A DNA stretch of 64,000 bases from an uncultured Chloroflexia bacterium (GTDB lineage Bacteria > Chloroflexota > Anaerolineae > Promineifilales > Promineifilaceae). Made by a program: the position numbers and the translations under genes. Shown here one piece after another: positions 1-64,000 of the stretch (positions are counted from its first letter, which is position 1; every line of letters begins with the position of its first letter). The notes under the pieces were generated by a model. That model was given only the letters and a program-made list of their open reading frames with translations, was not told the origin of the DNA and did no database searches. The stretch is from contig CAVOGX010000012.1 of NCBI GenBank assembly GCA_963695505.1, forward strand, positions 120,768-184,767, written 5' to 3'.

Positions 1-255
1 AAGGCCACCCGCGAATTGGAAGTGGACATTGCGCTGCCGGACGGAGCCAGGCTAGTCACAGGACAGAAGAAGACGATGCTGGGCCAGCTTGCTGGGCGAG
101 ACGGCCAGGACAGCGCCCCCCTGTGGAACGACGACGCCACCAGCGAGCGGGCGAAAGTGGAGTGGGTGATAGAGGCTGAACCAGGGACGGAGGTGGAGAT
201 TGTCGCCAGCCACCAGCGGGCGGGCACCATCCGCCAAAGGGTGCGGTTGGAGTAA
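1..255 (+). CDS. C-terminal end of an unidentified protein (gene continues upstream of the window)
   Basis: Frame open from base 1 to the stop at 253-255. No domain is recognisable in the visible ~84 aa. Confidence 0.35.
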   Translation, partial: KATRELEVDIALPDGARLVTGQKKTMLGQLAGRDGQDSAPLWNDDATSERAKVEWVIEAEPGTEVEIVASHQRAGTIRQRVRLE

Positions 256-259
256 GGAT

Positions 260-1159
260 TTGGCGCATCAGGCGAAAGAGCACGGGGCAGCGGCGGCTTT
301 GCAAACGGCCGTTTCCGACCTGCACGTCTTCTTGCATGGGCTGCCTTCGGAAGCGTTACAGCCCAAGGCGTGGGGGCCGCGGGAGGTGTTGGCCCACCTG
401 GTTTTCTGGCTGGAGACCTACGCGACCCAGGTAGAAGCCATGCTGGCTGGCGATCCACCGCCGCGCCCTGTTGGCAGTTATGACCAGCTCAACCAGGCGG
501 CCATAGCCGCCAGCCAATCAGCCACCCTGGTAGATTTGCGGCAGCGCCACCTGGCCGCCAGTAGCCGCCTGGGTGACTTTGCCGCCAGCCACAACCCCGA
601 CACCTTGATTTTCACCCTCAAGGAGGGTTCTGCCCACCGCCGCCCGCTTTCCTGGTACATGCGCGCCGAAGCCCGGCATATCCGCCAACACCTGGCTAAA
701 CTCCAGGCCCAGCAGCAGTGGGATGGAGCAGCCGCTGGGCAAAGTTTGGCCACGGCCGTTTCCGACTTTTGTACCCTCATCACCTCTCTGCCGCCGGAAG
801 CGCTGGCAGCGCAGGCGTGGGGGCCACGTGGGGTGTTAGCGCATCTGGTTTTCTGGCACGAACGCTGGGCGCGAAATATTCAGGAAGTGTTAGCCGAACG
901 GCCGTTTAGCGGCCCATTTGGTACGGTACAGAAACTCAATGCGCTGGCCGTTGCTGAGGGGCGAAACGCTAACGTGGCTGACTTGCTGAAGGTGTTTCGC
1001 GCCGCATGCGAGCAACTGGTCCATTACGGCCGTACCGTCGACCCGCAAGCCATCGCTATTCCGCTGCGCCTGGCCCACGACCGGCGCACCCTGGATGACG
1101 TTCTCGCGGCCGCCACGGCGCACCTACAGGAGCATACCCAGGAACTTGGCGAGGTTTGA
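260..1159 (+). CDS. DinB/MDMPI-like four-helix-bundle protein, internally duplicated (two tandem domains)
   Basis: Two colinear repeats: LQTAVSDLHVFLHGLPSEALQPKAWGPREVLAHLVFW and LATAVSDFCTLITSLPPEALAAQAWGPRGVLAHLVFW. The ATG at 200 overlaps the upstream gene. TTG 260 with GGAG 7 nt upstream is more plausible, so the start is uncertain. Confidence 0.6.
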   Translation: MAHQAKEHGAAAALQTAVSDLHVFLHGLPSEALQPKAWGPREVLAHLVFWLETYATQVEAMLAGDPPPRPVGSYDQLNQAAIAASQSATLVDLRQRHLAASSRLGDFAASHNPDTLIFTLKEGSAHRRPLSWYMRAEARHIRQHLAKLQAQQQWDGAAAGQSLATAVSDFCTLITSLPPEALAAQAWGPRGVLAHLVFWHERWARNIQEVLAERPFSGPFGTVQKLNALAVAEGRNANVADLLKVFRAACEQLVHYGRTVDPQAIAIPLRLAHDRRTLDDVLAAATAHLQEHTQELGEV

Positions 1160-1197
1160 AACATGAAGTAAGGGTGAGGGTATCGCCAAAGCAGTGG

Positions 1198-1695
1198 TTA
1201 AGCATACAAGAAAGTGCCCGGATCATCTGCCCACATTTGCACCACTTTCTCAAACTGCATGCCCAGCTTCTCAATGAGCCTGATGGAGGCGGTGTTTTCG
1301 GGAACGGTGAGGGCCACAATTTGGGGGATGCCCAGAGTGGAACGGCCGTACTGTAAAACGGCCGTTGCCGCCTCGTAAGCGTACCCCTGGCGATGATAGG
1401 GCGACAGCAGGGCAAAGCCGACGTCCGTGACGTCCAGGCTGGGGCGGTAAAGCAGCCCGCACACGCCAATAGGCTCCCCACTGTCCTGCAACTCCACCAG
1501 CAACTGCCCGTAGCCCGGCCGGGGCTGGTTGGTCCACGCCCCTTCTTGAATGAAGCGTCGGGCGTCGTCCAGATTCCGCACCTCCTTGTCCCCAATGTGG
1601 GCCAGGAAAGCGGGTTCATTCACCAACCGCAGCACAAAGGCCGCGTCGTCCTTTGCCAACTTGCGCAGCCGCAGCCGCTTTGTTTCTAAAATCAT
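1198..1695 (-). CDS. GNAT family N-acetyltransferase (RimJ/RimL-like)
   Basis: 165 aa. MILETKRLRLRKL N-terminus and acetyl-CoA motif region SPYHRQGYAYEAATAVL are typical of RimJ-type GNATs. Confidence 0.8.
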   Translation of the reverse strand: MILETKRLRLRKLAKDDAAFVLRLVNEPAFLAHIGDKEVRNLDDARRFIQEGAWTNQPRPGYGQLLVELQDSGEPIGVCGLLYRPSLDVTDVGFALLSPYHRQGYAYEAATAVLQYGRSTLGIPQIVALTVPENTASIRLIEKLGMQFEKVVQMWADDPGTFLYA

Positions 1696-1809
1696 AATTT
1701 ATTCGTACTCTCAGGCTCGTTCCTAACGGTTTGCGGTACCGATTTCGCATATTGTTTTCGGAAAACGCGATGCTGGTGGCAATATGTTTTGTGAAACAAT
1801 CCTATAGTT

Positions 1810-2346
1810 CTACTGTTGGCTAAACTCTGGGCGCAATAAGCCATACATGATTCGATCCCAGCGTCGGCCATCACAGAAAATCGCTTCTCGTTCCTGCCCT
1901 TCTCGAACAAAACCACACTTTTCCAGGATTCGCTGGGCTGCCAGGTTATGGTTTGCCGTTTCTGCGCTCACGCGGTGCAAATCCAAATGCTGGAAGGCGT
2001 AACGCAGGAGTGTCACGGTCGCGTCCTTGCCATAGCCTTGCCCGCGGTTGACTTGCCGCGCAATACCCAATCCAATCTTAGCCGTACGCTGCCGCCAGTC
2101 GATGTGAGCAAGTTGGATGTCACCCAACAATTTACCGTCGTGGGTGAAAACGCCCAAATAGACATGCTGCTTTCCTTGCCCAGCTTGCATCTCCTCAAAC
2201 CATTTTTCAGCACCTTCAATGGATAACCCTGGGTTTAGCGGTTCGGTGGGTAAAGGCGCAGTTGGTTCATACGCCGCCCACAATTCTTTGCAATGCTCTC
2301 GTTCCAGTGTACGCAAAACAATTTTCTCGCCCGGTAATTCAATCAT
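1810..2346 (-). CDS. GNAT family N-acetyltransferase (RimJ/RimL-like)
   Basis: IELPGEKIVLRTLEREH... and GIARQVNRGQGYGKDATVTLL motifs. The internal ATG at 2346 has a GAGAGG SD; the ORF-track start at 2406 is less likely. Confidence 0.75.
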   Translation of the reverse strand: MIELPGEKIVLRTLEREHCKELWAAYEPTAPLPTEPLNPGLSIEGAEKWFEEMQAGQGKQHVYLGVFTHDGKLLGDIQLAHIDWRQRTAKIGLGIARQVNRGQGYGKDATVTLLRYAFQHLDLHRVSAETANHNLAAQRILEKCGFVREGQEREAIFCDGRRWDRIMYGLLRPEFSQQ

Positions 2347-2612
2347 TACACACACCTCTCGCTTTAGGACACTGCCTGACCCATTATCGCCCAATTCGCA
2401 GATCAACGGGCAACATATAAACCAGCTTTAGGGGCAGAACATAAAGCGGGATTCGAGAACCAAATATTAATGATATAACCGCTGTCAGTCAGCGTGTTGG
2501 CAGCAAGCGCTGGTTAGGCGCTGCTATCCGTCTCGCATAATGCTGGGCTTCATTATAACTGGCCCTCGGCAACTCTACCGCTGCTAAAATATCGTATCGC
2601 TACGTAACGACT

Positions 2613-3290
2613 TCACTCATCACTTTTAATAACCGTAGGTAGAAAGGTTGCACCAGGAGGGGCTTGATAGTAAATGCGAAAACCACACACCTGCGTATCA
2701 TTGCCCAGGTCATAAGGGCGCCAGTTGATGACATACGAATAGTTTAGGTAGTCGACCGTATGGGTAAATTCGCTGGTGGTGCCGTAGCCATTGCCGCTTT
2801 CACCGCTCGAATTGACCCCCCATTCGCTTACGATGGTGCCATACAAGTCATAAACAGTTAACCACGCAGACGAATTATAGGTGGCATTTGTGTCAAAGTA
2901 GTACATGCGCACATACTTCACCGTCGCACCCTGCGGCAGATACACCGGTGCGTTGAACACCGCATACGTACTGCCGCTGGAAGCGTAGATGCAGCCACCG
3001 CCACCGGCGCCAGTCCACTCCACATTGCTTTCCCGCGGCTTCAGCGCCGACCCCGAAATGCGTAGGGATGCGTTATAGGTGGCGGCCGTTTCGTCCACGG
3101 CACCAATGCTCTCAAGCTGGTCAGGCAAGCTTTGTACTTGCACCCCTTCCGGAATAGGTGCGCTGCTCAGCCAGATAGAGGTTTGGTCATCGTTCACTGG
3201 CGCCTGAGCCCAGCCGATGCCGCTGATGACCATGACTACACACAATAATCCCAGGGTTGCAGCCCCTAATAGCGCCAGGAACTTCTTCAT
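2613..3290 (-). CDS. Secreted hypothetical protein
   Basis: Signal peptide MKKFLALLGAATLGLLCVVMVISGIGWAQA. Asn/Tyr/Gly-rich beta-type sequence with no recognised domain. Confidence 0.6.
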   Translation of the reverse strand: MKKFLALLGAATLGLLCVVMVISGIGWAQAPVNDDQTSIWLSSAPIPEGVQVQSLPDQLESIGAVDETAATYNASLRISGSALKPRESNVEWTGAGGGGCIYASSGSTYAVFNAPVYLPQGATVKYVRMYYFDTNATYNSSAWLTVYDLYGTIVSEWGVNSSGESGNGYGTTSEFTHTVDYLNYSYVINWRPYDLGNDTQVCGFRIYYQAPPGATFLPTVIKSDE

Positions 3291-3725
3291 TGCAATCTTC
3301 CTTTTGCTCTGCTTAATCTGCCTCTAGCCCTGGCGGGCATGGTCTAAAGCCTAGTGCCCTACCCGAGCAATCACATTAAACAAAGCACTCAAAGCATGAG
3401 GGAGGATGCCCCTCCTGCTCAAACCCACTTTTATTAACCTGCATGCTTGTGGAAAAAGCTCACCAGTCAGCGAGAATGTGCGATCACAAGTGAAGGGTGA
3501 AGATAGAAAGCATGGTATCGACCTGCGTAACGGCCGTCTGACTCCCGCATCATGGGCCAAAACATACGCGCGCCCATGTGTTGGTATGGCTCTTGCCCAC
3601 ATTTGCAGGATAGCATACCCTTCATTTCCCGGTCAATTGCCTGGAGTTATCGTGCTGCAACGGCCGTTTTCATCCTCACCCAATCCCACATCGCACCATC
3701 GCCCATTTCCCGCTAAAATAACCTC

Positions 3726-6008
3726 ATGGATATTTTGCATGGACTCAACGACGCGCAGAAAACGGCCGTTTCCGCCCCACCTGGCCCCGTTCTCGTCTTG
3801 GCCGGACCGGGCAGCGGCAAAACCCGCGTCCTCACCCACCGCATCGTCTACCTCATCCGCGAAGCTAAACGTCGCCCCCTGGCACATCCTGGCCGTCACC
3901 TTCACCAACAAGGCCGCCCGCGAAATGAACCAGCGCATCGAGCAGATGTCTGGACGGCCGTCCACGCGGCCTGATGATGGGCACCTTCCACTCCACCTGC
4001 GCCCGCATCTTGCGCCGCGAAACCGACAACCTGACCTACTACGAGCAACGATTTCGTCATCTTCGACACCGCCGACCAACAGCAGGTGGTGAAGCAAGCC
4101 CTCAAAGACCTGAACCTGGACGACAAAAAGTTCCCGCCCAACAAGATGCTCAACGGCATCAGCAGCGCCAAGAATGAACTGGTGACGCCCAGGAATTATA
4201 CACGCCACCAACTACATCGCCGCCGTCACGCGGCGTGTTTACGAGCGCTACCAGGACATTTTGCACGCCAACAACGCCATGGACTTTGACGATTTGCTGA
4301 TGAACACCGTGCTTGCTCTTTGACGAACGCCCCGACGTGCTGCAAAAGTACCAGCAGCAGTACCAGCACATCCTGGTAGACGAGTTTCAGGACACCAACA
4401 CGGCCCAATACGCGCTGCTCAAGCGGCTGGCGGTCGGCCATCAACAACATTTTTGTCGTCGGCGACAGCGACCAATCCATTTACAAATGGCGCGGCGCCG
4501 ACTTACCGCAACATCAATCGCTTCCGCGAGAAATTACCCGGAGGCGCAACAAATTTTGCTGGAGCAAAACTACCGCTCCACGCAGATTATTCTGGACGCG
4601 GCCAAGGCGGTCATTCAGCATAACAGCAACCGCGTCCACAAAGATTTGTTCACCGAGCGGCAGGGGGGCGACCTCATCGTCGTGCGGGAAGCGTATAACG
4701 ACGGGAGGAGGCGGAAACCATTGTGAGCACGATTCAATCTGCTCCTGCTGGACGGCTATTCCCCCAGCGATTTTGCCGTCATGTACCGCACCAACGCCCA
4801 ATCCCGCGCCCTGGAAGAAGCCTTTGTCCGCGCCAGCATGCCCTACCGGCTGGTGGGGGCCACCCAATTTTATAAGCGGCGCGAGGTGAAAGACGTGATT
4901 GCCTATTTGCGACTGGTGCATAATCCGGCCGATTCGGTCAGCTTCAACCGTATCATCAACACCCCCACGCGCGGCATTGGCACCAAAACCTGCAAACGCT
5001 GAACTGCCTGGGCGCAGCAAATGGGCTGGCTGCCAGCGGAAGCGCTAATGAAGCTGGCCTTGACCCGGACGTACAGCATCCGTTTAACGGCCGTGCCTTC
5101 AACGCCCTGAGCGACTTTGGCGAGATGTACTCGATGCCTGGATCACGCTGCACGAGCAGGAAATCAGCGTCGGCGAACTGATGGACACCATTTTGGAGCA
5201 AACCGGCTACCGCGAATACATCGAAGACAGCGCCAAAGACAGCGACGAGTACGTGGACCGCTGGGCCAACGTGATGGAACTGCGCAACACGGCCGCAGAA
5301 GACGGCCGTTTCCCTCACCGAATTCCTGGAACATGTCGGCCCTGGTCTCCGAAACCGACAACGTGGAAGAGGGCATTGCCGCCACCACGCTGCTCACCCT
5401 GCACGCCGCCAAAGGGCTGGAGTTTCCGGTCGTCTTCATCGTTGGGCTGGAGGATGGCATTCTGCCCCACAGCCGCTCGCTGGACGACCCGCGACGACCT
5501 GGACGAGGAGCGCCGCCTCTTTTACGTGGGCATCACTCGCGCCATGGACCGCCTTTACCTCTCCCACGCCTTCCGGCGCACGGTGTGGGGCCAGCCGGAC
5601 GTGGCTGTGCCCTCCCGCTTTTTGCGCGAGATTCCCGATGACCTGCTGGCGGGGGCCAGCGCTAAAGCGCGGCGGCAGCAAACGAAAACGCGGGCCAGCA
5701 GTTGGAATTGGTCTGCCCAAGCTACACCCACCACCCGGTCAACCAGAAACAGCAGGCAGCAACAGGAACGGCCGTTGCCCCGCTCCCGCTCATTGCCCAC
5801 GCCCAATACCTATGATGAACCCACGCCGCCAGCCCCCAGCGGTCCCAGATTCCACACCGGGCAGCGCGTGCGCCACGCCAAATTCGGCGAAGGCACCGTC
5901 ATCGACAGCAAAGTCGTCGGCAATGACGAAGAAGTCCACGTCGCCTTTGCCGGGGAAGGGGTCAAGCGTCTGGCCGCCTCCTTTGCCAAACTCGAAATTC
6001 TTGATTAG
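3726..6008 (+). pseudogene. pcrA: UvrD/PcrA-type ATP-dependent DNA helicase, broken into at least 8 frame pieces as assembled
   Basis: Helicase motifs appear in the correct order across ORFs 3726-3974, 3406-4092, 3974-4177, 4086-4289, 4313-4726, 4781-5002, 5117-5641 and 5181-6008: [61 protein letters not shown] and a C-terminal Tudor-like tail GQRVRHAKFGEGTV. Confidence 0.9.
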
Positions 6009-6022
6009 CCTATTCACAAAAC

Positions 6023-6910
6023 ATGCACTATCTCATCGACGGCCATAACCTCATCGGCAAGCTGCCGGACATCAAGCTCAGCGATTCTGACGACGAGATT
6101 CGCCTGATTTTGCGCCTGAAGGGGTGGGTATCCGGCCACAAACAGCGCCAGGTGACGGTAGTTTTTGATGGCGGTATAACCGGCGGCATTTCGCACCGCC
6201 TTTCCACTAAAGCCATTACCGTGGTCTTTGCGCCGCAGGGCAAAACGGCCGACGATTTGCTCATTCAGCGGCTCAAGCGGCTGCGCAATCCGCGCAATTA
6301 CACTCTGGTCAGCAGCGACCGCCGCATTTTGGATGCGGCCAAAATTGCGCGCATCAAGCACCTGAAGTCGGAAGAGTTCATTACCCAGTTGGGCTTTGTC
6401 TTCCGCGAGGAGCCCAAACCGCCTGCGAAAACTGTCCCCGTTGCCTCGCCGCCTGACGCTGAAAAAGCGGATGACCCGCAAATCAGCGATGCCGAGGTGG
6501 ACGAATGGCTGAACCTCTTTGGCCCTGCCCCTAAATCGCAGCCGAAACGCCGGCGCGGATCTTACAGCGTGCTGCGCAAACAGGGGGAAGAGACCACGCC
6601 AGAAGCGGAGTCGCAGCCAGAGGAGCGCCGCCCGCTAACGCCGGAAGAGTTTGCGGCTATGGCGGAGTCGGACAACCCGGAGCTGGATGAGGCAGAGGTG
6701 GCAGAATGGCTGGCGCTGTTTGGCGGGGAGCAGGCGGGCAAGAAACGGCCGTCCATTACCTCCAAGCCCACCAAATCCCAATCCGTGCGCCAAAAAGAAG
6801 AGAAACCCGCCGCCTCTGGCCGCCTGACCACCATGAAAGACGCCCCGCGCAAGCTGAGCCAGGACGAAGTAGACGAGTGGCTGCAGCTTTTTGGCGGGGA
6901 CGCCGAGTAA
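6023..6910 (+). CDS. NYN/YacP-like (Rae1-type) RNase domain protein with a repetitive acidic C-terminal tail
   Basis: N-terminus MHYLIDGHNLIGKLP...VTVVFDGG...TADDLLIQR matches the YacP/NYN fold. The tail carries 3 copies of an EV(D/A)EWLxLFG motif. Confidence 0.7.
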   Translation: MHYLIDGHNLIGKLPDIKLSDSDDEIRLILRLKGWVSGHKQRQVTVVFDGGITGGISHRLSTKAITVVFAPQGKTADDLLIQRLKRLRNPRNYTLVSSDRRILDAAKIARIKHLKSEEFITQLGFVFREEPKPPAKTVPVASPPDAEKADDPQISDAEVDEWLNLFGPAPKSQPKRRRGSYSVLRKQGEETTPEAESQPEERRPLTPEEFAAMAESDNPELDEAEVAEWLALFGGEQAGKKRPSITSKPTKSQSVRQKEEKPAASGRLTTMKDAPRKLSQDEVDEWLQLFGGDAE

Positions 6911-6976
6911 TTAAAAGGGCGCACCTTTGATAGGTACGCCCTTCGTTGCGGGAATGGGAAATGTGGGAAACGGCCG

Positions 6977-8479
6977 TTACGCCATCTCTGCCGCCGCTAA
7001 CTCCTTCAACAGCCCTACCCGCTCGTTAAACGCATCAATCAGCGCGTCCATCTCATCCACGTGGCCGTGAATGCTCGTCCAGTAATTCGGATCATACCAC
7101 TGAGCCTGAATTTCTTCGTAGGTCTTGCCTTGCTGCTCGACCCAGGTGAAATACTTCAGGTTGTGGACCCGCTTGCGGTCCACGTAGGTCAGTTCCTGCA
7201 TATTGTCCGTCGTTTCGCCCAGCAGATAGCGTTGGAAGACGCCAGCCGCATCCAGTTCGCTGAATTCGCCTTCTTCTTCGGTGCAGTTCTACCAGCCGGC
7301 TCTGGTACATTTCCATCGAGTCGGTAGCGACGGTGATGATCACATCATTGCCGTCCATTTCATAATATTTGGCCGTCTTGATGGCCGCCAGCACATTGGC
7401 CATGCTGGAGATGCCCAACAGCGGCAGGTCGGCGACCAATTCCGGATCTACGCCCTGGCTGACCAGATATTCTTGCCCCGCCGGTTCGTTGAAGAGGCGG
7501 ATCAGGCCCATCGTGGCATTGTCGTCAATGGCCGTGACGATGTCGGTGTTCTTGACGTTGTGAATCCAGGGCACGTGCTTGTCGCCAATGCCTTCGATGC
7601 GGTGCGCGCCAAAGCCGTTGTTGAGCAAGGTGGGGCATTGCAGCGCTTCGCTGGCCACGATTTTGCTGTGCGGGGAACTGCTCTTTCATGTAGTCGCCAC
7701 AGGCAATGGTGCCGCCGGAACCGGTGTTGGAGACGGTGGCGCGGAAGCGGTCACCTGCGCCCATGACCTCGCCCAGAACTTCCATCATGGCCCGGCCGGT
7801 GACTTCGTAATGCCACAGGTAGTTGCCAAACTCTTCAAACTGGTTGAAGATGACCAGATCTTGCCCGGAGCGGCGCAGTTCCCAGCATTTGTCAAAGATT
7901 TCCTTGACGTTGCTTTCTGAGCCGGGGGTCTTGATGGTTTCGCCAGCCACCGATGGCCAGCCAGTCAAACCGTTCCTTGCTCATGCCTTCGGGCAAAATG
8001 GCGATGGATTCGCAGGCCAGCAGGTTGGAGTCGTATGCGCCGCCGCGGCAGTAGTTGCCGGTGGTGGGCCAGACCGCTTTTTGGGTGGTGGGGTCAAATT
8101 GGCCGGTGACCAGACGGGGCACCAGACAGCCAAAAGCCGCGCCGACTTTGTGCGCGCCGGTGGGGAACCATTTGCCCAGCAGAACGACGATGCGGGCATC
8201 GACGCCGGTCAGTTCTTTGGGCAGTTCCAGGTAGTTGACGCCGCCAAATTTGCCGCCGCTTTCTTTGGGCTCGTTGTGCCAGGTGATGCGGAACAGGTTC
8301 AGCGGGTTCAAATCCCACAAGCCGACATCTTCCAGCTTCTCCTTGATGGCGTCAGGAATCAGGTTCGGGTTGATCATCTGCTTGAAGGTGGGGATGATAA
8401 TATTTTGTTCGCGGGCGCGCTGAATGGCGCGTTCCAGCTTGGCTTCATCGTGAATGGTTAAATCAATTAAATCGCTCAT
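6977..8479 (-). pseudogene. Fold-type II PLP-dependent enzyme (cysteine synthase-like, ~490 aa), 3 frameshifts as assembled
   Basis: Pieces 7892-8479, 7525-7968, 7092-7658 and 6977-7201 are colinear. PLP-lysine region FPTGAHKVGAAF and phosphate loop SNTGSGGT are present. Confidence 0.75.
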
Positions 8480-8491
8480 GATTTTTCCTTG

Positions 8492-8549
8492 TAGAGAGAC
8501 TGGTGATTGAGGAATTGATTGCGGTATATCTCCAGTCTCTAATTTCTAA
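8492..8549. repeat. Imperfect hairpin built from short tandem units in an operon spacer
   Basis: tagagagactggtgat ... atctccagtctcta arms lie between the thrC-like stop (8550) and the PLP-enzyme start (8479). Confidence 0.6.
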
Positions 8550-9814
8550 TCATCCGATTTCTTGCATAACCTGCTTCAGGCTATCCAAATTTGGCTCCAC
8601 CCGGTTGGGTTTTGTGCCCACCATTTCGACTGATTTCATGGCGCCGGCGACATCTTTCAGGCCGTTGCCGGTGTTGAGGACGACAATGCGGTCGTCGGCG
8701 CGACACCAGCCCCAGTTCGACCGCTTTGACCAGGCCGGCGTAGGCGGCCGCTCCGGCCGGTTCGGCAAAGACGCCGGTGCCGCGGGCCAGGGCGGGAATG
8801 GCGGCCAGGATTTCGTCGTCGGTGACGCTGATGTAAGCGCCGTTGGTTTCGGTAACGGCCGCTAACGCTTTAATGCGGTCTCGCGGCAGCCCGGCGCTGA
8901 TGCTGTCGGCGACGGTGACGCCGGAGACGGGCGCTTTGGTCAGCACATCTTCGCCGTCTGCGCCACGCTTCGTACATGAAGGCGCTGCCTTCGGCCTGCA
9001 CGCCGATAGATGCGCGGCATGTGGTCAATCCAGCCCAGGGCCAGCAAATCTTTCAGCCCTTTGTGCAGCCCGCCGATGATGCAGCCATCGCCCACGCTGA
9101 CGAAGATGACATCGGGGGCGTTCCAGTCGAGCTGTTCACAAATTTCGTAAACGGCCGTTTTCTTGCCCTCGGTCATGTACGGATTGTAGGCGGTATTGCG
9201 GTTGTACCAGCCGTACTCGGCCGCCGCTTCCAGACACAGCTCAAAGGCGTCATCATAGGTGCCTTTGACCAGCATCACCGTCGAGCCAAAGACCAGCAGT
9301 TGGGCGATTTTGGCCTGCGGCGCGGATTCCGGCACAAAGATGACGTTGGGCTGCTTCGACGCTGGCGCAGATGCCGCTCAGGGCGGCGGCGGCGTTGCCG
9401 GTGCTGGCCGTGGTGATGATCTCGGCCCCTTTTTCCTGCGCTTTGACCACAGCGATGGCGCTGGCACGGTCTTTGAAGGAGGCGGTCGGTAAACGGCCGT
9501 CATCCTTCACCCACACATGCTTCAACCCCAATTCCGCCGCCAGCCGGTCCGCCTCGTACAGCGGCGTCCCGCCAACCGTCAGCGGCGGCACCGGCGCATC
9601 CGGCTGCAACCGGCAGCAGCGGCTTGTAGCGCCAGATCGTGTGATCCGGGTTCTCGGCCAGGCTTTCCCGGCTGATGCGCTGTCCAATTAGTTCATAATC
9701 GTAGCGCACATCAACAATGCCTTCGTTGCCGTGATCGGGGCAAATATACTCAATTTCATCCGGGGCATATTCTTTGCCGCAGATGAGACATTTAAGGTGT
9801 TTTACGTGATCCAT
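8550..9814 (-). pseudogene. thrC: Threonine synthase-like PLP enzyme, about 4 frameshifts as assembled
   Basis: Zn-ribbon N-terminus KCLICGKEY...CPDHG, PLP lysine motif PTASFKDRAS and STGNAAAALS. Colinear pieces are 9500-9814, 9253-9687, 8940-9335, 8581-8946 and 8550-8768. Confidence 0.8.
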
Positions 9815-9828
9815 AGTTCTCTCTTCCT

Positions 9829-9892
9829 CGTGAAACGTGAAGTCGTGATACGTGATTGACTACTTTTCACGTATCACATATTACGTTTCACG
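9829..9892. repeat. Long imperfect hairpin of (CGTGAAA/CGTGATA)-type tandem units in an operon spacer
   Basis: cgtgaaacgtgaagtcgtgatacgtga ... tcacgtatcacatattacgtttcacg, with ~26-nt arms, between the arcC stop and the thrC-like start. Confidence 0.7.
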
Positions 9893-10849
9893 TTTTAAGG
9901 TTCAATAAATGTTCCTGTCTCGCCGCGCAGGGCGCGGGCAATATTGGCGGGTCGGTGATGAGGGCTTTTTTGCCGCCATTTTCCAGGAAGTTGATCACCG
10001 CTTCAATCTTCGGAGCCATGCTGCCTTTGGCGAAATGCATGCCTTCGGCCAGATATTGTTTGGCTTCAGCCAGGGTCATGTGATCCAGCCATTTTTCGTT
10101 TGGTTTGCCAAAGTTGAGGGCGACTTTTTCAACGGCCGTACTGATCAACAACAAGTCTGCACCAATCTGCTGCGCCAGCAGCGCGCTGGCCCGATCCTTG
10201 TCAATGACAGCATACACGCCGCTCAGTTCGCGCAGTTCCCCTTTCTGATTCTGCACCACTGGAATGCCACCGCCGCCTACAGCAATGACGATATTGCCGG
10301 CGTTGGTCAGCGTCTGGATGGCATCCTGCTCCACGACTTCCAGAGGCATGGGTGAAGCGACCACACGCCGCCAGCCGCGGCCGGCATCTTCCACGACTTG
10401 CCAGCCTTCCGTCTCAAACTCTGCGCGCTTCTGCTTCTTCCATAAAACTACCAATGGGCTTCGTCGGGTTCTTGAAATCCGGGATCATCCCGGTCAACCA
10501 ACACCTGGGTTACGACGGAAACAACCGGCTTATCAATGCCCCGGCTGTTCAACTCATTGCGCAGTGCCTGCTGCAGCATGTAGCCAATGGAGCCTTGTGT
10601 ATCTGCGCCGATAATGTCCAGCGGCGTTGGGTGCACTTCATGCGCGGCCAATTCGTTGCGGCGCAAAATGTAGCCAACCTGCGGCCCATTGCCATGCGTC
10701 ACCACCAGCGTCCAGCCATCTTCAATCATATCGGCCAGATGGCGGCACGTTTCACGCACCGCATCCCATTGATGGGGCACGTCGGGATTGTTTTTATCTG
10801 TAATTAATGAATTGCCGCCAACAGCAACGACGGCCAATTTTTTACTCAT
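9888..10849 (-). pseudogene. arcC: Carbamate kinase, 2 frameshifts as assembled
   Basis: MSKKLAVVAVGGNSL...VTHGNGPQVG and IAVGGGGIPV motifs. The break is near 10450. The native C-terminus ANIARALRGETGTFIEP is recovered in another frame and ends at 9895. Confidence 0.85.
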
Positions 10850-10866
10850 AGTGGGAATCCTCCAGG

Positions 10867-10950
10867 ATTGTCAATGGTTCAATGGTCAATTGCCAATTCT
10901 CAGTGAGGAGCCGTTGACAATTGACCATTGGCTTATTAGCAATTGACAAT
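10867..10950. repeat. Heptamer-tract palindrome (ATTGTCA/ATGGTTC/AATGGTC ... GACAATT/GACCATT)
   Basis: 7-nt periodic arms of opposite polarity fill the spacer between the YgeW-like stop (10951) and the arcC start. Confidence 0.7.
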
Positions 10951-11934
<984 letters not shown>

Positions 11935-11951
11935 TTTTAGTCTCCTTGAAT

Positions 11952-12030
11952 CTGTCAGCTCGTCAGTAGTCTCAGTCAGTCAGCGCCAGATAGCTGAATG
12001 CTGACAATGACTACTTGACTAATTGACTGC
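11952..12030. repeat. Tandem-unit palindrome (GTCAGC/GTCAGT ... GCTGA/TTGAC units)
   Basis: Fills the spacer between the ATCase-like stop (12032) and the YgeW-like start (11934). Confidence 0.65.
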
Positions 12031-12031
12031 T

Positions 12032-12986
12032 TTACTCAGTTGCGCCCATAACCAGGGCCAACAGCGCCATGCGCATGACAACGCCGTTGAAGGCTTCTTG
12101 CCAGTAGCGGGACCAGCGGGTGATGTCTACATCGGCCGGAATTTCGTCCATACGCGGCAGGGAGTGCAGCAGGATGGCGTCGGATTTGGCTTTGTTGACC
12201 AGCAGGTCTTTGGTGATTTTGTAGTTGGAGGGGGTCAGACCCACATCGCCGTCACGCTCGTCGCGGGATTTGGTGTAGTCGGGCTGGACAACCGGCTCGA
12301 CGAGGATGACGTCGGCTTCGGCGATAGCTTCTTCGACATGCTCAACTTCTTTGAAGTTCAGGCCGTAGTTTTCGAAGTCGGCTTTCATTTCTTCGCTGAG
12401 ACGCTGCCCTTCGGGGGAAACGAAGGTGATGGGGCAGTCGAATTGGGTCAGGCCGTAGCCCAGGGAGTGCATGGTACGCATCCGCATATCGCCAACAGCC
12501 AGCCATTTCAAACCATCAATGCGCGCCTTTTTCGCGCAGAACGGTGTAGAGGTCGGTCAGAATCTGGGTGGGATGTTCGCCCCAGCCGTCGCCGCCGTTG
12601 ATGACGGGAACGCTGGCCCATTTGGCGGCTTCGTGCGGTGCACCTTGTTGGAAGTGACGCATGACGATGACGTCACCATAGAACTCCAGCATTTTGACGG
12701 TGTCTTTGATGGATTCCTGGTAGAAATCGCCAGCGCGGGTCATTTTGGCGTCGGAGAAGCCGGTGACCTGACCGCCGAGGCGGAGCATGGCGGCTTCGTG
12801 GGCCAAACGGGTGCGGGTGGAGGGTTGGTAGAAGGCGGTGACCAGGGTCTTGTCTTTCAACAAATCGGTGTTCTGACGATTACGGGCGATGGGTTCTAGT
12901 TCTTCGGCAATCTCGAAGACGCGGAAAAACTCTTGACGTTCAAAATCTTTGAGGGACAAAATGTCTCGTCCTGCAAAACTTCTCAT
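12032..12986 (-). pseudogene. Aspartate-carbamoyltransferase-family paralogue (atypical), 1 frameshift as assembled
   Basis: STRTR, GEHPTQ, HSLPRMDEIPADVD, NGVVMRMALLALV. The ATG at 12986 is preceded by AAGGAGAAT. The break is near 12515. Confidence 0.75.
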
Positions 12987-13077
12987 GATAATTCTCCTTA
13001 TTAAAATAGTGTGGGCTGTTGCAAAGCTGCCGGATGTAAATTGGTAAAAAGCTGCCGCCAATGGGCAACGGCAGGTA

Positions 13078-13821
13078 TCACACAATTAGCAGTACTTGCC
13101 GCCGAATGAGGCGCAAGCGCAGCAGATCGTCGCGGAAGCAGGAGGTTGACTTGATGATGGGTTCGTTGTCGTCATTGTAGCCTATTTCGCAAAAGGATAT
13201 GAGGCGGTGTTGGGGTTGGATGTGTAAGGTTTGGGCCAGATCTGGCTCAGCGATGATGGGGATGATTTCGGACAGGTAGTAGGTGAGGCGTTGACGGCCG
13301 TTTTCCCACAAAAATTGGTATACCGGCATGCGAAAATCTTCGGACTGATATGGTTTTTCAACCAGCTGCAGTCGGAATGCGATTGTAGGCCAGAATAACA
13401 GGCTGATCATCGGCCAGAAACAGCTTTTTAACCACCAACACCTCATCGCCAGGGGTCAGATTTCCAGCTCGGCGGCAACTTCATTGCCGGCCGGTTCGGT
13501 GCTGAACTTCGAGAATTTGGGTGGAGGGGGTATAGCCATGGGCGCTGGATCACATCTTCGTAAGACCAGATTTCTTCCAGGCGGGATTTGATTTGCAGCC
13601 CGGCTTCGTTGACGAAGGTGCCCGCCCCTTGTTTGCGGAAGATGACGCCTTCAATTTCTAGGCGGCTCAGGGCGTCGCGGATGGTGGTGCGGCTGACCTG
13701 TAGTTCGTCGGCCAGGTCGGTTTCGGAGGGGATACGGCCGTCTTCAAACGCATCATCTAAGAATGCGCTCTTTGATGTGGGACTTGGCCTGTTCGGTTAG
13801 GGAGGGCGTTCGCTTAAGCAT
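13078..13821 (-). pseudogene. GntR/HutC-family transcriptional regulator (wHTH + UTRA), several frameshifts as assembled
   Basis: N-terminus MLKRTPSLTEQAKSHIKERIL / DDAFEDGRIPSETDLADELQVSRTTIRDALSRLEIEGVIFRKQGAGTFV. UTRA-like C-terminus is in ORF 13078-13446. Confidence 0.75.
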
Positions 13822-13826
13822 TTATC

Positions 13827-13869
13827 GGTAAAATCGGTCATATCGTATGGTTGTATGACAAATTTTACC
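13827..13869. promoter_or_regulatory. Candidate operator: 43-nt nested palindrome directly upstream of the HutC-family gene
   Basis: GGTAAAAT-cg-GTCATA-tcgtatggttg-TATGAC-aa-ATTTTACC, ending 6 nt before the ATG. Confidence 0.4.
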
Positions 13870-13953
13870 GCATTTAGGAAACGGCCGTCAAGTAAAATTG
13901 GGCCAATCTGCCAAATGTCATGTGGAAAAGATGACATCCGACACCTCAGGGGT

Positions 13954-15497
13954 TCAGGGGCGCGAAATGGCGGGCAAGTAAAGCCGCCTTTGGGGCCAAA
14001 AGATGTTGTTGGAAAGCGGGGAATCGCCTCCGTCATTTCTGGTTTTGAGGGCAAAGTAGACGGTGCTGCCGCTGTAGGGCGTAACGGCCGTATACGTGCT
14101 CGCATTCCCGGCCAGTGAATCGGTTAGCAGGATGGCACTGTTCCAGTTGGCTGCGGTGATGGGCGCAGAGGCATAGCGAAGGGTGGTGGTGAGGGCGCCG
14201 GCTGGTGGCGTCCATTGCAGGGTGGCGGTCAGGGTGTTGGCGCTGGTGACTGCTTGGCTGATGGTCAGGTCAGAAACGGCCGTTGACGGAGACACGCCAT
14301 ACTCATCAGCACCCACGTCTGGGGCCGCGCCAATGGGCCGGGCGTCGCCGTCAAAATCGTCGGTGACGGCCGTCAGGGGACTGGCCTGATCAATGGCCGC
14401 CGTAGCCACGGCAGTCAGGTGCAAATCACCGCTGGCAACATTGGCAAACCAGCCTGTTTGGGCGTTGGTCAGGTTCCCGGTGCTGGTGGCCTGCGCTCCG
14501 TCCCGGTCTGCCCAGATGTTCATGTTGGTCAGATTGTAGGCAAACAGGCCCTGGGTGTCGCTGAAGCGCGCTTCCATGCCCCAGGTGAGGCCGGTAGCGG
14601 GATTGAGCAGAACGGCCGTGTTGTGAGCCACCAGCCAGCCCGTGGCATGGCTCATCTCGATGGCCACGTCGTGCGCCTCGCGAAACAGGAACATATTATT
14701 GCGCACAATGCCGCCCGGTATGGCCGCTGCTCAGGCCAAAGGCCACCCCGCGCCCGCAGTCCAGCAGAAAATTACGCTCCACCACGGTATCCGAGGAGCC
14801 ATTCCAAAAGAGAATGGCCGGAACAGGCGTGCCGTCGTCGGTGAGGATGCGCACCCACTCGTTGTCGCGCACCACCCAGCGGTGGGCATCGTGGGCGCTG
14901 ATGCCGTTGGTGTAATTGTCTGGGGCAGGTCGTGGTGTATTCCAGGCGTGAGCAGGCCAGCAGGCCGTCTTCACTGCCATCCCCAGCCGGATTCACCTTC
15001 ACCAATTGGTCGTTGATGTCCAGGATGTGCAGATTGTACAGGGTTGGCCGGTCGCGCCCCTGGATCGAGACACCGTGGTCGGCGGCGTTGCGGATGGTCA
15101 GATCGGCGATGGTCACGTCGTCGGCGTCGACCAGGATGCCAAAATGGCCGCCCACCATCCCGCCAAAGTCCAGTATGACGTCCCCGCGTCGGCCAGGTTG
15201 GCCGCGTAAAGTGATGCCATCGTGAATGATGTGGAGATAGCTGCTCATGTTGTAAATACCCGGCGCGATGCGAATAATGGTCCCAGGGGCAGCATTGTAG
15301 GCTTGGGCGATCAAATCCGCCTGGTTATCGACATCAATTGTAGGTGCATCGGGTAAGACCAGGACTGGGCAGTGGACGGTAGCAGCGGAGTGGGCGTTGG
15401 TTGCGGGGAAACGGCCGTTGCTAAACATTACCCGCCCCGCCAAAGCCAGCAACAAAATTATAAAGAATATCAGGGTTTCCCTTCTTGTAATTAACAT
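13954..15497 (-). pseudogene. Secreted right-handed beta-helix (pectate-lyase-fold) protein with an FN3-like C-terminus, 2 frameshifts as assembled
   Basis: Signal/TM MLITRRETLIFFIILLLALAG. Beta-helix repeats are present (VTIADLTIRNAADHGVSIQG...). Pieces are 14772-15557, 14696-14980 and 13954-14706. Confidence 0.65.
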
Positions 15498-15520
15498 AAA
15501 GGTTTGATTGAAGAGGGTAA

Positions 15521-16228
15521 TCAATAGGGTGGTTCTGCAGGGCCCACGTAACCACACTGCCCCATACGCGGTGAATTGACCACAGGCAGTGCCATCTCGC
15601 TGTCATGTGAATAATCTTTAAGGCAACTCTCGCAATACATCCACCAATCTTGGTCCCACATACATTCTGTGCAAATCCATTCGGCAGGTTTACTGCAATT
15701 TGCGCATTGCAAATCCATTAGCTTATTGCGGGCCATCAAGAAAATTGGTTTCCCTTGCCATTTCCCTTGGCGTATGTCAATAACGCGAATCGTCAATTCT
15801 GTCGTTGTCCCAAAGTCATACTCATAGGAGATTTCTATACCTGGAACAAAAAGGGGATCAACTCGTGCGCTCATGTCCCGTTCTTCTCGCCAGCCCCGGT
15901 CATCACCAAATAATTGGGTATAAAAAACATCTCCGATGGTAAAACCACTTAAGTGACCACAGCACTCCAGCCAGATAGTACGCAAATAATCATCCAGATC
16001 GTTCAGTGTCGCTTTTCCAGGAACTTCCAATTGCAGCCAAAAGTCCCCCCCATAGGCATCTTGCACGACAAGGAAATAGATATTACCATTCCACATTCGA
16101 CCTTTCCCACTAGATTCTTGGGCTGTTTGGCGTGCTTCACAGGTTTTCAAGTGGCGGATCATGCCACCTCGTGTGTATTCCTTACCGCAATAAACGCAAT
16201 CGCCCCTTGTTTGCTTTTTCCGAGCCAT
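15521..16228 (-). CDS. PRiA4b-ORF3-like domain protein with N- and C-terminal Cys-rich zinc-finger motifs
   Basis: LEVPGKATLNDLDDYLRTIWLECCGHLSGF resembles the plasmid pRiA4b ORF-3 family. CVYCGKEY..HLKTC and CANCSKPAEWICTEC..CESC are also present. GC is visibly lower than in the neighbours. Confidence 0.55.
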   Translation of the reverse strand: MARKKQTRGDCVYCGKEYTRGGMIRHLKTCEARQTAQESSGKGRMWNGNIYFLVVQDAYGGDFWLQLEVPGKATLNDLDDYLRTIWLECCGHLSGFTIGDVFYTQLFGDDRGWREERDMSARVDPLFVPGIEISYEYDFGTTTELTIRVIDIRQGKWQGKPIFLMARNKLMDLQCANCSKPAEWICTECMWDQDWWMYCESCLKDYSHDSEMALPVVNSPRMGQCGYVGPAEPPY

Positions 16229-16283
16229 TTTTCCCTCACATAGTTAACAGTGTCCAGGCCACAGGGTATGCTGGCCTGATAAG

Positions 16284-18099
16284 TTATGCAAACAAATCCA
16301 CCACCTCAAACTTCGTCACGTCTACCATCCCCAGGTCGGAAATGCGCAGTTCGGGGATGACGACGAGGGCCAGCAGGCTGAGCTGCATGTAGGCGTTGTT
16401 GAGCGTGCAGCCGCATTCGGCCATCGCCTGCACCATGCGCGCTGCCTTGTCGGCCACGATTTCCGCCCGTTCGTCGGACATGAGCCCGGCGATGGGCAGT
16501 TCGACCAGGGCAATTTCCTGCCCATCCTTGAAGACGACGACCCCGCCGCCCACTTCGCCCAGCCGGTTGGCCGCCAGGGCCATGTCTGCCTTTGCTGGTG
16601 CCGACGACAATCATGTGGTGGCTGTCGTGGGCGACGGTGGTGGCGACGGCGCAGGGCACGTTGAAGCCAAAGCCATGCACAAAGCCGTTGGTCACGCCGC
16701 CGGTGGCTTGATGCCGTTCGACCAGGGCAATTTGGCAGACATCTTGGCCGGCTGTCCATTTGCACCAGGCCATTTTCGACGGGCAGTTCGCGTTCAAGGG
16801 CGCGGGTCGGCGCCTGATTTTCGATGACGCCAATGACGCGAGCGGTTACGGCGTCAGATCTACGGGTTTCTGAAACCTTGCAGGTCTTGGGATGTCGAAG
16901 TCGGTAGCGGTGAGTGTTTTGCCGAGTTTGACGGTGTTTTTGGCGAAGTCGGGGTAGTCGTAGGGGGGAATATCGATGGCAATACGGCCGTTTTCCGCCA
17001 CAATTTCTCCACCGGCAATGACCAGTTTCGATGGGCAGCGTCGACCAAATCGCTGCTGATGACGATGTCGGCATAGCGGCCGGGGGTGATGGAGCCGATG
17101 TCTTTTTCCACGCCAAAATGTTCGGCCGTGTTGAGCGTCGCCATCTGGATCGCCGTGATCGGTTTGAGACCCTGGGCGATGGCGTGGCGCACGACGCGGT
17201 TCATGTGGCCGTCGTTGACCAGCGTGCCGGAGTGGCTGTCGTCGGTGCAGAGGATGAAATTGCGGCTGTCCAGCCCCTGTTCGGTGATCGCTTTGACCTG
17301 GGTGGCCACATCATACCAGGCCGAGCCGAGGCGCAGCATCGCTTTCATGCCCTGGCGCACGCGGGCGATGGCGTCTTCGACGCGGGTGCCTTCGTGGTCG
17401 TCGGCGGGGCCGCCAGCCACGTAGCCGTGAAAGGGGCGGCCCAGATCGGGCGAGGCGTAATGGCCGCCGATCGACTTTGCCCGCTTTCATCGTTTCGGCC
17501 ATTTCGGCGTGCATCTTGTCGTCGCTCATGAAAACGCCGGGGAAGTTCATCATCTCGCCCAGGCCGATGATGCCGGGCCAGGTCATCGCTTCGGCCACTT
17601 CGGCGGGGCCGATGGATGCGCCGGGCGTTTCCAGGCCGGGGGCGCTGGGCACGCAGGTGGGCATTTGCACGTAGATGTTGATGGGCAGGGTTTGGGCTTC
17701 GTCGTGCATCAGTTTGACGCCGGGCAGGCCGAGGACGTTGGCGATTTCGTGGGGGTCGATGAACATGCTGGTGGTGCCGTGCGGAATGACGGCGCGGGCA
17801 AATTCGGTGACGGTGACCATGCCGCTTTCGACGTGCATGTGGGCGTCGCACAGGCCGGGGATGAGGTAACGGCCGTTTGCCTCAATCACCTCCGTCTCTT
17901 CCCCAATGGTGTGGCTGGCATCTTCGCCGACGTAGGCGATGCGGCTCTGGCAGATGGCCACATCGGTGTTGGGAATGATTTCGCCGCTGTGGACGTTGAC
18001 CCAACGGCCGTTTCGAATGACCATGGTGGCCGGTTTGCGGCCCATTGCCACATCTACTAAATCTTTTGCTAATTCATGCCAGGGTTGTCGTTGCATCAT
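16284..18099 (-). pseudogene. ade: Adenine deaminase, about 3 frameshifts as assembled
   Basis: MMQRQPW...VIRNGRWVNV...IEANGRYLIPGLCDAHMHVESG... Colinear pieces are 17311-18339, 16860-17420, 16322-17116 and 16284-16610. The ATG at 18099 has a GGGAGAG SD. Confidence 0.85.
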
Positions 18100-18250
18100 T
18101 TCACTCTCCCTACATAATTGGAGGTAAGGCTGCTGGCTGCCAAGACCAGTGGTCTCTCTAACTGCCCCACCCGTGTAATCACGTTTTATGTGTAATGTTG
18201 TAGGCTGTCTGCAACAATAGCTTCTGCGGTAATCTTCATCCACTACCAGG

Positions 18251-19948
18251 CTATAATTCTGCTGGCAGCCACACCTGCACAAAAACCCCGTTCCCTGAAT
18301 CGCTGCGGGCGGAGACCGTGCCTTTATGTATGTGCACAATGCCCTGCACCAGCGTTAAACCTAAACCAATACCCAGTTTTCCACCATGCACAGCCCCGCT
18401 GCCACTGTAAAAACTATCAAACACGTGGGGCAGTTCTTCATCAGCAATACCGGCTCCCGTATCTTGCACTGTCAACCCTACCTGTTGTTGTTCCACATCC
18501 AGAAGGGTGCGCACGCGAATAGCCCCTGAAGCAGTAAAGGAAACCGCATTATCGAGCAAAAGGCCTAACATCTCCACCAACTGCTGCCAGTCCCCCCGCA
18601 CCAGAGGCAGATCGGGCACCAGCGTGATGTCTAACTGTAGCCCCAGGGCAGTCGCCCGCTGCCGGTACATATTCACGGCCGCCACAACAACGCTGTTTAA
18701 ATCGACCAGAGAGATGTCTAGCGGGGACTTCATCAGGTCCGTTTGCGCCAGGCGGACTAATCCTTCGGCCAGCTTTACCAGGTGCTGCGTTTGGTCCCGC
18801 AGCACTTCCAGGTATTGGGCCTGTTTTTCAGGATTAGCCCGCTCCCACAAATCCAGGTAGAGGGCTAGGTTGGTCACCGGGTTGAGCATTTCCTGGGTCA
18901 TACTATCCATCAACTCTGACTTAAATTGACCTAATGCCTGCAACCGTCCATATGCTTCAGTCAGTGCCCTGGTTTGTTCCACAACCCGCTGCTCTTCGTC
19001 AAGAACCTGTTCTTGCAAGCGGGCATGTTCGATGGCAACGGCAGCCTGCCGGGTGAAAATCATGGCAATGTCTGCTTCAGCCTGGCCATATTGATGGGGT
19101 TTGCCAGAACTCAGGTTCAATAAGCCGACAATTTCTGCCTGGATGATCAGCGGAATACCCATCCAGCAGCAAATTTGGCTGGTTTTGGGTAATGTTTGCC
19201 AACGGGGATCGTTGGCCGTATCGCCAACAATGACCGGCGCACGGGAACTAAAAACCCGTTGAATGTGGGGGAATTTTTCCAGCGGAAGCCGGGTGCCTTT
19301 GCGGCCACCAGCATGGAGACTGCGTTGGGCAACGCTTTGTAAATTGTCTCCCTGTAAAAGCATGATGGATGCACTATCGTAGGGCAATACGCGGGACAAT
19401 TGGTCGAGAATTTGCTCCAATACATCGTCGCGCCGCAGGCTTTTGTTAATGGCTTGAATAATGAGACCAAGGGTTTCGACCAGGGTGCGCTGCTGGCGTT
19501 CTGTCTTTGACAGCCGGGTGCGATATTGTTCGGCCTGAACCTGCTCGCGGGCAATTTGGTCTAGTTTATCCTGCAAATGCTGCCCATGTTCCACCACTTC
19601 TTTCAGGCGCAGTTGAATGCGGGTACGAACCAGGAGTTCTGACTGGTTAAAGGGTTTGCATAAATAATCGTCGGCGCCGGCTGTCAGTGCGCGGCTGCCG
19701 GACTGATGATCGGGTACCAGGGCAATGATGGGCACGTGTTGGGCCAGGAAGGTGGTCAGGGTGGCATTAATCTGGTGGGGGGCCAGGCTGAGTATGAACA
19801 GGTCAATGTCGGGGGGTAGGGGTGTGGCGCTGCCGGGAGAAACGGCCGTTACGCGGTAGCCATGGGATTGCAAGGTGGCCGTAACCACCATTTGCATGGC
19901 AAGTTCCTCGTCAACCAGCACCACGTGTGCGCTCATATCTTTGTCCAT
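18251..19948 (-). CDS. Hybrid sensor: receiver (REC) + GAF + HisKA + HATPase histidine kinase
   Basis: REC-like N-terminus VVLVDEE..., a GAF region and the HATPase G-boxes DTGAGI...GLGLTLV. The start is probably ATG 19948 (MDKDMSAH). Confidence 0.85.
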   Translation of the reverse strand: MDKDMSAHVVLVDEELAMQMVVTATLQSHGYRVTAVSPGSATPLPPDIDLFILSLAPHQINATLTTFLAQHVPIIALVPDHQSGSRALTAGADDYLCKPFNQSELLVRTRIQLRLKEVVEHGQHLQDKLDQIAREQVQAEQYRTRLSKTERQQRTLVETLGLIIQAINKSLRRDDVLEQILDQLSRVLPYDSASIMLLQGDNLQSVAQRSLHAGGRKGTRLPLEKFPHIQRVFSSRAPVIVGDTANDPRWQTLPKTSQICCWMGIPLIIQAEIVGLLNLSSGKPHQYGQAEADIAMIFTRQAAVAIEHARLQEQVLDEEQRVVEQTRALTEAYGRLQALGQFKSELMDSMTQEMLNPVTNLALYLDLWERANPEKQAQYLEVLRDQTQHLVKLAEGLVRLAQTDLMKSPLDISLVDLNSVVVAAVNMYRQRATALGLQLDITLVPDLPLVRGDWQQLVEMLGLLLDNAVSFTASGAIRVRTLLDVEQQQVGLTVQDTGAGIADEELPHVFDSFYSGSGAVHGGKLGIGLGLTLVQGIVHIHKGTVSARSDSGNGVFVQVWLPAEL

Positions 19949-19970
19949 ATCTGCTAGAATTTTCCCGCCA

Positions 19971-22205
19971 TCAGGCTGGGGGCAGCCACACCTCAAAGGT
20001 AGAGCCGTCGTCAACGACGCTCTCGAACTCAATTTTTCCTTGGTGCAGCTCTACAATTTCGCGCACGATAGCCAGCCCCAGACCCGTTCCGGGTTTGGAA
20101 AGCTGCCCGGTGCGCTCGCCACGATAAAAACGGTCAAAGAGGAACGGCCGTTCATGGTCCAAAATCCCCATGCCGGTGTCTTTAACCGTCAGCAGAACCA
20201 TCTCTTGCTCTTCGTCCCAGGTCGTCGTCACCCAGATTCCCCCTTTGGCCGTGTAGTTAATGGCGTTAACCAACAAATTCGTCACTACCTGCTCAATTTG
20301 CGTTTTATGCCCCAAAACCGGGGGTAATTCTGGCGCTGTTTCACATTCCAGATGCAAACTGGCAGCCTGGGCCTGGGGGCGATATTGCTGCACCACCTGC
20401 AGCACCACTTGATTGAAATTCAGCGCGCTAAAGGAAACGGCCGTTTTCTCCTGCTCCAGCTTGGAGAGGCTCAAAATATCAGCTATCAGCGTGCCCAAGC
20501 GGTCCGCCTGGCTGCGCACCACCTGAATGTATCTCTCCCGCTTTTCACCAGACACCTGCTGCATTAAATCCAGGTACAGCTTTAAACTGGTGACCGGTGT
20601 GCGCAGCTCGTGGGTGACATCAGACACAAACTTTGATTTCAGGCGGTCCAGCTCTTGCAAGCGCGTATTTGCCAGGGCCAATTCTTGGGTGCGCTCAGAG
20701 ACGCGCTGCTCCAACTCCGCTGCATAAGCGCGCTGCTGAGCATACAACCGCGCATTTTCGATGGCAATGGCCGCCTGCCCGGCAAACGTGGTGGCCATTT
20801 GGGCGTCTACCGCGCCATAAAACCCTGGCTCTGTGTGGTTTAAGTTTAGAATACCCACAATGCGGTCCTGGATCATCATGGGTACGCCCATCCAGCAGCG
20901 AATGAGGTTGGTTTCTGGCGCTTGCTGCCATCGGGCATCAACGGCCGTATCCGCGATAATCAATGGTTGGAACATCTCCAACATTTGCTGAATATGCATC
21001 AAATCATTGACCGGTAGTTCCATGGCCTGTTCCACTTGCGGATTCAGGGAACGAAACGCCACGCTTTGCAGTACGTCTTCTTGCAGCAGCATAATCGAGG
21101 CACTGTCATAAGCCACCACGCGCTGCAACTGCTCCAAAATCAAGACTAAAACCTGTTCGCGATCCAGACTGCTGTTCAGCGCCCCAGCCACTTCGCGCAG
21201 CGTCTCCGCCAATTCCCGCTGCTTGCGTTCCTCTGCCAACAGGCGCGTTCTAGCCATAGCCAGCGAAATTTGCCCTGTGGCCTGCTCCGCGCGAGAGATC
21301 TCATCCGCCGAAAAAGTATGTAACTCAGAAAACGTGATGATTACTGCCCCCAATTTTTGCTCGCCCACGGCCAGGGGCAGCGCCAGCAACGAACGGGCTG
21401 GCAAAATTTGTAGGAGGCGTCGACTAACATAAGCTGAGTTTTCAGCGTCGGACACAACCAAAACGCGCCCTGTTTCCACTACCGTAGACGTCACCGTAAA
21501 ATCATTTTTGGCAGAAACCAGAGTGCGATACAGTTTGTGCATCCCCTCGTGCGCTGCAGCCGGGAAAGCGCGCTTTGCTGCGGCATTCCACATGGAAATA
21601 TAGACGCCATCTGCCCGCAGCAGCTTTTTCAACAAATTAGCCTGCGTATGCAGCATTTGCTCATCGTCAAGGATAGTGGCGGCGGCGTAAGTGATCTGGT
21701 TGAGTTGATCCAGGTATTTTTGCTTTTCTTCCCGTTCACGGCGGACGGCGGCTTCGGCAATTTCCCGCCGCACAGCACCTACCAGGCGCACAATGTCATT
21801 TTTGACGACGTAATCATGCGCGCCAGCCTGCATAGCCGCCAAAGCACCCTTTTCACCAATGTCATCGGAAACGATAATCAAAGGAATGTCATAACCGCGT
21901 TCCTGCAGCACGTTGAGGGCGGCCAGTGCGCTAAACCGGGCCAATACGTGGTCAGCCAGAATGAGGTGCCAATCTTCTTCCTCAAGCGCCAGAATCAGAC
22001 CCGGGGCATCAACTACCTGGCGGTACTGTGGCTTGTACCCGCTCTGCCGCAAAGTACCCAGTATCAACTGCAAATCCTCCTCATTGTCTTCGACTATGAG
22101 GAGGCGAATTTGCCCGGGAGAGGAATACGTAAATCTGCCTGTGTCTGTCATTGTGGTGCTTTGGTTTTTAAACGCTGAGGCATTCGCCACCTTATACCGC
22201 AGCAT
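19971..22205 (-). CDS. Hybrid sensor: REC + 2x GAF + HisKA + HATPase histidine kinase
   Basis: LLIVEDNEEDL receiver, H-box FVSDVTHELRTPV, and DTGMGI..GTGLGLAIV. Alternative start at 22151. Confidence 0.85.
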   Translation of the reverse strand: MLRYKVANASAFKNQSTTMTDTGRFTYSSPGQIRLLIVEDNEEDLQLILGTLRQSGYKPQYRQVVDAPGLILALEEEDWHLILADHVLARFSALAALNVLQERGYDIPLIIVSDDIGEKGALAAMQAGAHDYVVKNDIVRLVGAVRREIAEAAVRREREEKQKYLDQLNQITYAAATILDDEQMLHTQANLLKKLLRADGVYISMWNAAAKRAFPAAAHEGMHKLYRTLVSAKNDFTVTSTVVETGRVLVVSDAENSAYVSRRLLQILPARSLLALPLAVGEQKLGAVIITFSELHTFSADEISRAEQATGQISLAMARTRLLAEERKQRELAETLREVAGALNSSLDREQVLVLILEQLQRVVAYDSASIMLLQEDVLQSVAFRSLNPQVEQAMELPVNDLMHIQQMLEMFQPLIIADTAVDARWQQAPETNLIRCWMGVPMMIQDRIVGILNLNHTEPGFYGAVDAQMATTFAGQAAIAIENARLYAQQRAYAAELEQRVSERTQELALANTRLQELDRLKSKFVSDVTHELRTPVTSLKLYLDLMQQVSGEKRERYIQVVRSQADRLGTLIADILSLSKLEQEKTAVSFSALNFNQVVLQVVQQYRPQAQAASLHLECETAPELPPVLGHKTQIEQVVTNLLVNAINYTAKGGIWVTTTWDEEQEMVLLTVKDTGMGILDHERPFLFDRFYRGERTGQLSKPGTGLGLAIVREIVELHQGKIEFESVVDDGSTFEVWLPPA

Positions 22206-22292
22206 GGCTCATCATATCATATTTTGAGAGCGCGGTAGTAAGAGGAGGTAGAAGTTTGGTTGAGTTGGAAGAAACGGCCGTTTTCCTTGAAT

Positions 22293-24035
22293 TTAATTCC
22301 GCCGCAAAAAGTCTACCAGCTCCGCGAGCGCCACCAGATGACGTTCCGCAGCGCTGCGCCGCTTCACCTCCACGCCCCCCTGGTCCAGATTGCGCGTGCT
22401 CACCGTGATGCGCCAGGGCACACCCATCAAATCCGCATCCTTAAACTTAACGCCGGCGCTGGCTTCCCGGTCATCGTACAGCACCTCAAAGCCCGCCTGC
22501 TGCAGGCTGGCATAGAGGGATTCGGCCGTTTCCAGAACTTGCTCACCCTTTCCCACATGCAGCAAGTGCACCTGGTAAGGAGCTACGCTGTCCGGCCAAA
22601 TGATGCCGTCCGCATCGTGGTGCTTTTCCACAATGATGGCCATCAACCGGTCCAGGCCAATGCCATAAGAGCCCATGAAAATATGCTGCGGCTGGCCCAT
22701 TTCATCTAGATAAGTGGCCTCAACAGCCTTGCTGTACCGCGTGCCCAGCTTGAAACAATGACCCGCCTCAATAGCCCGCTGGGCAGCCAACCGCCCACCA
22801 CAGTGCACACACTGATGGCCCGTATCAGCCTGGGCCACGTCTGCTATCTGGCTCACGGCAAAATCGCGGGGGTAGTTCGTCCCGGTGAAATGGAAGCCCA
22901 CCTCGTTGGCCCCCACCACAAAATTACCGCCGGTCGTAATGGATTCATCGGCCAGAACGAACACGCCCCCAGCCTCCTGGCCTGCCGTTACCAGCAACCC
23001 GGCGGGGGAAGCGTAGCCGGGCACGGCTCCCGCCGCCACGATTTCTTCGTCGGTGGCAGAACGCAGCAGGCCGCCACCCAGAGCGTTTATCAGCTTGACT
23101 TCGTTGATTTCCAGATCGCCGCGCACCAGACCAAACAGGAAACGGCCGTTGTCCACCGCCCCCTTTGCCAATTCACTTTCTGGCGTCCACCAGTAAAAGA
23201 CGGCTTTTAGCGTCTGGCTGGTAGGCACGCCTACAAAAGCGGCCACATCCGCAATGGTCTTGCAGTCCGGCGTGGCGACTTTGGTCAAATCTGCCAGCAC
23301 CTCAGGCGCATTGCCCTCTCGCACGAAAACGGCCGCTTCCACATTGGCCGCATAATCACAGCGCGTACAGGCAATGAAGGTATCCTCGCCATTTTCGTGC
23401 GGCACCATAAACTCGTGCGAACTTTTGCCGCCCATGGCCCCCACGTCGGCATGAACGGCCGTAGCCGGCGTGCCTACCCGCGTAAAAATATTGTGATACG
23501 CCTGCAGCATAGAAGGATAATACGCATCTAAAGCCGCTTCGCCGGTATCCAACGTGTAGGCATCCTTCATCACAAACTCCCGCAAACGCAGCAGCCCGCC
23601 TCGCGCGCGGGGTTCGTCGCGGAACTTTTTGCTGATGTGGTACACCATGCGCGGCAGGTCACGGTAGCTTTCTATTTCGCGCAGGGCCAGGTCTACCACC
23701 ACTTCTTCATGGGTGGCCGAGAGAGCATACTCGCGGCTGCCCCCGGCGGCTACTTTCATGAGGACGTCCACGGTATGCCAGCGCCCGGTGGCCTGCCACA
23801 GCGCCGCCGGATGCAAGTTGGGCATCCACATTTCCTGGCCGCCAATGGCGTCCATCTCCTCGGCCAAAATGTGCCAGATTTTGCGCATGACGCGGTAGCC
23901 CAGGGGCATGAAGGTGTATATGCCGGCCCCCGCCGGGCGCACAAAGTTGGCGCGAATGAGCAGTTGGTGGCTGATCATTTCGGCGTCTGCCGGGGCTTCA
24001 CGCAGGGTTTTGCCAAAAGCTTGTGAAAGTCGCAT
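22293..24035 (-). CDS. proS: Prolyl-tRNA synthetase, bacterial type with INS editing domain
   Basis: MRLSQAFGKTLREAPADAE...FMPLGYRV... class II motifs, about 580 aa with the inserted editing domain. SD GAGGAGGA lies before ATG 24035. Confidence 0.9.
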   Translation of the reverse strand: MRLSQAFGKTLREAPADAEMISHQLLIRANFVRPAGAGIYTFMPLGYRVMRKIWHILAEEMDAIGGQEMWMPNLHPAALWQATGRWHTVDVLMKVAAGGSREYALSATHEEVVVDLALREIESYRDLPRMVYHISKKFRDEPRARGGLLRLREFVMKDAYTLDTGEAALDAYYPSMLQAYHNIFTRVGTPATAVHADVGAMGGKSSHEFMVPHENGEDTFIACTRCDYAANVEAAVFVREGNAPEVLADLTKVATPDCKTIADVAAFVGVPTSQTLKAVFYWWTPESELAKGAVDNGRFLFGLVRGDLEINEVKLINALGGGLLRSATDEEIVAAGAVPGYASPAGLLVTAGQEAGGVFVLADESITTGGNFVVGANEVGFHFTGTNYPRDFAVSQIADVAQADTGHQCVHCGGRLAAQRAIEAGHCFKLGTRYSKAVEATYLDEMGQPQHIFMGSYGIGLDRLMAIIVEKHHDADGIIWPDSVAPYQVHLLHVGKGEQVLETAESLYASLQQAGFEVLYDDREASAGVKFKDADLMGVPWRITVSTRNLDQGGVEVKRRSAAERHLVALAELVDFLRRN

Positions 24036-24053
24036 TACATCCTCCTCAAGTAC

Positions 24054-24081
24054 AAAAAAGGGCAGGTGATGGCCTGCCCTT
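24054..24081 (-). terminator. Intrinsic terminator between the two proS genes
   Basis: On the minus strand: AAGGGCAGG-ccatca-CCTGCCCTT followed by TTTTTGT. It lies 32 nt after the upstream proS stop and ends 18 nt before the downstream ATG. Confidence 0.65.
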
Positions 24082-24112
24082 GCACACATTCAACGGTTGT
24101 TGTCTGTAAAGT

Positions 24113-25555
24113 TCAATAAGCACGGCCGAATATGGCGATTTTGCTAGCAGGTCGCCCGGTATAGAAGCAGGTGCCGCCGTTCTCTGGCTGCTCCAGGGGG
24201 AAGCAGCGAATGGTGGCTTTGGTTTCTTCTTTTACCTTTAGCTCTTCGGCATTGTCGCCTGCCCACCAAACGCGGGCAAAACCGGTCTGCACGGCCGTTT
24301 TGAAATCCTCATAATTCGACACGTCGTGGGTGTTTTCGTCGCGGAATTGGTTGGCGCGGGCCAGCAAGTTGGCCTGAATCTCCGCCAACAGGGCTTGCAC
24401 GGTGACCGCCAGGCCATCTTGCGAAACAAACTGCTTGCCCTCGCGGCCTGGGATGTCACGGCGGGCCAGGGCCACGCTGTGCTTTTCAATATCGCGGGGG
24501 CCAATTTCAATGCGTGCAGGCACGCCCCGCAGTTCCCAATCGTTGAATTTGTAGCCGGGGGTCAGGTTGTCGCGGTCGTCCATCTTTACCCGCACGCCCA
24601 CGTCTACCAGCTCTTGCTGAATGCGGTGGGCAGCTTCCAGAACGGCCGTTTTCTCGGCGTCTTTGCGGTAAATGGGCACAATCACCACCTGGTAGGGCGC
24701 CAGGCGGGGTGGCAGCACCAACCCACTGTCGTCGCCATGAGTCATGATGATGGCTCCCACAAAGCGCGTGCTCAGGCCCCAAGACGTCGTCCAAGCGTAT
24801 TGCAGCTCGTTGTTGGGGTCCAGGTATTGAATGTCGAAAGCTTTGGCAAAGTTCTGTCCCAAATTGTGGGAAGTGCCCGACTGCAGCGCCTTGCCATCTC
24901 CCATCATTGCTTCAATGGTCAGGGTCTGGTTAGCCCCGGCAAAGCGCTCCAACTCCGATTTTTCACCACGCAAAACAGGAACGGCCGCTTCGTTGATGGC
25001 AAAGTCCGCGTACACGTCGAGCATCATCCGCGTGCGCTCGTCGGCTTCCGCTTTCGTGGCGTGGGCGGTGTGCCCCTCTTGCCAGTAAAATTCCAGCGTG
25101 CGCAAAAACAGCTTGGTGCGCAGTTCCCAGCGCACCACGCTGTTCCACAGGTTAATCAGAATGGGCAAATCGCGGTAGCTCTGCACCCAGTTGGCGTAAG
25201 CGTGCCCAATGATGGTCTCCGAGGTGGGGCGCACCACAATGGGCTCGGCCAGTTCCTGCCCGCCGCCGTGGGTGACCACCGCCAGCTCAGGCGCAAATCC
25301 CTCTACGTGCTTGGCCTCTTTCTGCAAAAAGCTCATGGGGATAAACATGGGGAACCCGGCATTTTGCACGCCGGTAGCCTTAAACCGCTGGTCTAGCGCT
25401 TGCTGGATATTCTCCCACAAAGCCCACCCGTAAGGTTTAACAATCATGGTGCCGCGCACCGGGCCATAATCGGCCATGTCCGCCCGCAGCACTACGGAGT
25501 TGTACCATTCGTTGAAGTCTTCGCTGCGTGAGACAAGTCTGTCTTTATCCGCCAT
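24113..25555 (-). CDS. proS: Prolyl-tRNA synthetase, archaeal/eukaryote-like type (no INS domain, C-terminal Zn-binding-type domain)
   Basis: 480 aa. FNEWYNSVVLRADMADY..VRGTMIVKPYG, and C-terminus CFPLEQ...CFYTGRPA..IFGRAY. Confidence 0.9.
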   Translation of the reverse strand: MADKDRLVSRSEDFNEWYNSVVLRADMADYGPVRGTMIVKPYGWALWENIQQALDQRFKATGVQNAGFPMFIPMSFLQKEAKHVEGFAPELAVVTHGGGQELAEPIVVRPTSETIIGHAYANWVQSYRDLPILINLWNSVVRWELRTKLFLRTLEFYWQEGHTAHATKAEADERTRMMLDVYADFAINEAAVPVLRGEKSELERFAGANQTLTIEAMMGDGKALQSGTSHNLGQNFAKAFDIQYLDPNNELQYAWTTSWGLSTRFVGAIIMTHGDDSGLVLPPRLAPYQVVIVPIYRKDAEKTAVLEAAHRIQQELVDVGVRVKMDDRDNLTPGYKFNDWELRGVPARIEIGPRDIEKHSVALARRDIPGREGKQFVSQDGLAVTVQALLAEIQANLLARANQFRDENTHDVSNYEDFKTAVQTGFARVWWAGDNAEELKVKEETKATIRCFPLEQPENGGTCFYTGRPASKIAIFGRAY

Positions 25556-25785
25556 TCAAATACCTTTACATCACTGTTTTTTTGCAAGCTGCAAAACGAA
25601 GGAGAGTATAACAGTCATCAAATTACCCGTCAAAAGGGGCCGGTTCTGGGTGAATTTTGGGCTGTTGGGGCACAAATTGCTTGCCTCTCAGAGGAGTTTG
25701 CTCTAAGATGTGGTGACTCTAGAGAGAAAAATCGACTTGTCGGTTTTTGTGAGAGGAAATCTTTTTCTAAAAAGGAAGGTAAACA

Positions 25786-25980
25786 ATGGCATTTAGTTTT
25801 ACAAATTCAAAAGGACGTACTTACTTTTTGCACAAGCGTGACACGCAGTTGAAGAACGGCCGTTCCCAAACCATTTACTTCTTTGCCAAAGAGGTGAAGC
25901 CTGGGGCAATTGACGCCGTGCCAGCCGGGTACGCTGTGTCTGAAAGCCGCAATGGCCTGCCTGTTCTAAAGAAGAAATAA
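25786..25980 (+). CDS. Small conserved-looking hypothetical protein (64 aa)
   Basis: AAGGAAGG SD before the ATG, followed by a clean terminator. Confidence 0.55.
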   Translation: MAFSFTNSKGRTYFLHKRDTQLKNGRSQTIYFFAKEVKPGAIDAVPAGYAVSESRNGLPVLKKK

Positions 25981-26005
25981 ACAGGCGCCACCAGCAAAAT
26001 AAGCG

Positions 26006-26040
26006 AAAAAAGCCTCTTGCCACAGCTTGAGGCTTTTTTG
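26006..26040 (+). terminator. Rho-independent terminator
   Basis: AAGCCTC-ttgccacagctt-GAGGCTT followed by TTTTTG. Confidence 0.75.
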
Positions 26041-26052
26041 TTAGGCAGGCGG

Positions 26053-27174
26053 TTTGTGCCCTACTTCAATTATCAACTGGTTACGGCCGTTTCTCCCTGG
26101 CAGCGCCGCGAATTTCTGCATCATTGGTGGCGCATCTACCAGTCTGACCACCGCTGGACGCCACCCGTTTACGCCCATCTGCGCTGGGCCACCAACCCGC
26201 TGCTGAATCCCCACCTGGCCCGGCTCCAGCCCCAATTTCTGCATGTAGAAGCCCTGCACCGCCAGCAGCAAGGCATGCCTCATACTGGACGTATCCCTCT
26301 GAACGCATCTTTGACCGAAACGCCCCTGGCCGCAGGCATTCTGCTGCACGATCCGCGCCGGGCTGACAGGGCTGCCCACCTGGCTCTGGTACACTGCGCC
26401 AATGAGGCGGAGGCTTTTGAAACGTTGCTCTATGCCAGCGCCGAACGCCTGACCGCCGCGGGGATAAGGCGGTTGGTAGCTTTCACCGGTTTGTCTCCTC
26501 ATTTAGGCAGCGGTCTTCTTACCAATGAATGGCATCATGATCCCCCATGGCATACGCCCTACAACCCACCCTACCTGCCAGAGCTAGTAGAAAAGTGGTT
26601 GCACCCTTTAACCACAGGGAGCTTGTACCACCTGCCTGTACCCGCAGAACTGTCTCCAGTTTCTCAGCCGGCAACATTACGTCCCCTGGATGCAAATCGG
26701 CTGGCGCAAGATTTGCTGCCGCTGCTGGAAACGGCCGTTTCCACCCCCCATTTTCCCCCGCCAGACCAGGCCGAGGCCGCTTTTTTGCTGCGCTGGCTCG
26801 ATCCGCGCACCCTTCGAGGCTGGCTGGCCGAAATCCAAGGACGGCCCGTTGGCTTCCTGCTGCTGCAGCCTGACCTGGGGCCGCGTCTGCGCCAGACCCG
26901 GGGAAAGCCAAAATGGCTGCAGCAAATTTGGCTCAAGTCCCCTCTACGCCCTGTGCGCCAGGGACGGCTGCTTTTGGGGGGCGTATTGCCTGCCTACCGC
27001 CGCCAGGGCATCGGACGGCAGCTTTTAAGCAAGGCGATGGTCGCCGCGCAGGAGCAGGGGTGGCAAAAATTGGTGATAGGGCCAGTGTGGCAGGGGGAAA
27101 CGGCCGTCAAATTCCTCCTAAATCTGCAAGCCAAACCCTCCCAAACTTTTCGGTTATATGATTGGAACTTCTAA
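26053..27174 (+). CDS. GNAT-domain protein (acetyltransferase domain at the C-terminus)
   Basis: LGGVLPAYRRQGIGRQLLSKAMVAAQEQGW acetyl-CoA motif. The ORF-track start (TTG 26017) sits in the terminator loop, so GTG 26053 or a later codon is more likely. Confidence 0.55.
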   Translation, partial: FVPYFNYQLVTAVSPWQRREFLHHWWRIYQSDHRWTPPVYAHLRWATNPLLNPHLARLQPQFLHVEALHRQQQGMPHTGRIPLNASLTETPLAAGILLHDPRRADRAAHLALVHCANEAEAFETLLYASAERLTAAGIRRLVAFTGLSPHLGSGLLTNEWHHDPPWHTPYNPPYLPELVEKWLHPLTTGSLYHLPVPAELSPVSQPATLRPLDANRLAQDLLPLLETAVSTPHFPPPDQAEAAFLLRWLDPRTLRGWLAEIQGRPVGFLLLQPDLGPRLRQTRGKPKWLQQIWLKSPLRPVRQGRLLLGGVLPAYRRQGIGRQLLSKAMVAAQEQGWQKLVIGPVWQGETAVKFLLNLQAKPSQTFRLYDWNF

Positions 27175-27234
27175 ATAGGGCATAATACATTCATGCAAGC
27201 GTCTACTTCCCCGTACCGAAAAGGAGCGGAACAA

Positions 27235-27726
27235 ATGATTTCCGACCAAATGCGTCGACTGTATACCTACAACACCTGGGCCTGGCAGCACGTTTTCAAA
27301 AGCATCACCCAGCTTGACAACGAGACCTATCTTGCATCCCGCCCCATCTTCCAGCATTCTATCCACAGCCTGCTTGTCCACTGCATGGCCGCCGAAAAGA
27401 CCTGGTTGGCCCGCTGTCAAGGAGAAAGCCCCACCAGCCTGCCTGACCCGGCCGATTACCCCGACTTTACGGCCGTTAACCAGGTATGGAGCCACGTTCG
27501 GCATGCCTGGGCCAATTACTTGCAGTGGTTAAGCGATGACGATTGCAAGCAATTAATCAATTATCGCAACACGAGCGGTTCCGCTTACACGCTGCCACTG
27601 GCCGACATCTTGCAGCACGTTATCAATCACGCGACCGAGCACCGCAGCCAGCTAACCCCCGTTTTGTACGAATTAGGTGTCCCCACCGAGCCTCTCGATT
27701 ACATGCGTTTTCGGCTGGGTATGTAG
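27235..27726 (+). CDS. DinB family protein
   Basis: HSLLVHCMAAE...HVINHATEHRSQL. AAGGAG SD lies before ATG 27235; the ORF track gives 27193. Confidence 0.75.
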   Translation: MISDQMRRLYTYNTWAWQHVFKSITQLDNETYLASRPIFQHSIHSLLVHCMAAEKTWLARCQGESPTSLPDPADYPDFTAVNQVWSHVRHAWANYLQWLSDDDCKQLINYRNTSGSAYTLPLADILQHVINHATEHRSQLTPVLYELGVPTEPLDYMRFRLGM

Positions 27727-28362
27727 CTAGCTCCACTTCACCACAATCTCCAGAACCGTATCCGCTGCCCGGTCTCCCTGGTCGGCAGCATTAGACAAAT
27801 GGCGCAGCACTTCCCGCGTCTTCAATATTTCCATCACCCGGGCAATATCTTCTGGCCCCTCAAACAATTTGGCCAGGCTATGCCGGTACACCCCCTCCAC
27901 CTGGTTCTCTAGCCCTTTTGCCCGCCGCGCATGCTCTGACGCCACACCCGGGTGGTCTAACAAGCGGTGCAAGGCTAACAGCAGTTCGTTAGCCATCTCC
28001 AGCAGCAGCGCGGTAATTTCCATCACCGCTTCTGGGGGTTCCAACGCAAATATTTCCAACTCTTCTACAGTGTCATAGATATAATCAATAAAATTGTCGA
28101 GGGCACGCGTAAGTGCAAACAAATCTTCCCGGTCAATGGGCGTAACGAAGGTGTTCAGCAACTCATGCACAAAAATGCGCTCAATTTCATCTGCTTCTTT
28201 TTCAAGCTGGCGGGCACGGGTGCTTTTTTTGTCGCTCTGCTTGCGAATGTATGCTTGCAAAGCTTCTACCACAGCCACCGCATATTCCCCCTGCTCGATG
28301 AGCATCGGCATAAAATTGTCCTGCTTCGGTTTCAAGAACCGCTTCAACCATTCCATCTGCAT
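27727..28362 (-). CDS. DUF47 / PhoU-like phosphate-transport regulator (TIGR00153 type)
   Basis: MQMEWLKRFLKPKQDNF...ADEIERIFVHEL... It lies immediately downstream of a PiT transporter, which is the classic pairing. Confidence 0.8.
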   Translation of the reverse strand: MQMEWLKRFLKPKQDNFMPMLIEQGEYAVAVVEALQAYIRKQSDKKSTRARQLEKEADEIERIFVHELLNTFVTPIDREDLFALTRALDNFIDYIYDTVEELEIFALEPPEAVMEITALLLEMANELLLALHRLLDHPGVASEHARRAKGLENQVEGVYRHSLAKLFEGPEDIARVMEILKTREVLRHLSNAADQGDRAADTVLEIVVKWS

Positions 28363-28378
28363 ATTTTCACCTCCGTCA

Positions 28379-29374
28379 TCAACGGCCGTTTTCCATTGCC
28401 ACCACGATGACAAAGTAGCTGAGGGCTGCCAAAATGGCCGAGATAGGGATCGTTAGCACCCAGGCTACGAGCATTTCGTAACCCACCTGCCAGCGCACCT
28501 TGCTTACCCGTTCGGCCGTGCCTGCGCCCATGATTGACGAACTCATCACCTGGGTGGTGCTTACCGGGCCACCAAACAGGGCGGCTCCTAAAATGATAGC
28601 TGCTCCGGCAATTTGTGATACAAACCCGTGCACCGGGCGGATTTTATAAATGCGTCCACCCAGGGTTTTTATTAGCCGCCACCCGCCCAAGGCCGTGCCT
28701 AAGGCAATCATGCCCGCGCTGGCTGCCACAACCCAGATAGGCACAGCAAAAGTATCAATCTGTCCTTCCACCAATAAACCCAACGTGATAATGCCCATGG
28801 TTTTTTGCGCGTCGTTGGCGCCATGGCTCAAAGCCAGCCCCACAGAAGTCACCAACTGCGCTTTCTTGAAAAAACGGTTGATGCGTGGCGTTGCCCCGCG
28901 GGCCATGAACAGGGTCAGATTCATCAGCAAATAACCCACTACGATGCCTAACAGCGGAGAAAGGAACAAGGCCAGAGAAACTTTGATCAACCCGCTGGTT
29001 TGAATGGCGTTCAAACCTTCGCTGACGGCCACTGCACCTATAACCCCACCCACCAATGCATGGGACGAACTAGATGGAATACCCAGCCACCAGGTTATGA
29101 GATTCCAGATGACGGCCGAAACCATTGCGGCAATGATTACCGGCATGGTGACGTGTTCAGGATCGGCCAGCCCCTTCCCGATGGTTTCGGCCACCGCCAC
29201 GCCAAAGAGAAACGGGCCTGCAAAATGGGCTAAAGCGGCTAACAGCAGGATGCGGCGTGGAGCCAGGGCACGAGAGGCAATGGGCGTGGCCACGATGTTG
29301 GAACTGTCGTGGAAACCATTGAGAAAATCGAAAAGTAAAGCGCTGGCCAGCAGCGCGGCAAAGGTCAAGCTCAT
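28379..29374 (-). CDS. pit: Inorganic phosphate transporter, PiT family
   Basis: FDFLNGFHDSSNIVATPI and GANDAQKTMGII signature motifs; polytopic membrane protein. Confidence 0.9.
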   Translation of the reverse strand: MSLTFAALLASALLFDFLNGFHDSSNIVATPIASRALAPRRILLLAALAHFAGPFLFGVAVAETIGKGLADPEHVTMPVIIAAMVSAVIWNLITWWLGIPSSSSHALVGGVIGAVAVSEGLNAIQTSGLIKVSLALFLSPLLGIVVGYLLMNLTLFMARGATPRINRFFKKAQLVTSVGLALSHGANDAQKTMGIITLGLLVEGQIDTFAVPIWVVAASAGMIALGTALGGWRLIKTLGGRIYKIRPVHGFVSQIAGAAIILGAALFGGPVSTTQVMSSSIMGAGTAERVSKVRWQVGYEMLVAWVLTIPISAILAALSYFVIVVAMENGR

Positions 29375-29386
29375 AATTCACCTTAC

Positions 29387-29406
29387 TGTTAACAAATTGT
29401 TAACAA
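29387..29406. promoter_or_regulatory. Two TGTTAACA palindromes with 11-bp phasing upstream of pit
   Basis: cTGTTAACAaatTGTTAACAaa lies 13-32 nt upstream of the pit ATG. On the gene strand it reads TTAACA-N5-TTAACA, like Bacillus-type PhoP half-sites. Confidence 0.4.
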
Positions 29407-29883
29407 AAAGGGTGAGCAGTATAACAGGGCGTAAGGGGAAAAAGCAAGCGTTTAGCCAGTGATTGGGCCACGGACCATTGCTTTTTGGCCCGGGTGGGTA
29501 CAATTGGCAGGTCATGGATAAAAAACTGCGCATGGGAATCACCTGGGTAGGATTGCTGGCAGCCTTTTTTGTGACCGGCCTGGCAGCGACGCGGCTGGTT
29601 TATGAGGCGGCTTTTCCGCATTGGCTGTGGCTGGCACGGCCGTTTCCCGCCATACTCTATCGCCCTCGCCCTCACTGTCCTGGCCACCCGCGCCATCCGT
29701 CAAGTATCGCCTGTCTTGCCTCTCCTGCTCAACCTGCTGTGGCTCTTCGACCCCACCGTTGACCTGATCCGCAGTCGTCTCATTTTCGCCGCCAGCTTGT
29801 GGTTGGCGCTGCTGCTGGGGTTTTTTTATCACCAAGAGACAAAGCAAGAAATGGAACAAAGAAGTACATGGCCGACTGGCTTT

Positions 29884-29911
29884 ATTCCTCATTCCTCATT
29901 CCTCATTCCTC
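29884..29911. repeat. (ATTCCTC)x4 heptamer tract followed by T6, at a frame break
   Basis: Four perfect 7-mers. The upstream and downstream parts of the gene are in different frames on either side of this tract. Confidence 0.85.
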
Positions 29912-30310
29912 TTTTTTCTATGGCTGGTTCTGGCTCCCATCTACCTGCTGACCCTGGGGCGCACCGTTGGTCGGGCCGATACCTTTGAGTTTCAGGTGGT
30001 GGCGCCGCAGTTGGGCATTGCCCATCCTACCGGCTACCCGCTTTATTTGCTGCTGGGCAAGCTGTGGACGGAGCTCATTCCCTTTGGCACGGTGGCGTGG
30101 CGGCTAAATGTGGGAACGGCCGTTTACGCCCTCCTTGCTGCCACGTTCATTTACCTTACCGGGGCGCGGCTGCTGCGCCGACCCGTTCCCGCTCTCCTCG
30201 CCGCCCTCGCTTTGGGCATCACCCCCACCTTTTGGAGCCAGGCCGTTGAAGCAGAAGTGTACACCCTGCATGCCCTCATCATCAGCGTGGCGCTGTGGGT
30301 AATGGTGAAA

Positions 30311-30350
30311 ATTGGAGACTGGAGACTGGAGATTAGAGATTGGAAATTGA
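30311..30350. repeat. Heptamer tract (GGAGACT/GGAGATT/AGAGATT) in-frame in a CDS
   Basis: Translated as IGDWRLEIRDWKL. Confidence 0.8.
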
Positions 30351-30460
30351 TAGGGTTAGCGTTTTTGTTGGGGTTAGGCTTGACCAATCACTTGACAACG
30401 CTTTTCTTATTCCCGCCCGCCGCCATTATTCTTCTAACTGCCCTTTACCACAGCCGCAAA

Positions 30461-30490
30461 CAGTCTCTAATCTCCAATCTCCAATCCCTC
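30461..30490. repeat. Heptamer tract of complementary flavour (CAGTCTC/TAATCTC/CAATCTC) in-frame in a CDS
   Basis: Translated as QSLISNLQSL. It is the reverse-complement word family of 30311-30350. Confidence 0.8.
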
Positions 30491-30903
30491 CTCAAACTCT
30501 TATTTGCCTTTCTCGCCCCCCTCAGCCTCTACGCCTACCTGCCCCTGCGCTGGCAGGCGGTCAATGGCGAGCCCATGGGCTGGGCGCGCTTTGTAGATTG
30601 GGTGATAGGCGGCCGTTTTCAGGGCGCGCTGCAGTGGCGTGCCTGGCTGGACGACCCCACCCGCTACGAAATTGTGGGGCGGCTGTTCCTGGATAATTGG
30701 GGTTGGGTAAATCTAGGCCTGGCAGGCATCGGCTTCATTTACCTGATGGTGCAGCAGCGCCGCGCCGCCCTGCTGCTCTTTGTCACCTGGTTGGGCTTCA
30801 CTTTCTACGCCCTCAACTACTACGTCCCCGACCTCAACGTCTTTCTGATGGGCGCGCACGTCGTCGTGGCGCTGTGGTGGGCAGCAGGCGCAACGGCGAT
30901 TTT

Positions 30904-30972
30904 TGATGTCGGATGTCGGATGTCGGATTTTGAATTATGCCTTACCGCCCAATCTCTAGTCTCCAGTCTCCT
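30904..30972. repeat. (GATGTCG)x3 tract plus (CAATCTC/TAGTCTC/CAGTCTC) tract in-frame in a CDS
   Basis: Translated as DVGCRMSDFELCLTAQSLVSSL. Confidence 0.75.
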
Positions 30973-31860
30973 ATTCCTGCCCATTTTGCTCCTGGCCATT
31001 GCCACCTGGCCCCAGGTAGACCGTTCGCGGGCGGATGGGTTGACGCAGTGGGGCACGGCCGTTCTCAACCTACCCCTTGCTCCAAACAGCGCCATCCTGG
31101 CCGACAGCGAGAAAATTGCGCCGCTGTACTACTTACAGCAGGCCGAGGGCCTGCGCCCCGACCTGGACATCATGGTGCTGCCCGATGAGGCCGCCTACCG
31201 TGCGGAGCTGGAAGCGCGAGTTGCCGCCGGGCAGACTGTGTACCTGGCCCGCTATTTGCCGGGGCTGGAAGGCGTTTACCATTTGCGCGCTGTGGGGCCG
31301 CTAACCGAGGTCAGCACAAAGCCACTAGATAGCTTGCCCGCGTCAGCCATTCCCGCCAACCTCCGCTTTGGCCCACTGCGGTTGATTGGCTATGAAGGTA
31401 GCGGTTGAGAGTGCGTATGCGTCGCGCACGGCGGCCATTACATTCTACTGGCAGGCCGCCGCACCACCGGCAGCAGTTCTGGTACGTGTACGTACGCTGG
31501 CAGGGGCAGCCGCCGCTGAATGCCAGCGGGCAGCATCCGGCCAACGACGACTACCCCACCCTGGCCTGGCGCGCCGAAGAGATTGTGCCCGACTTTTACC
31601 TGCTGCCCCACCCCATCAGCGCCGCGCCGCAAAGGCTGGCGGTGCAGGTTGCCGTTGCGCCGCCCTTCACCCCAGAGGCAGAACTGACCTGGCAAACGGT
31701 GACCACGCTGGCGTTGCCCGCAACGGGAACTTTGGATTTGGCACGGCCGTATCGCATCCAGCTTGGCCCGGCCACCCTCAGCGGGGCGCAGTTCCCTACC
31801 CAAATTCGGCCGCAAACGGCTCTGCCCGTGCTGCTTACGGGTTCCGGTGAGCGGTTATCA

Positions 31861-31929
31861 GTCATCGGTAATCAATTATCGGTGGCCAGTGACCAGCAAC
31901 CAGCAACCAATCTCCAATCTCTAATCTCT
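31861..31929. repeat. Composite heptamer tract (ATCGGTA.., ACCAGCA.., CCAATCT..) in-frame in a CDS
   Basis: Translated as VIGNQLSVASDQQPATNLQSLIS. Confidence 0.75.
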
Positions 31930-32489
31930 TACGAAGTTGTGTTTGATGGTCTGGGGAACGGCCGTTTCCCCCTCATCGTGCAGGGAACGCCGGGGCAGGT
32001 GGTGTGCGGCTGGCTGCAAACCGGGCGTCGATGCCTGCACACTGGGCACGGTCGAAGTCAGCGGCGTGCCGTTGCCGGAGAGCGCGACCAACTTCGACGA
32101 CAAAATCGCCCTGCTGGACATTGCCATTCCCGAACACGCGGCTGCAAGCGGGCGGGCTACTGCCTCTTACGCTAACGTGGCAAGGGCTGGCCCCGCTGGC
32201 GGAAGATTACACCGTCTTTGTGCAGGTGCTAGACGCCAACGACCGCATTGTGGGGCAGGTGGACGCCTGGCCGGTGCAGGGCACGCACCCCACCAGCCAA
32301 TGGACGCCCGGCGAAACCATCAGCGACCCGTACACCGTGCCGCTTGACCCCGACCTGCCGCCGGGCGAATACCGCCTGATTGTCGGCTGGTACCTGCTGG
32401 CCGACCTGCGCCGCCTGCCCGTTTTGGATGCGGCCGGCTCGCCGGTGGATGATAGAGTGGTAGTAGAAGGATTGGTACGGCCGTAGCCG

Positions 32490-33287
32490 TCACCCCACCA
32501 CCCACGCCCCATACCCTACAACCCGATCCTTTGGCCCAGCGGTATCCCCAGAATTGCGCAAATCCAGCAGGTGTGTGTGCAGCCCGTGCTGCCGCGCCGC
32601 GTGCAGCAGCCCACCAATGGGGATGCGCCCGCAGGCAGAATTTTCACCCAATGCTGCCGGATTTAGCTGCTGGATGGCAACGGCCGTTTCCTCATCCATC
32701 TTCTTTGCCGCCCGGTAATCCAGGTAATGACTCAAATCCGAACTGATCACGACGAGTGTTTCTGCACCGCCCCACAGCCGCTCTAGCACCTCAGCCACCT
32801 CTGTGGGCTTTGCATCCCCCACCACCAGCGGCACCAGCTTAAAATCCAACCCCAGCGTCATTTGCAAAAAGGGTAGATGCACCTCCAGGCCGTGTTCACG
32901 GCCGTGCGCGGCGTCCAATACACGCACCTGCGGCAGCGGCAAAATCTGGATGATAGCATCCTGGTTGACTGCCACTTCCCCTAGCGGCGTGGCAAAGGCA
33001 TCGGCGCTGCAGGCAGCCAGGCCATGCAGGTACATGGTGTGCGCCGGACCGAGCAGCAGCACCCGTGTGACCTGCCCGCGCAGCGGAGCCACTTGCACGT
33101 AGGCGGACCCGGCAATGGGACCGGAATAGATGTAACCGGCATGGGGGGCAATGATGGCCTTGGGGGTGACAAGGGGCGTTGGGGGGGAAACGGCCGTTTC
33201 GATAAATCCTTGCACCATCTCTTGCAAACGGTGCGTGTTCGCGGGGTAAAAGGTACCGGCCACAGCCGGTTGGCGTGTGTAATACAT
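32490..33287 (-). CDS. AmmeMemoRadiSam system protein B (MEMO1 family)
   Basis: RQPAVAGTFYP...IIAPHAGYIYSGPIAG... is typical of the Memo family. Confidence 0.85.
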   Translation of the reverse strand: MYYTRQPAVAGTFYPANTHRLQEMVQGFIETAVSPPTPLVTPKAIIAPHAGYIYSGPIAGSAYVQVAPLRGQVTRVLLLGPAHTMYLHGLAACSADAFATPLGEVAVNQDAIIQILPLPQVRVLDAAHGREHGLEVHLPFLQMTLGLDFKLVPLVVGDAKPTEVAEVLERLWGGAETLVVISSDLSHYLDYRAAKKMDEETAVAIQQLNPAALGENSACGRIPIGGLLHAARQHGLHTHLLDLRNSGDTAGPKDRVVGYGAWVVG

Positions 33288-33416
33288 GACTCCCTCAATT
33301 TGTCATTTATAAACGGATCTGACAAGCCTCAATCTTAAGAAGCGATCAAAATTGGCGTCGATCAGACCCTGTTGTTCAGTCACCTCTTAAGAATAGCATA
33401 TTACAATAACCTTCGG

Positions 33417-34924
33417 GCAGCTGGCTGGGGAGCAGTAAAAACTCGTTAGATGGCAAAAGGTAATGAGGCCTGATCATACACGACCTCTTTCCACTGCCCG
33501 CTGAGCCATACAGCTCGGGCTTTTGCCACCCAGCGAGGCCTCCTTCTTCCAACCATTGTGCGCCAGAACGCTTCAGACGCATGGCGCCGATTTGTTTACA
33601 GCCACTTTCCACGGTGCCGCTGCCGATGAAATAACCTTGCTTCCGAAAATGAGCATAATCCATGCGCGCCAGATTGTTTTGAAAATAAGTGGCGGCGGTG
33701 GCGGCTGGCTCTGCCGCCGGGGCATGGTCGGCCAAGGCCGCACACTGATCAATCACCGTTTGGGTGCGACTGTGCCATAAGTGTTCCTTCATCGTAGTCA
33801 GCCACGCTGCTTGCGTGGCTTCCTCTGGAAATAAGGCTTGGGCGATAGGTGTCAGATACTCGACCGCATGATACCAGTCCAGAATTTGAATTGCCTGAGG
33901 AAAGTTGTCCTCAATCAAGCGCCAGATCCATTTGGCGCCATCACAGACAAAGATCAGCTCCTGGGCGCGGTCGGCCAGATAATGACATCCGGTGGCCCAC
34001 AACAAGGTCGAAAACGACTCGGCTTCCTGGATGTCACAATGATAGCGGATATCGGTGGCTTTCAAGGCCTCTAATTCTCCCACCCGCGCTTTGTAGCGGG
34101 AGGGCCACTGCCGGGCGGAGAGGGGGCTGACCTCATACCAACAAATCGTTTTCAACTCTCGCCACTCTGTCTGGGTCGGCACCATCACGCCGTCTATCGA
34201 CCCATACAACCGCCTGGGTGCCGGCTCTTCTTGCCGGGCCGGGTCATTCATATAATGATGCCAATCACTCAGCTTTTTCCATTTTGTCTCGAGTGCTTCC
34301 TGTTTTTGTCCCACCCACTGGGCCGCTTTACGAATGCTGTTATCACTGATTTCCAACAACAATAACTCTTTGGCCAACCGGGCCGCTTCGTCAAAGGACG
34401 TTTGGACCCCCAATAAGGCCAATAACGGCTTTAAGCCCTGGCTTACTTCTCCGGGCTTGATCTGCATCTGGGTGTCCAATGGCTTGGTACCGGTCTGGCA
34501 ATGGTCACATAGATAATAGCTGCGCTTGTATTGCACCCGCCCAAAGACCGTGATCACCATCCCCTGCCGCCGGCAGCGATAGCGGGCTTTGTGCTGACAG
34601 GTACAGCGGATGCTGGGGGCGACCTGGGTCACTCTTTCCCAAGACTTGTCCCAATGCTTGTCTCCCCACTTCCTGCAACATCTGCCTCATACTCTGTTCA
34701 ATCTCGCCGAGGGTCACACTTTCTTCTTCTTGCACATAGGTCACAACCAGGTCGCTTAACATGTTCGCAATTTGCGCCACACCTTCTTTCACCAGCTTTG
34801 TGTTAAAATCCATTTTCAGCCTCCTTGTGATTTCGTTTTGGTTTTGGTACCTATAACAAAATCACAAGAGGCTCTTTTTGTCCAACTTTTTTCTTTACGG
34901 GTTTTTACTACACCCGCTGGCTGC
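33417..34924. mobile_element. Insertion sequence, ISKra4/ISLre2-like (UPF0236-type DDE transposase)
   Basis: Terminal inverted repeats GCAGCTGGCTGGGGAGCAGTAAAAAC (33417-33442) and GTTTTTACTACACCCGCTGGCTGC (34901-34924). No clear target duplication is seen. There is no ACGGCCGT motif inside. Confidence 0.75.
33446..34813 (-). pseudogene. IS transposase, 2 frameshifts as assembled
   Basis: MDFNTKLVKEG... N-terminus (34505-34813), FVCDGAKWIW, YFQNNLARMDYAHFRKQGYFIGSGTVESGCKQIGAMRLKRSGAQW. The native C-terminus ...ARAVWLSGQWKEVV...AI* is recovered in another frame and ends at 33446. Confidence 0.8.
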
Positions 34925-35255
34925 AATATTTGTGCATGCAATTAGAGTTATTGTATAATTTTTTTGCGTTTACCCTCTTCTAGGCAATGTTAATTGCTGT
35001 TCTACACTATCTGCAGGAAGAGGCAGAGATATCAAACCAAAGATGCGCAACATTCCACAAGCTATCCACTCAAATCGATGCAGTCATTGTCTGATAAGGA
35101 AATCGTTATAAAGGGGGTGGTAATCAAAGAATAAATTGACCCATTGTTCTGTTTCCCATCATAAACGGCCGTAGTTGTGGCAAAGTTTAAAACTTTACCG
35201 CACATTACAAAACGGCCAGTTCACCACTTTAACCATTTTCTTGAGGAGGAAAAAC

Positions 35256-38200
35256 GTGTTAAAAAAACCAAGATTCAAGTTGATTTTGTTGGTTCTTGCC
35301 CTAATTGTAGTTCTGGTTGGTGTATCTGTCGCCTCTGCGCAAGAACGCACACGTGCAGAAGTGCCTGATCGCCCAGTGCCTGCCGCTGTCGAAACTGCGC
35401 GACTCGATGCACCAATCACCGTTGAGGGCATGGCTGCACCAAGCAAACTAAGCCCGACCCTTTTGGATGCTGAAGGTCCCCAAGAAGTCATCATCCGTCT
35501 AACCGTTGCTTCTACAGCCGAATTGACTGGTGATGCTGCGCCCCGTTTGCAATCGCTGCAAGTCAACAGTCGTCAGCCAGCAGCAAGCCGCCCTCATTCG
35601 CAGCGCCAAAGCATTGGACCCCTCGGTCAATGTACTGGGGCAAACTAGTAAAGTTCTCAATGCTGTCATGATGGAAGTGGATGCTGCAGTTCTGGACGAA
35701 TTGGCTAACCTTTCGGCTGTCGCTTCAATTAACCCTGTCAAAAATTACGAAATGGACCTGAGCGAAACTGTGCCCTATATCGGCGCAGCGGCAGCACAAG
35801 CCTTGGGGTTTGATGGCTCTGGTATCAGAGTTGCCATTCTGGATAGTGGTATTGACTACACCCATGCCAACTTGGGTGGTGGCGGCACCATTGCCGATTA
35901 CGATGCCGCTTATCTCGACCCAGCCTCTCGCGACGGCCTCTTCCCCACCGCCAAGGTAGTGGAAGGGTATGATTTTGTTGGCGAAATCTGGCCTTCCGGC
36001 CCTCTGCAGCCAGATGAAGACCCCATCGATTTTCAGGGACATGGCACACATGTAGCCGACATTGCCGGAGGCTTGGGTGGTGTTGCCCCTGGTGCAGAAC
36101 TGTATGCTGTTAAAGTATGTTCGGCCGTATCAACCTCCTGCAGTGGCGTAGCCCTCATTCAGGGTATGGAATATGCCATTGACCCTAATGGTGATGGCGA
36201 TCTCAGTGACCACGTAGATATTGTCAACATGTCATTGGGTTCAAACTATGGCCAGGCATTTGATGACGATCTGGCCCAGGCTGTCGAAAACGCCACGGCG
36301 GTTGGCGTTCTCACAGTTGCCTCTGCCGGTAATGGGTCGGATAAACCTTATGTGACCGGTACGCCGGCCGCGGCTCCTTCGGCTCTCTCCGTTGCCCAAA
36401 CCAACGTACCTTCGGCCTTCCAGCCATTAATGCAGGTCATTTCTCCTGCTAGTATTGCCGGTGACTATGCAGCCGTGTACCAGCCCTGGTCTGGTGAACT
36501 GACCAGCGTCATTGAAGCGCCCGTTGTCTACGGCGTTGACGGCAATACTCTGGGTTGTACGCCTTTCGCTCCAGGGTCTGTGGATGGCATGATTGTTTTG
36601 GTTGATCGCGGCTCGTGTTCTTTCAGCGTGAAAATTGACAATATCGGCCAGGGTGGCGGTGTGGTTGGTATCATTGGCCTGGTTGCCCCTGGTGATCCCT
36701 TTGCTGGTGGTTTCGGCGGCGGCAATCCTGTCATTCCCGGCTACATGATCAGCCAGGCAGATGCCAACACGATCAAGAGTGGCCTGGCAGAGGGTGTTGT
36801 AGCCCGCTTCGATCCCGACTATGGCATTGCTTTGGTAGGGCACATGGTGGGCTCTTCATCCCGCGGCCCGTCCATGAATGGCAACTTGATTAAGCCCGAA
36901 ATTGGAGCACCGGGTGCATCGGTCTCCGCCATCGTAGGCACAGGCGACGGCACTGGTCCCTTCGGCGGCACTTCTGGCGCCGCCCCCATGGTAACCGGCT
37001 CTGCCGCTATCGTCCTTGGCGCTTTCCCGGACCGCATGCCCCATGAGGTGAAGGCGGTGTTAATGAACACGGCCGAAACCAACATCATGAATACGCCCGC
37101 TTTCTTTGGCGGTGACCTGGCCCCCATTGCCCGTATCGGGAATGGTGAAGTCCGGGTTGATCAGGCTATTGCTTCTCCTGCTGCTGCCTGGGACAGCAAT
37201 TCCCTTAGCGCCGCTCTCTCCTTTGGCTTCCACGACGTACCCAAGAAAAATGTGGTACAGCACCGCACAGTCACCGTACGCAATTACTCGGACACCGGCA
37301 TTCTCTACAACATCACCCCATCGTTCCGCTTTGTAGACGATGAGCTGAACGGCGCCGTGCGCGTCATTACGCCTAACGCCGTGTACGTACCAGCAAATGG
37401 GGATGCTAGCTTCCAAGTAACCCTGCAAGTGCGTGGGGACATGCTGCGCGAGTGGGGCATGAACTCTGGTTCTTTAGGCGCTGATCCGGCCACAATTACG
37501 TTGTTTGAGTATGATGGCTACATCACGTTGACAGAAGTCCTGAAGAATAAAGCTGAGGGCTCTTCAATTCACCTGGGCTGGCACATCCTGCCCCGTGGTG
37601 CAGGTGACGTCCTGTTGCGCGAAGCCGGCGACATTGTAAAGGTCTTTAATCGTGGCGTGGGGACAACGACTATCGAAAGCTACTCGCTGGTTGGTGTCAG
37701 TGACGACCTGCCTGAGGGCGGCCCTGGTGAACAAAACCCCACCCCCGACTTGCGGTACGTTGGTTATGCCACTTATCCTGTACCGGCTGGATATTGTAGT
37801 GCTAATCCGTCCTTTGTCATGGCTTTTGCCGTAAATACCTGGGAGCGTCAGACACACTCTGTTGCTCCAGCCTACTTCCAGTTTGACCTAGATACGGACC
37901 AGGATGGTTTCTTTGACTACTCAGTCTTCAACCTTGACCTGTCCTACCTGGGCGCATCATTTAACTTAAGCGACGGCCGTAACGCTACCATTGTACGTAA
38001 TTACAGCACTAACACATCCAGCGTCTTCTTCTACACCGACCATGAAACCAACAGTGGCAATACCGTGCTGTACATCTGTGGCGAGCAAATTGGCATGAAT
38101 GCCAGCAACTTCTTTGATCCCATGGACGTTTACGTGGCCGCCTTTGACCTGTACTTTGGCGGCGACTTCGACTTCCTGCCGGGCTTCACCATTTCCCCGC

Positions 38201-38388
38201 TGGGCGAGCAGTATCTAGGCGTCTTTGAAAATGGTGGCGTGGGTTCAACAACCCTGGCCTACCGGGAATCGGACGTTCTGGAAGTGCTGGACTTCGGGCC
38301 GATAACCAACAACACGGAAACCGGTTTGCTGCTGCTTTACCGCGGCGGGGCGCCAGCAGACAATGAAGCAGGTATCGTCCTGCCATAA
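35256..38388 (+). pseudogene. Secreted subtilisin-like serine peptidase (S8) with PA-type insert and large C-terminal domains, 1 frameshift near 35560
   Basis: GTG 35256 follows GGAGGA. Signal peptide KKPRFKLILLVLALIVVLVGVSVASA. Catalytic triad contexts are ILDSGID, HGTHVADI and GTSGAAPMVTG. Confidence 0.85.
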
Positions 38389-38441
38389 AGAGTTGGTTTA
38401 GCCACTCCTTGGTAATGCATTCAAGGGTGGTTAGTTAGACA

Positions 38442-38479
38442 AGAGCGGCGTTGGGGGCTTCCCGACGCCGCTCTTTGTT
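38442..38479 (+). terminator. Rho-independent terminator after the S8 peptidase gene
   Basis: AGAGCGGCGT-tgggggcttccc-GACGCCGCTCT followed by TTGTT. Confidence 0.7.
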
Positions 38480-38565
38480 ATGAATTAGGAGTACCTGGCG
38501 GAACAGTAAATGGGGGAGTTTTGTTAGTACATAGTTGAAAATAGCCCTTTTCTGTAACACGGTAA

Positions 38566-39099
38566 TCAAAACTCTGTCCTTCTAACTTCTAGCACCACCC
38601 AATAACCGGCCACGATGGCTTGAGTGTATTCAACGCCGGGCTGAGGGCACCCCAAAGAGCCATCTGGCCACTGCACAAATTCGGCCCGTGTCACCTGTAC
38701 TTGGGTAGAGTCAGCGGTCACTTGTGCCAGCAAATCTGCCTGTAGAGCCTGCATAATGTCATTTGGAACTTCGCCCAGCACAGGAGCGGGCTCTAGCGAA
38801 GGCACTCTTTCGACCTTTGGCGTTGCTTCGGGTGTCATTCGCTCTATTAGCCCTGTATCTACTGGTTCAGGGTACGCAGGCGCAGGATATGCGGGGGCAG
38901 GGTATGCGGAAGAGGATGCGGTGGTGGGGTTTTGGTCTGGTGGCAGTGTTGGGGCGGTAGACGGCCGTTCTGGTTCAGGGCTGTCCTCGGGCAGCGGTTC
39001 GGAGCCCGGTTGGCAGCCCGTTAACAAAATTGCCACAAGAATCACCCCTATAAGCCAGATTTTACTTTCACGCCATCCATTTTTTTTGCTCATTTTCAA
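38566..39099 (-). CDS. Lipoprotein, Pro-rich linker, unknown function
   Basis: Lipobox LLTGC follows a TM-like signal. YPAPAYPAPAYPEP repeat. Confidence 0.6.
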   Translation of the reverse strand: MKMSKKNGWRESKIWLIGVILVAILLTGCQPGSEPLPEDSPEPERPSTAPTLPPDQNPTTASSSAYPAPAYPAPAYPEPVDTGLIERMTPEATPKVERVPSLEPAPVLGEVPNDIMQALQADLLAQVTADSTQVQVTRAEFVQWPDGSLGCPQPGVEYTQAIVAGYWVVLEVRRTEF

Positions 39100-39236
39100 C
39101 CTCCAATGCCCATAAATCGGGCTAAACAGTATTCAATCATAAGACGTTTGGCGACTCACTTAGTTCCCCAAATACGAAATTTGCCGCCTTTACGGGCAGG
39201 GGGTTTGGTATTATAGTGGTTGGTAGGAATAGCAAA

Positions 39237-40310
39237 ATGAATGATTATGTATCCACGCTTTATTGGCACAAACTAGCGGACGGCCGTATTCAATGCGACC
39301 TGTGCCCGCGCGAATGCAAGCTGAATAATGGGCAGCGCGGCTTGTGCTTTGTGCGCATGGCTGCAGATGACCAGATTGTGCTGACCACATACGGCCGTTC
39401 CAGCGGCTTTTGCGTTGACCCCATCGAGAAAAAACCCCTCAACCACTTCCTGCCCGGCACGCCAGTCTTATCCTTTGGCACGGCCGGCTGCAACCTGTCC
39501 TGCAAATTTTGCCAAAATTGGGACATCAGCAAATCCCGCGAGATGGACACCCTGGCCGACTCGGCCTCGCCGCAGGCCATCGCCCGCACGGCGTCCCAGC
39601 TAAACTGCCGCAGCGTTGCCTACACCTACAACGATCCCACCATTTTCATGGAGTACGCCATTGACGTAGCCCAGGCCTGCCATGAATCTGGCATCTACTC
39701 TGTAGCGGTAACGGCCGGCTACATCAACGAGGAGCCGCGCCGCGATTTTTATGCGCACATGGACGCCGCCAATGTCGATTTGAAGGGGTTTAGTGAGGCA
39801 TTTTATCAAAAACTGTGCGCCGGTTCGCTGCAGCCGGTGCTGGAAACGCTGCTCTATTTGCGCCATGAGACCAACGTCTGGGTGGAAATTACCAATCTCG
39901 TCATCCCGGGTTGGAACGACAGTGAAGCGGAGCTGCACGCCATGACCCAGTGGGTGGTAGAAAATCTGGGACCTGACGTGCCCATGCACTTCACAGCTTT
40001 CCACCCGGATTACAAAATGCGTGACGTGCCAGCCACGCCATCATCTACGCTGGTCAAAGCGCGGCGCATTGCCCTGGAGAATGGGATACGCCATGCGTAC
40101 ACGGGCAACGTGCGCGACAAAAGTGGACAGAGCACTTACTGTCACGCCTGTGGTGGTCTGCTTATTGGCCGGAACTGGTATGTGCTGAGCGAATGGGGGC
40201 TGGACGGAAACGGCCGTTGCCAACAGTGCGGAACCGCTTGCGCCGGCGTCTTCGAGAGCAAGCCCGGCGACTGGGGGGCCAGGCGGCTGCCCATTCGCCT
40301 TCGCGCATAA
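39237..40310 (+). CDS. AmmeMemoRadiSam system radical SAM enzyme
   Basis: CDLCPRECKLNNGQRGLC plus the radical-SAM cluster CNLSCKFCQNW, and a C-terminal CHACGG..CQQCG. The ORF track starts at GTG 39216; ATG 39237 has an AGGAA SD. Confidence 0.85.
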   Translation: MNDYVSTLYWHKLADGRIQCDLCPRECKLNNGQRGLCFVRMAADDQIVLTTYGRSSGFCVDPIEKKPLNHFLPGTPVLSFGTAGCNLSCKFCQNWDISKSREMDTLADSASPQAIARTASQLNCRSVAYTYNDPTIFMEYAIDVAQACHESGIYSVAVTAGYINEEPRRDFYAHMDAANVDLKGFSEAFYQKLCAGSLQPVLETLLYLRHETNVWVEITNLVIPGWNDSEAELHAMTQWVVENLGPDVPMHFTAFHPDYKMRDVPATPSSTLVKARRIALENGIRHAYTGNVRDKSGQSTYCHACGGLLIGRNWYVLSEWGLDGNGRCQQCGTACAGVFESKPGDWGARRLPIRLRA

Positions 40311-40335
40311 TTTTCCCAACATTCACGCACAATTC

Positions 40336-40364
40336 TTGCAATCCCCCTGGTTTTGTTGTATTAT
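40336..40364 (+). promoter_or_regulatory. Sigma70-like promoter upstream of minC
   Basis: TTGCAA - 17 nt - TATTAT. An 8-bp hairpin CCCATACA/TGTATGGG follows in the leader. Confidence 0.5.
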
Positions 40365-40442
40365 TTCAACAATTAGTTTTGTTGTAATAACCCGCACATT
40401 CTGGCCGCACCCATACACAAGTTGTATGGGCTTTAACTGTTT

Positions 40443-41159
40443 ATGAATCAATACGCTGCATCAGAAATCAGTATCAAAGGTATTCGTGATGGGTTGCTGG
40501 TCACCCTGGGGAATGGCCCTTATCCGGAGGTGCTGGCGCAGCTACATGTAGAGTTAGCGGACAAACGTGATTTTCTGCAAGGCAGTCGCATTGCGTTAGA
40601 GGTGGGAGAACGGCCGTTGCAGCGCGAACAGCTTGCCGAAATTCAGCAAGTTTTCGCCCAAAATCGCCTCCTGCTGTGGACCGTGCTTTCCAATAAAGAA
40701 ACGACCAAAACGGCCGCCCGCGAGTTAGAATTAGGGACCCGTTTACCCGGCAGCCATACCGATTTAGATGGCAATGCGCTAAACCAGGCAGCTACCCATT
40801 CTAGCGCTCACCGGACAGAAGCCACTTTGACGGGCGCATTGGTACTCAAAGAGACGCTGCGGTCGGGGCGATCGGTTTACCACGAAGGCGCCGTCATCGT
40901 GCTGGGTGATGTTAATGCGGGGGCCGAAGTGATTGCCGCTGGCGACGTACTGGTGTGGGGCCGACTGCGCGGCCTGGTACATGCGGGGGCATTGGGCGAT
41001 GACACGGCCGTTATCTGCGCCCTCGATCTCAACCCTACCCAACTCCGCATTGCCGACCAGATCGCCATTCCCCCTGAAACCCGGGGGCGCAAACCAGAAC
41101 CAGAACAAGCAGCCATTCGTGGCGGGCAAATTGTTGCCGATTCCTGGCAAACAAAGTGA
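40443..41159 (+). CDS. minC: Septum site-determining protein MinC
   Basis: C-terminal beta-helix LGDVNAGAEVIAAGDVLVWGRLRGLVHAG, directly upstream of minD and minE. Confidence 0.85.
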   Translation: MNQYAASEISIKGIRDGLLVTLGNGPYPEVLAQLHVELADKRDFLQGSRIALEVGERPLQREQLAEIQQVFAQNRLLLWTVLSNKETTKTAARELELGTRLPGSHTDLDGNALNQAATHSSAHRTEATLTGALVLKETLRSGRSVYHEGAVIVLGDVNAGAEVIAAGDVLVWGRLRGLVHAGALGDDTAVICALDLNPTQLRIADQIAIPPETRGRKPEPEQAAIRGGQIVADSWQTK

Positions 41160-41220
41160 GGGGTAATCGGGTGATTTATTTTCAAGCATCAGAACTTAAT
41201 AAAACGCATGAACCCCTAAA

Positions 41221-42036
41221 ATGGAGAAACTCATGAGCGCAAAAGTGATTACCGTTACTTCTGGCAAAGGCGGTGTGGGTAAAACAACCATCACCGCCAA
41301 CCTGGCCTCGGCATTGGCCATGCTAGACAAGCGCGTCGTCGCCATCGATGCAGACATTGGCCTGCGCAACCTGGATGTAGTAATGGGTCTGGAAAACCGC
41401 ATCGTCTACGATCTGGTTGACGTCATCGAAGGGCGCTGCCGCTTACGGCAAGCCATGATCAAAGACAAGCGCCAGCCCGAACTCTACCTCATTCCCGCGG
41501 CCCAAACGCGCGACAAAATGGCCGTCAGCCCTTCTGATATGATTCTGGTTTGCGACCAACTCCGTCAAGAAATGGACTACATCATCATCGACTCGCCCGC
41601 CGGCATTGAGCGCGGCTTCCGCAACGCCATTGCCCCTGCCGACCAGGTGATGGTCGTCACCAACCCGGAAGTGTCGTCGGTGCGCGACGCCGACCGCATC
41701 ATTGGTCTGATTGAAGCAGAAGAGAAAGGCCCCGGCTACCTGATAGTTAACCGGTTAAAGCCTGCGATGGTAGCGCGTGGCGACATGCTGTCGGTCGAAG
41801 ATGTGCTGGATATTCTGGCTATTCAGCTAATTGGTGTTATTCCTGAAGACGAGTCGATTTTGGTTTCAACCAATCAAGGTTTACCGGTGGCCATGAGCAG
41901 CGTCAACGGGTCCAGCGCCAGCCAGGCATTTCGCAATGTGGCACAGCGTCTCACAGGGCAAGATGTGCCATTCTTGGACCTTTCAGCCAAGCCTGGCTTG
42001 CGCGGCTGGTTGAAAGGCTTGATGAGCAGCCGATGA
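41221..42036 (+). CDS. minD: Septum site-determining ATPase MinD
   Basis: VITVTSGKGGVGKTT deviant Walker A. The start may be ATG 41233. Confidence 0.95.
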   Translation: MEKLMSAKVITVTSGKGGVGKTTITANLASALAMLDKRVVAIDADIGLRNLDVVMGLENRIVYDLVDVIEGRCRLRQAMIKDKRQPELYLIPAAQTRDKMAVSPSDMILVCDQLRQEMDYIIIDSPAGIERGFRNAIAPADQVMVVTNPEVSSVRDADRIIGLIEAEEKGPGYLIVNRLKPAMVARGDMLSVEDVLDILAIQLIGVIPEDESILVSTNQGLPVAMSSVNGSSASQAFRNVAQRLTGQDVPFLDLSAKPGLRGWLKGLMSSR

Positions 42037-42043
42037 AGGAGTA

Positions 42044-42307
42044 TTGGGCATGAGTTGGCTAGGACAGCTTTTTGGAAAGAAAGAAAACAGCAGCTCGGTG
42101 GCTAAGAAACGGCTGCAAATGGTGCTGGTCCATGATCGAAGTGATATTTCTCCAGGCTTGTTGGAAATCATCAAGGATGACATTATTCAAGTGATTGTGA
42201 AACACCTGGCGATTGATCCTAACGCAGTGGAGGTGAATTTAAACCAGGAAGGGCAGGAGAGCTTTTTGGTAGCAGAAATTCCTTTGCCAGGAGGAAACAG
42301 CAGGTAG
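42044..42307 (+). CDS. minE: Cell division topological specificity factor MinE
   Basis: SSVAKKRLQMVLVHDR... is a typical MinE N-terminus; the gene follows minD. Confidence 0.85.
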   Translation: MGMSWLGQLFGKKENSSSVAKKRLQMVLVHDRSDISPGLLEIIKDDIIQVIVKHLAIDPNAVEVNLNQEGQESFLVAEIPLPGGNSR

Positions 42308-42473
42308 GCAGCGATTTCCCTGTATCAGGTTCCATTGCCAGCTAACTTTAGGCGATGAACAATAAAATGTCTCTCTTTAGCTTCCAGAAAAGTTAGGTTC
42401 GTGTCCCTTATCCCCCTGAGGGTTTCGTAAAAATCTTCGCCAAATCTTCCCCTTTTAATAAAATAGTATTGTT

Positions 42474-43582
42474 ATGACTGAAAGACCATCTGTCTGGCGA
42501 TACTTCGATATTTGGTTAACTGCCGCCGTTTTACTGCTTAATGCGTACGGTATTCTTGATGATCCGCAGCGCGGTTACTGGCGCGCCGGCGCTAGAAGGC
42601 CATCCTCAACGCCAGCTTTATTGGGCGCTTGGTGGCATTGTTGTCATGATCATTTTCGCCAGCATCGATTATCGTTATCTTGCATCTGCCCACTGGTACA
42701 TTTACGGCGCTCTGGTGCTCTCACTGGTTTTCGTTGTGGTCGCCGGGCAAATTAACAATGACGCACGCCGTTGGATTAGCTTCGGGATTTTTGAGATCCA
42801 GCCATCGGAATTCGGCCGTGTATTTCTAACCATGACCTTTGCTCAATTCTTGGCTCATCGCCGCGACCGTATTAACCAATTTTCGAACACGCTGGTTACG
42901 TTGGCCTATATTGGCCTGCCTGTGGGACTCATCTTTATCCAGCCAGACCTGGGTATGTCCATACTCTTTTTCGTTGTCTGGTTTGTCATGATTTGGCTGG
43001 CTGGTTTGCCTTTATCTCATTTTCTTACCCTTGGCCGTTATCGGCATCATAAGCATTGGCCTTGTCTATCCCAACCTGGCGGACTACCAAAAAGAACGTA
43101 TCACAACCTTTCTCAATCCAGAAGCAGCCGATGAAGAAGATGTATTTAACGTCGACCAGGCAGTGATCAGCGTTGGCACTGGCGGGCTGTTTGGTAAGGG
43201 TTACTTGCAAGGCACTCAAAGCCAGTTCGGGTTTTTGCGTGTGCAGCATACCGATTTCATTTTTTCTGTGGTCACAGAAGAAATGGGACTGATTTTTGGT
43301 TCTTTAGTGGTGCTGAGCCTGATGGGTTTTATTCTTTGGCGCATATTGCGCATCGCCAACATGACCCCAGACCCAACCGGGAAACTTCTGGTTAGCGGCA
43401 TAGCGGCCATTCTTTTCTTCCAGACCGTGGTGAGTGTGGGCATGAACGTGCGCCTGCTGCCGGTTACCGGACTCACGCTGCCGTTTGTCAGTTACGGGGG
43501 CAGCTCTCTCATCACACTGTTCATCGCCATCGGTGTGGTACAATCCGTCCTTATGCGACATCGCAAGCAAGACTTCGGTTAA
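42474..43582 (+). pseudogene. rodA: SEDS protein RodA/FtsW, 2 frameshifts as assembled
   Basis: FEIQPSEFGRVF, HTDFIFSVVTEEMG, LPVTGLTLPFVSYGGSS. Pieces are 42474-42755, 42541-43134 and 43031-43582. Confidence 0.85.
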
Positions 43583-43648
43583 AAATTAATAGCAACTAGC
43601 TATGAGCAATGATTGATTGTAAATCGATTATTGCTCATTGAGGTGATC

Positions 43649-45130
43649 ATGACTGTACGAGTACGCTTTGCCCCCAGCCCAACGGGGTATTTGCATATTG
43701 GCGGGGCGCGCACGGCGCTGTTTAACTGGCTTTTTGCCCGCAAGCATGGCGGGCAGTTTATTTTGCGTATTGAAGATACAGACCAAAAGCGCACGGTACC
43801 CGGTGCCATTGATGCAATCATGGATGGCTTGCGCTGGCTGGGTTTGGATTGGGATGAAGGGCCAGACGTTGGTGGCCCTTATGGTCCTTACATTCAAACG
43901 GAACGCGCAGACTTGTATCGACAGTGGGCTCATTGGCTGGTAGATAATGGTCACGCCTACAAATGTTTTTGCACGCCGGAGGAATTGGCAGCGATGCGCG
44001 AGGAACAGAAGGAGAAAAAGCTGCCGTTGGGGTATAACGGCCGTTGCCGCCACCTCTCTTCCGTCCAAATCACCGAAAAGGAGTCAGCAGGTCGCAACTA
44101 CGTGATTCGCTTCAAAATGCCCCAGGAAGGCGAAACGACCATTGAAGATGCTATTCGCGGCCCTATCACCTACCAGAACAGCCAGATAATTGACGCCGTG
44201 CTCCTCAAGTCTGACGGGCTGCCCACCTACCACCTGGCTAACGTCGTCGATGACCATTTCATGCGCATTTCCCATATCATGCGCGCCGACGAATGGATCA
44301 ACACCGCCCCCCTGCACATTAACCTTTACCAGGCTTTCGGGTGGGAGATTCCGCAGTATGCGCACCTTTCTCTGGTGATGAACCCCAGCGGCAAGGGCAA
44401 GCTCAGCAAGCGCACCCAATCTTTTGACGACGACGGGCAGCAAGTGCTGGTTAAGGTCGAAGAATTCCAGGAAGCAGGCTATTTGCCAGAAGCAGTGGTG
44501 AATTTTTTGGCAAACGTAGGGTATGCCACCGGCGATGACCGCGAAATATTTACGATTCAGGAAGCCATTGACAACTTCAAGCTAGAAAATATAAACCCCG
44601 CTCCCTCGCGTCTGCCTTACAGCAAGCTGGATTGGCTCAATGGGCAATACATTCAGGAAATGGAGCCGCAGGCGCTGGCCAAAGCTGTCAAGCCTTTTCT
44701 TGACGCCCAAGGTTTTGAGGTGAATGCCGAAGCGCTGCTGGTGGTTATGCCGGCTATGAGCAAGCGCCTCAAGCGGCTGCCGGAAGCCATTGACTTTTTG
44801 CGCTTCCTTTTCAATGACGTACCCCTCCAGGCCACTGCCGCAGACCTGACCCACAAGAAAATGCCCTTCGAGGCTGCCAAACGCGCCTATCAACAAGCGC
44901 GAGACTTCGTGGCCACTGTAGAGCCATACACGCTGGAAACCATCAGCACAGGGCTGATGAAAATTGGTGAAAGCGCCACTGAAAATGGCAAAGCCGGTCC
45001 CTTTTTAGGGCAACTGCGCTTTGCCATAACCGGGCAGCAGGTTTCGCCCCCGCTCTTTGAATCGATGCTGGCCTTAGGCCGTCCTCGTACCCAGGCCAGA
45101 CTCGATGAAGTGTTGGCTTTATTCACCTGA
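43649..45130 (+). CDS. gltX: Glutamyl-tRNA synthetase
   Basis: VRVRFAPSPTGYLHIGGARTALFNW (HIGH) and KLSKR (KMSKS). Confidence 0.95.
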   Translation: MTVRVRFAPSPTGYLHIGGARTALFNWLFARKHGGQFILRIEDTDQKRTVPGAIDAIMDGLRWLGLDWDEGPDVGGPYGPYIQTERADLYRQWAHWLVDNGHAYKCFCTPEELAAMREEQKEKKLPLGYNGRCRHLSSVQITEKESAGRNYVIRFKMPQEGETTIEDAIRGPITYQNSQIIDAVLLKSDGLPTYHLANVVDDHFMRISHIMRADEWINTAPLHINLYQAFGWEIPQYAHLSLVMNPSGKGKLSKRTQSFDDDGQQVLVKVEEFQEAGYLPEAVVNFLANVGYATGDDREIFTIQEAIDNFKLENINPAPSRLPYSKLDWLNGQYIQEMEPQALAKAVKPFLDAQGFEVNAEALLVVMPAMSKRLKRLPEAIDFLRFLFNDVPLQATAADLTHKKMPFEAAKRAYQQARDFVATVEPYTLETISTGLMKIGESATENGKAGPFLGQLRFAITGQQVSPPLFESMLALGRPRTQARLDEVLALFT

Positions 45131-45160
45131 GAGGCCGACCTTTGCAAATTTGAGTCAAAA

Positions 45161-45188
45161 AAGCCCCTGGCGTTTGCAGGGGCTTTTC
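45161..45188. terminator. Bidirectional intrinsic terminator between convergent genes
   Basis: AAAAAAGCCCCTG-gcgttt-GCAGGGGCTTTT. Confidence 0.7.
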
Positions 45189-45219
45189 CATTTAAGCAAT
45201 GGGAAGGTACGAAAAGTGT

Positions 45220-45804
45220 TTAAGCTTGCCGGCGACGGTGTACGAGAACGAAACTGATCCCTGCCAATAATAACAGGCTCATACCAATTGGTAAGAAGGT
45301 GTTGGTAGTTGTCACATCAATCTGTTGCAATTGAATGGCTGTAGGGCCAGTGCCTGATTGAATATTACCAAAACTCATATTTGAGTTAATAAAAAGCAAA
45401 TTACGGATAGGGGCAGTTAATGTATCAGGGGGTGTATTTACTGACCCCGCACCCCATTGAACATACAAGCACACATAATCAGTGCCATCAGGCGAAGTTA
45501 GACCCCCTAACAATAAATCATCTGTTAACCAGGGATCAGCAAACCGCCCAGCATTCGCGGGATCATATCCTGCATCCCCTTCGCCAGGAACAACAATTGT
45601 GGCATAAATCTCATCCCCAATAATTGCTCCGCTAGCATCACAATTGATAGCATAGATATTTGCTCCGTTTGTCCATGGCAAATCGCTATCTCCGTCACCT
45701 GGCAATCCGTCAAACAGACGTCCAGAAACACCAGTATGGGCATATGCTGGTAGTACAACAATTAAAAGCATTATTACAGCTATGAGAATTGCATGTTTTT
45801 TCAT
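45220..45804 (-). CDS. Secreted hypothetical protein with a C-terminal TM anchor and basic tail
   Basis: Signal MKKHAILIAVIMLLIVVLPAYA. C-terminus FLPIGMSLLLLAGISFVLVHRRRQA. Visibly AT-rich relative to the flanks. Confidence 0.6.
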   Translation of the reverse strand: MKKHAILIAVIMLLIVVLPAYAHTGVSGRLFDGLPGDGDSDLPWTNGANIYAINCDASGAIIGDEIYATIVVPGEGDAGYDPANAGRFADPWLTDDLLLGGLTSPDGTDYVCLYVQWGAGSVNTPPDTLTAPIRNLLFINSNMSFGNIQSGTGPTAIQLQQIDVTTTNTFLPIGMSLLLLAGISFVLVHRRRQA

Positions 45805-45955
45805 TTTGATCTCCAATTTCTTTTCATTGATCGCATCTTGTAAATAAATTATATGTTGACGAATGGAATTTATTGGTTAGAAATTGGTTATGATTGGGGG
45901 CATGGAAAGTGGATGATCTTATTATGATGTCAATTTTACGGTAAAGGAGCAGGCC

Positions 45956-46414
45956 ATGATACAGGTTGGAGATATGGTGCCAGATTTTGCGCTGGTGTCG
46001 GATGAAGGTAAGACAATAAAGCTGGCAGATTTGCGGGGGAAGCAAGTTGTGTTGTTTTTCTACCCCAAAGCGGGAACCTCAGGCTGCACCACCCAGGCGT
46101 GTGGCTTTCGGGACAGCTTTCCCGTCATTGAGGCAGCTAACGCCACGGTGTTGGGCATCAGCCCTGATGAACCGGCGAAGCTGGCTAAGTGGAAGGCGAA
46201 AGAAAATTTACCCTACACTCTCCTTTCAGATCCTGATCACGCGGTGGCCGAAGCCTACGGCGTGTGGGGGGAGAAGAAGATGTACGGTAACACCTACATG
46301 GGTATCATTCGCAGCCATTTTGTGATTGATGCAGAGGGCACGCTGGCCGACGCGCAGGTGAAAATCAGCCCCAAGGACAGCGTGGCGAAGGCAGTAAAGT
46401 TTCTTGGGCAGTAG
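45956..46414 (+). CDS. bcp: Thioredoxin-dependent peroxiredoxin Bcp
   Basis: VVLFFYPKAGTSGCTTQACGFRD. Confidence 0.9.
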   Translation: MIQVGDMVPDFALVSDEGKTIKLADLRGKQVVLFFYPKAGTSGCTTQACGFRDSFPVIEAANATVLGISPDEPAKLAKWKAKENLPYTLLSDPDHAVAEAYGVWGEKKMYGNTYMGIIRSHFVIDAEGTLADAQVKISPKDSVAKAVKFLGQ

Positions 46415-46423
46415 CAATTACGA

Positions 46424-49400
46424 TTAACGGGTGAGGGCGAGCAGAGGAACGCGGTTTTCAGGATAGGGAGAAAGGGAATGGTTAACGGCCGTTCCGCTCA
46501 CAGCCGTCAACTGCGGAAACCGATCCCCCAAATTCTCATACCAGCCCACCAAAACCTGGTACTCACCCGGCGCCAGGGATGAAAGGTCCAGCGTCACGGC
46601 ATCCGGCACAATTTCTGCGGGCAGCCATTGGCTGGTGGGGTAGCTATTATCCTGGGGCATGGCATCATTTTGGACCACAAGCTGCCCCCGTGCGTCCAGT
46701 ACGTGCACAAAGCGCGTGTAATTGGTGGTCAAAGCCGCCAATGCTTCCCAGTAAAGCGTCAGGGTAACGGCCGTTTCTGTTTGCGCCAGGTTATAACCAT
46801 GCAATTGTATGACTGGGGTTTCATTGGCCAGGAAAACGGCCGTTTCCGCCACCATTTCCGCGGGTAGGGCAAACTGGCGCGCATACGCCGCAAAGGTCCA
46901 CACGGAGCCCACCCGTTGCACCGTTCCCAGCCGGCGATACAACACCGTCGCTCCGCCAATCTCATACAATTGCACCATCAGCACTGCCCGTTCCGGCAAA
47001 CTCTCGGGCAGCCGGAGAGATAGCCAATCATGCACCCACTGTCCCGGAGGCCACAAGCCGCTGGGTAAAAAACCATACCCCGGCTGCGCGTCAAAATGGG
47101 TCACAAGGTTTCCCGCCTCATCCAAAACGCGCAGCGACACATTGTAATTTCGGGCTAAAGGCTGCGCTGTTGCCCAGCGCAAGCGTGCCGACCACAATCC
47201 ATCTTGAGCCACGAACTGGGTCAATTCTACAGCCAACTCCCCTGCGTCAGCCATTTCTGGGGCAGCCACCACGCGCACAGGCCGCAAAAAGAGATCTCCG
47301 CGAGGCTGGCCAGAAGGCGTCAGCGCCGCAGATTCTTGTAATTCTCCCACGCGCAAACGCGGTACGTACAAGCCGGGCGGCGCATTTTCGGGGATGGCCA
47401 GATGGTACTCCAAAAATGGTTCCTGAGGAGCGGGTGCTGCTTGGGTCATGGGAAAAGCATCTGCTTCCTCCCAGCGCAGCGCTGCCGGGGTCAGCAGGGC
47501 CACTTCCGTATTGAACCCTGCCAATCCGCTGGCGGCTAGTTGCACAGTCAGCGTCTCGCCCGGCGCCAGGGTCTCCCGATCGTAGCGGTATTCTTGCAGC
47601 TTTCCGCCATTTGCAAAGGGAACACCCTGAGGTGCGTGATGCAAATAGCCCATTTGGGCAAAATCCCAGGTCAAATCGGTGTCCGGCAGTTCGTGGCGCG
47701 GCCAGAATTGGGCAGCCAGCGCCACCAGGATCAGGCCAACCAGGGCCAGCACCCACCGCCGCCACAACGGCCGTTTCCGCGGCCAAACCAACCACACAGT
47801 CACCAGCAAAGCCACCAGCGATCCCCATTCCGCCGCCAGGCGCATGGGGGTACGCGCCAGGCGCAAAGTGACGGCATGAGTCCCTTGCGGCAGTTCCAGA
47901 GCAATGAGGCCGCTGCCCGGCGACGGCCGTATTTCCACCGGCGCGCCGTCCACATCCGCCGCCCAGCCCGGCCAGGCCATCGTGGCAAATTGCACCATAC
48001 TGGGCGAAACAGCCGTTACCCGCCACTCCTGCTCCGCTGTGGCAAACTGCACCAGTTCCGAATCCCCTAATTCTCCGGATAAGGCGCGCACCTGGTGCCG
48101 CTGCCCCGTGTTCAACCAACTGCCGGTGTAGGGGCGCGGCGTGACCGTGGATGGCAAATACTCCGCGCTGACCGTGGTGCCAATATTGCCGGTAAACCAT
48201 TCGTACTGCGCCAGCTTTTCGGCCGTCACGTCGGCATCGGTTAATACCAGATGGTCGGTGCGCAGGGCGCCCAGCCCGCTGGCCGCCAGCAGCACAACCG
48301 CCATTGGGGCAATCGCCCGCTGCCACGGCAGCAGCGCCAGTCCACCCGCCGCCAGCGCCCCGGCAAAAGCCTGCACCGACAAAAAGCGCCACGGAAACTG
48401 GGTAAAGGGCAGCAAAGGCAAATGGTCCCACAACGGCCGGGACAATGGCGTGATCATGAATGTGGCGACGAGCAAAGCGAGGGTGGTAAAAAGCAGGGGG
48501 GCAGAGGGGCGGGGGAGCCAGGAAGCCCGGGAGCTTTCTAACTCTTGCCTTTGTCCCTTTCTACCTTTGTTTCTTTGTAATAAAAATGCCAGCAAACCCA
48601 GAACGGCCGTTGCTGCCTGCACCAGCCCCATACGAAACGCCTTACCGCCAGCCACGTCATACTCAAAGAAAAGGCTGCCCTGTACCAAATCCGCGCCGCG
48701 AAAATGATTGCTGTAATGGAAATACCCTTCCGTCACCGGGCCAAGCTGCGCCAGCGACTGCTCACCCAAGGCCGGCACAAAAAACCACGCCGCCAACGCC
48801 AGCCCCAACAGCAAAGATACCGCCAAAGGGAAAAGATTGGAGATTGGAGATTGGAGATTGGCCACTGACCATTGGCCATTGGCTTTTAACCATTTGAGCA
48901 GGATGTACAGCAGCAAAAAGGGCGAAAAAATCAGCGCCGAGATATTGTGGCTCAACACCAACGCCGCATACGCCAATGCCAGCCCCGCTATCGCCCGCCG
49001 CTTGCTGTTGCCCGTACCCTGCACGTTTATAACCGCATCGGCAGCTAGGATTACCCACGGATACCATGCCATAGCCCAAAACTCGGCTAGCGAATCCCCA
49101 CGCACGTAGACGTTGACCATGTGGAAGGGGGCAAAGGTGTAGGCAACGGCCGTTACCGCTCCCACCCATGCGCTCCCCCACCAGCGCCGCGCCAGCCGGT
49201 ACATCCCCCACGCGGCTGCCAGATAACCGGCTACTTGCGCGGCCTCAATCGCCCCCACGTAGCTGAAACCCAGAAAGCGGAAAACTGCCGCAATGTAAAT
49301 GGAAAGCGGCGCATAAAAATTAAAGAAAGGGTACCCATAACCATAATTGGCGTCTGGCATCCAGCGCACCGGGAAATGGCCATCCCGCAGCGCCGTCTCC

Positions 49401-49564
49401 AACTGCTGCAAACGCTGCAGCAAGAAGGGGCTGTCGCCGCCCCCCCGGGTATTCAGCAGCCCTGGCTCGGCCAATAATGGCAAAGCGGCTGCCAGCGCTA
49501 AAAGGCCGACAGCCGCCACAAACCAATCAATTCTCTTCCAGGTCAATTTGCTCACGTGAGACAT
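46424..49564 (-). CDS. Large polytopic membrane protein, GT-C-like glycosyltransferase (PTPS-related/YfhO-like N-terminus) with a long extracytoplasmic C-terminal region
   Basis: 1046-aa intact ORF. RWMPDANYGYGYPFFNFYAPL, with many TM segments in the first ~600 aa. Confidence 0.65.
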   Translation of the reverse strand: MSHVSKLTWKRIDWFVAAVGLLALAAALPLLAEPGLLNTRGGGDSPFLLQRLQQLETALRDGHFPVRWMPDANYGYGYPFFNFYAPLSIYIAAVFRFLGFSYVGAIEAAQVAGYLAAAWGMYRLARRWWGSAWVGAVTAVAYTFAPFHMVNVYVRGDSLAEFWAMAWYPWVILAADAVINVQGTGNSKRRAIAGLALAYAALVLSHNISALIFSPFLLLYILLKWLKANGQWSVANLQSPISNLFPLAVSLLLGLALAAWFFVPALGEQSLAQLGPVTEGYFHYSNHFRGADLVQGSLFFEYDVAGGKAFRMGLVQAATAVLGLLAFLLQRNKGRKGQRQELESSRASWLPRPSAPLLFTTLALLVATFMITPLSRPLWDHLPLLPFTQFPWRFLSVQAFAGALAAGGLALLPWQRAIAPMAVVLLAASGLGALRTDHLVLTDADVTAEKLAQYEWFTGNIGTTVSAEYLPSTVTPRPYTGSWLNTGQRHQVRALSGELGDSELVQFATAEQEWRVTAVSPSMVQFATMAWPGWAADVDGAPVEIRPSPGSGLIALELPQGTHAVTLRLARTPMRLAAEWGSLVALLVTVWLVWPRKRPLWRRWVLALVGLILVALAAQFWPRHELPDTDLTWDFAQMGYLHHAPQGVPFANGGKLQEYRYDRETLAPGETLTVQLAASGLAGFNTEVALLTPAALRWEEADAFPMTQAAPAPQEPFLEYHLAIPENAPPGLYVPRLRVGELQESAALTPSGQPRGDLFLRPVRVVAAPEMADAGELAVELTQFVAQDGLWSARLRWATAQPLARNYNVSLRVLDEAGNLVTHFDAQPGYGFLPSGLWPPGQWVHDWLSLRLPESLPERAVLMVQLYEIGGATVLYRRLGTVQRVGSVWTFAAYARQFALPAEMVAETAVFLANETPVIQLHGYNLAQTETAVTLTLYWEALAALTTNYTRFVHVLDARGQLVVQNDAMPQDNSYPTSQWLPAEIVPDAVTLDLSSLAPGEYQVLVGWYENLGDRFPQLTAVSGTAVNHSLSPYPENRVPLLALTR
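48834..48883. repeat. (GATTGGA)x4 + (CACTGAC/CATTGGC) heptamer tract in-frame in a CDS
   Basis: Read on the gene strand as ...ANGQWSVANLQSPISNLF... Confidence 0.8.
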
Positions 49565-49597
49565 CCGCTTCTCACCACAAAGCGAATGCCTGATTAC

Positions 49598-50905
49598 CTA
49601 CGCCCTGCGCAACACCACGAACAGCAGTACGCCTAACAGCAGCACTGCGATAATCATCACCGCCAGCCCAGCCCAGGCAAAAGAGCTACCCCCATCTTCT
49701 GCCGCGGCATCGGGCGCTTGTGTGGGCACAACGGCCGTTGGCAATTCCGTATTGCTGGCCACCGTATCCGGGCTGGATGTATCCGTACTGGTTATGTCTG
49801 CCCGGGGGCGCACCCGGCTGCCAAACTCCAGGCCCACCGTTTTGCCCTCTTCCACATTAATAGCGGCACTGCCGGCCGTCGTCATCTCCAGCGCGCCGGG
49901 CACAATTTGCGATACCTGGTACGTTCCCGCCGGAACTCCCTCAAAGCAAAAGGCGGTGTCTGTTCCGGCCGAAACGGCTTCGCCAACGCGCATCTCGGTG
50001 CTGGCTACGCTGAAAGTCACCCCAGCCATGTACCCCTCGTTGGGATCGCGTACGCCGTTGGCATTTTCATCGGCAAAGGCATTTACGCACACGCGCCCCC
50101 CGGTAGGCGTAGGCGATGGGGTAACGGTGGGCGTCTCGGTGGGCGTTGGCGTAAATTCAGGCGTAGGCGTTGCCGTTGGAGGCAGCGGCGTGTTGGTTGC
50201 TGGCGGGGGAGGTGGCGGCGTATTGGTAGGCGGCGGCCCGACTTCCACCAACTGCGCTGCATCATAATAGGTATCCAAAAATTTGTAGCATTGGTTGACG
50301 CCCTGCACCGCCCAATTGGCAGAGGTAAAGACTGTCATTGTGCTGCCCGTGGCCGTAGCCTGCACCGAGAAGCGCACCCATTGATCGTGGGCATTTCCGG
50401 CTGCGCCCCACACTACGTCACCATCAGACCAGAGGCCGCTGCCGTTCGGGTCTATGCCGGCGCGAATGTTCATGTTTAAACCAGTGTACGAAGGAGCTGG
50501 CGCGCCTTCCATGGCCCCCCGGCCGCGGGCGTAAAAGGAGAACTCGTAAGTGGCTCCGGGGGTCACGCTGACGTTTTGCCACATGCCGGCTGACCAGGTA
50601 TCCCAGTTGTTGCCAATGTACTGCGAGCTGCTGCCTTCATACACAAAGTCTGTGGCCTGCCCCCAACGCGGCAGCTTCCAGTAGCCGTTGGTGCAGTCGC
50701 CAAATTGGTCTGGGCTGCTTTCGCGGTGCCAGCGGATCCAATCTTGGGCGCCGCCGTTGTTGCTGGCCGGATAGGGCGGCTCAAAGCTCGGGTTTTTGAG
50801 GAGATTGGTACCTTGCGCCTGTACGGCCGTTTCCGGGGCGTTTGGTGTGGCAAAGAATAACAGCGCCACCATCGCGGCAAATAGAATAAAACTCGTTTTT
50901 CTCAT
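49598..50905 (-). CDS. Secreted CBM4/9-like + Pro/Thr linker + SdrD-B/Cna-B-like domain protein with a C-terminal TM anchor
   Basis: Signal peptide, NLLKNPSFE, PPPTNTPPPPPPATNTP linker, AFADENANGVRDPNEGYMAGV, C-terminal hydrophobic segment + RRA. Confidence 0.65.
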   Translation of the reverse strand: MRKTSFILFAAMVALLFFATPNAPETAVQAQGTNLLKNPSFEPPYPASNNGGAQDWIRWHRESSPDQFGDCTNGYWKLPRWGQATDFVYEGSSSQYIGNNWDTWSAGMWQNVSVTPGATYEFSFYARGRGAMEGAPAPSYTGLNMNIRAGIDPNGSGLWSDGDVVWGAAGNAHDQWVRFSVQATATGSTMTVFTSANWAVQGVNQCYKFLDTYYDAAQLVEVGPPPTNTPPPPPPATNTPLPPTATPTPEFTPTPTETPTVTPSPTPTGGRVCVNAFADENANGVRDPNEGYMAGVTFSVASTEMRVGEAVSAGTDTAFCFEGVPAGTYQVSQIVPGALEMTTAGSAAINVEEGKTVGLEFGSRVRPRADITSTDTSSPDTVASNTELPTAVVPTQAPDAAAEDGGSSFAWAGLAVMIIAVLLLGVLLFVVLRRA

Positions 50906-50944
50906 AGCTTTACCTTTCCTAAACCATGAACAATTGCTGATTGC

Positions 50945-51862
50945 TCATTTTATTTGCTTCCAAATTAGTAAGAATATCACACCCACCAGCAAGATCATAG
51001 CAACAAACCCCGCCGCCCAAAAGCCTGCGCCGGGATTCCACCCGGTAGTCGTGGGTTGAGGCGTGGGGTTTGCAGCCTGCGTGGGCGAATTTGCCGCTGG
51101 CGTAACGGCCGTTCCCCCTCCCGCCGGGCGCAAATAGCTGCCAAAGGCCAGTTGCGCCACGCTGCCCACTGATAAGCTTACTGCCCAATCCCCATCGGTA
51201 GTCAGCACTTCCTGGGGGTTGATGGAGCGGGTCACGTGATAAGCGCCGCCCCGCAGTCCCTCAATGCAGTACGGTTCAGAACTGCCGTTGGTAATGTAAT
51301 TAGCGACAACGGCCGTTTCGTCATACACCGTAAAGGCTACTCCCGGGCGCAGCGCCTCCCCGGCATCGTACACGCCGTCCCGGTTCTGGTCGTTAAAGGC
51401 CAACAGACAAACGGCCGTGCGCGGCGGCAAAATCGTGGGGCGTGGCGTAGGCGGGGGCAGCGTGGCCGTCGGCACTGGGGGGGCGGTCGGGGTTGCCGGC
51501 GGCTCTACAATTCCCACGATTAGCAAATCTCCCGGGCGAATCAACGTATTTTCCGTCAGCCCCTCATTCAGCGCCAGAAGCTCGGCAAACAACAACCCGT
51601 GCCGCCCAGCAATGGCCCACAATGAATCATTGGGCTGCACCACCGCATAAATGACGCCGTTGGCATCCGGCGTGGAGGTAGGCAGCGGCGGCTCTTGGGC
51701 CAGCGCCGGGGTGGCTAGCAAGAAAAGCAGCAAAAGTATTAAGATTAGAGATTGGAGATTAGAGATTGGTAGCGTTAATTGCCAATCTCCAATTTCCAAT
51801 CTTCGTTTATTACTTATCAATGTCCACTCTCCAGCTATCGCCTGCCCCACGGCCATTGCCAT
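50945..51862 (-). CDS. LysM + Pro-rich linker + SdrD-B-like domain protein with a C-terminal TM anchor
   Basis: LysM motif YAVVQPNDSLWAIAGRHGLLFAELLALN, and AFNDQNRDGVYDAGEALRPGV. The start is uncertain (possibly TTG 51799, 8 nt after the upstream stop). Confidence 0.65.
   Translation of the reverse strand: MAMAVGQAIAGEWTLISNKRRLEIGDWQLTLPISNLQSLILILLLLFLLATPALAQEPPLPTSTPDANGVIYAVVQPNDSLWAIAGRHGLLFAELLALNEGLTENTLIRPGDLLIVGIVEPPATPTAPPVPTATLPPPTPRPTILPPRTAVCLLAFNDQNRDGVYDAGEALRPGVAFTVYDETAVVANYITNGSSEPYCIEGLRGGAYHVTRSINPQEVLTTDGDWAVSLSVGSVAQLAFGSYLRPAGGGTAVTPAANSPTQAANPTPQPTTTGWNPGAGFWAAGFVAMILLVGVIFLLIWKQIK
51741..51803. repeat. Heptamer-tract hairpin (GATTAGA/GATTGGA ... CCAATCT/CCAATTT)
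   Basis: gattggagattagagattgg-tagcgttaatt-gccaatctccaatttccaatc lies at the junction of the GT39 stop and the LysM gene 5' end. Confidence 0.8.
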
Positions 51863-53762
51863 CCACTACCGGCAGGCGGTTTTGCCCGGCATCATACAAA
51901 CCAATGAGCACATAATGCCCGGCCGGATCAAAGCCATCGGGCAAGGTCATGGTGCGCTGCTCTTGCAGTTGCAAACCCGGCCGCCACCATGCTGACGGCC
52001 AAAAACCGCCACCGGGCGGCGCATCGTCCTGAGCCACCAGCCCATCAGGGCCAATGACGTGGACAAAGGCGGTCAGCGGTTGGGATACGGCCGTTTCGGC
52101 CGTCCACACCACATTCACCTGCAAGGTCTCATCATCATACAAGAGTGCCTGGGCAGCCTGCAAATACAGCACCCCGCCAAATGAAGCATTGCCAAAGGTG
52201 GCCTGCACCGGCAGGGGCCGCGCCTCCTGCACCTGGTAGCGCACAAACAGCGGGTAAGCCTCTGGCTCCAAATCGCCCCGCGCCTGGGGGCCGGCCGCAA
52301 CGCTCACCAATGCAGTCGGCGGAAATGCTGCCGCCACAAAATCCGTGGCAGCATAGGGCCACACAAACAGGTCGGACGGCAGCGGCAAGGGCGCGGGCAG
52401 CCCAGCGGCGGGTGTGAAGCGGCTCGCGTGGGGGGTTGTCACCAAAAAGGGCACTGCTGGCCAGCCGGACCAATACCGTTCATCCACAAAAATGGCGGCG
52501 TTGGGGTCAGCCCCATTTACATCCTCAGCCAGGGAGCGAGCCGCCGCCTCGAACAGGTAACTCGTATTGGGGTCTCTGCTGTAATTGACATAATCACGAA
52601 CGGTAACGGCCGTACTTCCCACCAGCAGCAGCCCCACCCCCAGCGCCGCCAGCCAGGGTCTGCGCAGCCAATCGGCAATCTGAGACAGCCCCAGCGCCGG
52701 TAAAATAACCACGGCGGGCAGCACGCCTGCCGCCCGCAAAAAATGGGGGGTATCGGCCGCTAAAATCGTCGGCCCCAGCATGACCGCCACCCACAGCAGC
52801 AGCACCCCCGCCGCAGGCTGCCGCCAATGGCGCAAGCACCACACCACGCCCATGAGAAAAGGCAGGGCCATGAAAAGGTCAAATACGGGCCGGCCCGCCG
52901 GATTGTGGCGTAAAATAGTATCTCCGCGCCAGATGAACATGCCCAGCGCCGCCCCCGTCTGCCGCAGCAGCGTACCCCACAAATCGCCGCCGTTTACGGC
53001 CGTATTCAACATAGAAACCTGTCCGGTGCGCCCCAGCAAAATCTCTGGCTGTTGCACCACCAAAAGCGCCAGCGGCAGCAGGGAAACGGCCGTGCCCAGG
53101 GCGAAGAGAAAGAATCAGTAAGCGGTAAGCGGTAAGTAGCAAGCGGAAAGCGGCGCTGACGCCTGGCACCCAAAAACACCACAATCCCCACCAGCAAAAG
53201 CGGCGTAAAGCGCACCGCCAGGTAGGTGTAAAAGGCTGCGCCATACACCAATCCGGCTGCCAACCACAGCCAACCGTGGCGCAACGGTAAGCCCGCGTGC
53301 CCAGCCAAAAGGTCAGCCCCAGCAGCGGAGCCAGCAAAATGGCCCGCAGCCCAATGCGGCTCAGGTGCACAGGCCACAGGGTGATGGCCCACAGCGACGC
53401 CGCCAGCAGCCCCACGCGCTGCCCAAACCACTCGCGCCCCAGCATATAGACCACCAGCGTGGTCAGGCTGCCCACCACCGCCGCCCCCAGGCGCACGGCC
53501 AACGCAGTGCGCCCAAGCAGGGCAATGGCCGCAGCGGTCAGGTAAATGTAAGCTGGTTCACGGCCGTTGTTGGCCGTGAAAAAGAGCGCATGTTCCCCAT
53601 CCAGCACGCGCAGCGCGTCCAGGCCGTTATACGCTTCGTCCCGGTACAGACCGGGCGGCCAATCACCCAACTGCCAGAAGCGCAGGAAAACGGCCGTAGC
53701 CAGCACCAATAGCAATAAAGCCCACCCAACTTTGGTGAGCTTAAGTCTCGTCCCATATCCAT
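51810..53762 (-). pseudogene. GT39/ArnT-like (PMT_2) membrane glycosyltransferase, at least 3 frameshifts as assembled
   Basis: FLRFWQLGDWPPGLYRDEAYNGLDALRVL..FFTANNGREPAYIY. Pieces are 53538-53762, 52879-53715, 53006-53431 and 51810-53063. Confidence 0.8.
53114..53153. repeat. (CGGTAAG/CAGTAAG/CGGAAAG) heptamer tract inside the GT39 gene, at a frame break
   Basis: Read as RFPLATYRLPLTDSF on the gene strand. The reading frame changes at its downstream edge. Confidence 0.75.
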
Positions 53763-53771
53763 TCCTTGAGC

Positions 53772-53830
53772 TTGTCAGCCGGTCAGCGTGTCAGGCTGAT
53801 TAGCTGAAAGGCTGATCTGGCTGAAATGCT
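53772..53830. repeat. Tandem-unit palindrome (GTCAGC.. / GCTGA..) in a divergent promoter region
   Basis: ttgtcagccggtcagcgtgtcaggc / gctgattagctgaaaggctgatctggctgaaatgc. Confidence 0.7.
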
Positions 53831-53944
53831 TACAGCCATTTGTCAAAGCGGGGCAAGTATAGCAAAATAGCCCTGGAGCCTGCGTGAAGCCGCTCCCACA
53901 AACGATATGCAAACTCACCCACACGCAAACTCACATACCCTTTT

Positions 53945-55057
53945 ATGCGCATCTTAATGCTCTCAAAGGCCTGCTTGGTCGGGTCATACCAACCAAAACT
54001 AGAAGAAATCGCCCGCTTCGACGACGTGGAGCTGCTGTCATTGTGCCGCCCTTCCTGGAACGATCCGGCGGGACCGGTGCAGCTGGAACGCAGCTCACAC
54101 ACCGGGCTATCGGCTGCTGGTTGATCCGATTCGCTTTAATGGCCGTTACCACCTCCATTACTATCCACACTTGCCGCAGCGGCTGGCCGAGTTTCGGCCA
54201 GATATCGTGCACATTGACGAAGAACCGTACAACCTGGCGACCTGGCTGGCGATGCGGCAGGCCAAAGCGGTCGGGGCCAAACGCTCTTTTTTACCTGGCA
54301 AAATTTGCACCGCCGCTACCCATTTCCGTTCAGCTTGCTGGAAAAGCAGGTGTTGAACGGGGTTGATTACGCCCTTATGGGCAACCAGGACGCGGCGTTC
54401 ATGTGGCAAACAAAGGGGTATCGCGGCCCGCTGCGCGTTCTCCCGCAGTTTGGCGTGGACCCAGACCTTTACCAACCGCCGCCACGCAGGAACGCGACGT
54501 TTTTACCATCGGCTGCGCCAACCGGCGGCTGGTGCCGGAAAAAGGGGAGGACTTGTGCTGCAGGCGGCGGCCAAACTGCCCGGCATCTGGCAGCTTCACA
54601 TTGCCGGGGAAGGTCCGGAACGGCCAGTACTGCAAAAATTAGCCCATCAGTTAAACATTGCCGACCGGGTGCAGTTTGATGGTACTATTGCCTCGGGGCA
54701 GATGCCGCACTATTTGCAACAGCTGGATGTGCTGGTGCTGGCCTCGCGCACGCGCCCAACTGGAAAGAGCAGTTTGGCCGGGTGCTGGTCGAGGCGATGG
54801 CGTGTGAAATGGCCGTGATCGGCTCAGACAGCGGCGAAATTCCCTACGTTATTGGCGACGCCGGGCTGATTTTCCCGGAAGATGACGCCGTCGCCCTGCA
54901 TGACCACCTGCTGCGGCTGATGCAGTCGCCCGATGAAAGAAAAACATTCGGCCAAAAGGGTCGCCAGCGCGTGCTAGCCCATTACACCCAGGCCCAAATT
55001 GCCGCCCAAACCGTCGCCGTTTACCGTGAAATGTTCAACGCGCAGCAAACCGTATGA
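53945..55057 (+). pseudogene. GT4-family (GT-B fold) glycosyltransferase, at least 4 frameshifts as assembled
   Basis: MRILMLSKACLVGSYQ..., IVHIDEEPYNLATW, and EQFGRVLVEAMACEMAVIGSDSGEIPYVIGDAG (EX7E region). Confidence 0.8.
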
Positions 55058-56106
55058 GTGATTACGAAGCCATCCCCCATGATGAAGCAGTCTCTGGCAA
55101 GAAAACCCGTCGTGGTCGCCGCGTACTGGGGCTTGTCCTTCTCATTACTTCACTGCTCCTGGCAATTTATTTGTTGGTGGCCTATATGGGCTGGCAAAGC
55201 GGGCAGGCTTTACTGGTTGAAAAACAGCAAACCGGTTTGAGCAACCTGGTCAGCCGCCAGATCGAATTGGCCCAGGAAGATATCGCCCAGGGCAGCTACT
55301 CGCTGGCCATTCGCCGCCTGGAATGGGTGCTGGAGCGCTCGCCGGGCAACAATCAGGCCGAGGTACTGCTGCTGCAAGCCCAAGAAGCGCTGCAAATTGT
55401 GCTGACTCCTGACCTGGCTGCTGCTTCGCCAACGGCTACAATCGCGCCTATGCCTTCACCAACGCCTGGCGCTATCTCCGACCCAGACCAGGAGCTGCAG
55501 CGCATTCGCCGCCTGGTGGTTATTGAAGCCTGGGAGGACGCTATGGAAGCGCTTGTTTCCTTCCAATTGCAATTTCCTGATTTCGAGCGCCAGGAAACCA
55601 ATCGAATGCTTTACGATGCCTATCTGAACCTGGGCTTGCAGAATGTAGAGGGGGAGTACGTGGAATTGGGGTTGTATTACCTGGGTCTGGCCGAAAATTT
55701 GGGTGATTTGCCCCAAGAAGCAGAAGATTACCGGCTGTGGGCAGATTGGTATTTGCAGGGTATAGGCTTTTATGGTGTGAATTGGGAATTCGCCACGGGC
55801 TATTTTCGAGATTTATGCCTGGTGGCGCCTTTTTATCAGGCTTCCTGTGATTTGCTGTACGAGTCGCTGGTAGCCCTAGGAGACCAGTATGCCGCCGCAG
55901 GTGAGTGGTGCCCGGCACAGGAACAGTACCAGGAAGCCCGGCAGCAGCAGCGCAGCGTTGCCCTGATAGATAAGCTTGAAACGGCCGTTACCAACTGCAG
56001 CAGCGCCACGCCAACGCCGTCCGTGATTACCAATACGCTGCCCCTTAGCCAAACCCAACAGTTTGTACCGCCATTTTTTGTCACGCCGACGCCGCTTTCT
56101 CCATAA
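55054..56106 (+). CDS. Membrane-anchored TPR-like protein
   Basis: ATGA start/stop overlap with the GT4 gene. One TM (LGLVLLITSLLLAIYLLVAY) is followed by helical-repeat sequence. Confidence 0.55.
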   Translation: MSDYEAIPHDEAVSGKKTRRGRRVLGLVLLITSLLLAIYLLVAYMGWQSGQALLVEKQQTGLSNLVSRQIELAQEDIAQGSYSLAIRRLEWVLERSPGNNQAEVLLLQAQEALQIVLTPDLAAASPTATIAPMPSPTPGAISDPDQELQRIRRLVVIEAWEDAMEALVSFQLQFPDFERQETNRMLYDAYLNLGLQNVEGEYVELGLYYLGLAENLGDLPQEAEDYRLWADWYLQGIGFYGVNWEFATGYFRDLCLVAPFYQASCDLLYESLVALGDQYAAAGEWCPAQEQYQEARQQQRSVALIDKLETAVTNCSSATPTPSVITNTLPLSQTQQFVPPFFVTPTPLSP

Positions 56107-56158
56107 GAAATCATTATGCATTTTGTCACTTGCCGCAGTACGCGCTATAAACAAAGCT

Positions 56159-57553
56159 ATGCCTGAACTTGGTGAACCTCTCAGCGACCGCGAAATGGAC
56201 GTGCTGGCCTGCATGGTGCAAGGCGCGCAAAATAAAGAGATTGCCGCGGAGCTATTCATTAGCGAAAACACGGTGAAAGTACACCTGCGGCGTATTTACA
56301 CGAAGCTGGGCGTCTCTTCGCGTACCGAAGCCACCACCGTTGCCCTGCAAAAAGGGCTGGTAGCCGTGCCCGGCCTGGAAACAACCAGCCCCGTGGCGGA
56401 CGACCCAGACCCGGCAGCAGCAGACGTGGGTGTCGGGGAAGGGGAAGCCGAGTCTGGGGCAATATCCGACAATGTGCCTGAAACGGCCGTTTCTGACCTA
56501 TCTCCTGCTGCTCGCCCTGCGCCATGGCGCAATCTTGGTTTGGGAATCGCTCTCGTCGTCATTGTGGCGCTGCTGGGATTTGTTGTGTGGCAGCAGCAAA
56601 ACGTCATTGCGCCAGATGATGACCCGCAGACGTGCAGCGAGCGCCCCTTAGGCGATTCCCGCTGGTTGGTTAGCCAGGCTATGCCCGAGGGGCGAATGGG
56701 TATGGCCACGGCAGCCGTGGGCCTGGACATTTACCTCATTGGGGGAGGCAGCGGGCAGGATGCCGTGAACCAGGTCGACGTATACGATACGGCAAACTGC
56801 CAGTGGCGCTCGGGCGCGCCCAAGCCAACGGCCGTTTCCGACACGCGGGCAGCCGTCCTCTTCGGTGAAATCTATATTCCGGGCGGGCGGGGCGCAGATG
56901 GTTTACCCACCAGCACTGTGGAAGTGTTCAGTCCCGCCAACAACCTGTGGCGGACCATCGCCCCCCTGCCCGCACCCAACAGCGGCGGGCTGGTACTGGA
57001 ACAGGGCGGCTTGCTCTACCTCTTTGGCGGTTGGGATGGCGAGAGCTATTTGGCCACAGCTTACGCCTACAACCCGGCTCTGGACAGTTGGGAAACCCTG
57101 CCGCCTATGGGCCAGGCGCGCGCATTTGCCACCGGCGGCGCCCTCTCCGGGCTGCTTTTTGCGGTCGGTGGTTACGATGGCGCCAACGAACTGAATACCT
57201 GCGCCGCGTTCGATCCTGCTGGCAGCGCCTGGCAAGCCTGCCCCGGCATGCTTCAGCCCCGCGCCGGGGCCGGAGCAGTCGTCATCCTCAACAAGCTGTA
57301 CGTGATGGGCGGGGGCATGCAGGCCGACAGCCTCATTTCCTACGGTGAAGAATACAATCCGGCTACCCAAACCTGGCAAGTCGTGGACACGCCCATGCTC
57401 GGGAATGCTGGAAGCTGGTTCTTACCGGGCATCGCCAACATTGAAACCCGCATCTATGCTTTTGGCGGCCGCCAAAACGAGACAGTGCTGGCCGACACCT
57501 ACGTGCTGCGGGCTGTCTTCCAAACCTTTTTGCCCGCTATGCCCAATCAGTAA
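56159..57553 (+). CDS. LuxR-type HTH + TM + Kelch-repeat beta-propeller protein
   Basis: LSDREMDVLACMVQGAQNKEIAAELFISENTVKVHLRRIYTKLGV, TM GLGIALVVIVALLGFVVW, and repeated ..YLIGG/..YIPGG/..YLFGG/..FAVGG/..YVMGG Kelch blades. Confidence 0.75.
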   Translation: MPELGEPLSDREMDVLACMVQGAQNKEIAAELFISENTVKVHLRRIYTKLGVSSRTEATTVALQKGLVAVPGLETTSPVADDPDPAAADVGVGEGEAESGAISDNVPETAVSDLSPAARPAPWRNLGLGIALVVIVALLGFVVWQQQNVIAPDDDPQTCSERPLGDSRWLVSQAMPEGRMGMATAAVGLDIYLIGGGSGQDAVNQVDVYDTANCQWRSGAPKPTAVSDTRAAVLFGEIYIPGGRGADGLPTSTVEVFSPANNLWRTIAPLPAPNSGGLVLEQGGLLYLFGGWDGESYLATAYAYNPALDSWETLPPMGQARAFATGGALSGLLFAVGGYDGANELNTCAAFDPAGSAWQACPGMLQPRAGAGAVVILNKLYVMGGGMQADSLISYGEEYNPATQTWQVVDTPMLGNAGSWFLPGIANIETRIYAFGGRQNETVLADTYVLRAVFQTFLPAMPNQ

Positions 57554-60118
57554 TGGCCCAATCTGGGGGTATGTACCAGGCCAATTTTGCGCGATACGGC
57601 CGTTTCCTGCGCACACTGGCCTTGTTTCTCGGTGTTTTGATTTTTCTGGTCTGGGGTGTGTGGGGCACGTTGCCGCACACCGCACTGCGCAGCCTGTTCA
57701 GCCCCATCACGGCCGTTGACATCAACCAGCACCGCCGCGACACCCCCGCCCCCATACCCACAGGCGCTTTCACCCTGCAGCAAACCTTCACCCCCCGCTG
57801 GAATGGCTTTCGTGAGCTGGAAGTTCGCTTTTATCGTGTTGCAGAAACGCCGAATGCCGGCAAGCATTACCTTGCGCTTGCAAGACGCCGGTGGGCAAAC
57901 CATCAGCGAAGCCACGCTGCCCAACGACACAATAGCCCAGGACCAGCGTCACGTGATGCAATTTCCGCCCCAGGCAAACTCTGCCGGGCAGGTGTACACG
58001 CTGGCTGTTAGCGGAGATGCGTGCCAACGAAGTGTCGCTTTGGGGGTATGGCTTGGATGCCCATGCGGGGGGCGCGCTGGCCCTGGTTTACGGCCCGTTG
58101 GCGGCCGAAACGGCCGAAACCCCCACCAGCGCCGCCGACCTCACCTTTACCACCCGCTACCACCTAACCGGGAAAGATGCCCTGGCCTACCTGGGTCAAA
58201 CGTTAACCCGGCAGGGAAGCCTGCTGCTGCTCACCCTGCTCTTTTTGCTGCTGCCTGGCGCGCTGCTGCTGCTGGGGTGGCGCAGCCCTCTTTCACATTG
58301 GGACGCCGCAGCCTGGACCGGCACAGCTTTGGCCCTGGGAACGGCCGTCTGGCCTCTGCTTTGGCAGTTTCTGACCCTGTTAGGCGGGCGCTGGCGCGGG
58401 TGGTCTCTGTGGGCGGTACTCATCCTGGGCTGGCTGGCCGTCCTTTGGCTGCTTTGGAAAAGATGGAACGCAGAGTTTCGCAGAGAAAAAACACCAAAAG
58501 CGCTGTTTGCTCCTCCGCGCCCTTGCTCCTCTGCTCCCTTGCTCCCCCACGTCTCCGCTCCCTTGCTTCCCCGCTCCTCCGCGCCCTTGCTCCTCGTTCT
58601 GCTGCTCGCCGTAGGGCTGGCGGTGCGGCTGCTGGCGGTGCGGGACATTAACATCCCGCCCTGGGTAGACGCCAGCCGCCACGGCCTGATTACGGCCGTG
58701 ATGCGCGACAGCGGCCAGGCCATCAGCGACTACGGGAGCTATTTGCCCGTTACCCGTTTTCCCTACCATTACGGCTTCCACACCCTTTCCGCCAGCCTGG
58801 CGCTGCTGTCGGGGCGACCCTTGCCAGAGCTGCTGCTCTTTTTGGGGCAGTTACTCAATGCCCTGGTGCCGCTGACCACCTATGCGGCGCTGTGGCTGCT
58901 GACGCGGCGGCCTATGGCCGGGCTGCTGGGGGCCTTTTTCGTGGCGCTGCCCTTTTTGTTCCCGGGCTACTACGCCACCTGGGGCCGCCTGACGCAGCTC
59001 ACAGCCATGCTGCTCATGCCGCTGGCCCTGGCCCTGACCTGGCTGGTGGTGCGCGGGGGCCGAGTTGGCGGCGGGGCTGGTGGCTGCTGGCACTGCTGGC
59101 GGCGGGGCTGTTTTTGGTGCATTTTCGCGTGTTTACCTTTTATTTGCCTTTTGCGGCGCTGGTGTGGCTGGCGAGCCGGGGGCGCAACGGCCGTTTCCTG
59201 GCTTTGGCGGCTGCGGTGGGGCTGCTGCTGGTCAGCCCGCGCCTCTGGCAGTTACTGTCCGTCACCGACCCGGCGCGGGCCATCAACGCCGGCCCCAGCG
59301 ACTACAACGCCTTCCCCACCGGTTACCTGGAAGCGGGCTGGGAGCAGGCCTTTGTGGCCCTGGGCGCCATTTGCCTGGCGCTGGCCCTGGCAGGCGCACT
59401 CAAACGCCGCCGCTGGGCGGCGCTGCCCCTGCTGCTGGCGGCCTGGGTGGCGGCCCTTTTCTTGCTGCTGGCGGGCGAGCGGCTGGGGCTGCCGGAAACC
59501 TGGGTGATTAACCTGAACAGCATGTACATCACCCTCTTTTTGCCCCTGGCCATGCTGCTGGCTGTAACGGCCGTTCAGGTGTGGCAATGGCTGGCGCGGC
59601 AGCGCTGGTGGCTGCAAATGACGGCCAGCTTGCTGGCGGGCGGGCTGCTGGCGGCCCTGTTCCTCTTTGGCGTGCGCAATCAGGTCAACATCCTCAATCC
59701 GCAGACGGTTTTGGCGGAGCCGCCGGACCTGGCGGGCATAGCCTGGGTCGATGCCCACCTGCCGCCGGAGGCACTCATTGCCGTGAGCAGTTGGCAATGG
59801 CTGGGGCAAACCTGGGCCGGGCAGGACGGCGGGGCGTGGCTGACGCCTTTAACCCAGCGCCAAACCACCACGCCCCCGGCCGACTACATTTACAACCGGG
59901 ATTTGGCGGAAGAGGTGCGGGCTTTCAACGAAACGGCCGTGGCCGTGGCCGACTGGAGCGACCCGGCCCAGGCGGAATGGCTGCGGCAGCAGGGGGTCAC
60001 CCACGTCTTTGTGGGCGCGCGGGGCGGCTTTTTTGACCCGGCGGCCCTGGCCCGCAACCCGGAATTGGAATTGCTGTACGCGGAAGATGGCGTATTTGTC
60101 TTTGCCGTGCGCGACTAA
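57553..60118 (+). pseudogene. Large GT-C-like membrane glycosyltransferase, about 3 frameshifts as assembled
   Basis: TAATG overlap with the upstream gene. Colinear pieces are 57553-58011, 57656-58651 (part), 58017-59507 and 58892-60118. Many TM segments are followed by a soluble C-terminus. Confidence 0.65.
58509..58595. repeat. 8-nt periodic tract (GCTCCTCC/GCGCCCTT/GCTCCCTT...) in-frame in a CDS
   Basis: Read as APPRPCSSAPLLPHVSAPLLPRSSAPLL. Confidence 0.75.
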
Positions 60119-60204
60119 CGTTTAGCTGAGGAACGCAGCCGCTGGCCATTAACAGCCAGGCCCCGCTTGTTTCAACTTTTTGGTTGGCGATGGTGGTTTT
60201 TTTG

Positions 60205-60234
60205 TTGACTCACATCAAAGCTTCTGCATATACT
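60205..60234 (+). promoter_or_regulatory. Sigma70-like promoter (copy A)
   Basis: TTGACT - 18 nt - TATACT, conserved in copy B. Confidence 0.6.
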
Positions 60235-60266
60235 GTCGTAGAATGCCTCATTCGTAGAATGCCTTT

Positions 60267-60320
60267 ATGCGGCGGCTGGTAAGCTGGATGGTAAGGGTTG
60301 TTTTTCACCGCACCGCATGA
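60267..60320 (+). other. Conserved 17-codon mini-ORF / quasi-palindromic leader element (copy A)
   Basis: ATG CGG CGG CTG ... ACC GCA TGA = MRRLVSWMVRVVFHRTA. It has the same length and frame as copy B despite many substitutions. There is no obvious SD. Confidence 0.35.
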
Positions 60321-60361
60321 ATAGCTTAATTCGTTAGGGAGCGTATTAGATCGAAGCGCAG

Positions 60362-61108
60362 ATGCACCAAAAACAGATTTCTCTCGTCAGGTCAATGATT
60401 GAAAAAGAAGTAAGCGAAAATTGGGCGCGTCTATACAAAGTGCCCAGTACATTTACGTGGAAATGCCTTGACCATCTCAGCAGTCTGAAACCCTCTAGCC
60501 AGGAGAAAGTGTTTGCGGAAATTTCATTGAGAGCTCCGATCATGCTGGGATCAGTAAATCCACCAACAAAGTGGGATGAGTCGATCCTGAAGCATTTCTA
60601 CGAAGGGGTCCTTCAATCTCCGAGTGAGCATATATCATCAAGACTACTTCGCGGGATGCTCGCATCAAAGCAGGTGGATGGGGCGGAAAGTATGTTTGCG
60701 AATTTGTCTGATGAGATGGTTGAAAAAGCTAAATCCATCAACCCCACCAAGGCATCTGAAATCCGAAAGGTAGTTAAGCGTGAATTCGCAGATCACTTTG
60801 GCAGCAATCCAGTAAATTTTGGGGGAGGGACTTGGAAGTATGAGGGGGAATCATCGTCAAGGCGCATATCCGTTCTAATCGATTATGGCGGCCTTGGTGA
60901 TCAGCTGCGCTACTGGGTCGAGTTTCAAGATCAAACCAATATGCTGCACCCGAGGATGTTGACTTATGAAGGACTGCTTGGAATGGGGCATGGCCGTTGG
61001 GATTATGTCACAGCGGACAATCTTGTAGCTAGTATCCAACTGCTTCGGGAAATGATCGAAGAATTGGCTACTATACCAGATCGGCTCAAATCATTTGGCT
61101 CCATCTAA
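60362..61108 (+). CDS. Orphan hypothetical protein (248 aa) in the AT-rich island
   Basis: Intact ORF, GC visibly lower than the host, no ACGGCCGT motif and no recognisable domain. Confidence 0.6.
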   Translation: MHQKQISLVRSMIEKEVSENWARLYKVPSTFTWKCLDHLSSLKPSSQEKVFAEISLRAPIMLGSVNPPTKWDESILKHFYEGVLQSPSEHISSRLLRGMLASKQVDGAESMFANLSDEMVEKAKSINPTKASEIRKVVKREFADHFGSNPVNFGGGTWKYEGESSSRRISVLIDYGGLGDQLRYWVEFQDQTNMLHPRMLTYEGLLGMGHGRWDYVTADNLVASIQLLREMIEELATIPDRLKSFGSI

Positions 61109-61115
61109 CCACTCC

Positions 61116-61281
61116 CTGGAGCGACTCGGCCCAGGCGGCATGGCTGCGGCAGCAGGGGGTCACCCACGTCTTTGTGGGCGCGCGGGGCGGCTTTTTCGAC
61201 CCGGCGGCCCTGGCCCGCAACCCGGCAATGGAATTGCTGTACGCTGATGATGGCGTATTTGTGTTTGCCGTGCGTGATTAG
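61116..61281 (+). pseudogene. Relic 3' fragment (~55 codons) of a diverged allele of the GT-C gene
   Basis: Reads WSDSAQAAWLRQQGVTHVFVGARGGFFDPAALARNPAMELLYADDGVFVFAVRD*, versus the native WSDPAQAEWLRQQ...NPELELLYAEDGVFVFAVRD*. Several of the differences are synonymous. Confidence 0.85.
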
Positions 61282-61368
61282 CGTTTAGCGGAGGAACGCA
61301 GCCGCTGGCCACCGGCAGCCAGGCTCAACTTGTTTCATCTCTGTTGGTTGGCGATGGTGATTTTTTTG

Positions 61369-61398
61369 TTGACTAACATCAAAACTTCTGCATATACT
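61369..61398 (+). promoter_or_regulatory. Sigma70-like promoter (copy B)
   Basis: TTGACT - 18 nt - TATACT. Confidence 0.6.
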
Positions 61399-61532
61399 GT
61401 ACCTGGAAATGGGTCGCCTTTGGAGGTTAGGTTAGCCAGGAAAATGCCTGAATCCTCAAGGGAAAACAGACCCGCTTTCCCAACTTTGTTCAACCGCGAT
61501 TTAACTAAATGCCGCATTTGGAAAATGCCATT

Positions 61533-61586
61533 ATGCGGCGGCTGACGCACTGGTTGATGAAGGTCGTTTTTCACTGCACCGCATGA
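61533..61586 (+). other. Conserved 17-codon mini-ORF / quasi-palindromic leader element (copy B)
   Basis: MRRLTHWLMKVVFHCTA. Confidence 0.35.
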
Positions 61587-61645
61587 AACGCTTAATTCGT
61601 TAGCTAGCTTTTCGATACAATGAAGTGGTGAACAGAAGAGGAATC

Positions 61646-63394
61646 ATGTTTATTGATGGGCTAGGCATTTCAAACTACAGAAGTTTCGGGAATGAGATTC
61701 AACTGATGAGTCCATTCGCGAAAATAAATCTTTTCATCGGGAAAAACAACTCGGGGAAATCCAATATCCTTCTGTTTTTTTCAAACCATTATCAACAAAC
61801 ACTTAATGCTTTTCATAACAAAAATGCGAGTTTGAGTCTACAAGCATTAGATCGACCTGTTGGGATCAGTTCTGACAAAATAAGAATTGCATTCCCACTT
61901 GTCCCAGAACGTAGAGCCTATAAAACTTTACTTGACAAATGTGAAAAGGCATTAGGCTCATCCCAATTATTAGTGAAAGTATTGAGTTCGAAAGCTTTTT
62001 CATTTGGAGCGGAGGATATTTGGTTATCTTTTGAGTCCCAATGGGATGGGAATAAAATACTGATCTTTCCCAGTGGCATTTTCAAATCAATTCAGTCTGA
62101 AAATGTTTTGAGAGAAGGAGAGTGGCAAAAACTTTGGAGTTCACTGGTAGAAAAATCAGGTGGAAGTATTAATAGACATTGGATACCTGAGACCATCGAT
62201 TGGATACGAAGGAACACCGAATTCGCTATTCCGAAGGTAACATTAATTCCGGCAATTCGTCGAGTACAAGCTGGTCAATCTGAATCTGATGATTATAGCA
62301 GTTTGGGAATCATCGATCGCCTTGCGAAACTGCAAAACCCAGATTATGACCAACAAGGTTTGAAGGATGCCTTTGAAGAAATTAATAATTTTCTCCGCAA
62401 CGTAACCGGAGATAATTCTGCTACTCTTGAAATACCATATGAGCGTGACAAAATAATTGTTCACATGAATAACAAATCTTTGCCACTCAGCTCTTTGGGG
62501 ACTGGCATTCATGAAGTCGTAATATTGGCTTCTGCTGCAACAGTTTTGCAGGATCAGGTTATTTGCATTGAAGAACCTGAATTGCATTTACATCCTTCGT
62601 TGCAAAAGAAGTTAATCCAGTACATGGTAGAAAAAACTAATAACCAATATTTTATTACTACACATTCAGCGCATTTGTTGGATACTACAAATGCTGCGAT
62701 ATTTCATGTTTACTTGCGAGATGGGGTGTCTATTATCAGTGCTGTAAATTCTGATTCTCAGAAATCTGCTATTTGTGCTGATCTAGGATATCGCGCATCA
62801 GATTTGTTGCAGACAAATTGTGTTATTTGGGTAGAAGGTCCATCAGATCGTATATATCTAAATCACTGGATAAAAGCACAAGATCCTGATCTTTTCGAAG
62901 GTGTTCACTATTCCATAATGTTTTATGGTGGAAGATTGCTCAGCCACCTAAGCGCAGATGATCCGGAAATTGACGAGTTTATTTCTCTTCGACGATTAAA
63001 TAGAAATATTTGTATTTTGATGGATAGTGATCGTCAAAAACCGCGCTCCCGAATAAATCAGACGAAAAAACGTGTTCAGGATGAGTTCGATAGAGGTCCG
63101 GGGTTTTCGTGGGTGACTAAAGGGCGAGAAGTGGAAAATTATATTGACCCAGAACAACTTGAAACGGCAGTGTGTGAAGTTCATTCACAAGCAACCGGAT
63201 TGATTGATACAAATATGTATGCCAATTGTCTTAAACGGTACAAAACAAAAAAGGGTATTTCAAATCAAGGCGCAGATAAGGTTAAGGTTGCACGTGAGGT
63301 AGTTAAGTCGCCAGCTAATTTGGATGTGCTTGACCTAAAACAAATGATATCGAAAGTTGTTAACTTCATTCATGAATCAAATGACATAAGGTAA
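61646..63394 (+). CDS. OLD-family nuclease: ABC-type ATPase fused to a Toprim domain
   Basis: Walker A FIGKNNSGKSN, signature-like LSSLGTGIHE, Walker B VICIEEPELHLHP, H-loop ITTHSAHLL, Toprim Glu CVIWVEGPSDRIYL and DxD ICILMDSDRQ. ATG 61646 follows AGAGGA (the ORF track gives GTG 61625). Strongly AT-rich. Confidence 0.85.
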   Translation: MFIDGLGISNYRSFGNEIQLMSPFAKINLFIGKNNSGKSNILLFFSNHYQQTLNAFHNKNASLSLQALDRPVGISSDKIRIAFPLVPERRAYKTLLDKCEKALGSSQLLVKVLSSKAFSFGAEDIWLSFESQWDGNKILIFPSGIFKSIQSENVLREGEWQKLWSSLVEKSGGSINRHWIPETIDWIRRNTEFAIPKVTLIPAIRRVQAGQSESDDYSSLGIIDRLAKLQNPDYDQQGLKDAFEEINNFLRNVTGDNSATLEIPYERDKIIVHMNNKSLPLSSLGTGIHEVVILASAATVLQDQVICIEEPELHLHPSLQKKLIQYMVEKTNNQYFITTHSAHLLDTTNAAIFHVYLRDGVSIISAVNSDSQKSAICADLGYRASDLLQTNCVIWVEGPSDRIYLNHWIKAQDPDLFEGVHYSIMFYGGRLLSHLSADDPEIDEFISLRRLNRNICILMDSDRQKPRSRINQTKKRVQDEFDRGPGFSWVTKGREVENYIDPEQLETAVCEVHSQATGLIDTNMYANCLKRYKTKKGISNQGADKVKVAREVVKSPANLDVLDLKQMISKVVNFIHESNDIR

Positions 63395-63555
63395 AGGGCA
63401 CCAGCCAACTTGGGTTGTGTCTGACCAGGGCTAAGCCCTGCGGGGAAGCGGCGCGATTTTTGATGAGTTAGCCTGAGGCAAAGGATCGTCAGGGTCAAAC
63501 CCGCCCCGGCAGCTAAGCCAACCGTTAGGCAGCAACCCCAGATGGAGGTTCAGAT

Positions 63556-64000
63556 ATGGTGAACAGAGAGCGGCGCGATTGGTCACACTTCGCCCTGCTG
63601 CTCGTCGATGTGCAGCAGAGCTTCTGGCCGGTGCAGGGCAGGCCGGACTTCCCCGACTTCCCGGCAAACGTAGCGCGCCTGCTGGCTCTCTGCCGGTCCG
63701 AAGGGCTGGAAGTCATCCACGTGCGCTCCCGGTTCAAGCCGGACAAGTCGGATTGGATGCTCATGTACCGCCTGCGCGTCCCCGTCAGCTCATCACCCAT
63801 GCGTAGCCGGGCAGGAGGGAGAAAAGCCGGCGCCCTTTGCCGCCAGCGAACCTGGGGAGCTTGTTGTCTACAAGCAGACCTTCGATGCCCTGCATACGCC
63901 GGAACTGGTTCCCTATCTGCGCGAGAATGACAAGCGGGTCCTCTTGGTGGCCGGGCTGCTTACTTCGGTTTGCGTCTTCTTTACCGCAGCATCGGCTGCC
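63556..64000 (+). pseudogene. Isochorismatase-family cysteine hydrolase (partial at window edge, frameshift near 63790)
   Basis: FALLLVDVQQSFW... and, in another frame, ...KQTFDALHTPELVPYLRENDKRVLLVAGLLTSVCVFFTA. Confidence 0.7.

Follow-up and report, generated by a model that had tools for sequence, protein, structure and literature searches.

Leaders of two adjoining genes match the oriIS-side end of an IS91-family element in an uncultured Chloroflexia bacterium

In a 64,000-nucleotide stretch of DNA from an uncultured Chloroflexia bacterium (GCA_963695505.1 CAVOGX010000012.1:120768-184767; the whole stretch is called the window below), two genes on the + strand are each preceded by a copy of one module that includes the end of a membrane-protein gene. 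How did the tail of that gene come to stand twice, each time before a different gene? A reading made from the sequence alone (the sequence-only reading) had described a duplicated module heading each island gene, and blastn and a repeat search agreed with its coordinates, 59953-60337 for copy A and 61116-61603 for copy B. The copies were aligned by blastn over 285 nt at 91.2% (E 4e-113) and 96 nt at 81% (E 2e-21); the repeat search returned segments of 225 nt (91%), 57 nt (95%) and 101 nt (80%). The same reading had suggested looking for further copies of the module, and blastn of the 64-kb window found none beyond A and B. The features of the locus are as follows.

57415..60118, + strand: host gene for a large polytopic membrane protein, earlier labelled 'GT-C' (tblastn)
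59953..60118, + strand: copy A, part 1, the genuine last 55 codons of the host gene with the stop (alignment)
60121..60332, + strand: copy A, part 2, assigned as an IS91-family 3' non-coding (oriIS-side) remnant (nhmmer, covariance model, alignment)
60333..60336, + strand: GTTA, target-like, directly past the IS terminus of copy A (alignment)
60362..61108, + strand: cargo 1, a 248-aa protein of unassigned function (ORF; 45-48% GC)
61116..61281, + strand: copy B, part 1, a relic of the last 55 codons of the host gene, now outside any gene (alignment, tblastn)
61284..61598, + strand: copy B, part 2, assigned as a longer IS91-family 3'/oriIS remnant (nhmmer, covariance model, alignments)
61599..61602, + strand: GTTA directly past the IS terminus of copy B (sequence, alignment)
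61646..63394, + strand: cargo 2, an OLD-family ATPase, 582 aa from the ATG at 61646 (Pfam, PADLOC; 36-42% GC)
63422..63523, + strand: possible third oriIS-like end, 'C', unrelated in sequence and tentative, followed by GTTAGGC at 63524

The opening 165-166 nt of each copy corresponded to the last 55 codons of the upstream gene, stop included, and 165 nt of host gene tail were duplicated along with the oriIS region. The encoded peptide reads WSDPAQAEW...AVRD* in copy A and WSDSAQAAW...AVRD* in copy B; the two tails differed at 11 sites, 2 at codon position 1, 2 at position 2 and 7 at position 3 (taa/tag counted). The spacer ccactcc separates copy B from the 248-aa ORF, and the copy begins at the 8th base past the stop of that ORF. 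Copy B holds 107 extra bases (61401-61507), which the alignment places after the -10 box and before the final ~96 nt, and an A-type contig from metagenome X1 showed the same 107-nt skip as copy A. The host gene is broken into at least three frame pieces in this assembly: tblastn with an intact 890-aa orthologue (L001) covered 57415-60112 in frames 1, 3 and 2, and a C absent at 59062 was present in a contig from metagenome X3. The 'GT-C' label is unproven, because the upstream gene gave no match in a Pfam search and its intact orthologue matched only DUF6541, weakly and below threshold.

A scan of metagenomes with the leader motif led to a contig encoding a tyrosine recombinase (Pfam Phage_int_SAM_4 and Phage_integrase) and an IS91 transposase (Pfam Y2_Tnp and Zn_Tnp_IS91; NCBIfam transpos_IS91, 405 bits), the latter 42-53% identical to its nearest plasmid-borne relatives. 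The intact element is ~2.5 kb long and consists of a left end, an integron-like tyrosine recombinase, a Y2/HUH transposase and a right end. Its ends were delimited from copies in five independent flanks (L007, L008/L011, L012, L013 and L020), giving a left end of GTTGAACTAAGCGC... and a right end of ...ATGCGGCGGCTG-N31-GC(A/G)CCGCATGAATCCTTAA(A/T)(A/T/C)C. When five right and five left junctions were compared, the terminus was constant and nothing was common to the flanks; the five independent insertions had neither target-site duplications nor terminal inverted repeats. The tetranucleotide directly past the right end was GTTA in L007, L008, L020 and both window copies, GTTG in L012 and GTTT in X8 and X11, with GATG in L013 as the lone exception. 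Known IS91 members have CTTG, GTTC or GTCC at the ori end, with T at position 2, and the tetranucleotides found here (GTTA/GTTG/GTTT) differ from those of the named members. The right-end motif lay ~300-390 nt past the transposase stop in L007, L008, L011-L013 and L020, and likewise downstream of the IS91-family transposase gene of Herpetosiphon plasmid pHAU01. By tblastn the 64-kb window encodes no transposase and no recombinase, and the left end of the element is absent from it.

The order in IS91 is terIS-orfX-tnpA-oriIS, with an overlapping stop and start and T at target position 2 (PMC13181058). Like IS91, the element has functionally distinct ends without terminal inverted repeats or target duplication, a tetranucleotide target adjoining oriIS, a subterminal palindrome, and an upstream ORF whose stop overlaps the tnpA start (PMC13181058). 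It differs in that this upstream ORF is a 293-aa tyrosine recombinase where IS91 (terIS-orf121-tnpA-oriIS) has Orf121, and in its target, GTTA/GTTG as against CTTG/GTTC (PMC13181058).

Both window copies align with the right end of this element and end at the identical base, ...CTTAATTC|GTTAG. Matches were obtained by nhmmer at 60261-60335 in copy A (E 1e-15) and 61485-61601 in copy B (E 3e-19). A covariance model (R1) made from six IS copies, with the window sequences left out, detected copy A at 60250-60338 (31.5 bits, E 3e-5) and copy B at 61517-61604 (26.2 bits, E 5e-4), and also recovered L014 and the IS of pHAU01. Copy B keeps at least 170 nt of the IS right end, including the GTTCAACC box at 61488-61495, and has its terminus ...CTTAATTC at 61598; copy A is without the 107 nt kept in B, and its final bases are the IS terminus ...CTTAATTC. 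The final ~80 nt were found beside many differing flanks in marine, sediment, plastic and mangrove metagenomes, with the break always at 61601-61604. These matches identify the leader, at the level of sequence, as the oriIS-side terminal non-coding region of an IS91-family element and not as host DNA. Copy B at 61320-61348 matched the 3' region of the L021 IS (z 4.3); from the match to this region the left limit of part 2 in copy A would fall at about 60121-60157, so that the oriIS-side part probably begins no more than 40 nt past the host stop codon. The best explanation of each module is a chimera of 165 nt of host membrane-protein gene tail and an IS91-family oriIS-side region. The possible end 'C' is multi-copy in sediment metagenomes, where it has differing flanks and a sharp right boundary (63521-63530), and its hairpin-plus-tail layout, as read from the sequence, resembles an IS end; it was detected by neither nhmmer nor the covariance model, and no transposase was linked to it.

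A subterminal hairpin lies at 60261-60325 in copy A and 61527-61591 in copy B. It has 13 pairs and one conserved bulge (an extrahelical base), with 97% of cells paired and compensatory double changes at 4 pairs, a result reached by 0 of 500 shuffles; the single-strand folding energy of the ends was no better than that of shuffles. Upstream of it, TTGACT-N18-TATACT was found in both copies, at 60205-60234 (A) and 61369-61398 (B), as had been claimed, each with a 10/12 match to consensus. In the IS of L013 a similar site, TTGCTA-N18-TATACT, stands 181 nt from the right end; the promoter-like site of the window is at the homologous distance, 201 nt, or 170 nt once a local duplication of 31 nt is discounted. 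This site is probably part of the same IS terminal region and not of host DNA, and the end region is predicted to carry an outward sigma-70-type promoter. A comparable arrangement is known from the oriIS region of ISCR1, where outward promoters drive co-oriented genes downstream (PMC6218425).

The structured end and the recombinase of the parent element bear on another explanation, site-specific integration of cassettes by the IS-linked, integron-like tyrosine recombinase and not by the HUH transposase. The hairpin and GTTAGG core would form an attC/attI-like site, and the cargo with its hairpin end a cassette. Integron integrases are the nearest match of the IS recombinase (TIGR02249, 201 bits), and IS91-linked recombinases have been described as the closest homologues of IntI, without the IntI-specific insertion (bioRxiv 10.1101/542381). 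The junctions GTTAGGG, GTTAGCT and GTTAGGC recall GTTRRRY, the box GTTCAAC fits RYYYAAC, and the hairpin has its one conserved extrahelical base. The 201 bits, however, fall below the cut-off of 265 and come from two separate stretches, with the IntI-specific segment unmatched; the window encodes no recombinase; each unit comes with a predicted promoter; and the end behaves as an ordinary IS91-type terminus with a tetranucleotide target. Cassette integration is therefore considered improbable. The locus had also been called an integron-like array. It does resemble one in its co-oriented single-gene units, in the structured repeat between them with a GTTAGG-type core at its end, and in the integron-like subgroup of the parent recombinase. 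An integron identity was nevertheless rejected, as neither intI (tblastn) nor attI is present in the window, the IS-linked recombinase is below the TIGR02249 cut-off, a predicted promoter accompanies each unit and the repeat is an IS terminus. An attC identity was rejected as well: GTTCAAC and GTTAGGN (R''/R') can pair at AAC/GTT and nowhere else, their spacers are unequal (7 and 13 nt), and the 5' box is missing from copy A.

The 248-aa protein (cargo 1) had no Pfam, PADLOC or NCBIfam match. Five homologues with 36-55% identity were found in unrelated contexts, and its AF2 model (pLDDT 91.7) gave no fold match in a PDB search. Cargo 2 matched AAA_15 (E 1e-23) and AAA_21 in Pfam, with an OLD-like TOPRIM match that was weak and below cut-off (E 0.007), and the AriA, GajA and Old models in PADLOC; from these matches it is a candidate defence nuclease. 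Its nearest relative among 5.8 billion proteins was 64% identical. Both genes are on the + strand, with their starts 30 nt (248-aa gene) and 48 nt (OLD gene) past the IS terminus. Since both foreign genes lie just past the terminus and are co-directed, they are probably transcribed from the predicted IS-borne promoter. Each cargo had been thought to bring its own promoter and leader; the leader is instead attributed to the oriIS-side region of the IS, and the cargo merely abuts its terminus.

The proposed tandem stacking was seen again elsewhere. The order A-248-B, with an identical junction, occurs in an independent MAG contig (L014, 97.4% identical) and also in contigs from metagenomes X3 and X8. 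Behind copy B the OLD gene was found in this genome only, being absent from seven metagenomes with the 248-aa gene (X1-X5, X8 and X11); the site therefore varies. Six related genomes have different neighbours past the orthologous gene, and the module was present in 0 of 6. The prediction of a variable hotspot agrees with these findings. An assembly artefact would have joined two strain variants, gene-module-248 and gene-module-OLD, falsely through the shared module. The metagenome-type assembly, its many single-base frameshifts and the presence of the B-to-OLD junction in this assembly only speak for it, but the order A-248-B recurs, with the exact 248/B junction, in the independent MAG contig and in other metagenomes. 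Moreover, B-specific bases appear from 61126, 10 nt past the unique junction, and therefore leave no long shared stretch for a false join; B-type sequence runs unbroken into the OLD gene within an assembled contig of 202 kb. An artefact of this kind is very improbable.

The explanation we favour, with a probability of about 0.58, is one-ended rolling-circle mobilisation of the IS91 type, in which an oriIS remnant together with the host gene tail was carried to a GTTA, followed by gene conversion. The first step would be insertion of an IS of the family, or of a 'miniature' piece of its right end, just past the host gene. An intact copy would supply transposase in trans, and the orphan oriIS would later be nicked; rolling-circle displacement would run leftwards through the remnant into the host gene and halt at CTGG (59953). 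Behind the 248-aa gene, the resulting unit, gene tail plus oriIS region, would go in on the 5' side of a GTTA target. An equivalent variant would have 'GTTA...cargo...oriIS' units inserted serially at the GTTA kept beside a resident oriIS; it requires the third end, 'C', that the profiles do not detect. Finally, patches would be swapped between the two copies by gene conversion; L014 copy B combines A-like with B-like sites in a mosaic, which supports sequence exchange between the copies, as judged from the alignments. In IS91 the transposase acts in trans, the last 82 bp suffice, and one-ended transposition mobilises adjoining DNA (PMC13181058). Right-end miniatures of 229-679 nt, and IS801 with 290-1431 nt of upstream gene, have been trapped experimentally (PMC3189936). 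The left edge of copy B, CTGG, fits the degenerate cleavage pattern of the family, S-T-B-S (~5% of tetranucleotides), but is not among the tetranucleotides recorded for IS91 or IS801, which counts against transposition, as does the lack of a trans-acting transposase gene within the 64-kb window. Strains with A-248-B and without the OLD gene mean that the simplest version, in which B dropped between adjacent 248-aa and OLD genes, holds only with a subsequent loss or replacement.

Recombination without a transposase, close to the sequence-only model, is a serious alternative, though less probable. The IS remnant would be dead debris that gives homology, and DNA from a related strain with the same gene tail and remnant and a different cargo would enter by transformation or otherwise. 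Integration could occur through a single crossover of the Campbell type, the fragment having been circularised, or through illegitimate recombination facilitated by homology. In the latter case the shared module would anchor one end, and the join of the other, at 61115/61116, would be illegitimate. Gene conversion would then make the copies more alike. The 9% divergence of copy B, and its QAAW and Met states in common with the L001 orthologue, fit an allele from another lineage. A B-type module (gene tail, promoter-like site and long remnant), 86% identical, occurs in a more distant organism (X11), the L014 mosaic indicates that homologous exchange happens here, and the window is without a transposase. 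IS801 fragments in genomes were taken by Bardaji et al. to come mostly from rearrangement and not from one-ended transposition, and to be mostly recombination substrates (PMC3189936). Against recombination, the junction of the 248-aa 3' flank with the middle of the host gene lies beyond the homology and requires an ad hoc illegitimate join. Recombination also leaves two regularities without an explanation: the start of each cargo exactly at an IS terminus followed by GTTAG, and the preservation of the hairpin and terminal blocks in remnants whose loop has diverged. The idea of copy B as a former functional allele elsewhere gains little support, as the third-position excess (7/11) is not significant (p about 0.13 under a mixed model allowing for the constraint on A itself). 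[quoted passage not shown] Copy B may be either an old copy made in this genome or an arrival from another lineage. A transposition intermediate does not cross cells unaided.

Among known systems, the transposition reading places the locus nearest to ISCR1-linked ('complex') class 1 integrons, in which the oriIS region likewise lies tens of bases past the stop of a conserved gene; ISCR1 sits 24 bp after sul1, and outward promoters in an oriIS region of ~230 bp drive co-oriented acquired genes, which occupy the variable position beyond it (PMC6218425, PMC3575428). The partly duplicated conserved segment with oriIS before each captured region is a further likeness (PMC6218425, PMC3575428), as are acquired genes directly past oriIS, co-oriented with the predicted outward promoter and, for the OLD gene, strain-specific. 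Here, unlike there, the array has no transposase gene and only oriIS remnants of 95-315 nt are left, and the array sits in a Chloroflexota (Ardenticatenaceae-like) chromosome. A membrane-protein gene tail replaces the 3'-CS as conserved segment, a candidate OLD-family nuclease and an unassigned protein replace resistance genes as cargo, and the parent IS encodes an integron-like tyrosine recombinase. The IS801 miniatures of Pseudomonas syringae pv. phaseolicola are similar in lacking a transposase while keeping the ori end and a ter-like tetranucleotide start, and in IS801 pieces of upstream gene are co-mobilised by one-ended transposition with transposase in trans (PMC3189936). Those events were trapped experimentally, whereas the present ones are inferred from sequence; the mobilised unit here would be an already truncated remnant plus host gene tail, and its left edge, CTGG, is unrecorded there.

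Under this transposition reading the locus is a Chloroflexota example of the known ISCR-type gene capture and not a new system. Its outcome would be a conserved segment and a promoter-bearing oriIS repeated before each captured gene, with the position beyond oriIS left variable.

The duplicated module was resolved by repeat search into three pairs of blocks: 59953-60177 with 61116-61340 (225 nt, 91%), 60180-60236 with 61344-61400 (57 nt, 95%) and 60242-60342 with 61508-61608 (101 nt, 80%). By blastn the first two pairs merged (285 nt, 91.2% identity, E 4e-113), the third was recovered over 96 nt (81%, E 2e-21), and no module copy besides A and B was found within the 64-kb window. The features concerned are as follows.

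57415-60118, forward strand, host gene (large polytopic membrane protein)
59953-60337, copy A of the module
60362-61108, cargo 1, 248 aa, no family match
61116-61603, copy B of the module
61646-63394, cargo 2, OLD-family ATPase, weak TOPRIM match, AriA/GajA-type PADLOC matches

The initial 165 nt of either copy correspond to the last 55 codons of the host gene, and TTGACT-N18-TATACT is present in both. Copy B holds 107 additional bases (61401-61507), which separate the -10 hexamer from the last ~96 nt. GC content falls from ~65% to 36-48% across 60150-63450. The duplication reported in the sequence-only reading was borne out by both searches; its overall reading, an integron-like stack of cargos, each behind a gene tail, promoter and leader, held in part. 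Of 11 differences between the gene tails (taa/tag included), 7 are at third codon positions and 2 each at first and second positions. This bias is not significant given the constraint on copy A itself; the proposal that copy B was formerly a functional allele is weakly supported, and copy B may be either an old paralogue or an arrival from another lineage. A B-type module, 86% identical, was present in X11, one of the metagenomes carrying the 248-aa gene; this establishes no more than the existence of the long form in organisms at a greater distance.

The last ~80 nt of the module (61524-61602) were found next to many different flanks on contigs of several unrelated metagenomes, the break always falling at 61601-61604; their depth in one run was above that of the surrounding locus. 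Taken together, these properties are the behavior of a mobile-element end. JGI metagenomes were scanned with a pattern of the two conserved blocks of the leader, which yielded one contig of 3.1 kb (L007), where the motif lies ~330 nt downstream of a pair of genes within an intact insertion sequence (IS).

L007 599-3075, reverse strand, intact IS
L007, tyrosine recombinase, 293 aa, Phage_int_SAM_4 and Phage_integrase
L007, IS91-family transposase, 357 aa, Zn_Tnp_IS91 and Y2_Tnp; NCBIfam transpos_IS91, 405 bits

More IS contigs were reached through close and more distant homologues of the L007 transposase, and the length of the element (~2.48 kb) was defined by copies in five independent flanks. 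Its constant left end is GTTGAACTAAGCGC... and its constant right end is ...CTTAGTTCAACC-NGGATT-ATGCGGCGGCTG-N31-GC(A/G)CCGCAT-G-AATCC-TTAA(A/T)(A/T/C)C. The flanks past the right end differ and start with GTTA or GTTG, and once with GATG; no target duplication was found in these insertions. In five intact copies (L007, L008, L012, L013 and L020) two boxes occur in inverted orientation, GTTGAACTAAG at the extreme left end and CTTAGTTCAAC ~95 nt inside the right end. In intact copies the stop codon of the recombinase gene overlaps the start of the transposase gene (GTGGTAG), as with orf121 in IS91. Neither a relative of the transposase nor the leader motif was found in viral contigs.

Both window copies align to the right end of this IS and terminate at the same base, ...CTTAATTC, copy A at 60332 and copy B at 61598. 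The extra 107 nt of copy B are further right-end sequence, including the GTTCAACC box, so copy A is the deleted form. In a search with a right-end profile HMM the two copies were the only matches in the window (E 3e-19 for B, 1e-15 for A). A covariance model built from six IS copies, window sequences excluded, scored 31.5 bits on copy A (E 3e-5), 26.2 bits on copy B (E 5e-4) and 47.9 bits on the IS of the Herpetosiphon aurantiacus plasmid pHAU01; it also matched the copy on an independent MAG contig (L014). The subterminal hairpin is made up of 13 pairs with a single bulged base that is constant; four pairs have compensatory double changes over three IS subgroups, a level equaled in 0 of 500 shuffles. 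When the ends were folded as single-stranded DNA, neither strand gave energies better than shuffles, and the structure therefore rests on covariation and not on energy. In the window remnants the lower helix is rebuilt from different bases (GCC.TT / AA..GC), and just 5' of the hairpin (60242-60266 and 61505-61532) both carry a unit of ~16 nt, containing AATGCC, that is locally duplicated in tandem; intact IS copies do not have this duplication. The leader had no match in an Rfam search of 59800-64000 in E-value mode; its reading as a riboswitch or attenuator was discarded in view of the sharp terminus and the homology to the IS.

The putative promoter is probably IS-borne too. The L013 element has TTGCTA-N18-TATACT at 181 nt from its right end, and the promoter-like site of the window lies 201 nt from the IS right end, or 170 nt if the 31-nt local duplication is discounted. 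When the region from host stop to promoter was compared with IS 3' regions, the match was significant for one of five copies tested (L021), in which a stretch 43-72 nt past the transposase stop resembles 29 nt lying 38-66 nt past the host stop (z 4.3). From this match and the placement of the promoter, IS-derived sequence seems to start within about 40 nt of the stop of the host gene.

Elements of the IS91 family are organized as terIS-orf-tnpA-oriIS with overlapping stop and start; oriIS adjoins a tetranucleotide target that is not duplicated, the tetranucleotide together with the final 82 bp is sufficient, the transposase works in trans, and termination often fails, so that DNA past terIS is mobilized (PMC13181058). 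For IS801, right-end miniatures of 229-679 nt are described, as is the taking along of 290-1431 nt of an upstream gene, both beginning at a ter-like tetranucleotide (PMC3189936). ISCR1 lies 24 bp past sul1, outward promoters in its 232-bp oriIS region drive variable co-oriented genes, and the adjoining 3'-CS is duplicated in complex class 1 integrons (PMC6218425, PMC3575428). The window agrees with this pattern at every point except the transposase gene, which it lacks. On this fit the following steps are proposed, under a main reading (IS91-type one-ended rolling-circle mobilization of the gene tail with the oriIS remnant) to which we give a probability of roughly 0.6. The IS or a right-end miniature would have landed directly behind the host gene. 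The remnant would then have been nicked in trans, with displacement entering the host gene and stopping at CTGG, and the resulting unit, 61116-61598, would have entered behind the 248-aa gene, on the 5' side of a GTTA. In an equivalent variant, 'GTTA...cargo...oriIS' units would have been inserted serially at the GTTA retained by a resident oriIS. On pHAU01 (CP000876.1, 3870-4073) an IS91 and integrase element has its right-end hairpin unit at its end as a perfect tandem (2 x 102 nt), which shows that stacking at this IS end occurs on the plasmid of a cultured relative.

The L014 contig (GCA_041552295.1, 1374 nt) runs colinearly with 59987-61361 (97.4% identity) and has the same junction as the window (248-aa stop, ccactcc, CTGGAGC), which is also crossed by contigs of X3 and X8, two metagenomes carrying the 248-aa gene. 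An assembly artefact is highly improbable given this independent evidence, and B-specific bases start 10 nt from the junction; the join of copy B to the OLD gene is the one part that stands without independent support, as neither that gene nor that junction was found in any of the runs searched, X16 yielding only scraps. The second module copy on L014 is chiefly A-like but B-like at four or five sites, a mosaic that shows gene conversion between the copies. Recombination without transposase action would account for this mosaic and for the divergence of A and B, but it needs an illegitimate join that it leaves unexplained, and exact IS termini are not among its predictions; we regard it as possible, though doubtful.

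An integron-like mechanism driven by the recombinase was also considered, since the IS recombinase is akin to IntI (bioRxiv 10.1101/542381) and GTTAGG cores are present; attC and intI tests failed, and it is unlikely. The same low standing is given to a specific form of it, suggested by the hairpin with one extrahelical base, the RYYYAAC-type box and the GTTAGG core: the right end of this IS91 subgroup would double as an attC-like site for the IS-encoded tyrosine recombinase, 'cargo + hairpin end' units would be the cassettes it integrates, and the locus would be a transposase-independent proto-integron. If true, this would provide a mechanistic and evolutionary bridge from IS91-type elements to integrons.

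The label 'GT-C' previously applied to the host gene was not confirmed, the gene having no Pfam match and its intact orthologue only a sub-threshold match to DUF6541. The gene is in at least three frame pieces in this assembly, with single-base frameshifts near 57880, 58040 and 59062. A C absent at 59062 is present in an X3 contig and restores RGGRAWRRGWW as in the orthologue of a relative (L001); the frameshifts are most likely assembly indel errors and not decay. A single-base frameshift also occurs near 63787-63790 in the host gene at 63556-64000, where reads differ by 1 nt, and is most likely an error of the same sort. An 8-nt-period repeat (GCTCC...) at 58509-58609, within the host gene, encodes a short low-complexity stretch of SAPLLP type.

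In six related Ardenticatenaceae-type genomes similarity ends entirely at the stop codon of the host gene, and the genes that follow the orthologue are acyl-CoA dehydrogenase and ETF (four of six), convergent NUDIX/nusB (one) and a 1-kb low-GC orphan ORF (one). The last, in a 74%-identical relative (L002, 11020-12003), is a ~1-kb stretch of 40-46% GC containing a 227-aa orphan ORF; here too a small insertion has occurred at the end of this gene, and the IS module is absent.

Cargo 1 had no Pfam, NCBIfam or PADLOC match, and its confident AF2 model (pLDDT 91.7, pTM 0.88; N-terminal half helical, with a small beta-sheet) had no PDB fold match. It is near-identical (95-99% nt) across marine, plastic, mangrove and sediment metagenomes, and its five homologues lie in unrelated contexts with no IS ends. 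The closest relative of cargo 2 among 5.8 billion proteins is 64% identical, and cargo 2 is absent from seven metagenomes carrying the 248-aa gene. No IS end lies near the 248-aa homologues (L015-L018) or the closest OLD homologue (L026), nor are these genes each other's neighbors, so the two cargos do not form a conserved pair.

A tentative third oriIS-like end was located at 63422-63523, between the OLD gene and an isochorismatase-like gene. This segment is multi-copy in sediment metagenomes with differing flanks, its right edge (63521-63530) is sharp, ...GCCAACC|GTT(AGGC), and its long imperfect hairpin and tail resemble the layout of an IS end. Its assignment is kept tentative because both the nhmmer profile and the covariance model missed it; 63422-63530 may represent the origin end of another IS91-type lineage.

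The locus is best read as a case, in Chloroflexota, of the already known IS91/ISCR-type gene capture at an origin end, with the tail of a host gene duplicated alongside. For annotation, where 'promoter + leader' modules recur before unrelated island genes, the possibility that they are orphan IS91-type ends should be checked first, ahead of any reading as integron-like sites or regulatory leaders. For the recombinase-linked IS91 subgroup, the ends are now defined, and a target tetranucleotide and a hairpin supported by covariation are available. Capture of genes at the origin ends of IS91/ISCR-type elements, otherwise best known from antibiotic-resistance regions of Proteobacteria, probably works on the chromosome of an uncultured marine/sediment Chloroflexota, where a candidate anti-phage OLD nuclease and a gene of unknown function sit behind portable, putative-promoter-bearing IS ends together with the co-duplicated tail of the host gene.

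Follow-up and report, generated by a model that had tools for sequence, protein, structure and literature searches.

An intact stand-alone OLD-family ATPase-Toprim gene beside a second foreign gene and a duplicated host promoter block in an uncultured Chloroflexota lineage

Gene content and composition of the low-GC segment

We analysed a 64,000-nt stretch of DNA from an uncultured Chloroflexota lineage (the window, whose coordinates are used throughout), in which the GC content falls from 0.60-0.69 upstream to 0.37-0.48 in a segment that the original prediction had described as an AT-rich two-gene island. Both the sharp drop and the two genes were confirmed. The genes lie on the forward strand, geneA at 60362-61108 (248 aa) and geneB at 61646-63394 (582 aa, or 589 aa from an alternative GTG at 61625). 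GeneB has a GC3 of 0.31 and a GC content of 0.38, the latter lower than in every 750-nt window of the other 59 kb (minimum 0.413); the GC content of geneA is 0.463, and the host gene adjoining the segment shows a GC content of 0.67 and a GC3 of 0.83. The segment is not uniformly AT-rich or foreign, as a block of host origin between geneA and geneB brings GC back up to ~0.55-0.59 at 61000-61400. The two foreign genes of the claimed island are thus present, but they appear as two independent single-gene modules split by a duplicated host segment rather than as one unit.

According to the ORF list and Pfam, the neighbours of geneB are limited to geneA, which has no domain hits, and an isochorismatase-like gene. 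Upstream of the segment lies a gene for a large membrane protein that had been read as GT-C; its intact orthologue gave only a sub-threshold match to DUF6541. The reading frame of this upstream gene is broken by three single-base indels, of which two fall at or beside G5 runs. As these may be assembly errors, the gene was not classed as a pseudogene. The window holds no tRNA gene, as had been claimed, no defence island, and no further defence genes near geneB. Within 56000-64000 we found no ORF for an integrase and no recombinase-sized ORF besides genes syntenic with relatives.

Domain architecture of the geneB protein

The sequence GAGGA stands 5 nt before the ATG of geneB, and homologues begin with MFIDG. 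The protein comprises an ABC ATPase with an inserted domain (~aa 1-345), a Toprim domain (~aa 385-500) and a helical C-terminus, and all of the ATPase and Toprim motifs quoted in the original prediction were found. Walker A, GKNNSGKS (aa 32-39), is encoded at 61739-61762 and the Walker B/D-loop, CIEEPELHLHP (aa 307-317), at 62564-62596, with TTHSAH at aa 338-343; the ATPase motifs were invariant in an alignment of 28 homologues. Toprim motif 1, WVEGPSD (aa 395-401, 62828-62848), contains the invariant residues E397, G398 and D401, and the DxD motif, MDSD (aa 459-462, 63020-63031), contains the invariant D460, S461 and D462, all of these motifs being on the forward strand. E495 and E497 of the Toprim domain were likewise invariant in the 28-sequence alignment, and its EG motif aligned with those of GajA and P2 Old.

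In Pfam, AAA_15 matched aa 1-344 (1.4e-23) and AAA_21 was also matched, while OLD-like_TOPRIM scored 17-19 bits, below its gathering threshold of 23.2. The PADLOC models for GajA, AriA, Old and ATPase-Toprim proteins were matched, as were the PDB sequences of GajA, AriA and TsOLD; characterised proteins are all distant, the nearest of them at E around 1e-7 in the profile search. The AF2 model (pLDDT 86.4) matched the heads of SMC/Rad50, PtuA and GajA in Foldseek at E~1e-12. Both defining parts of the OLD family are found in geneB, namely an N-terminal ABC-type ATPase with Walker A, signature, Walker B and H-loop, and a C-terminal Toprim with the conserved glutamate and DxD. Motifs, profiles and structural model all support the earlier OLD-family ATPase-Toprim assignment, and geneB encodes an intact OLD-family ABC-ATPase/Toprim protein.

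Classification of geneB among OLD proteins

A class 1 OLD is a single gene without a helicase, retron or separate Toprim gene (PMC10568477, PMC12392090). GeneB appeared as a single gene with no partner in the window ORFs, in the neighbourhoods of its homologues and in 31 loci. Under this definition, which is based on context, it counts as a class 1 (stand-alone) OLD, one of the alternatives in the original prediction. The reported absence of GajB, a reverse transcriptase and a separate AriB was borne out by Pfam and the ORF list. Neighbours of the homologues differed in every independent locus and included no helicase, reverse transcriptase or AriB. When the ORFs within 3 kb were clustered for the 31 full-length loci, the sole shared element was a repressor-like HTH gene in five viral contigs, which we rejected as a conserved partner and regard as a pattern of location.

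With the class 1 proteins P2 Old, Thermus scotoductus OLD (PDB 6P74), Vibrio cholerae OLD and E. coli YbjD, geneB shares the lack of a conserved partner and the order of an N-terminal ABC ATPase with an inserted domain followed by a C-terminal Toprim; its 582 aa nearly equal the 586 aa of P2 Old. Its alignment with this class is collinear between the ABC signature and Toprim motif 1 (hhalign probability of 91% for P2 Old, 46% for YbjD, and E = 4e-7 for TsOLD). It differs in its very distant sequence, with recognisable similarity confined to the motif regions and a Toprim below the Pfam threshold, and in its host, an uncultured Chloroflexota lineage unlike those of the studied class 1 OLDs; geneB is known from sequence alone.

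The Gabija protein GajA (class 2) provided the best PDB sequence matches of geneB (6e-7) and its best full-length structural matches (8u7i_A and 8sm3_A, aligned over 666-679 columns, E~1e-12), but the adjacent UvrD/PcrA/Rep-like gajB that marks class 2 adjoins neither geneB nor its homologues. Class 2 Toprim domains carry a helical insert of ~50 residues (PMC10568477). In the geneB model, ~28 residues with two short helices (aa 430-451) separate Toprim strands 2 and 3 (422-426 and 455-459), and the class 2 insert seems to be absent. Retron Eco8-type effectors (class 3) have the same two-domain layout, Eco8 OLD structures were among the matches, and retron_eff_Eco8 was the best NCBIfam match, at 58.9 bits against a cut-off of 250. 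Unlike class 3 OLDs, which adjoin a reverse transcriptase and an msr/msd RNA, geneB lacks a reverse transcriptase ORF in its vicinity, and no family in the Rfam scan of the locus scored as high as its gathering cut-off.

Another reading of the same architecture is a fused PARIS-type protein (class 4, AriA-AriB), that is, a tRNA cleaver triggered by a phage anti-restriction protein instead of a DNA-cutting class 1 enzyme. Fused PARIS genes are known (PMC12392090), and PARIS proteins also combine an AAA_15-type ABC ATPase with a Toprim. The best PADLOC match of geneB was the AriA model (1.7e-25), the fused AriAB model matched at aa 299-468 (2.6e-17), and AriA structures were among the PDB sequence matches. 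The AriA match is generic, however, as the model equals Pfam AAA_15 and AAA_21 in length and coordinates; GajA, retron and Old models score comparably in PADLOC, the AriAB match is limited in extent like those of models of other classes, and in the profile search AriA ranks under GajA, PtuA, Eco8 OLD and TsOLD. When the Toprim half was searched alone, no AriB/DUF4435 match was obtained, just weak ones to OLD-like_TOPRIM and GajA, and neither a separate AriB gene nor a fused AriB-type Toprim was found. We consider the PARIS-type reading unlikely and retain class 1.

Distribution of geneB relatives and predicted function

More than 5,865 relatives of geneB were found in unrelated phyla, with identities of 50-64%. 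GeneB homologues are AT-shifted relative to their own hosts, and 31 viral contigs in IMG/VR carry relatives. Those in the five viral contigs lie beside phage repressor-like HTH genes, and this position of relatives in prophages is comparable to that of P2 old, a lysogenic-conversion gene. Behind the orthologous upstream gene, geneB is absent in 15 related loci, which together with its strongly foreign composition supports the predicted accessory and horizontally acquired status.

From the examples of P2 Old, Vibrio cholerae OLD and E. coli YbjD, we infer by analogy that geneB most likely serves as a single-protein defence against phages or mobile elements. In this model, an ATPase dimer that binds and hydrolyses ATP would control the Toprim domain, which would nick or degrade DNA in a metal-dependent way. 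Biochemically, class 1 is characterised by nicking or exonuclease activity on DNA, with or without ATP dependence, and by phage exclusion. Class definitions and known examples of class 1 defence are given in PMC10568477, PMC12392090 and PMC13261556. We also weighed a housekeeping or DNA-repair/maintenance role, since many family members stand alone among ordinary metabolic genes, the window has no defence island, and the archaeal OLD-family ATPase Cran1 has a non-defence role in the cell cycle (PMC12796447). Such a role is at odds with the patchy accessory distribution of the family (geneB is missing at the same site in all related loci), with a strongly foreign composition both in this lineage and in other hosts, with the relatives in prophage immunity regions beside repressors, and with the action of characterised bacterial stand-alone OLDs against phages; it appears unlikely, and defence remains our preferred reading.

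GeneB is a new member of the known OLD family, not a new two-gene system, and adds an intact protein to a branch of stand-alone OLD nucleases that is large, widely transferred and as yet uncharacterised. Studies of class 1 have so far been limited to a few proteins (P2 Old, TsOLD, Vc OLD and YbjD), and the cited review leaves open whether single OLD proteins provide defence broadly. With thousands of members, some of them next to a prophage repressor, the family is worth testing; the present copy is unexceptional among them.

A host gene tail, putative promoter and leader ahead of each gene

A host block of ~390 nt stands ahead of both genes, at 59953-60342 for geneA and 61116-61608 for geneB, and consists of the final 55 codons of the upstream gene, a promoter close to the consensus and a leader of ~100 nt. 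The earlier statement that the locus lacks an att-like direct repeat was wrong in substance: 59953-60236 recurs at 61116-61400 with 91% identity, and the leader at 60242-60342 recurs at 61508-61608 with 80% identity. All parts are on the forward strand. In copy 1, the last 55 codons and stop of the membrane-protein gene (59953-60118), orthologous to the 3' ends of the genes at related loci L007 and L008, are followed by an intergenic part (60119-60236) with a sigma-70-like promoter, TTGACT-N18-TATACT, at 60205-60234, and by the leader, which ends ~20 nt 5' of the geneA start codon. Copy 2 begins 8 nt past the geneA stop with a detached duplicate of the same 55 codons and stop (61116-61281), which tblastn with the L007 and L008 proteins matched at 61117-61278. 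Its intergenic part (61282-61400) carries an identical promoter at 61369-61398; a stretch of 107 nt (61401-61507) exclusive to this copy, aligned to a gap in copy 1 and in an independent assembly (L006, GCA_041552295.1), then separates the promoter from the leader, which ends ~38 nt 5' of the geneB ATG. To the right of geneB, the direct-repeat search found no repeat copy.

The promoter is putative and was recognised by its consensus match: with 10 of 12 positions matched, it was the best candidate of the region in the promoter scan, while promoter-like sites as a whole were not enriched (8 found vs 6.4 expected). The coding parts of the two copies are 93.3% identical (pS 0.125, pN 0.041) and the intergenic parts are 11.8% diverged, so that copy-to-copy divergence is ~12% at synonymous and intergenic sites vs 4% at non-synonymous sites. 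We rejected the idea that the leader common to both copies forms a structured RNA or riboswitch, as the folds of both copies and of L006 were no better than shuffles (z -1.6 to +1.3), and an Rfam scan of 59900-63600 yielded sub-threshold noise, with nothing at any family's gathering score.

The arrangement recalls integron gene cassettes in that single genes in one orientation lie downstream of a promoter with a repeated element ahead of each. Cassette arrays have an IntI tyrosine recombinase with attI, and each cassette is bounded by attC sites. Here, by contrast, 56000-64000 contains no integrase ORF, and no structured repeat of the attC type is present; what is repeated is a host gene end with a promoter, and each gene has its own promoter. 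The leader homology ends at GTTAG, which is loosely core-like, and an attC or integron-like site was rejected for lack of an inverse core, a fold or an integrase. We likewise rejected an integrative element inserted in a tRNA gene or at the 3' end of another gene, which would have an integrase gene and short att repeats at its two ends, there being no tRNA gene, no integrase nearby and no repeat to the right of geneB.

Relationship between geneA and geneB

The original prediction had also raised an undescribed pairing of the two genes, and several features would fit a new two-gene system, such as a sensor or antitoxin with an OLD effector. The genes are adjacent, on the same strand and both compositionally foreign, and a promoter-leader sequence is common to both. 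GeneA, which is 99.3% identical in L006, has hardly changed between two strains (5 differences in 747 nt vs 31 in 628 nt of flank, p = 5e-7). The co-occurrence check in other genomes that had been proposed nevertheless found none: a geneB homologue occurred in 0/8 geneA loci and a geneA homologue in 0/39 geneB loci. The 537 nt that separate the genes include a detached piece of a host gene and another copy of the promoter, and the two genes differ in GC content (0.46 vs 0.38). GeneA homologues match the GC of their own hosts and geneB homologues do not, which points to separate origins. The pairing is largely refuted by the lack of co-occurrence and is further weakened by the separate copy of the promoter block that each gene has, leaving a two-gene system highly improbable. 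Since each gene has its own promoter-block copy, the two are probably transcribed separately, with geneA a separate cargo gene instead of a partner of geneB.

Origin of the stacked arrangement

We regard the segment as probably consisting of two unrelated imported single-gene modules, geneB as a lone OLD and geneA as separate cargo, which would have been stacked behind the membrane-protein gene, each beginning with its own block copy. In the independent assembly L006, geneA likewise stands between two repeat copies that are not identical to each other, an arrangement that speaks against both a collapse artefact and a circular contig. The right copy in L006 mixes positions that resemble copy 1 with others that resemble copy 2, a pattern that recombination between the copies would produce. 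An artificial join of two strain haplotypes, with geneA and geneB each behind the same host gene, might be suspected, given that the source is probably a metagenome-assembled genome, that frame-breaking single-base indels in flanking host genes (two at or next to G5 runs) suggest an imperfect consensus, and that the junction between copy 2 and geneB is present in this assembly only. Yet a strain bubble would not join the geneA stop to the middle of the upstream gene's coding tail, and this very junction recurs in L006. The repeat copies differ by 7-20%, such that k-mer identity would not collapse or mis-join them, and by composition host-like sequence flanks geneB on both sides. An assembly artefact is very improbable, and we keep to two imported modules.

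Campbell-type integration by a single crossover and homology-facilitated illegitimate recombination are established routes of bacterial recombination. The block duplication is probably the footprint of recombination on the block, either through Campbell-type integration of DNA bearing a block copy, or through homology-anchored import with one illegitimate end, in which the equivalent locus of a diverged relative would have supplied the other cargo gene. As in such events, several hundred bases of the target are directly duplicated on either side of the insert, one junction (8 nt after the geneA stop) shows no homology, and the repeat copies have diverged and show mosaic exchange. Genome and metagenome scans and a search with the gene-tail protein found neither single-cargo nor empty versions of the exact locus (closest relative at 83% amino-acid identity), and none of the relatives found in those scans carried the promoter-leader block. 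The metagenome scan and gene-tail search also found no third strain in the single-cargo state and no donor of the inserted DNA.

The higher divergence at synonymous and intergenic sites than at non-synonymous ones makes it somewhat more likely that copy 2 diverged while it was part of a functional gene in another lineage. The codon-position signal for an imported copy lacks significance (p = 0.077), and a duplication in place is also compatible with the data. As a pointer to the donor, closeness of copy 2 to the L007 orthologue was rejected (83.4% vs 85.9% for copy 1). The duplicated promoter block offers a clear small example of unrelated cargo stacked at one site without a dedicated recombinase, and it warns that adjacency of foreign genes need not mean a system.

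GeneA and its family

GeneA belongs to an uncharacterised family with 373 representative relatives in a profile search. The protein matched no Pfam, PADLOC, NCBIfam or PHROG family, 60 family members had no match in Pfam, and a PDB profile search was negative. Its AF2 model is confident (pLDDT 91.7), and Foldseek found no match to the fold in PDB or BFVD. Flank duplications were not seen at geneA homologues elsewhere. It is quite improbable that the block is a reusable integrase-free landing pad that stacks cargo and that geneA provides a new single-gene defence or counter-defence function; if so, cargo would enter by block homology, bring or gain its own promoter copy, stack, and be exchangeable between strains. 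With about 370 representative clusters, a confident model and no fold match, the geneA family is a candidate for structural and functional annotation.

Two AT-rich genes behind a duplicated host block

GC content in the window stays at 0.60-0.69 until about 60100 and then falls to 0.37-0.48 across most of 60200-63400, where two forward-strand ORFs were called: geneA (60362-61108, 248 aa), an orphan, and geneB (61646-63394, 582 aa), encoding an OLD-family ATPase-Toprim protein. The geneB product would be 589 aa if the GTG at 61625 were used, but the ATG at 61646 is favoured because GAGGA lies 5 nt upstream and homologues start with MFIDG. GC is 0.463 in geneA and 0.38 in geneB (GC3 0.31), the latter below every 750-nt window in the remaining 59 kb (minimum 0.413); the host gene adjoining the segment has GC 0.67 and GC3 0.83. 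Further short low-GC patches (minimum 0.40-0.46) were seen at 15401-16300, 25301-26100, 34501-35500, 42001-42700 and 45101-46300; among their ORFs, 34505-34813, 35175-35648 and 45220-45816 had no Pfam match, and 45956-46414 encodes an AhpC/TSA peroxiredoxin.

The original prediction described an AT-rich island with two genes and no att-like direct repeat of the usual kind. The GC drop and both ORFs are real, but the low-GC stretch is broken at 61000-61400, where GC climbs back to about 0.55-0.59, and this rise is a duplicated host block. The duplication forms an overlooked direct repeat, in which 59953-60236 is 91% identical to 61116-61400 and 60242-60342 is 80% identical to 61508-61608. Each copy of the block comprises the coding tail of the upstream membrane-protein gene (final 55 codons and stop), about 118 nt of intergenic sequence, and a leader some 100 nt long, whose end lies about 20 nt from the start codon of geneA in copy 1 and about 38 nt from that of geneB in copy 2. 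The intergenic part carries a TTGACT-N18-TATACT promoter match, identical in both copies (60205-60234 and 61369-61398) and the best in the region. Copy 2 begins 8 nt past the geneA stop codon and holds 107 extra nt (61401-61507) in the promoter/leader interval. The order is therefore block, geneA, block, geneB, and a repeat search found no further copy to the right of geneB. With its own promoter copy, as judged by consensus match, each gene would be expected to be transcribed separately.

The leader showed no significant RNA structure and matched no Rfam family at its gathering score. Both copies contain a tiny uORF, reading MPLCGGW (60259-60282) and MPLCGG (61525-61545) before the stop codon, with MLLCGGW in the independent contig L006, and each copy has AATGCC twice, 16 nt apart; with three sequences, the uORF and the AATGCC pair are indistinguishable from chance.

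An independent assembly shares the first junction

L006, a 1,374-nt contig of assembly GCA_041552295.1, matched 59987-61361 at 97% identity and spans copy 1, geneA and the beginning of copy 2. Its two ends are just 94% identical to one another, so it is not a circular or collapsed-repeat artefact, and thus two assemblies share the junction at which the geneA stop meets an internal position of the coding tail. The copy 2-to-geneB junction was seen in the window only. In the right-hand block copy of L006, positions resembling copy 1 are mixed with positions resembling copy 2, as expected for sequence exchange between block copies. Comparing the window with L006 gives 5 differences over the 747 nt of geneA, 3 of them synonymous and 2 non-synonymous, and 31 over 628 flanking positions, so that geneA is significantly less diverged (p = 5e-7, or p = 0.0014 when only the left flank is used). 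Purifying selection on a working gene, repeat-copy conversion or recent module exchange can contribute to this low divergence, the counts being too small to separate them. Neither a metagenome scan nor a protein search with the gene tail found a third strain with this locus.

Single-base indels near 57872, 58022 and 59065 break the upstream gene (57400-60118) into three reading frames. At two of the sites the indel lies at or beside a G5 run, so the frame breaks may be consensus errors in an imperfect assembly; the split gene is either a real pseudogene or an assembly error. The isochorismatase-like gene on the right flank (63556-64000) also shifts frame, near 63780-63800; the Pfam match covers just its N-terminal part, in one frame, and the C-terminal sequence typical of such proteins, VLLVAGLLTSVCV, follows in another.

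Both genes are recent, lineage-specific acquisitions

Orthologues of the upstream gene were found in Ardenticatenaceae and other Chloroflexota metagenome-assembled genomes. In two related loci, L007 and L008, it forms one ORF (834-890 aa), and the intact L007 protein had one match, a sub-threshold DUF6541, which does not confirm the GT-C label given to the gene in the original prediction. Upstream synteny is kept in L007 (83% amino-acid identity) and L008 (74%) and stops exactly at the stop codon of this gene. Neither gene, nor the promoter-leader block, nor the isochorismatase-like right flank was present in any of 15 related loci. Together with the synteny break, this absence indicates that both genes are recent, lineage-specific acquisitions. 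The accessory status originally proposed therefore holds, geneB not being a core gene of host-like composition.

After the orthologous gene, L007 leads directly into convergent NUDIX and NusB genes, and L008 has a different AT-rich (GC about 0.40) orphan of 227 aa (11534-12217) with no Pfam match. A low-GC stretch likewise follows the orthologous gene in a further locus, L018. The attraction of this site for lone foreign genes may not be limited to a single lineage. Inside the upstream gene, an imperfect tandem tract at 58507-58595 (periods 8, 16 and 24 nt, consensus TGCTCCCC) coincides with a place where the window has 27 more bases than L007 and where the alignment to L008 is gapped; the host tracts mentioned in the original prediction may include it.

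The overlooked repeat accounts for the anatomy of the segment, as probable stacking by recombination in which a host promoter block was duplicated. The two foreign genes are unrelated and each stands behind a copy of the same host block, one junction is free of homology, and the repeat copies are diverged and mosaic. Recombination on the block probably built this arrangement, by either of two routes. A single crossover could have occurred with DNA bearing geneA and a block copy, or an equivalent locus (block and geneB) could have been imported from a diverged relative, with homology anchoring one end and illegitimate joining at the opposite end. Copies 1 and 2 differ with pS 0.125, 11.8% in intergenic sequence and 4% at non-synonymous sites (ratio 0.33), and the synonymous and intergenic divergence (about 12%) is three to four times the non-coding divergence between window and L006. 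These values lean towards copy 2 having diverged within a working gene elsewhere. The third-position excess between the copies falls short of significance (p = 0.077), and the block may instead have been duplicated in place at an earlier date.

GeneB is a class 1-type OLD

The identification of geneB as an OLD-family gene proved correct on Pfam, PDB, motif, AlphaFold and P2 Old comparisons. Pfam gave AAA_15 (1.4e-23, aa 1-344) and AAA_21, with OLD-like_TOPRIM sub-threshold, and NCBIfam matches were well under their cut-offs. PADLOC models for AriA, GajA, NsnB, retron ATPase-Toprim, AbiLi and Old were matched chiefly via the Walker B-to-Toprim region; the top 'AriA' model is uninformative because its size and coordinates equal those of Pfam AAA_15. 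Single-sequence and profile searches of the PDB reached GajA, PtuA, Eco8 OLD, TsOLD and AriA, the best profile matches at E about 1e-7 to 1e-8 and AriA weaker at about 1e-4, and favoured no OLD class. All motifs previously quoted are present. In a 28-sequence alignment, Walker A, the signature region, Walker B and the H-loop are invariant, as are E397/G398/D401, D460-S-D462 and E495/E497 of the Toprim domain. The AlphaFold model (pLDDT 86.4) matches ABC heads and aligned with full-length GajA over 666-679 columns. P2 Old (586 aa) and geneB align collinearly over the span bounded by the signature and the first Toprim motif, with a probability of 91%; E. coli YbjD aligned more weakly (46%). By analogy with P2 Old, TsOLD, Vc OLD and YbjD, geneB would most likely form a dimer or oligomer via a domain inserted in the ATPase, and during phage infection ATP binding and hydrolysis would control two-metal DNA cleavage by the Toprim domain (nicking or 5'-3' degradation).

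OLD classes are set by gene context: class 1 genes stand alone, class 2 genes are accompanied by GajB, class 3 genes belong to a retron and class 4 corresponds to PARIS (PMC10568477, PMC12392090). GeneB fits the class 1 definition, the context features of classes 2-4 being absent, and its Toprim half searched on its own gave no AriB-type signal. The family is large and widely spread, with over 5,865 members at 50-64% identity from Planctomycetota, Cyanobacteria, Deltaproteobacteria-like lineages, Chloroflexota, Nitrospira and others. Homologues of geneB are AT-shifted relative to their own hosts, and their neighbour genes differ in every independent locus. Clustering of neighbour ORFs from 31 geneB-family loci gave one recurrent family, a phage repressor-like HTH in five viral contigs, which supports the stand-alone reading. 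GeneB is thus a new class 1-type OLD, of a kind already known, beside an unrelated orphan.

Relatives at 34-48% identity, mostly full-length, were also found in 31 viral contigs. In the five with the HTH neighbour (L041, L046, L047, L048 and L055; IMG/VR, about 4000-5000), the geneB homologue lies directly 3' of the repressor-like gene, which encodes an XRE-type HTH protein of 111-115 aa or a cI/LexA-like protein of 223 aa. These neighbours place geneB relatives in prophage immunity regions, and suggest expression from the lysogen. Elsewhere (L025-L028, 1096-4530), one homologue of 54% identity is accompanied by an HNH_2 nuclease gene, a DDE transposase fragment and a gene for a protein of about 800-830 aa without a Pfam match; this setting may be a defence island.

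GeneA is unrelated to geneB

GeneA and 60 diverse relatives matched no curated family. Relatives retrieved by a profile search form 373 representative clusters and are stand-alone proteins about 250 aa long. The predicted structure of geneA is confident (pLDDT 91.7, pTM 0.88) but had no significant match in PDB or BFVD. The suggested pairing of geneA with geneB lacks support: geneA homologues, which have GC like their own hosts, occur in unrelated contexts, are free of flanking duplications and never adjoin an OLD gene. In one locus (L002, 1039-1776), a homologue of 40% identity lies between two ABC permease genes, overlapping the second by 8 nt, in surroundings that resemble a nucleoside uptake/salvage operon (cytidine deaminase, pyrimidine-nucleoside phosphorylase). 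This setting is the sole hint at a functional context for the geneA family.
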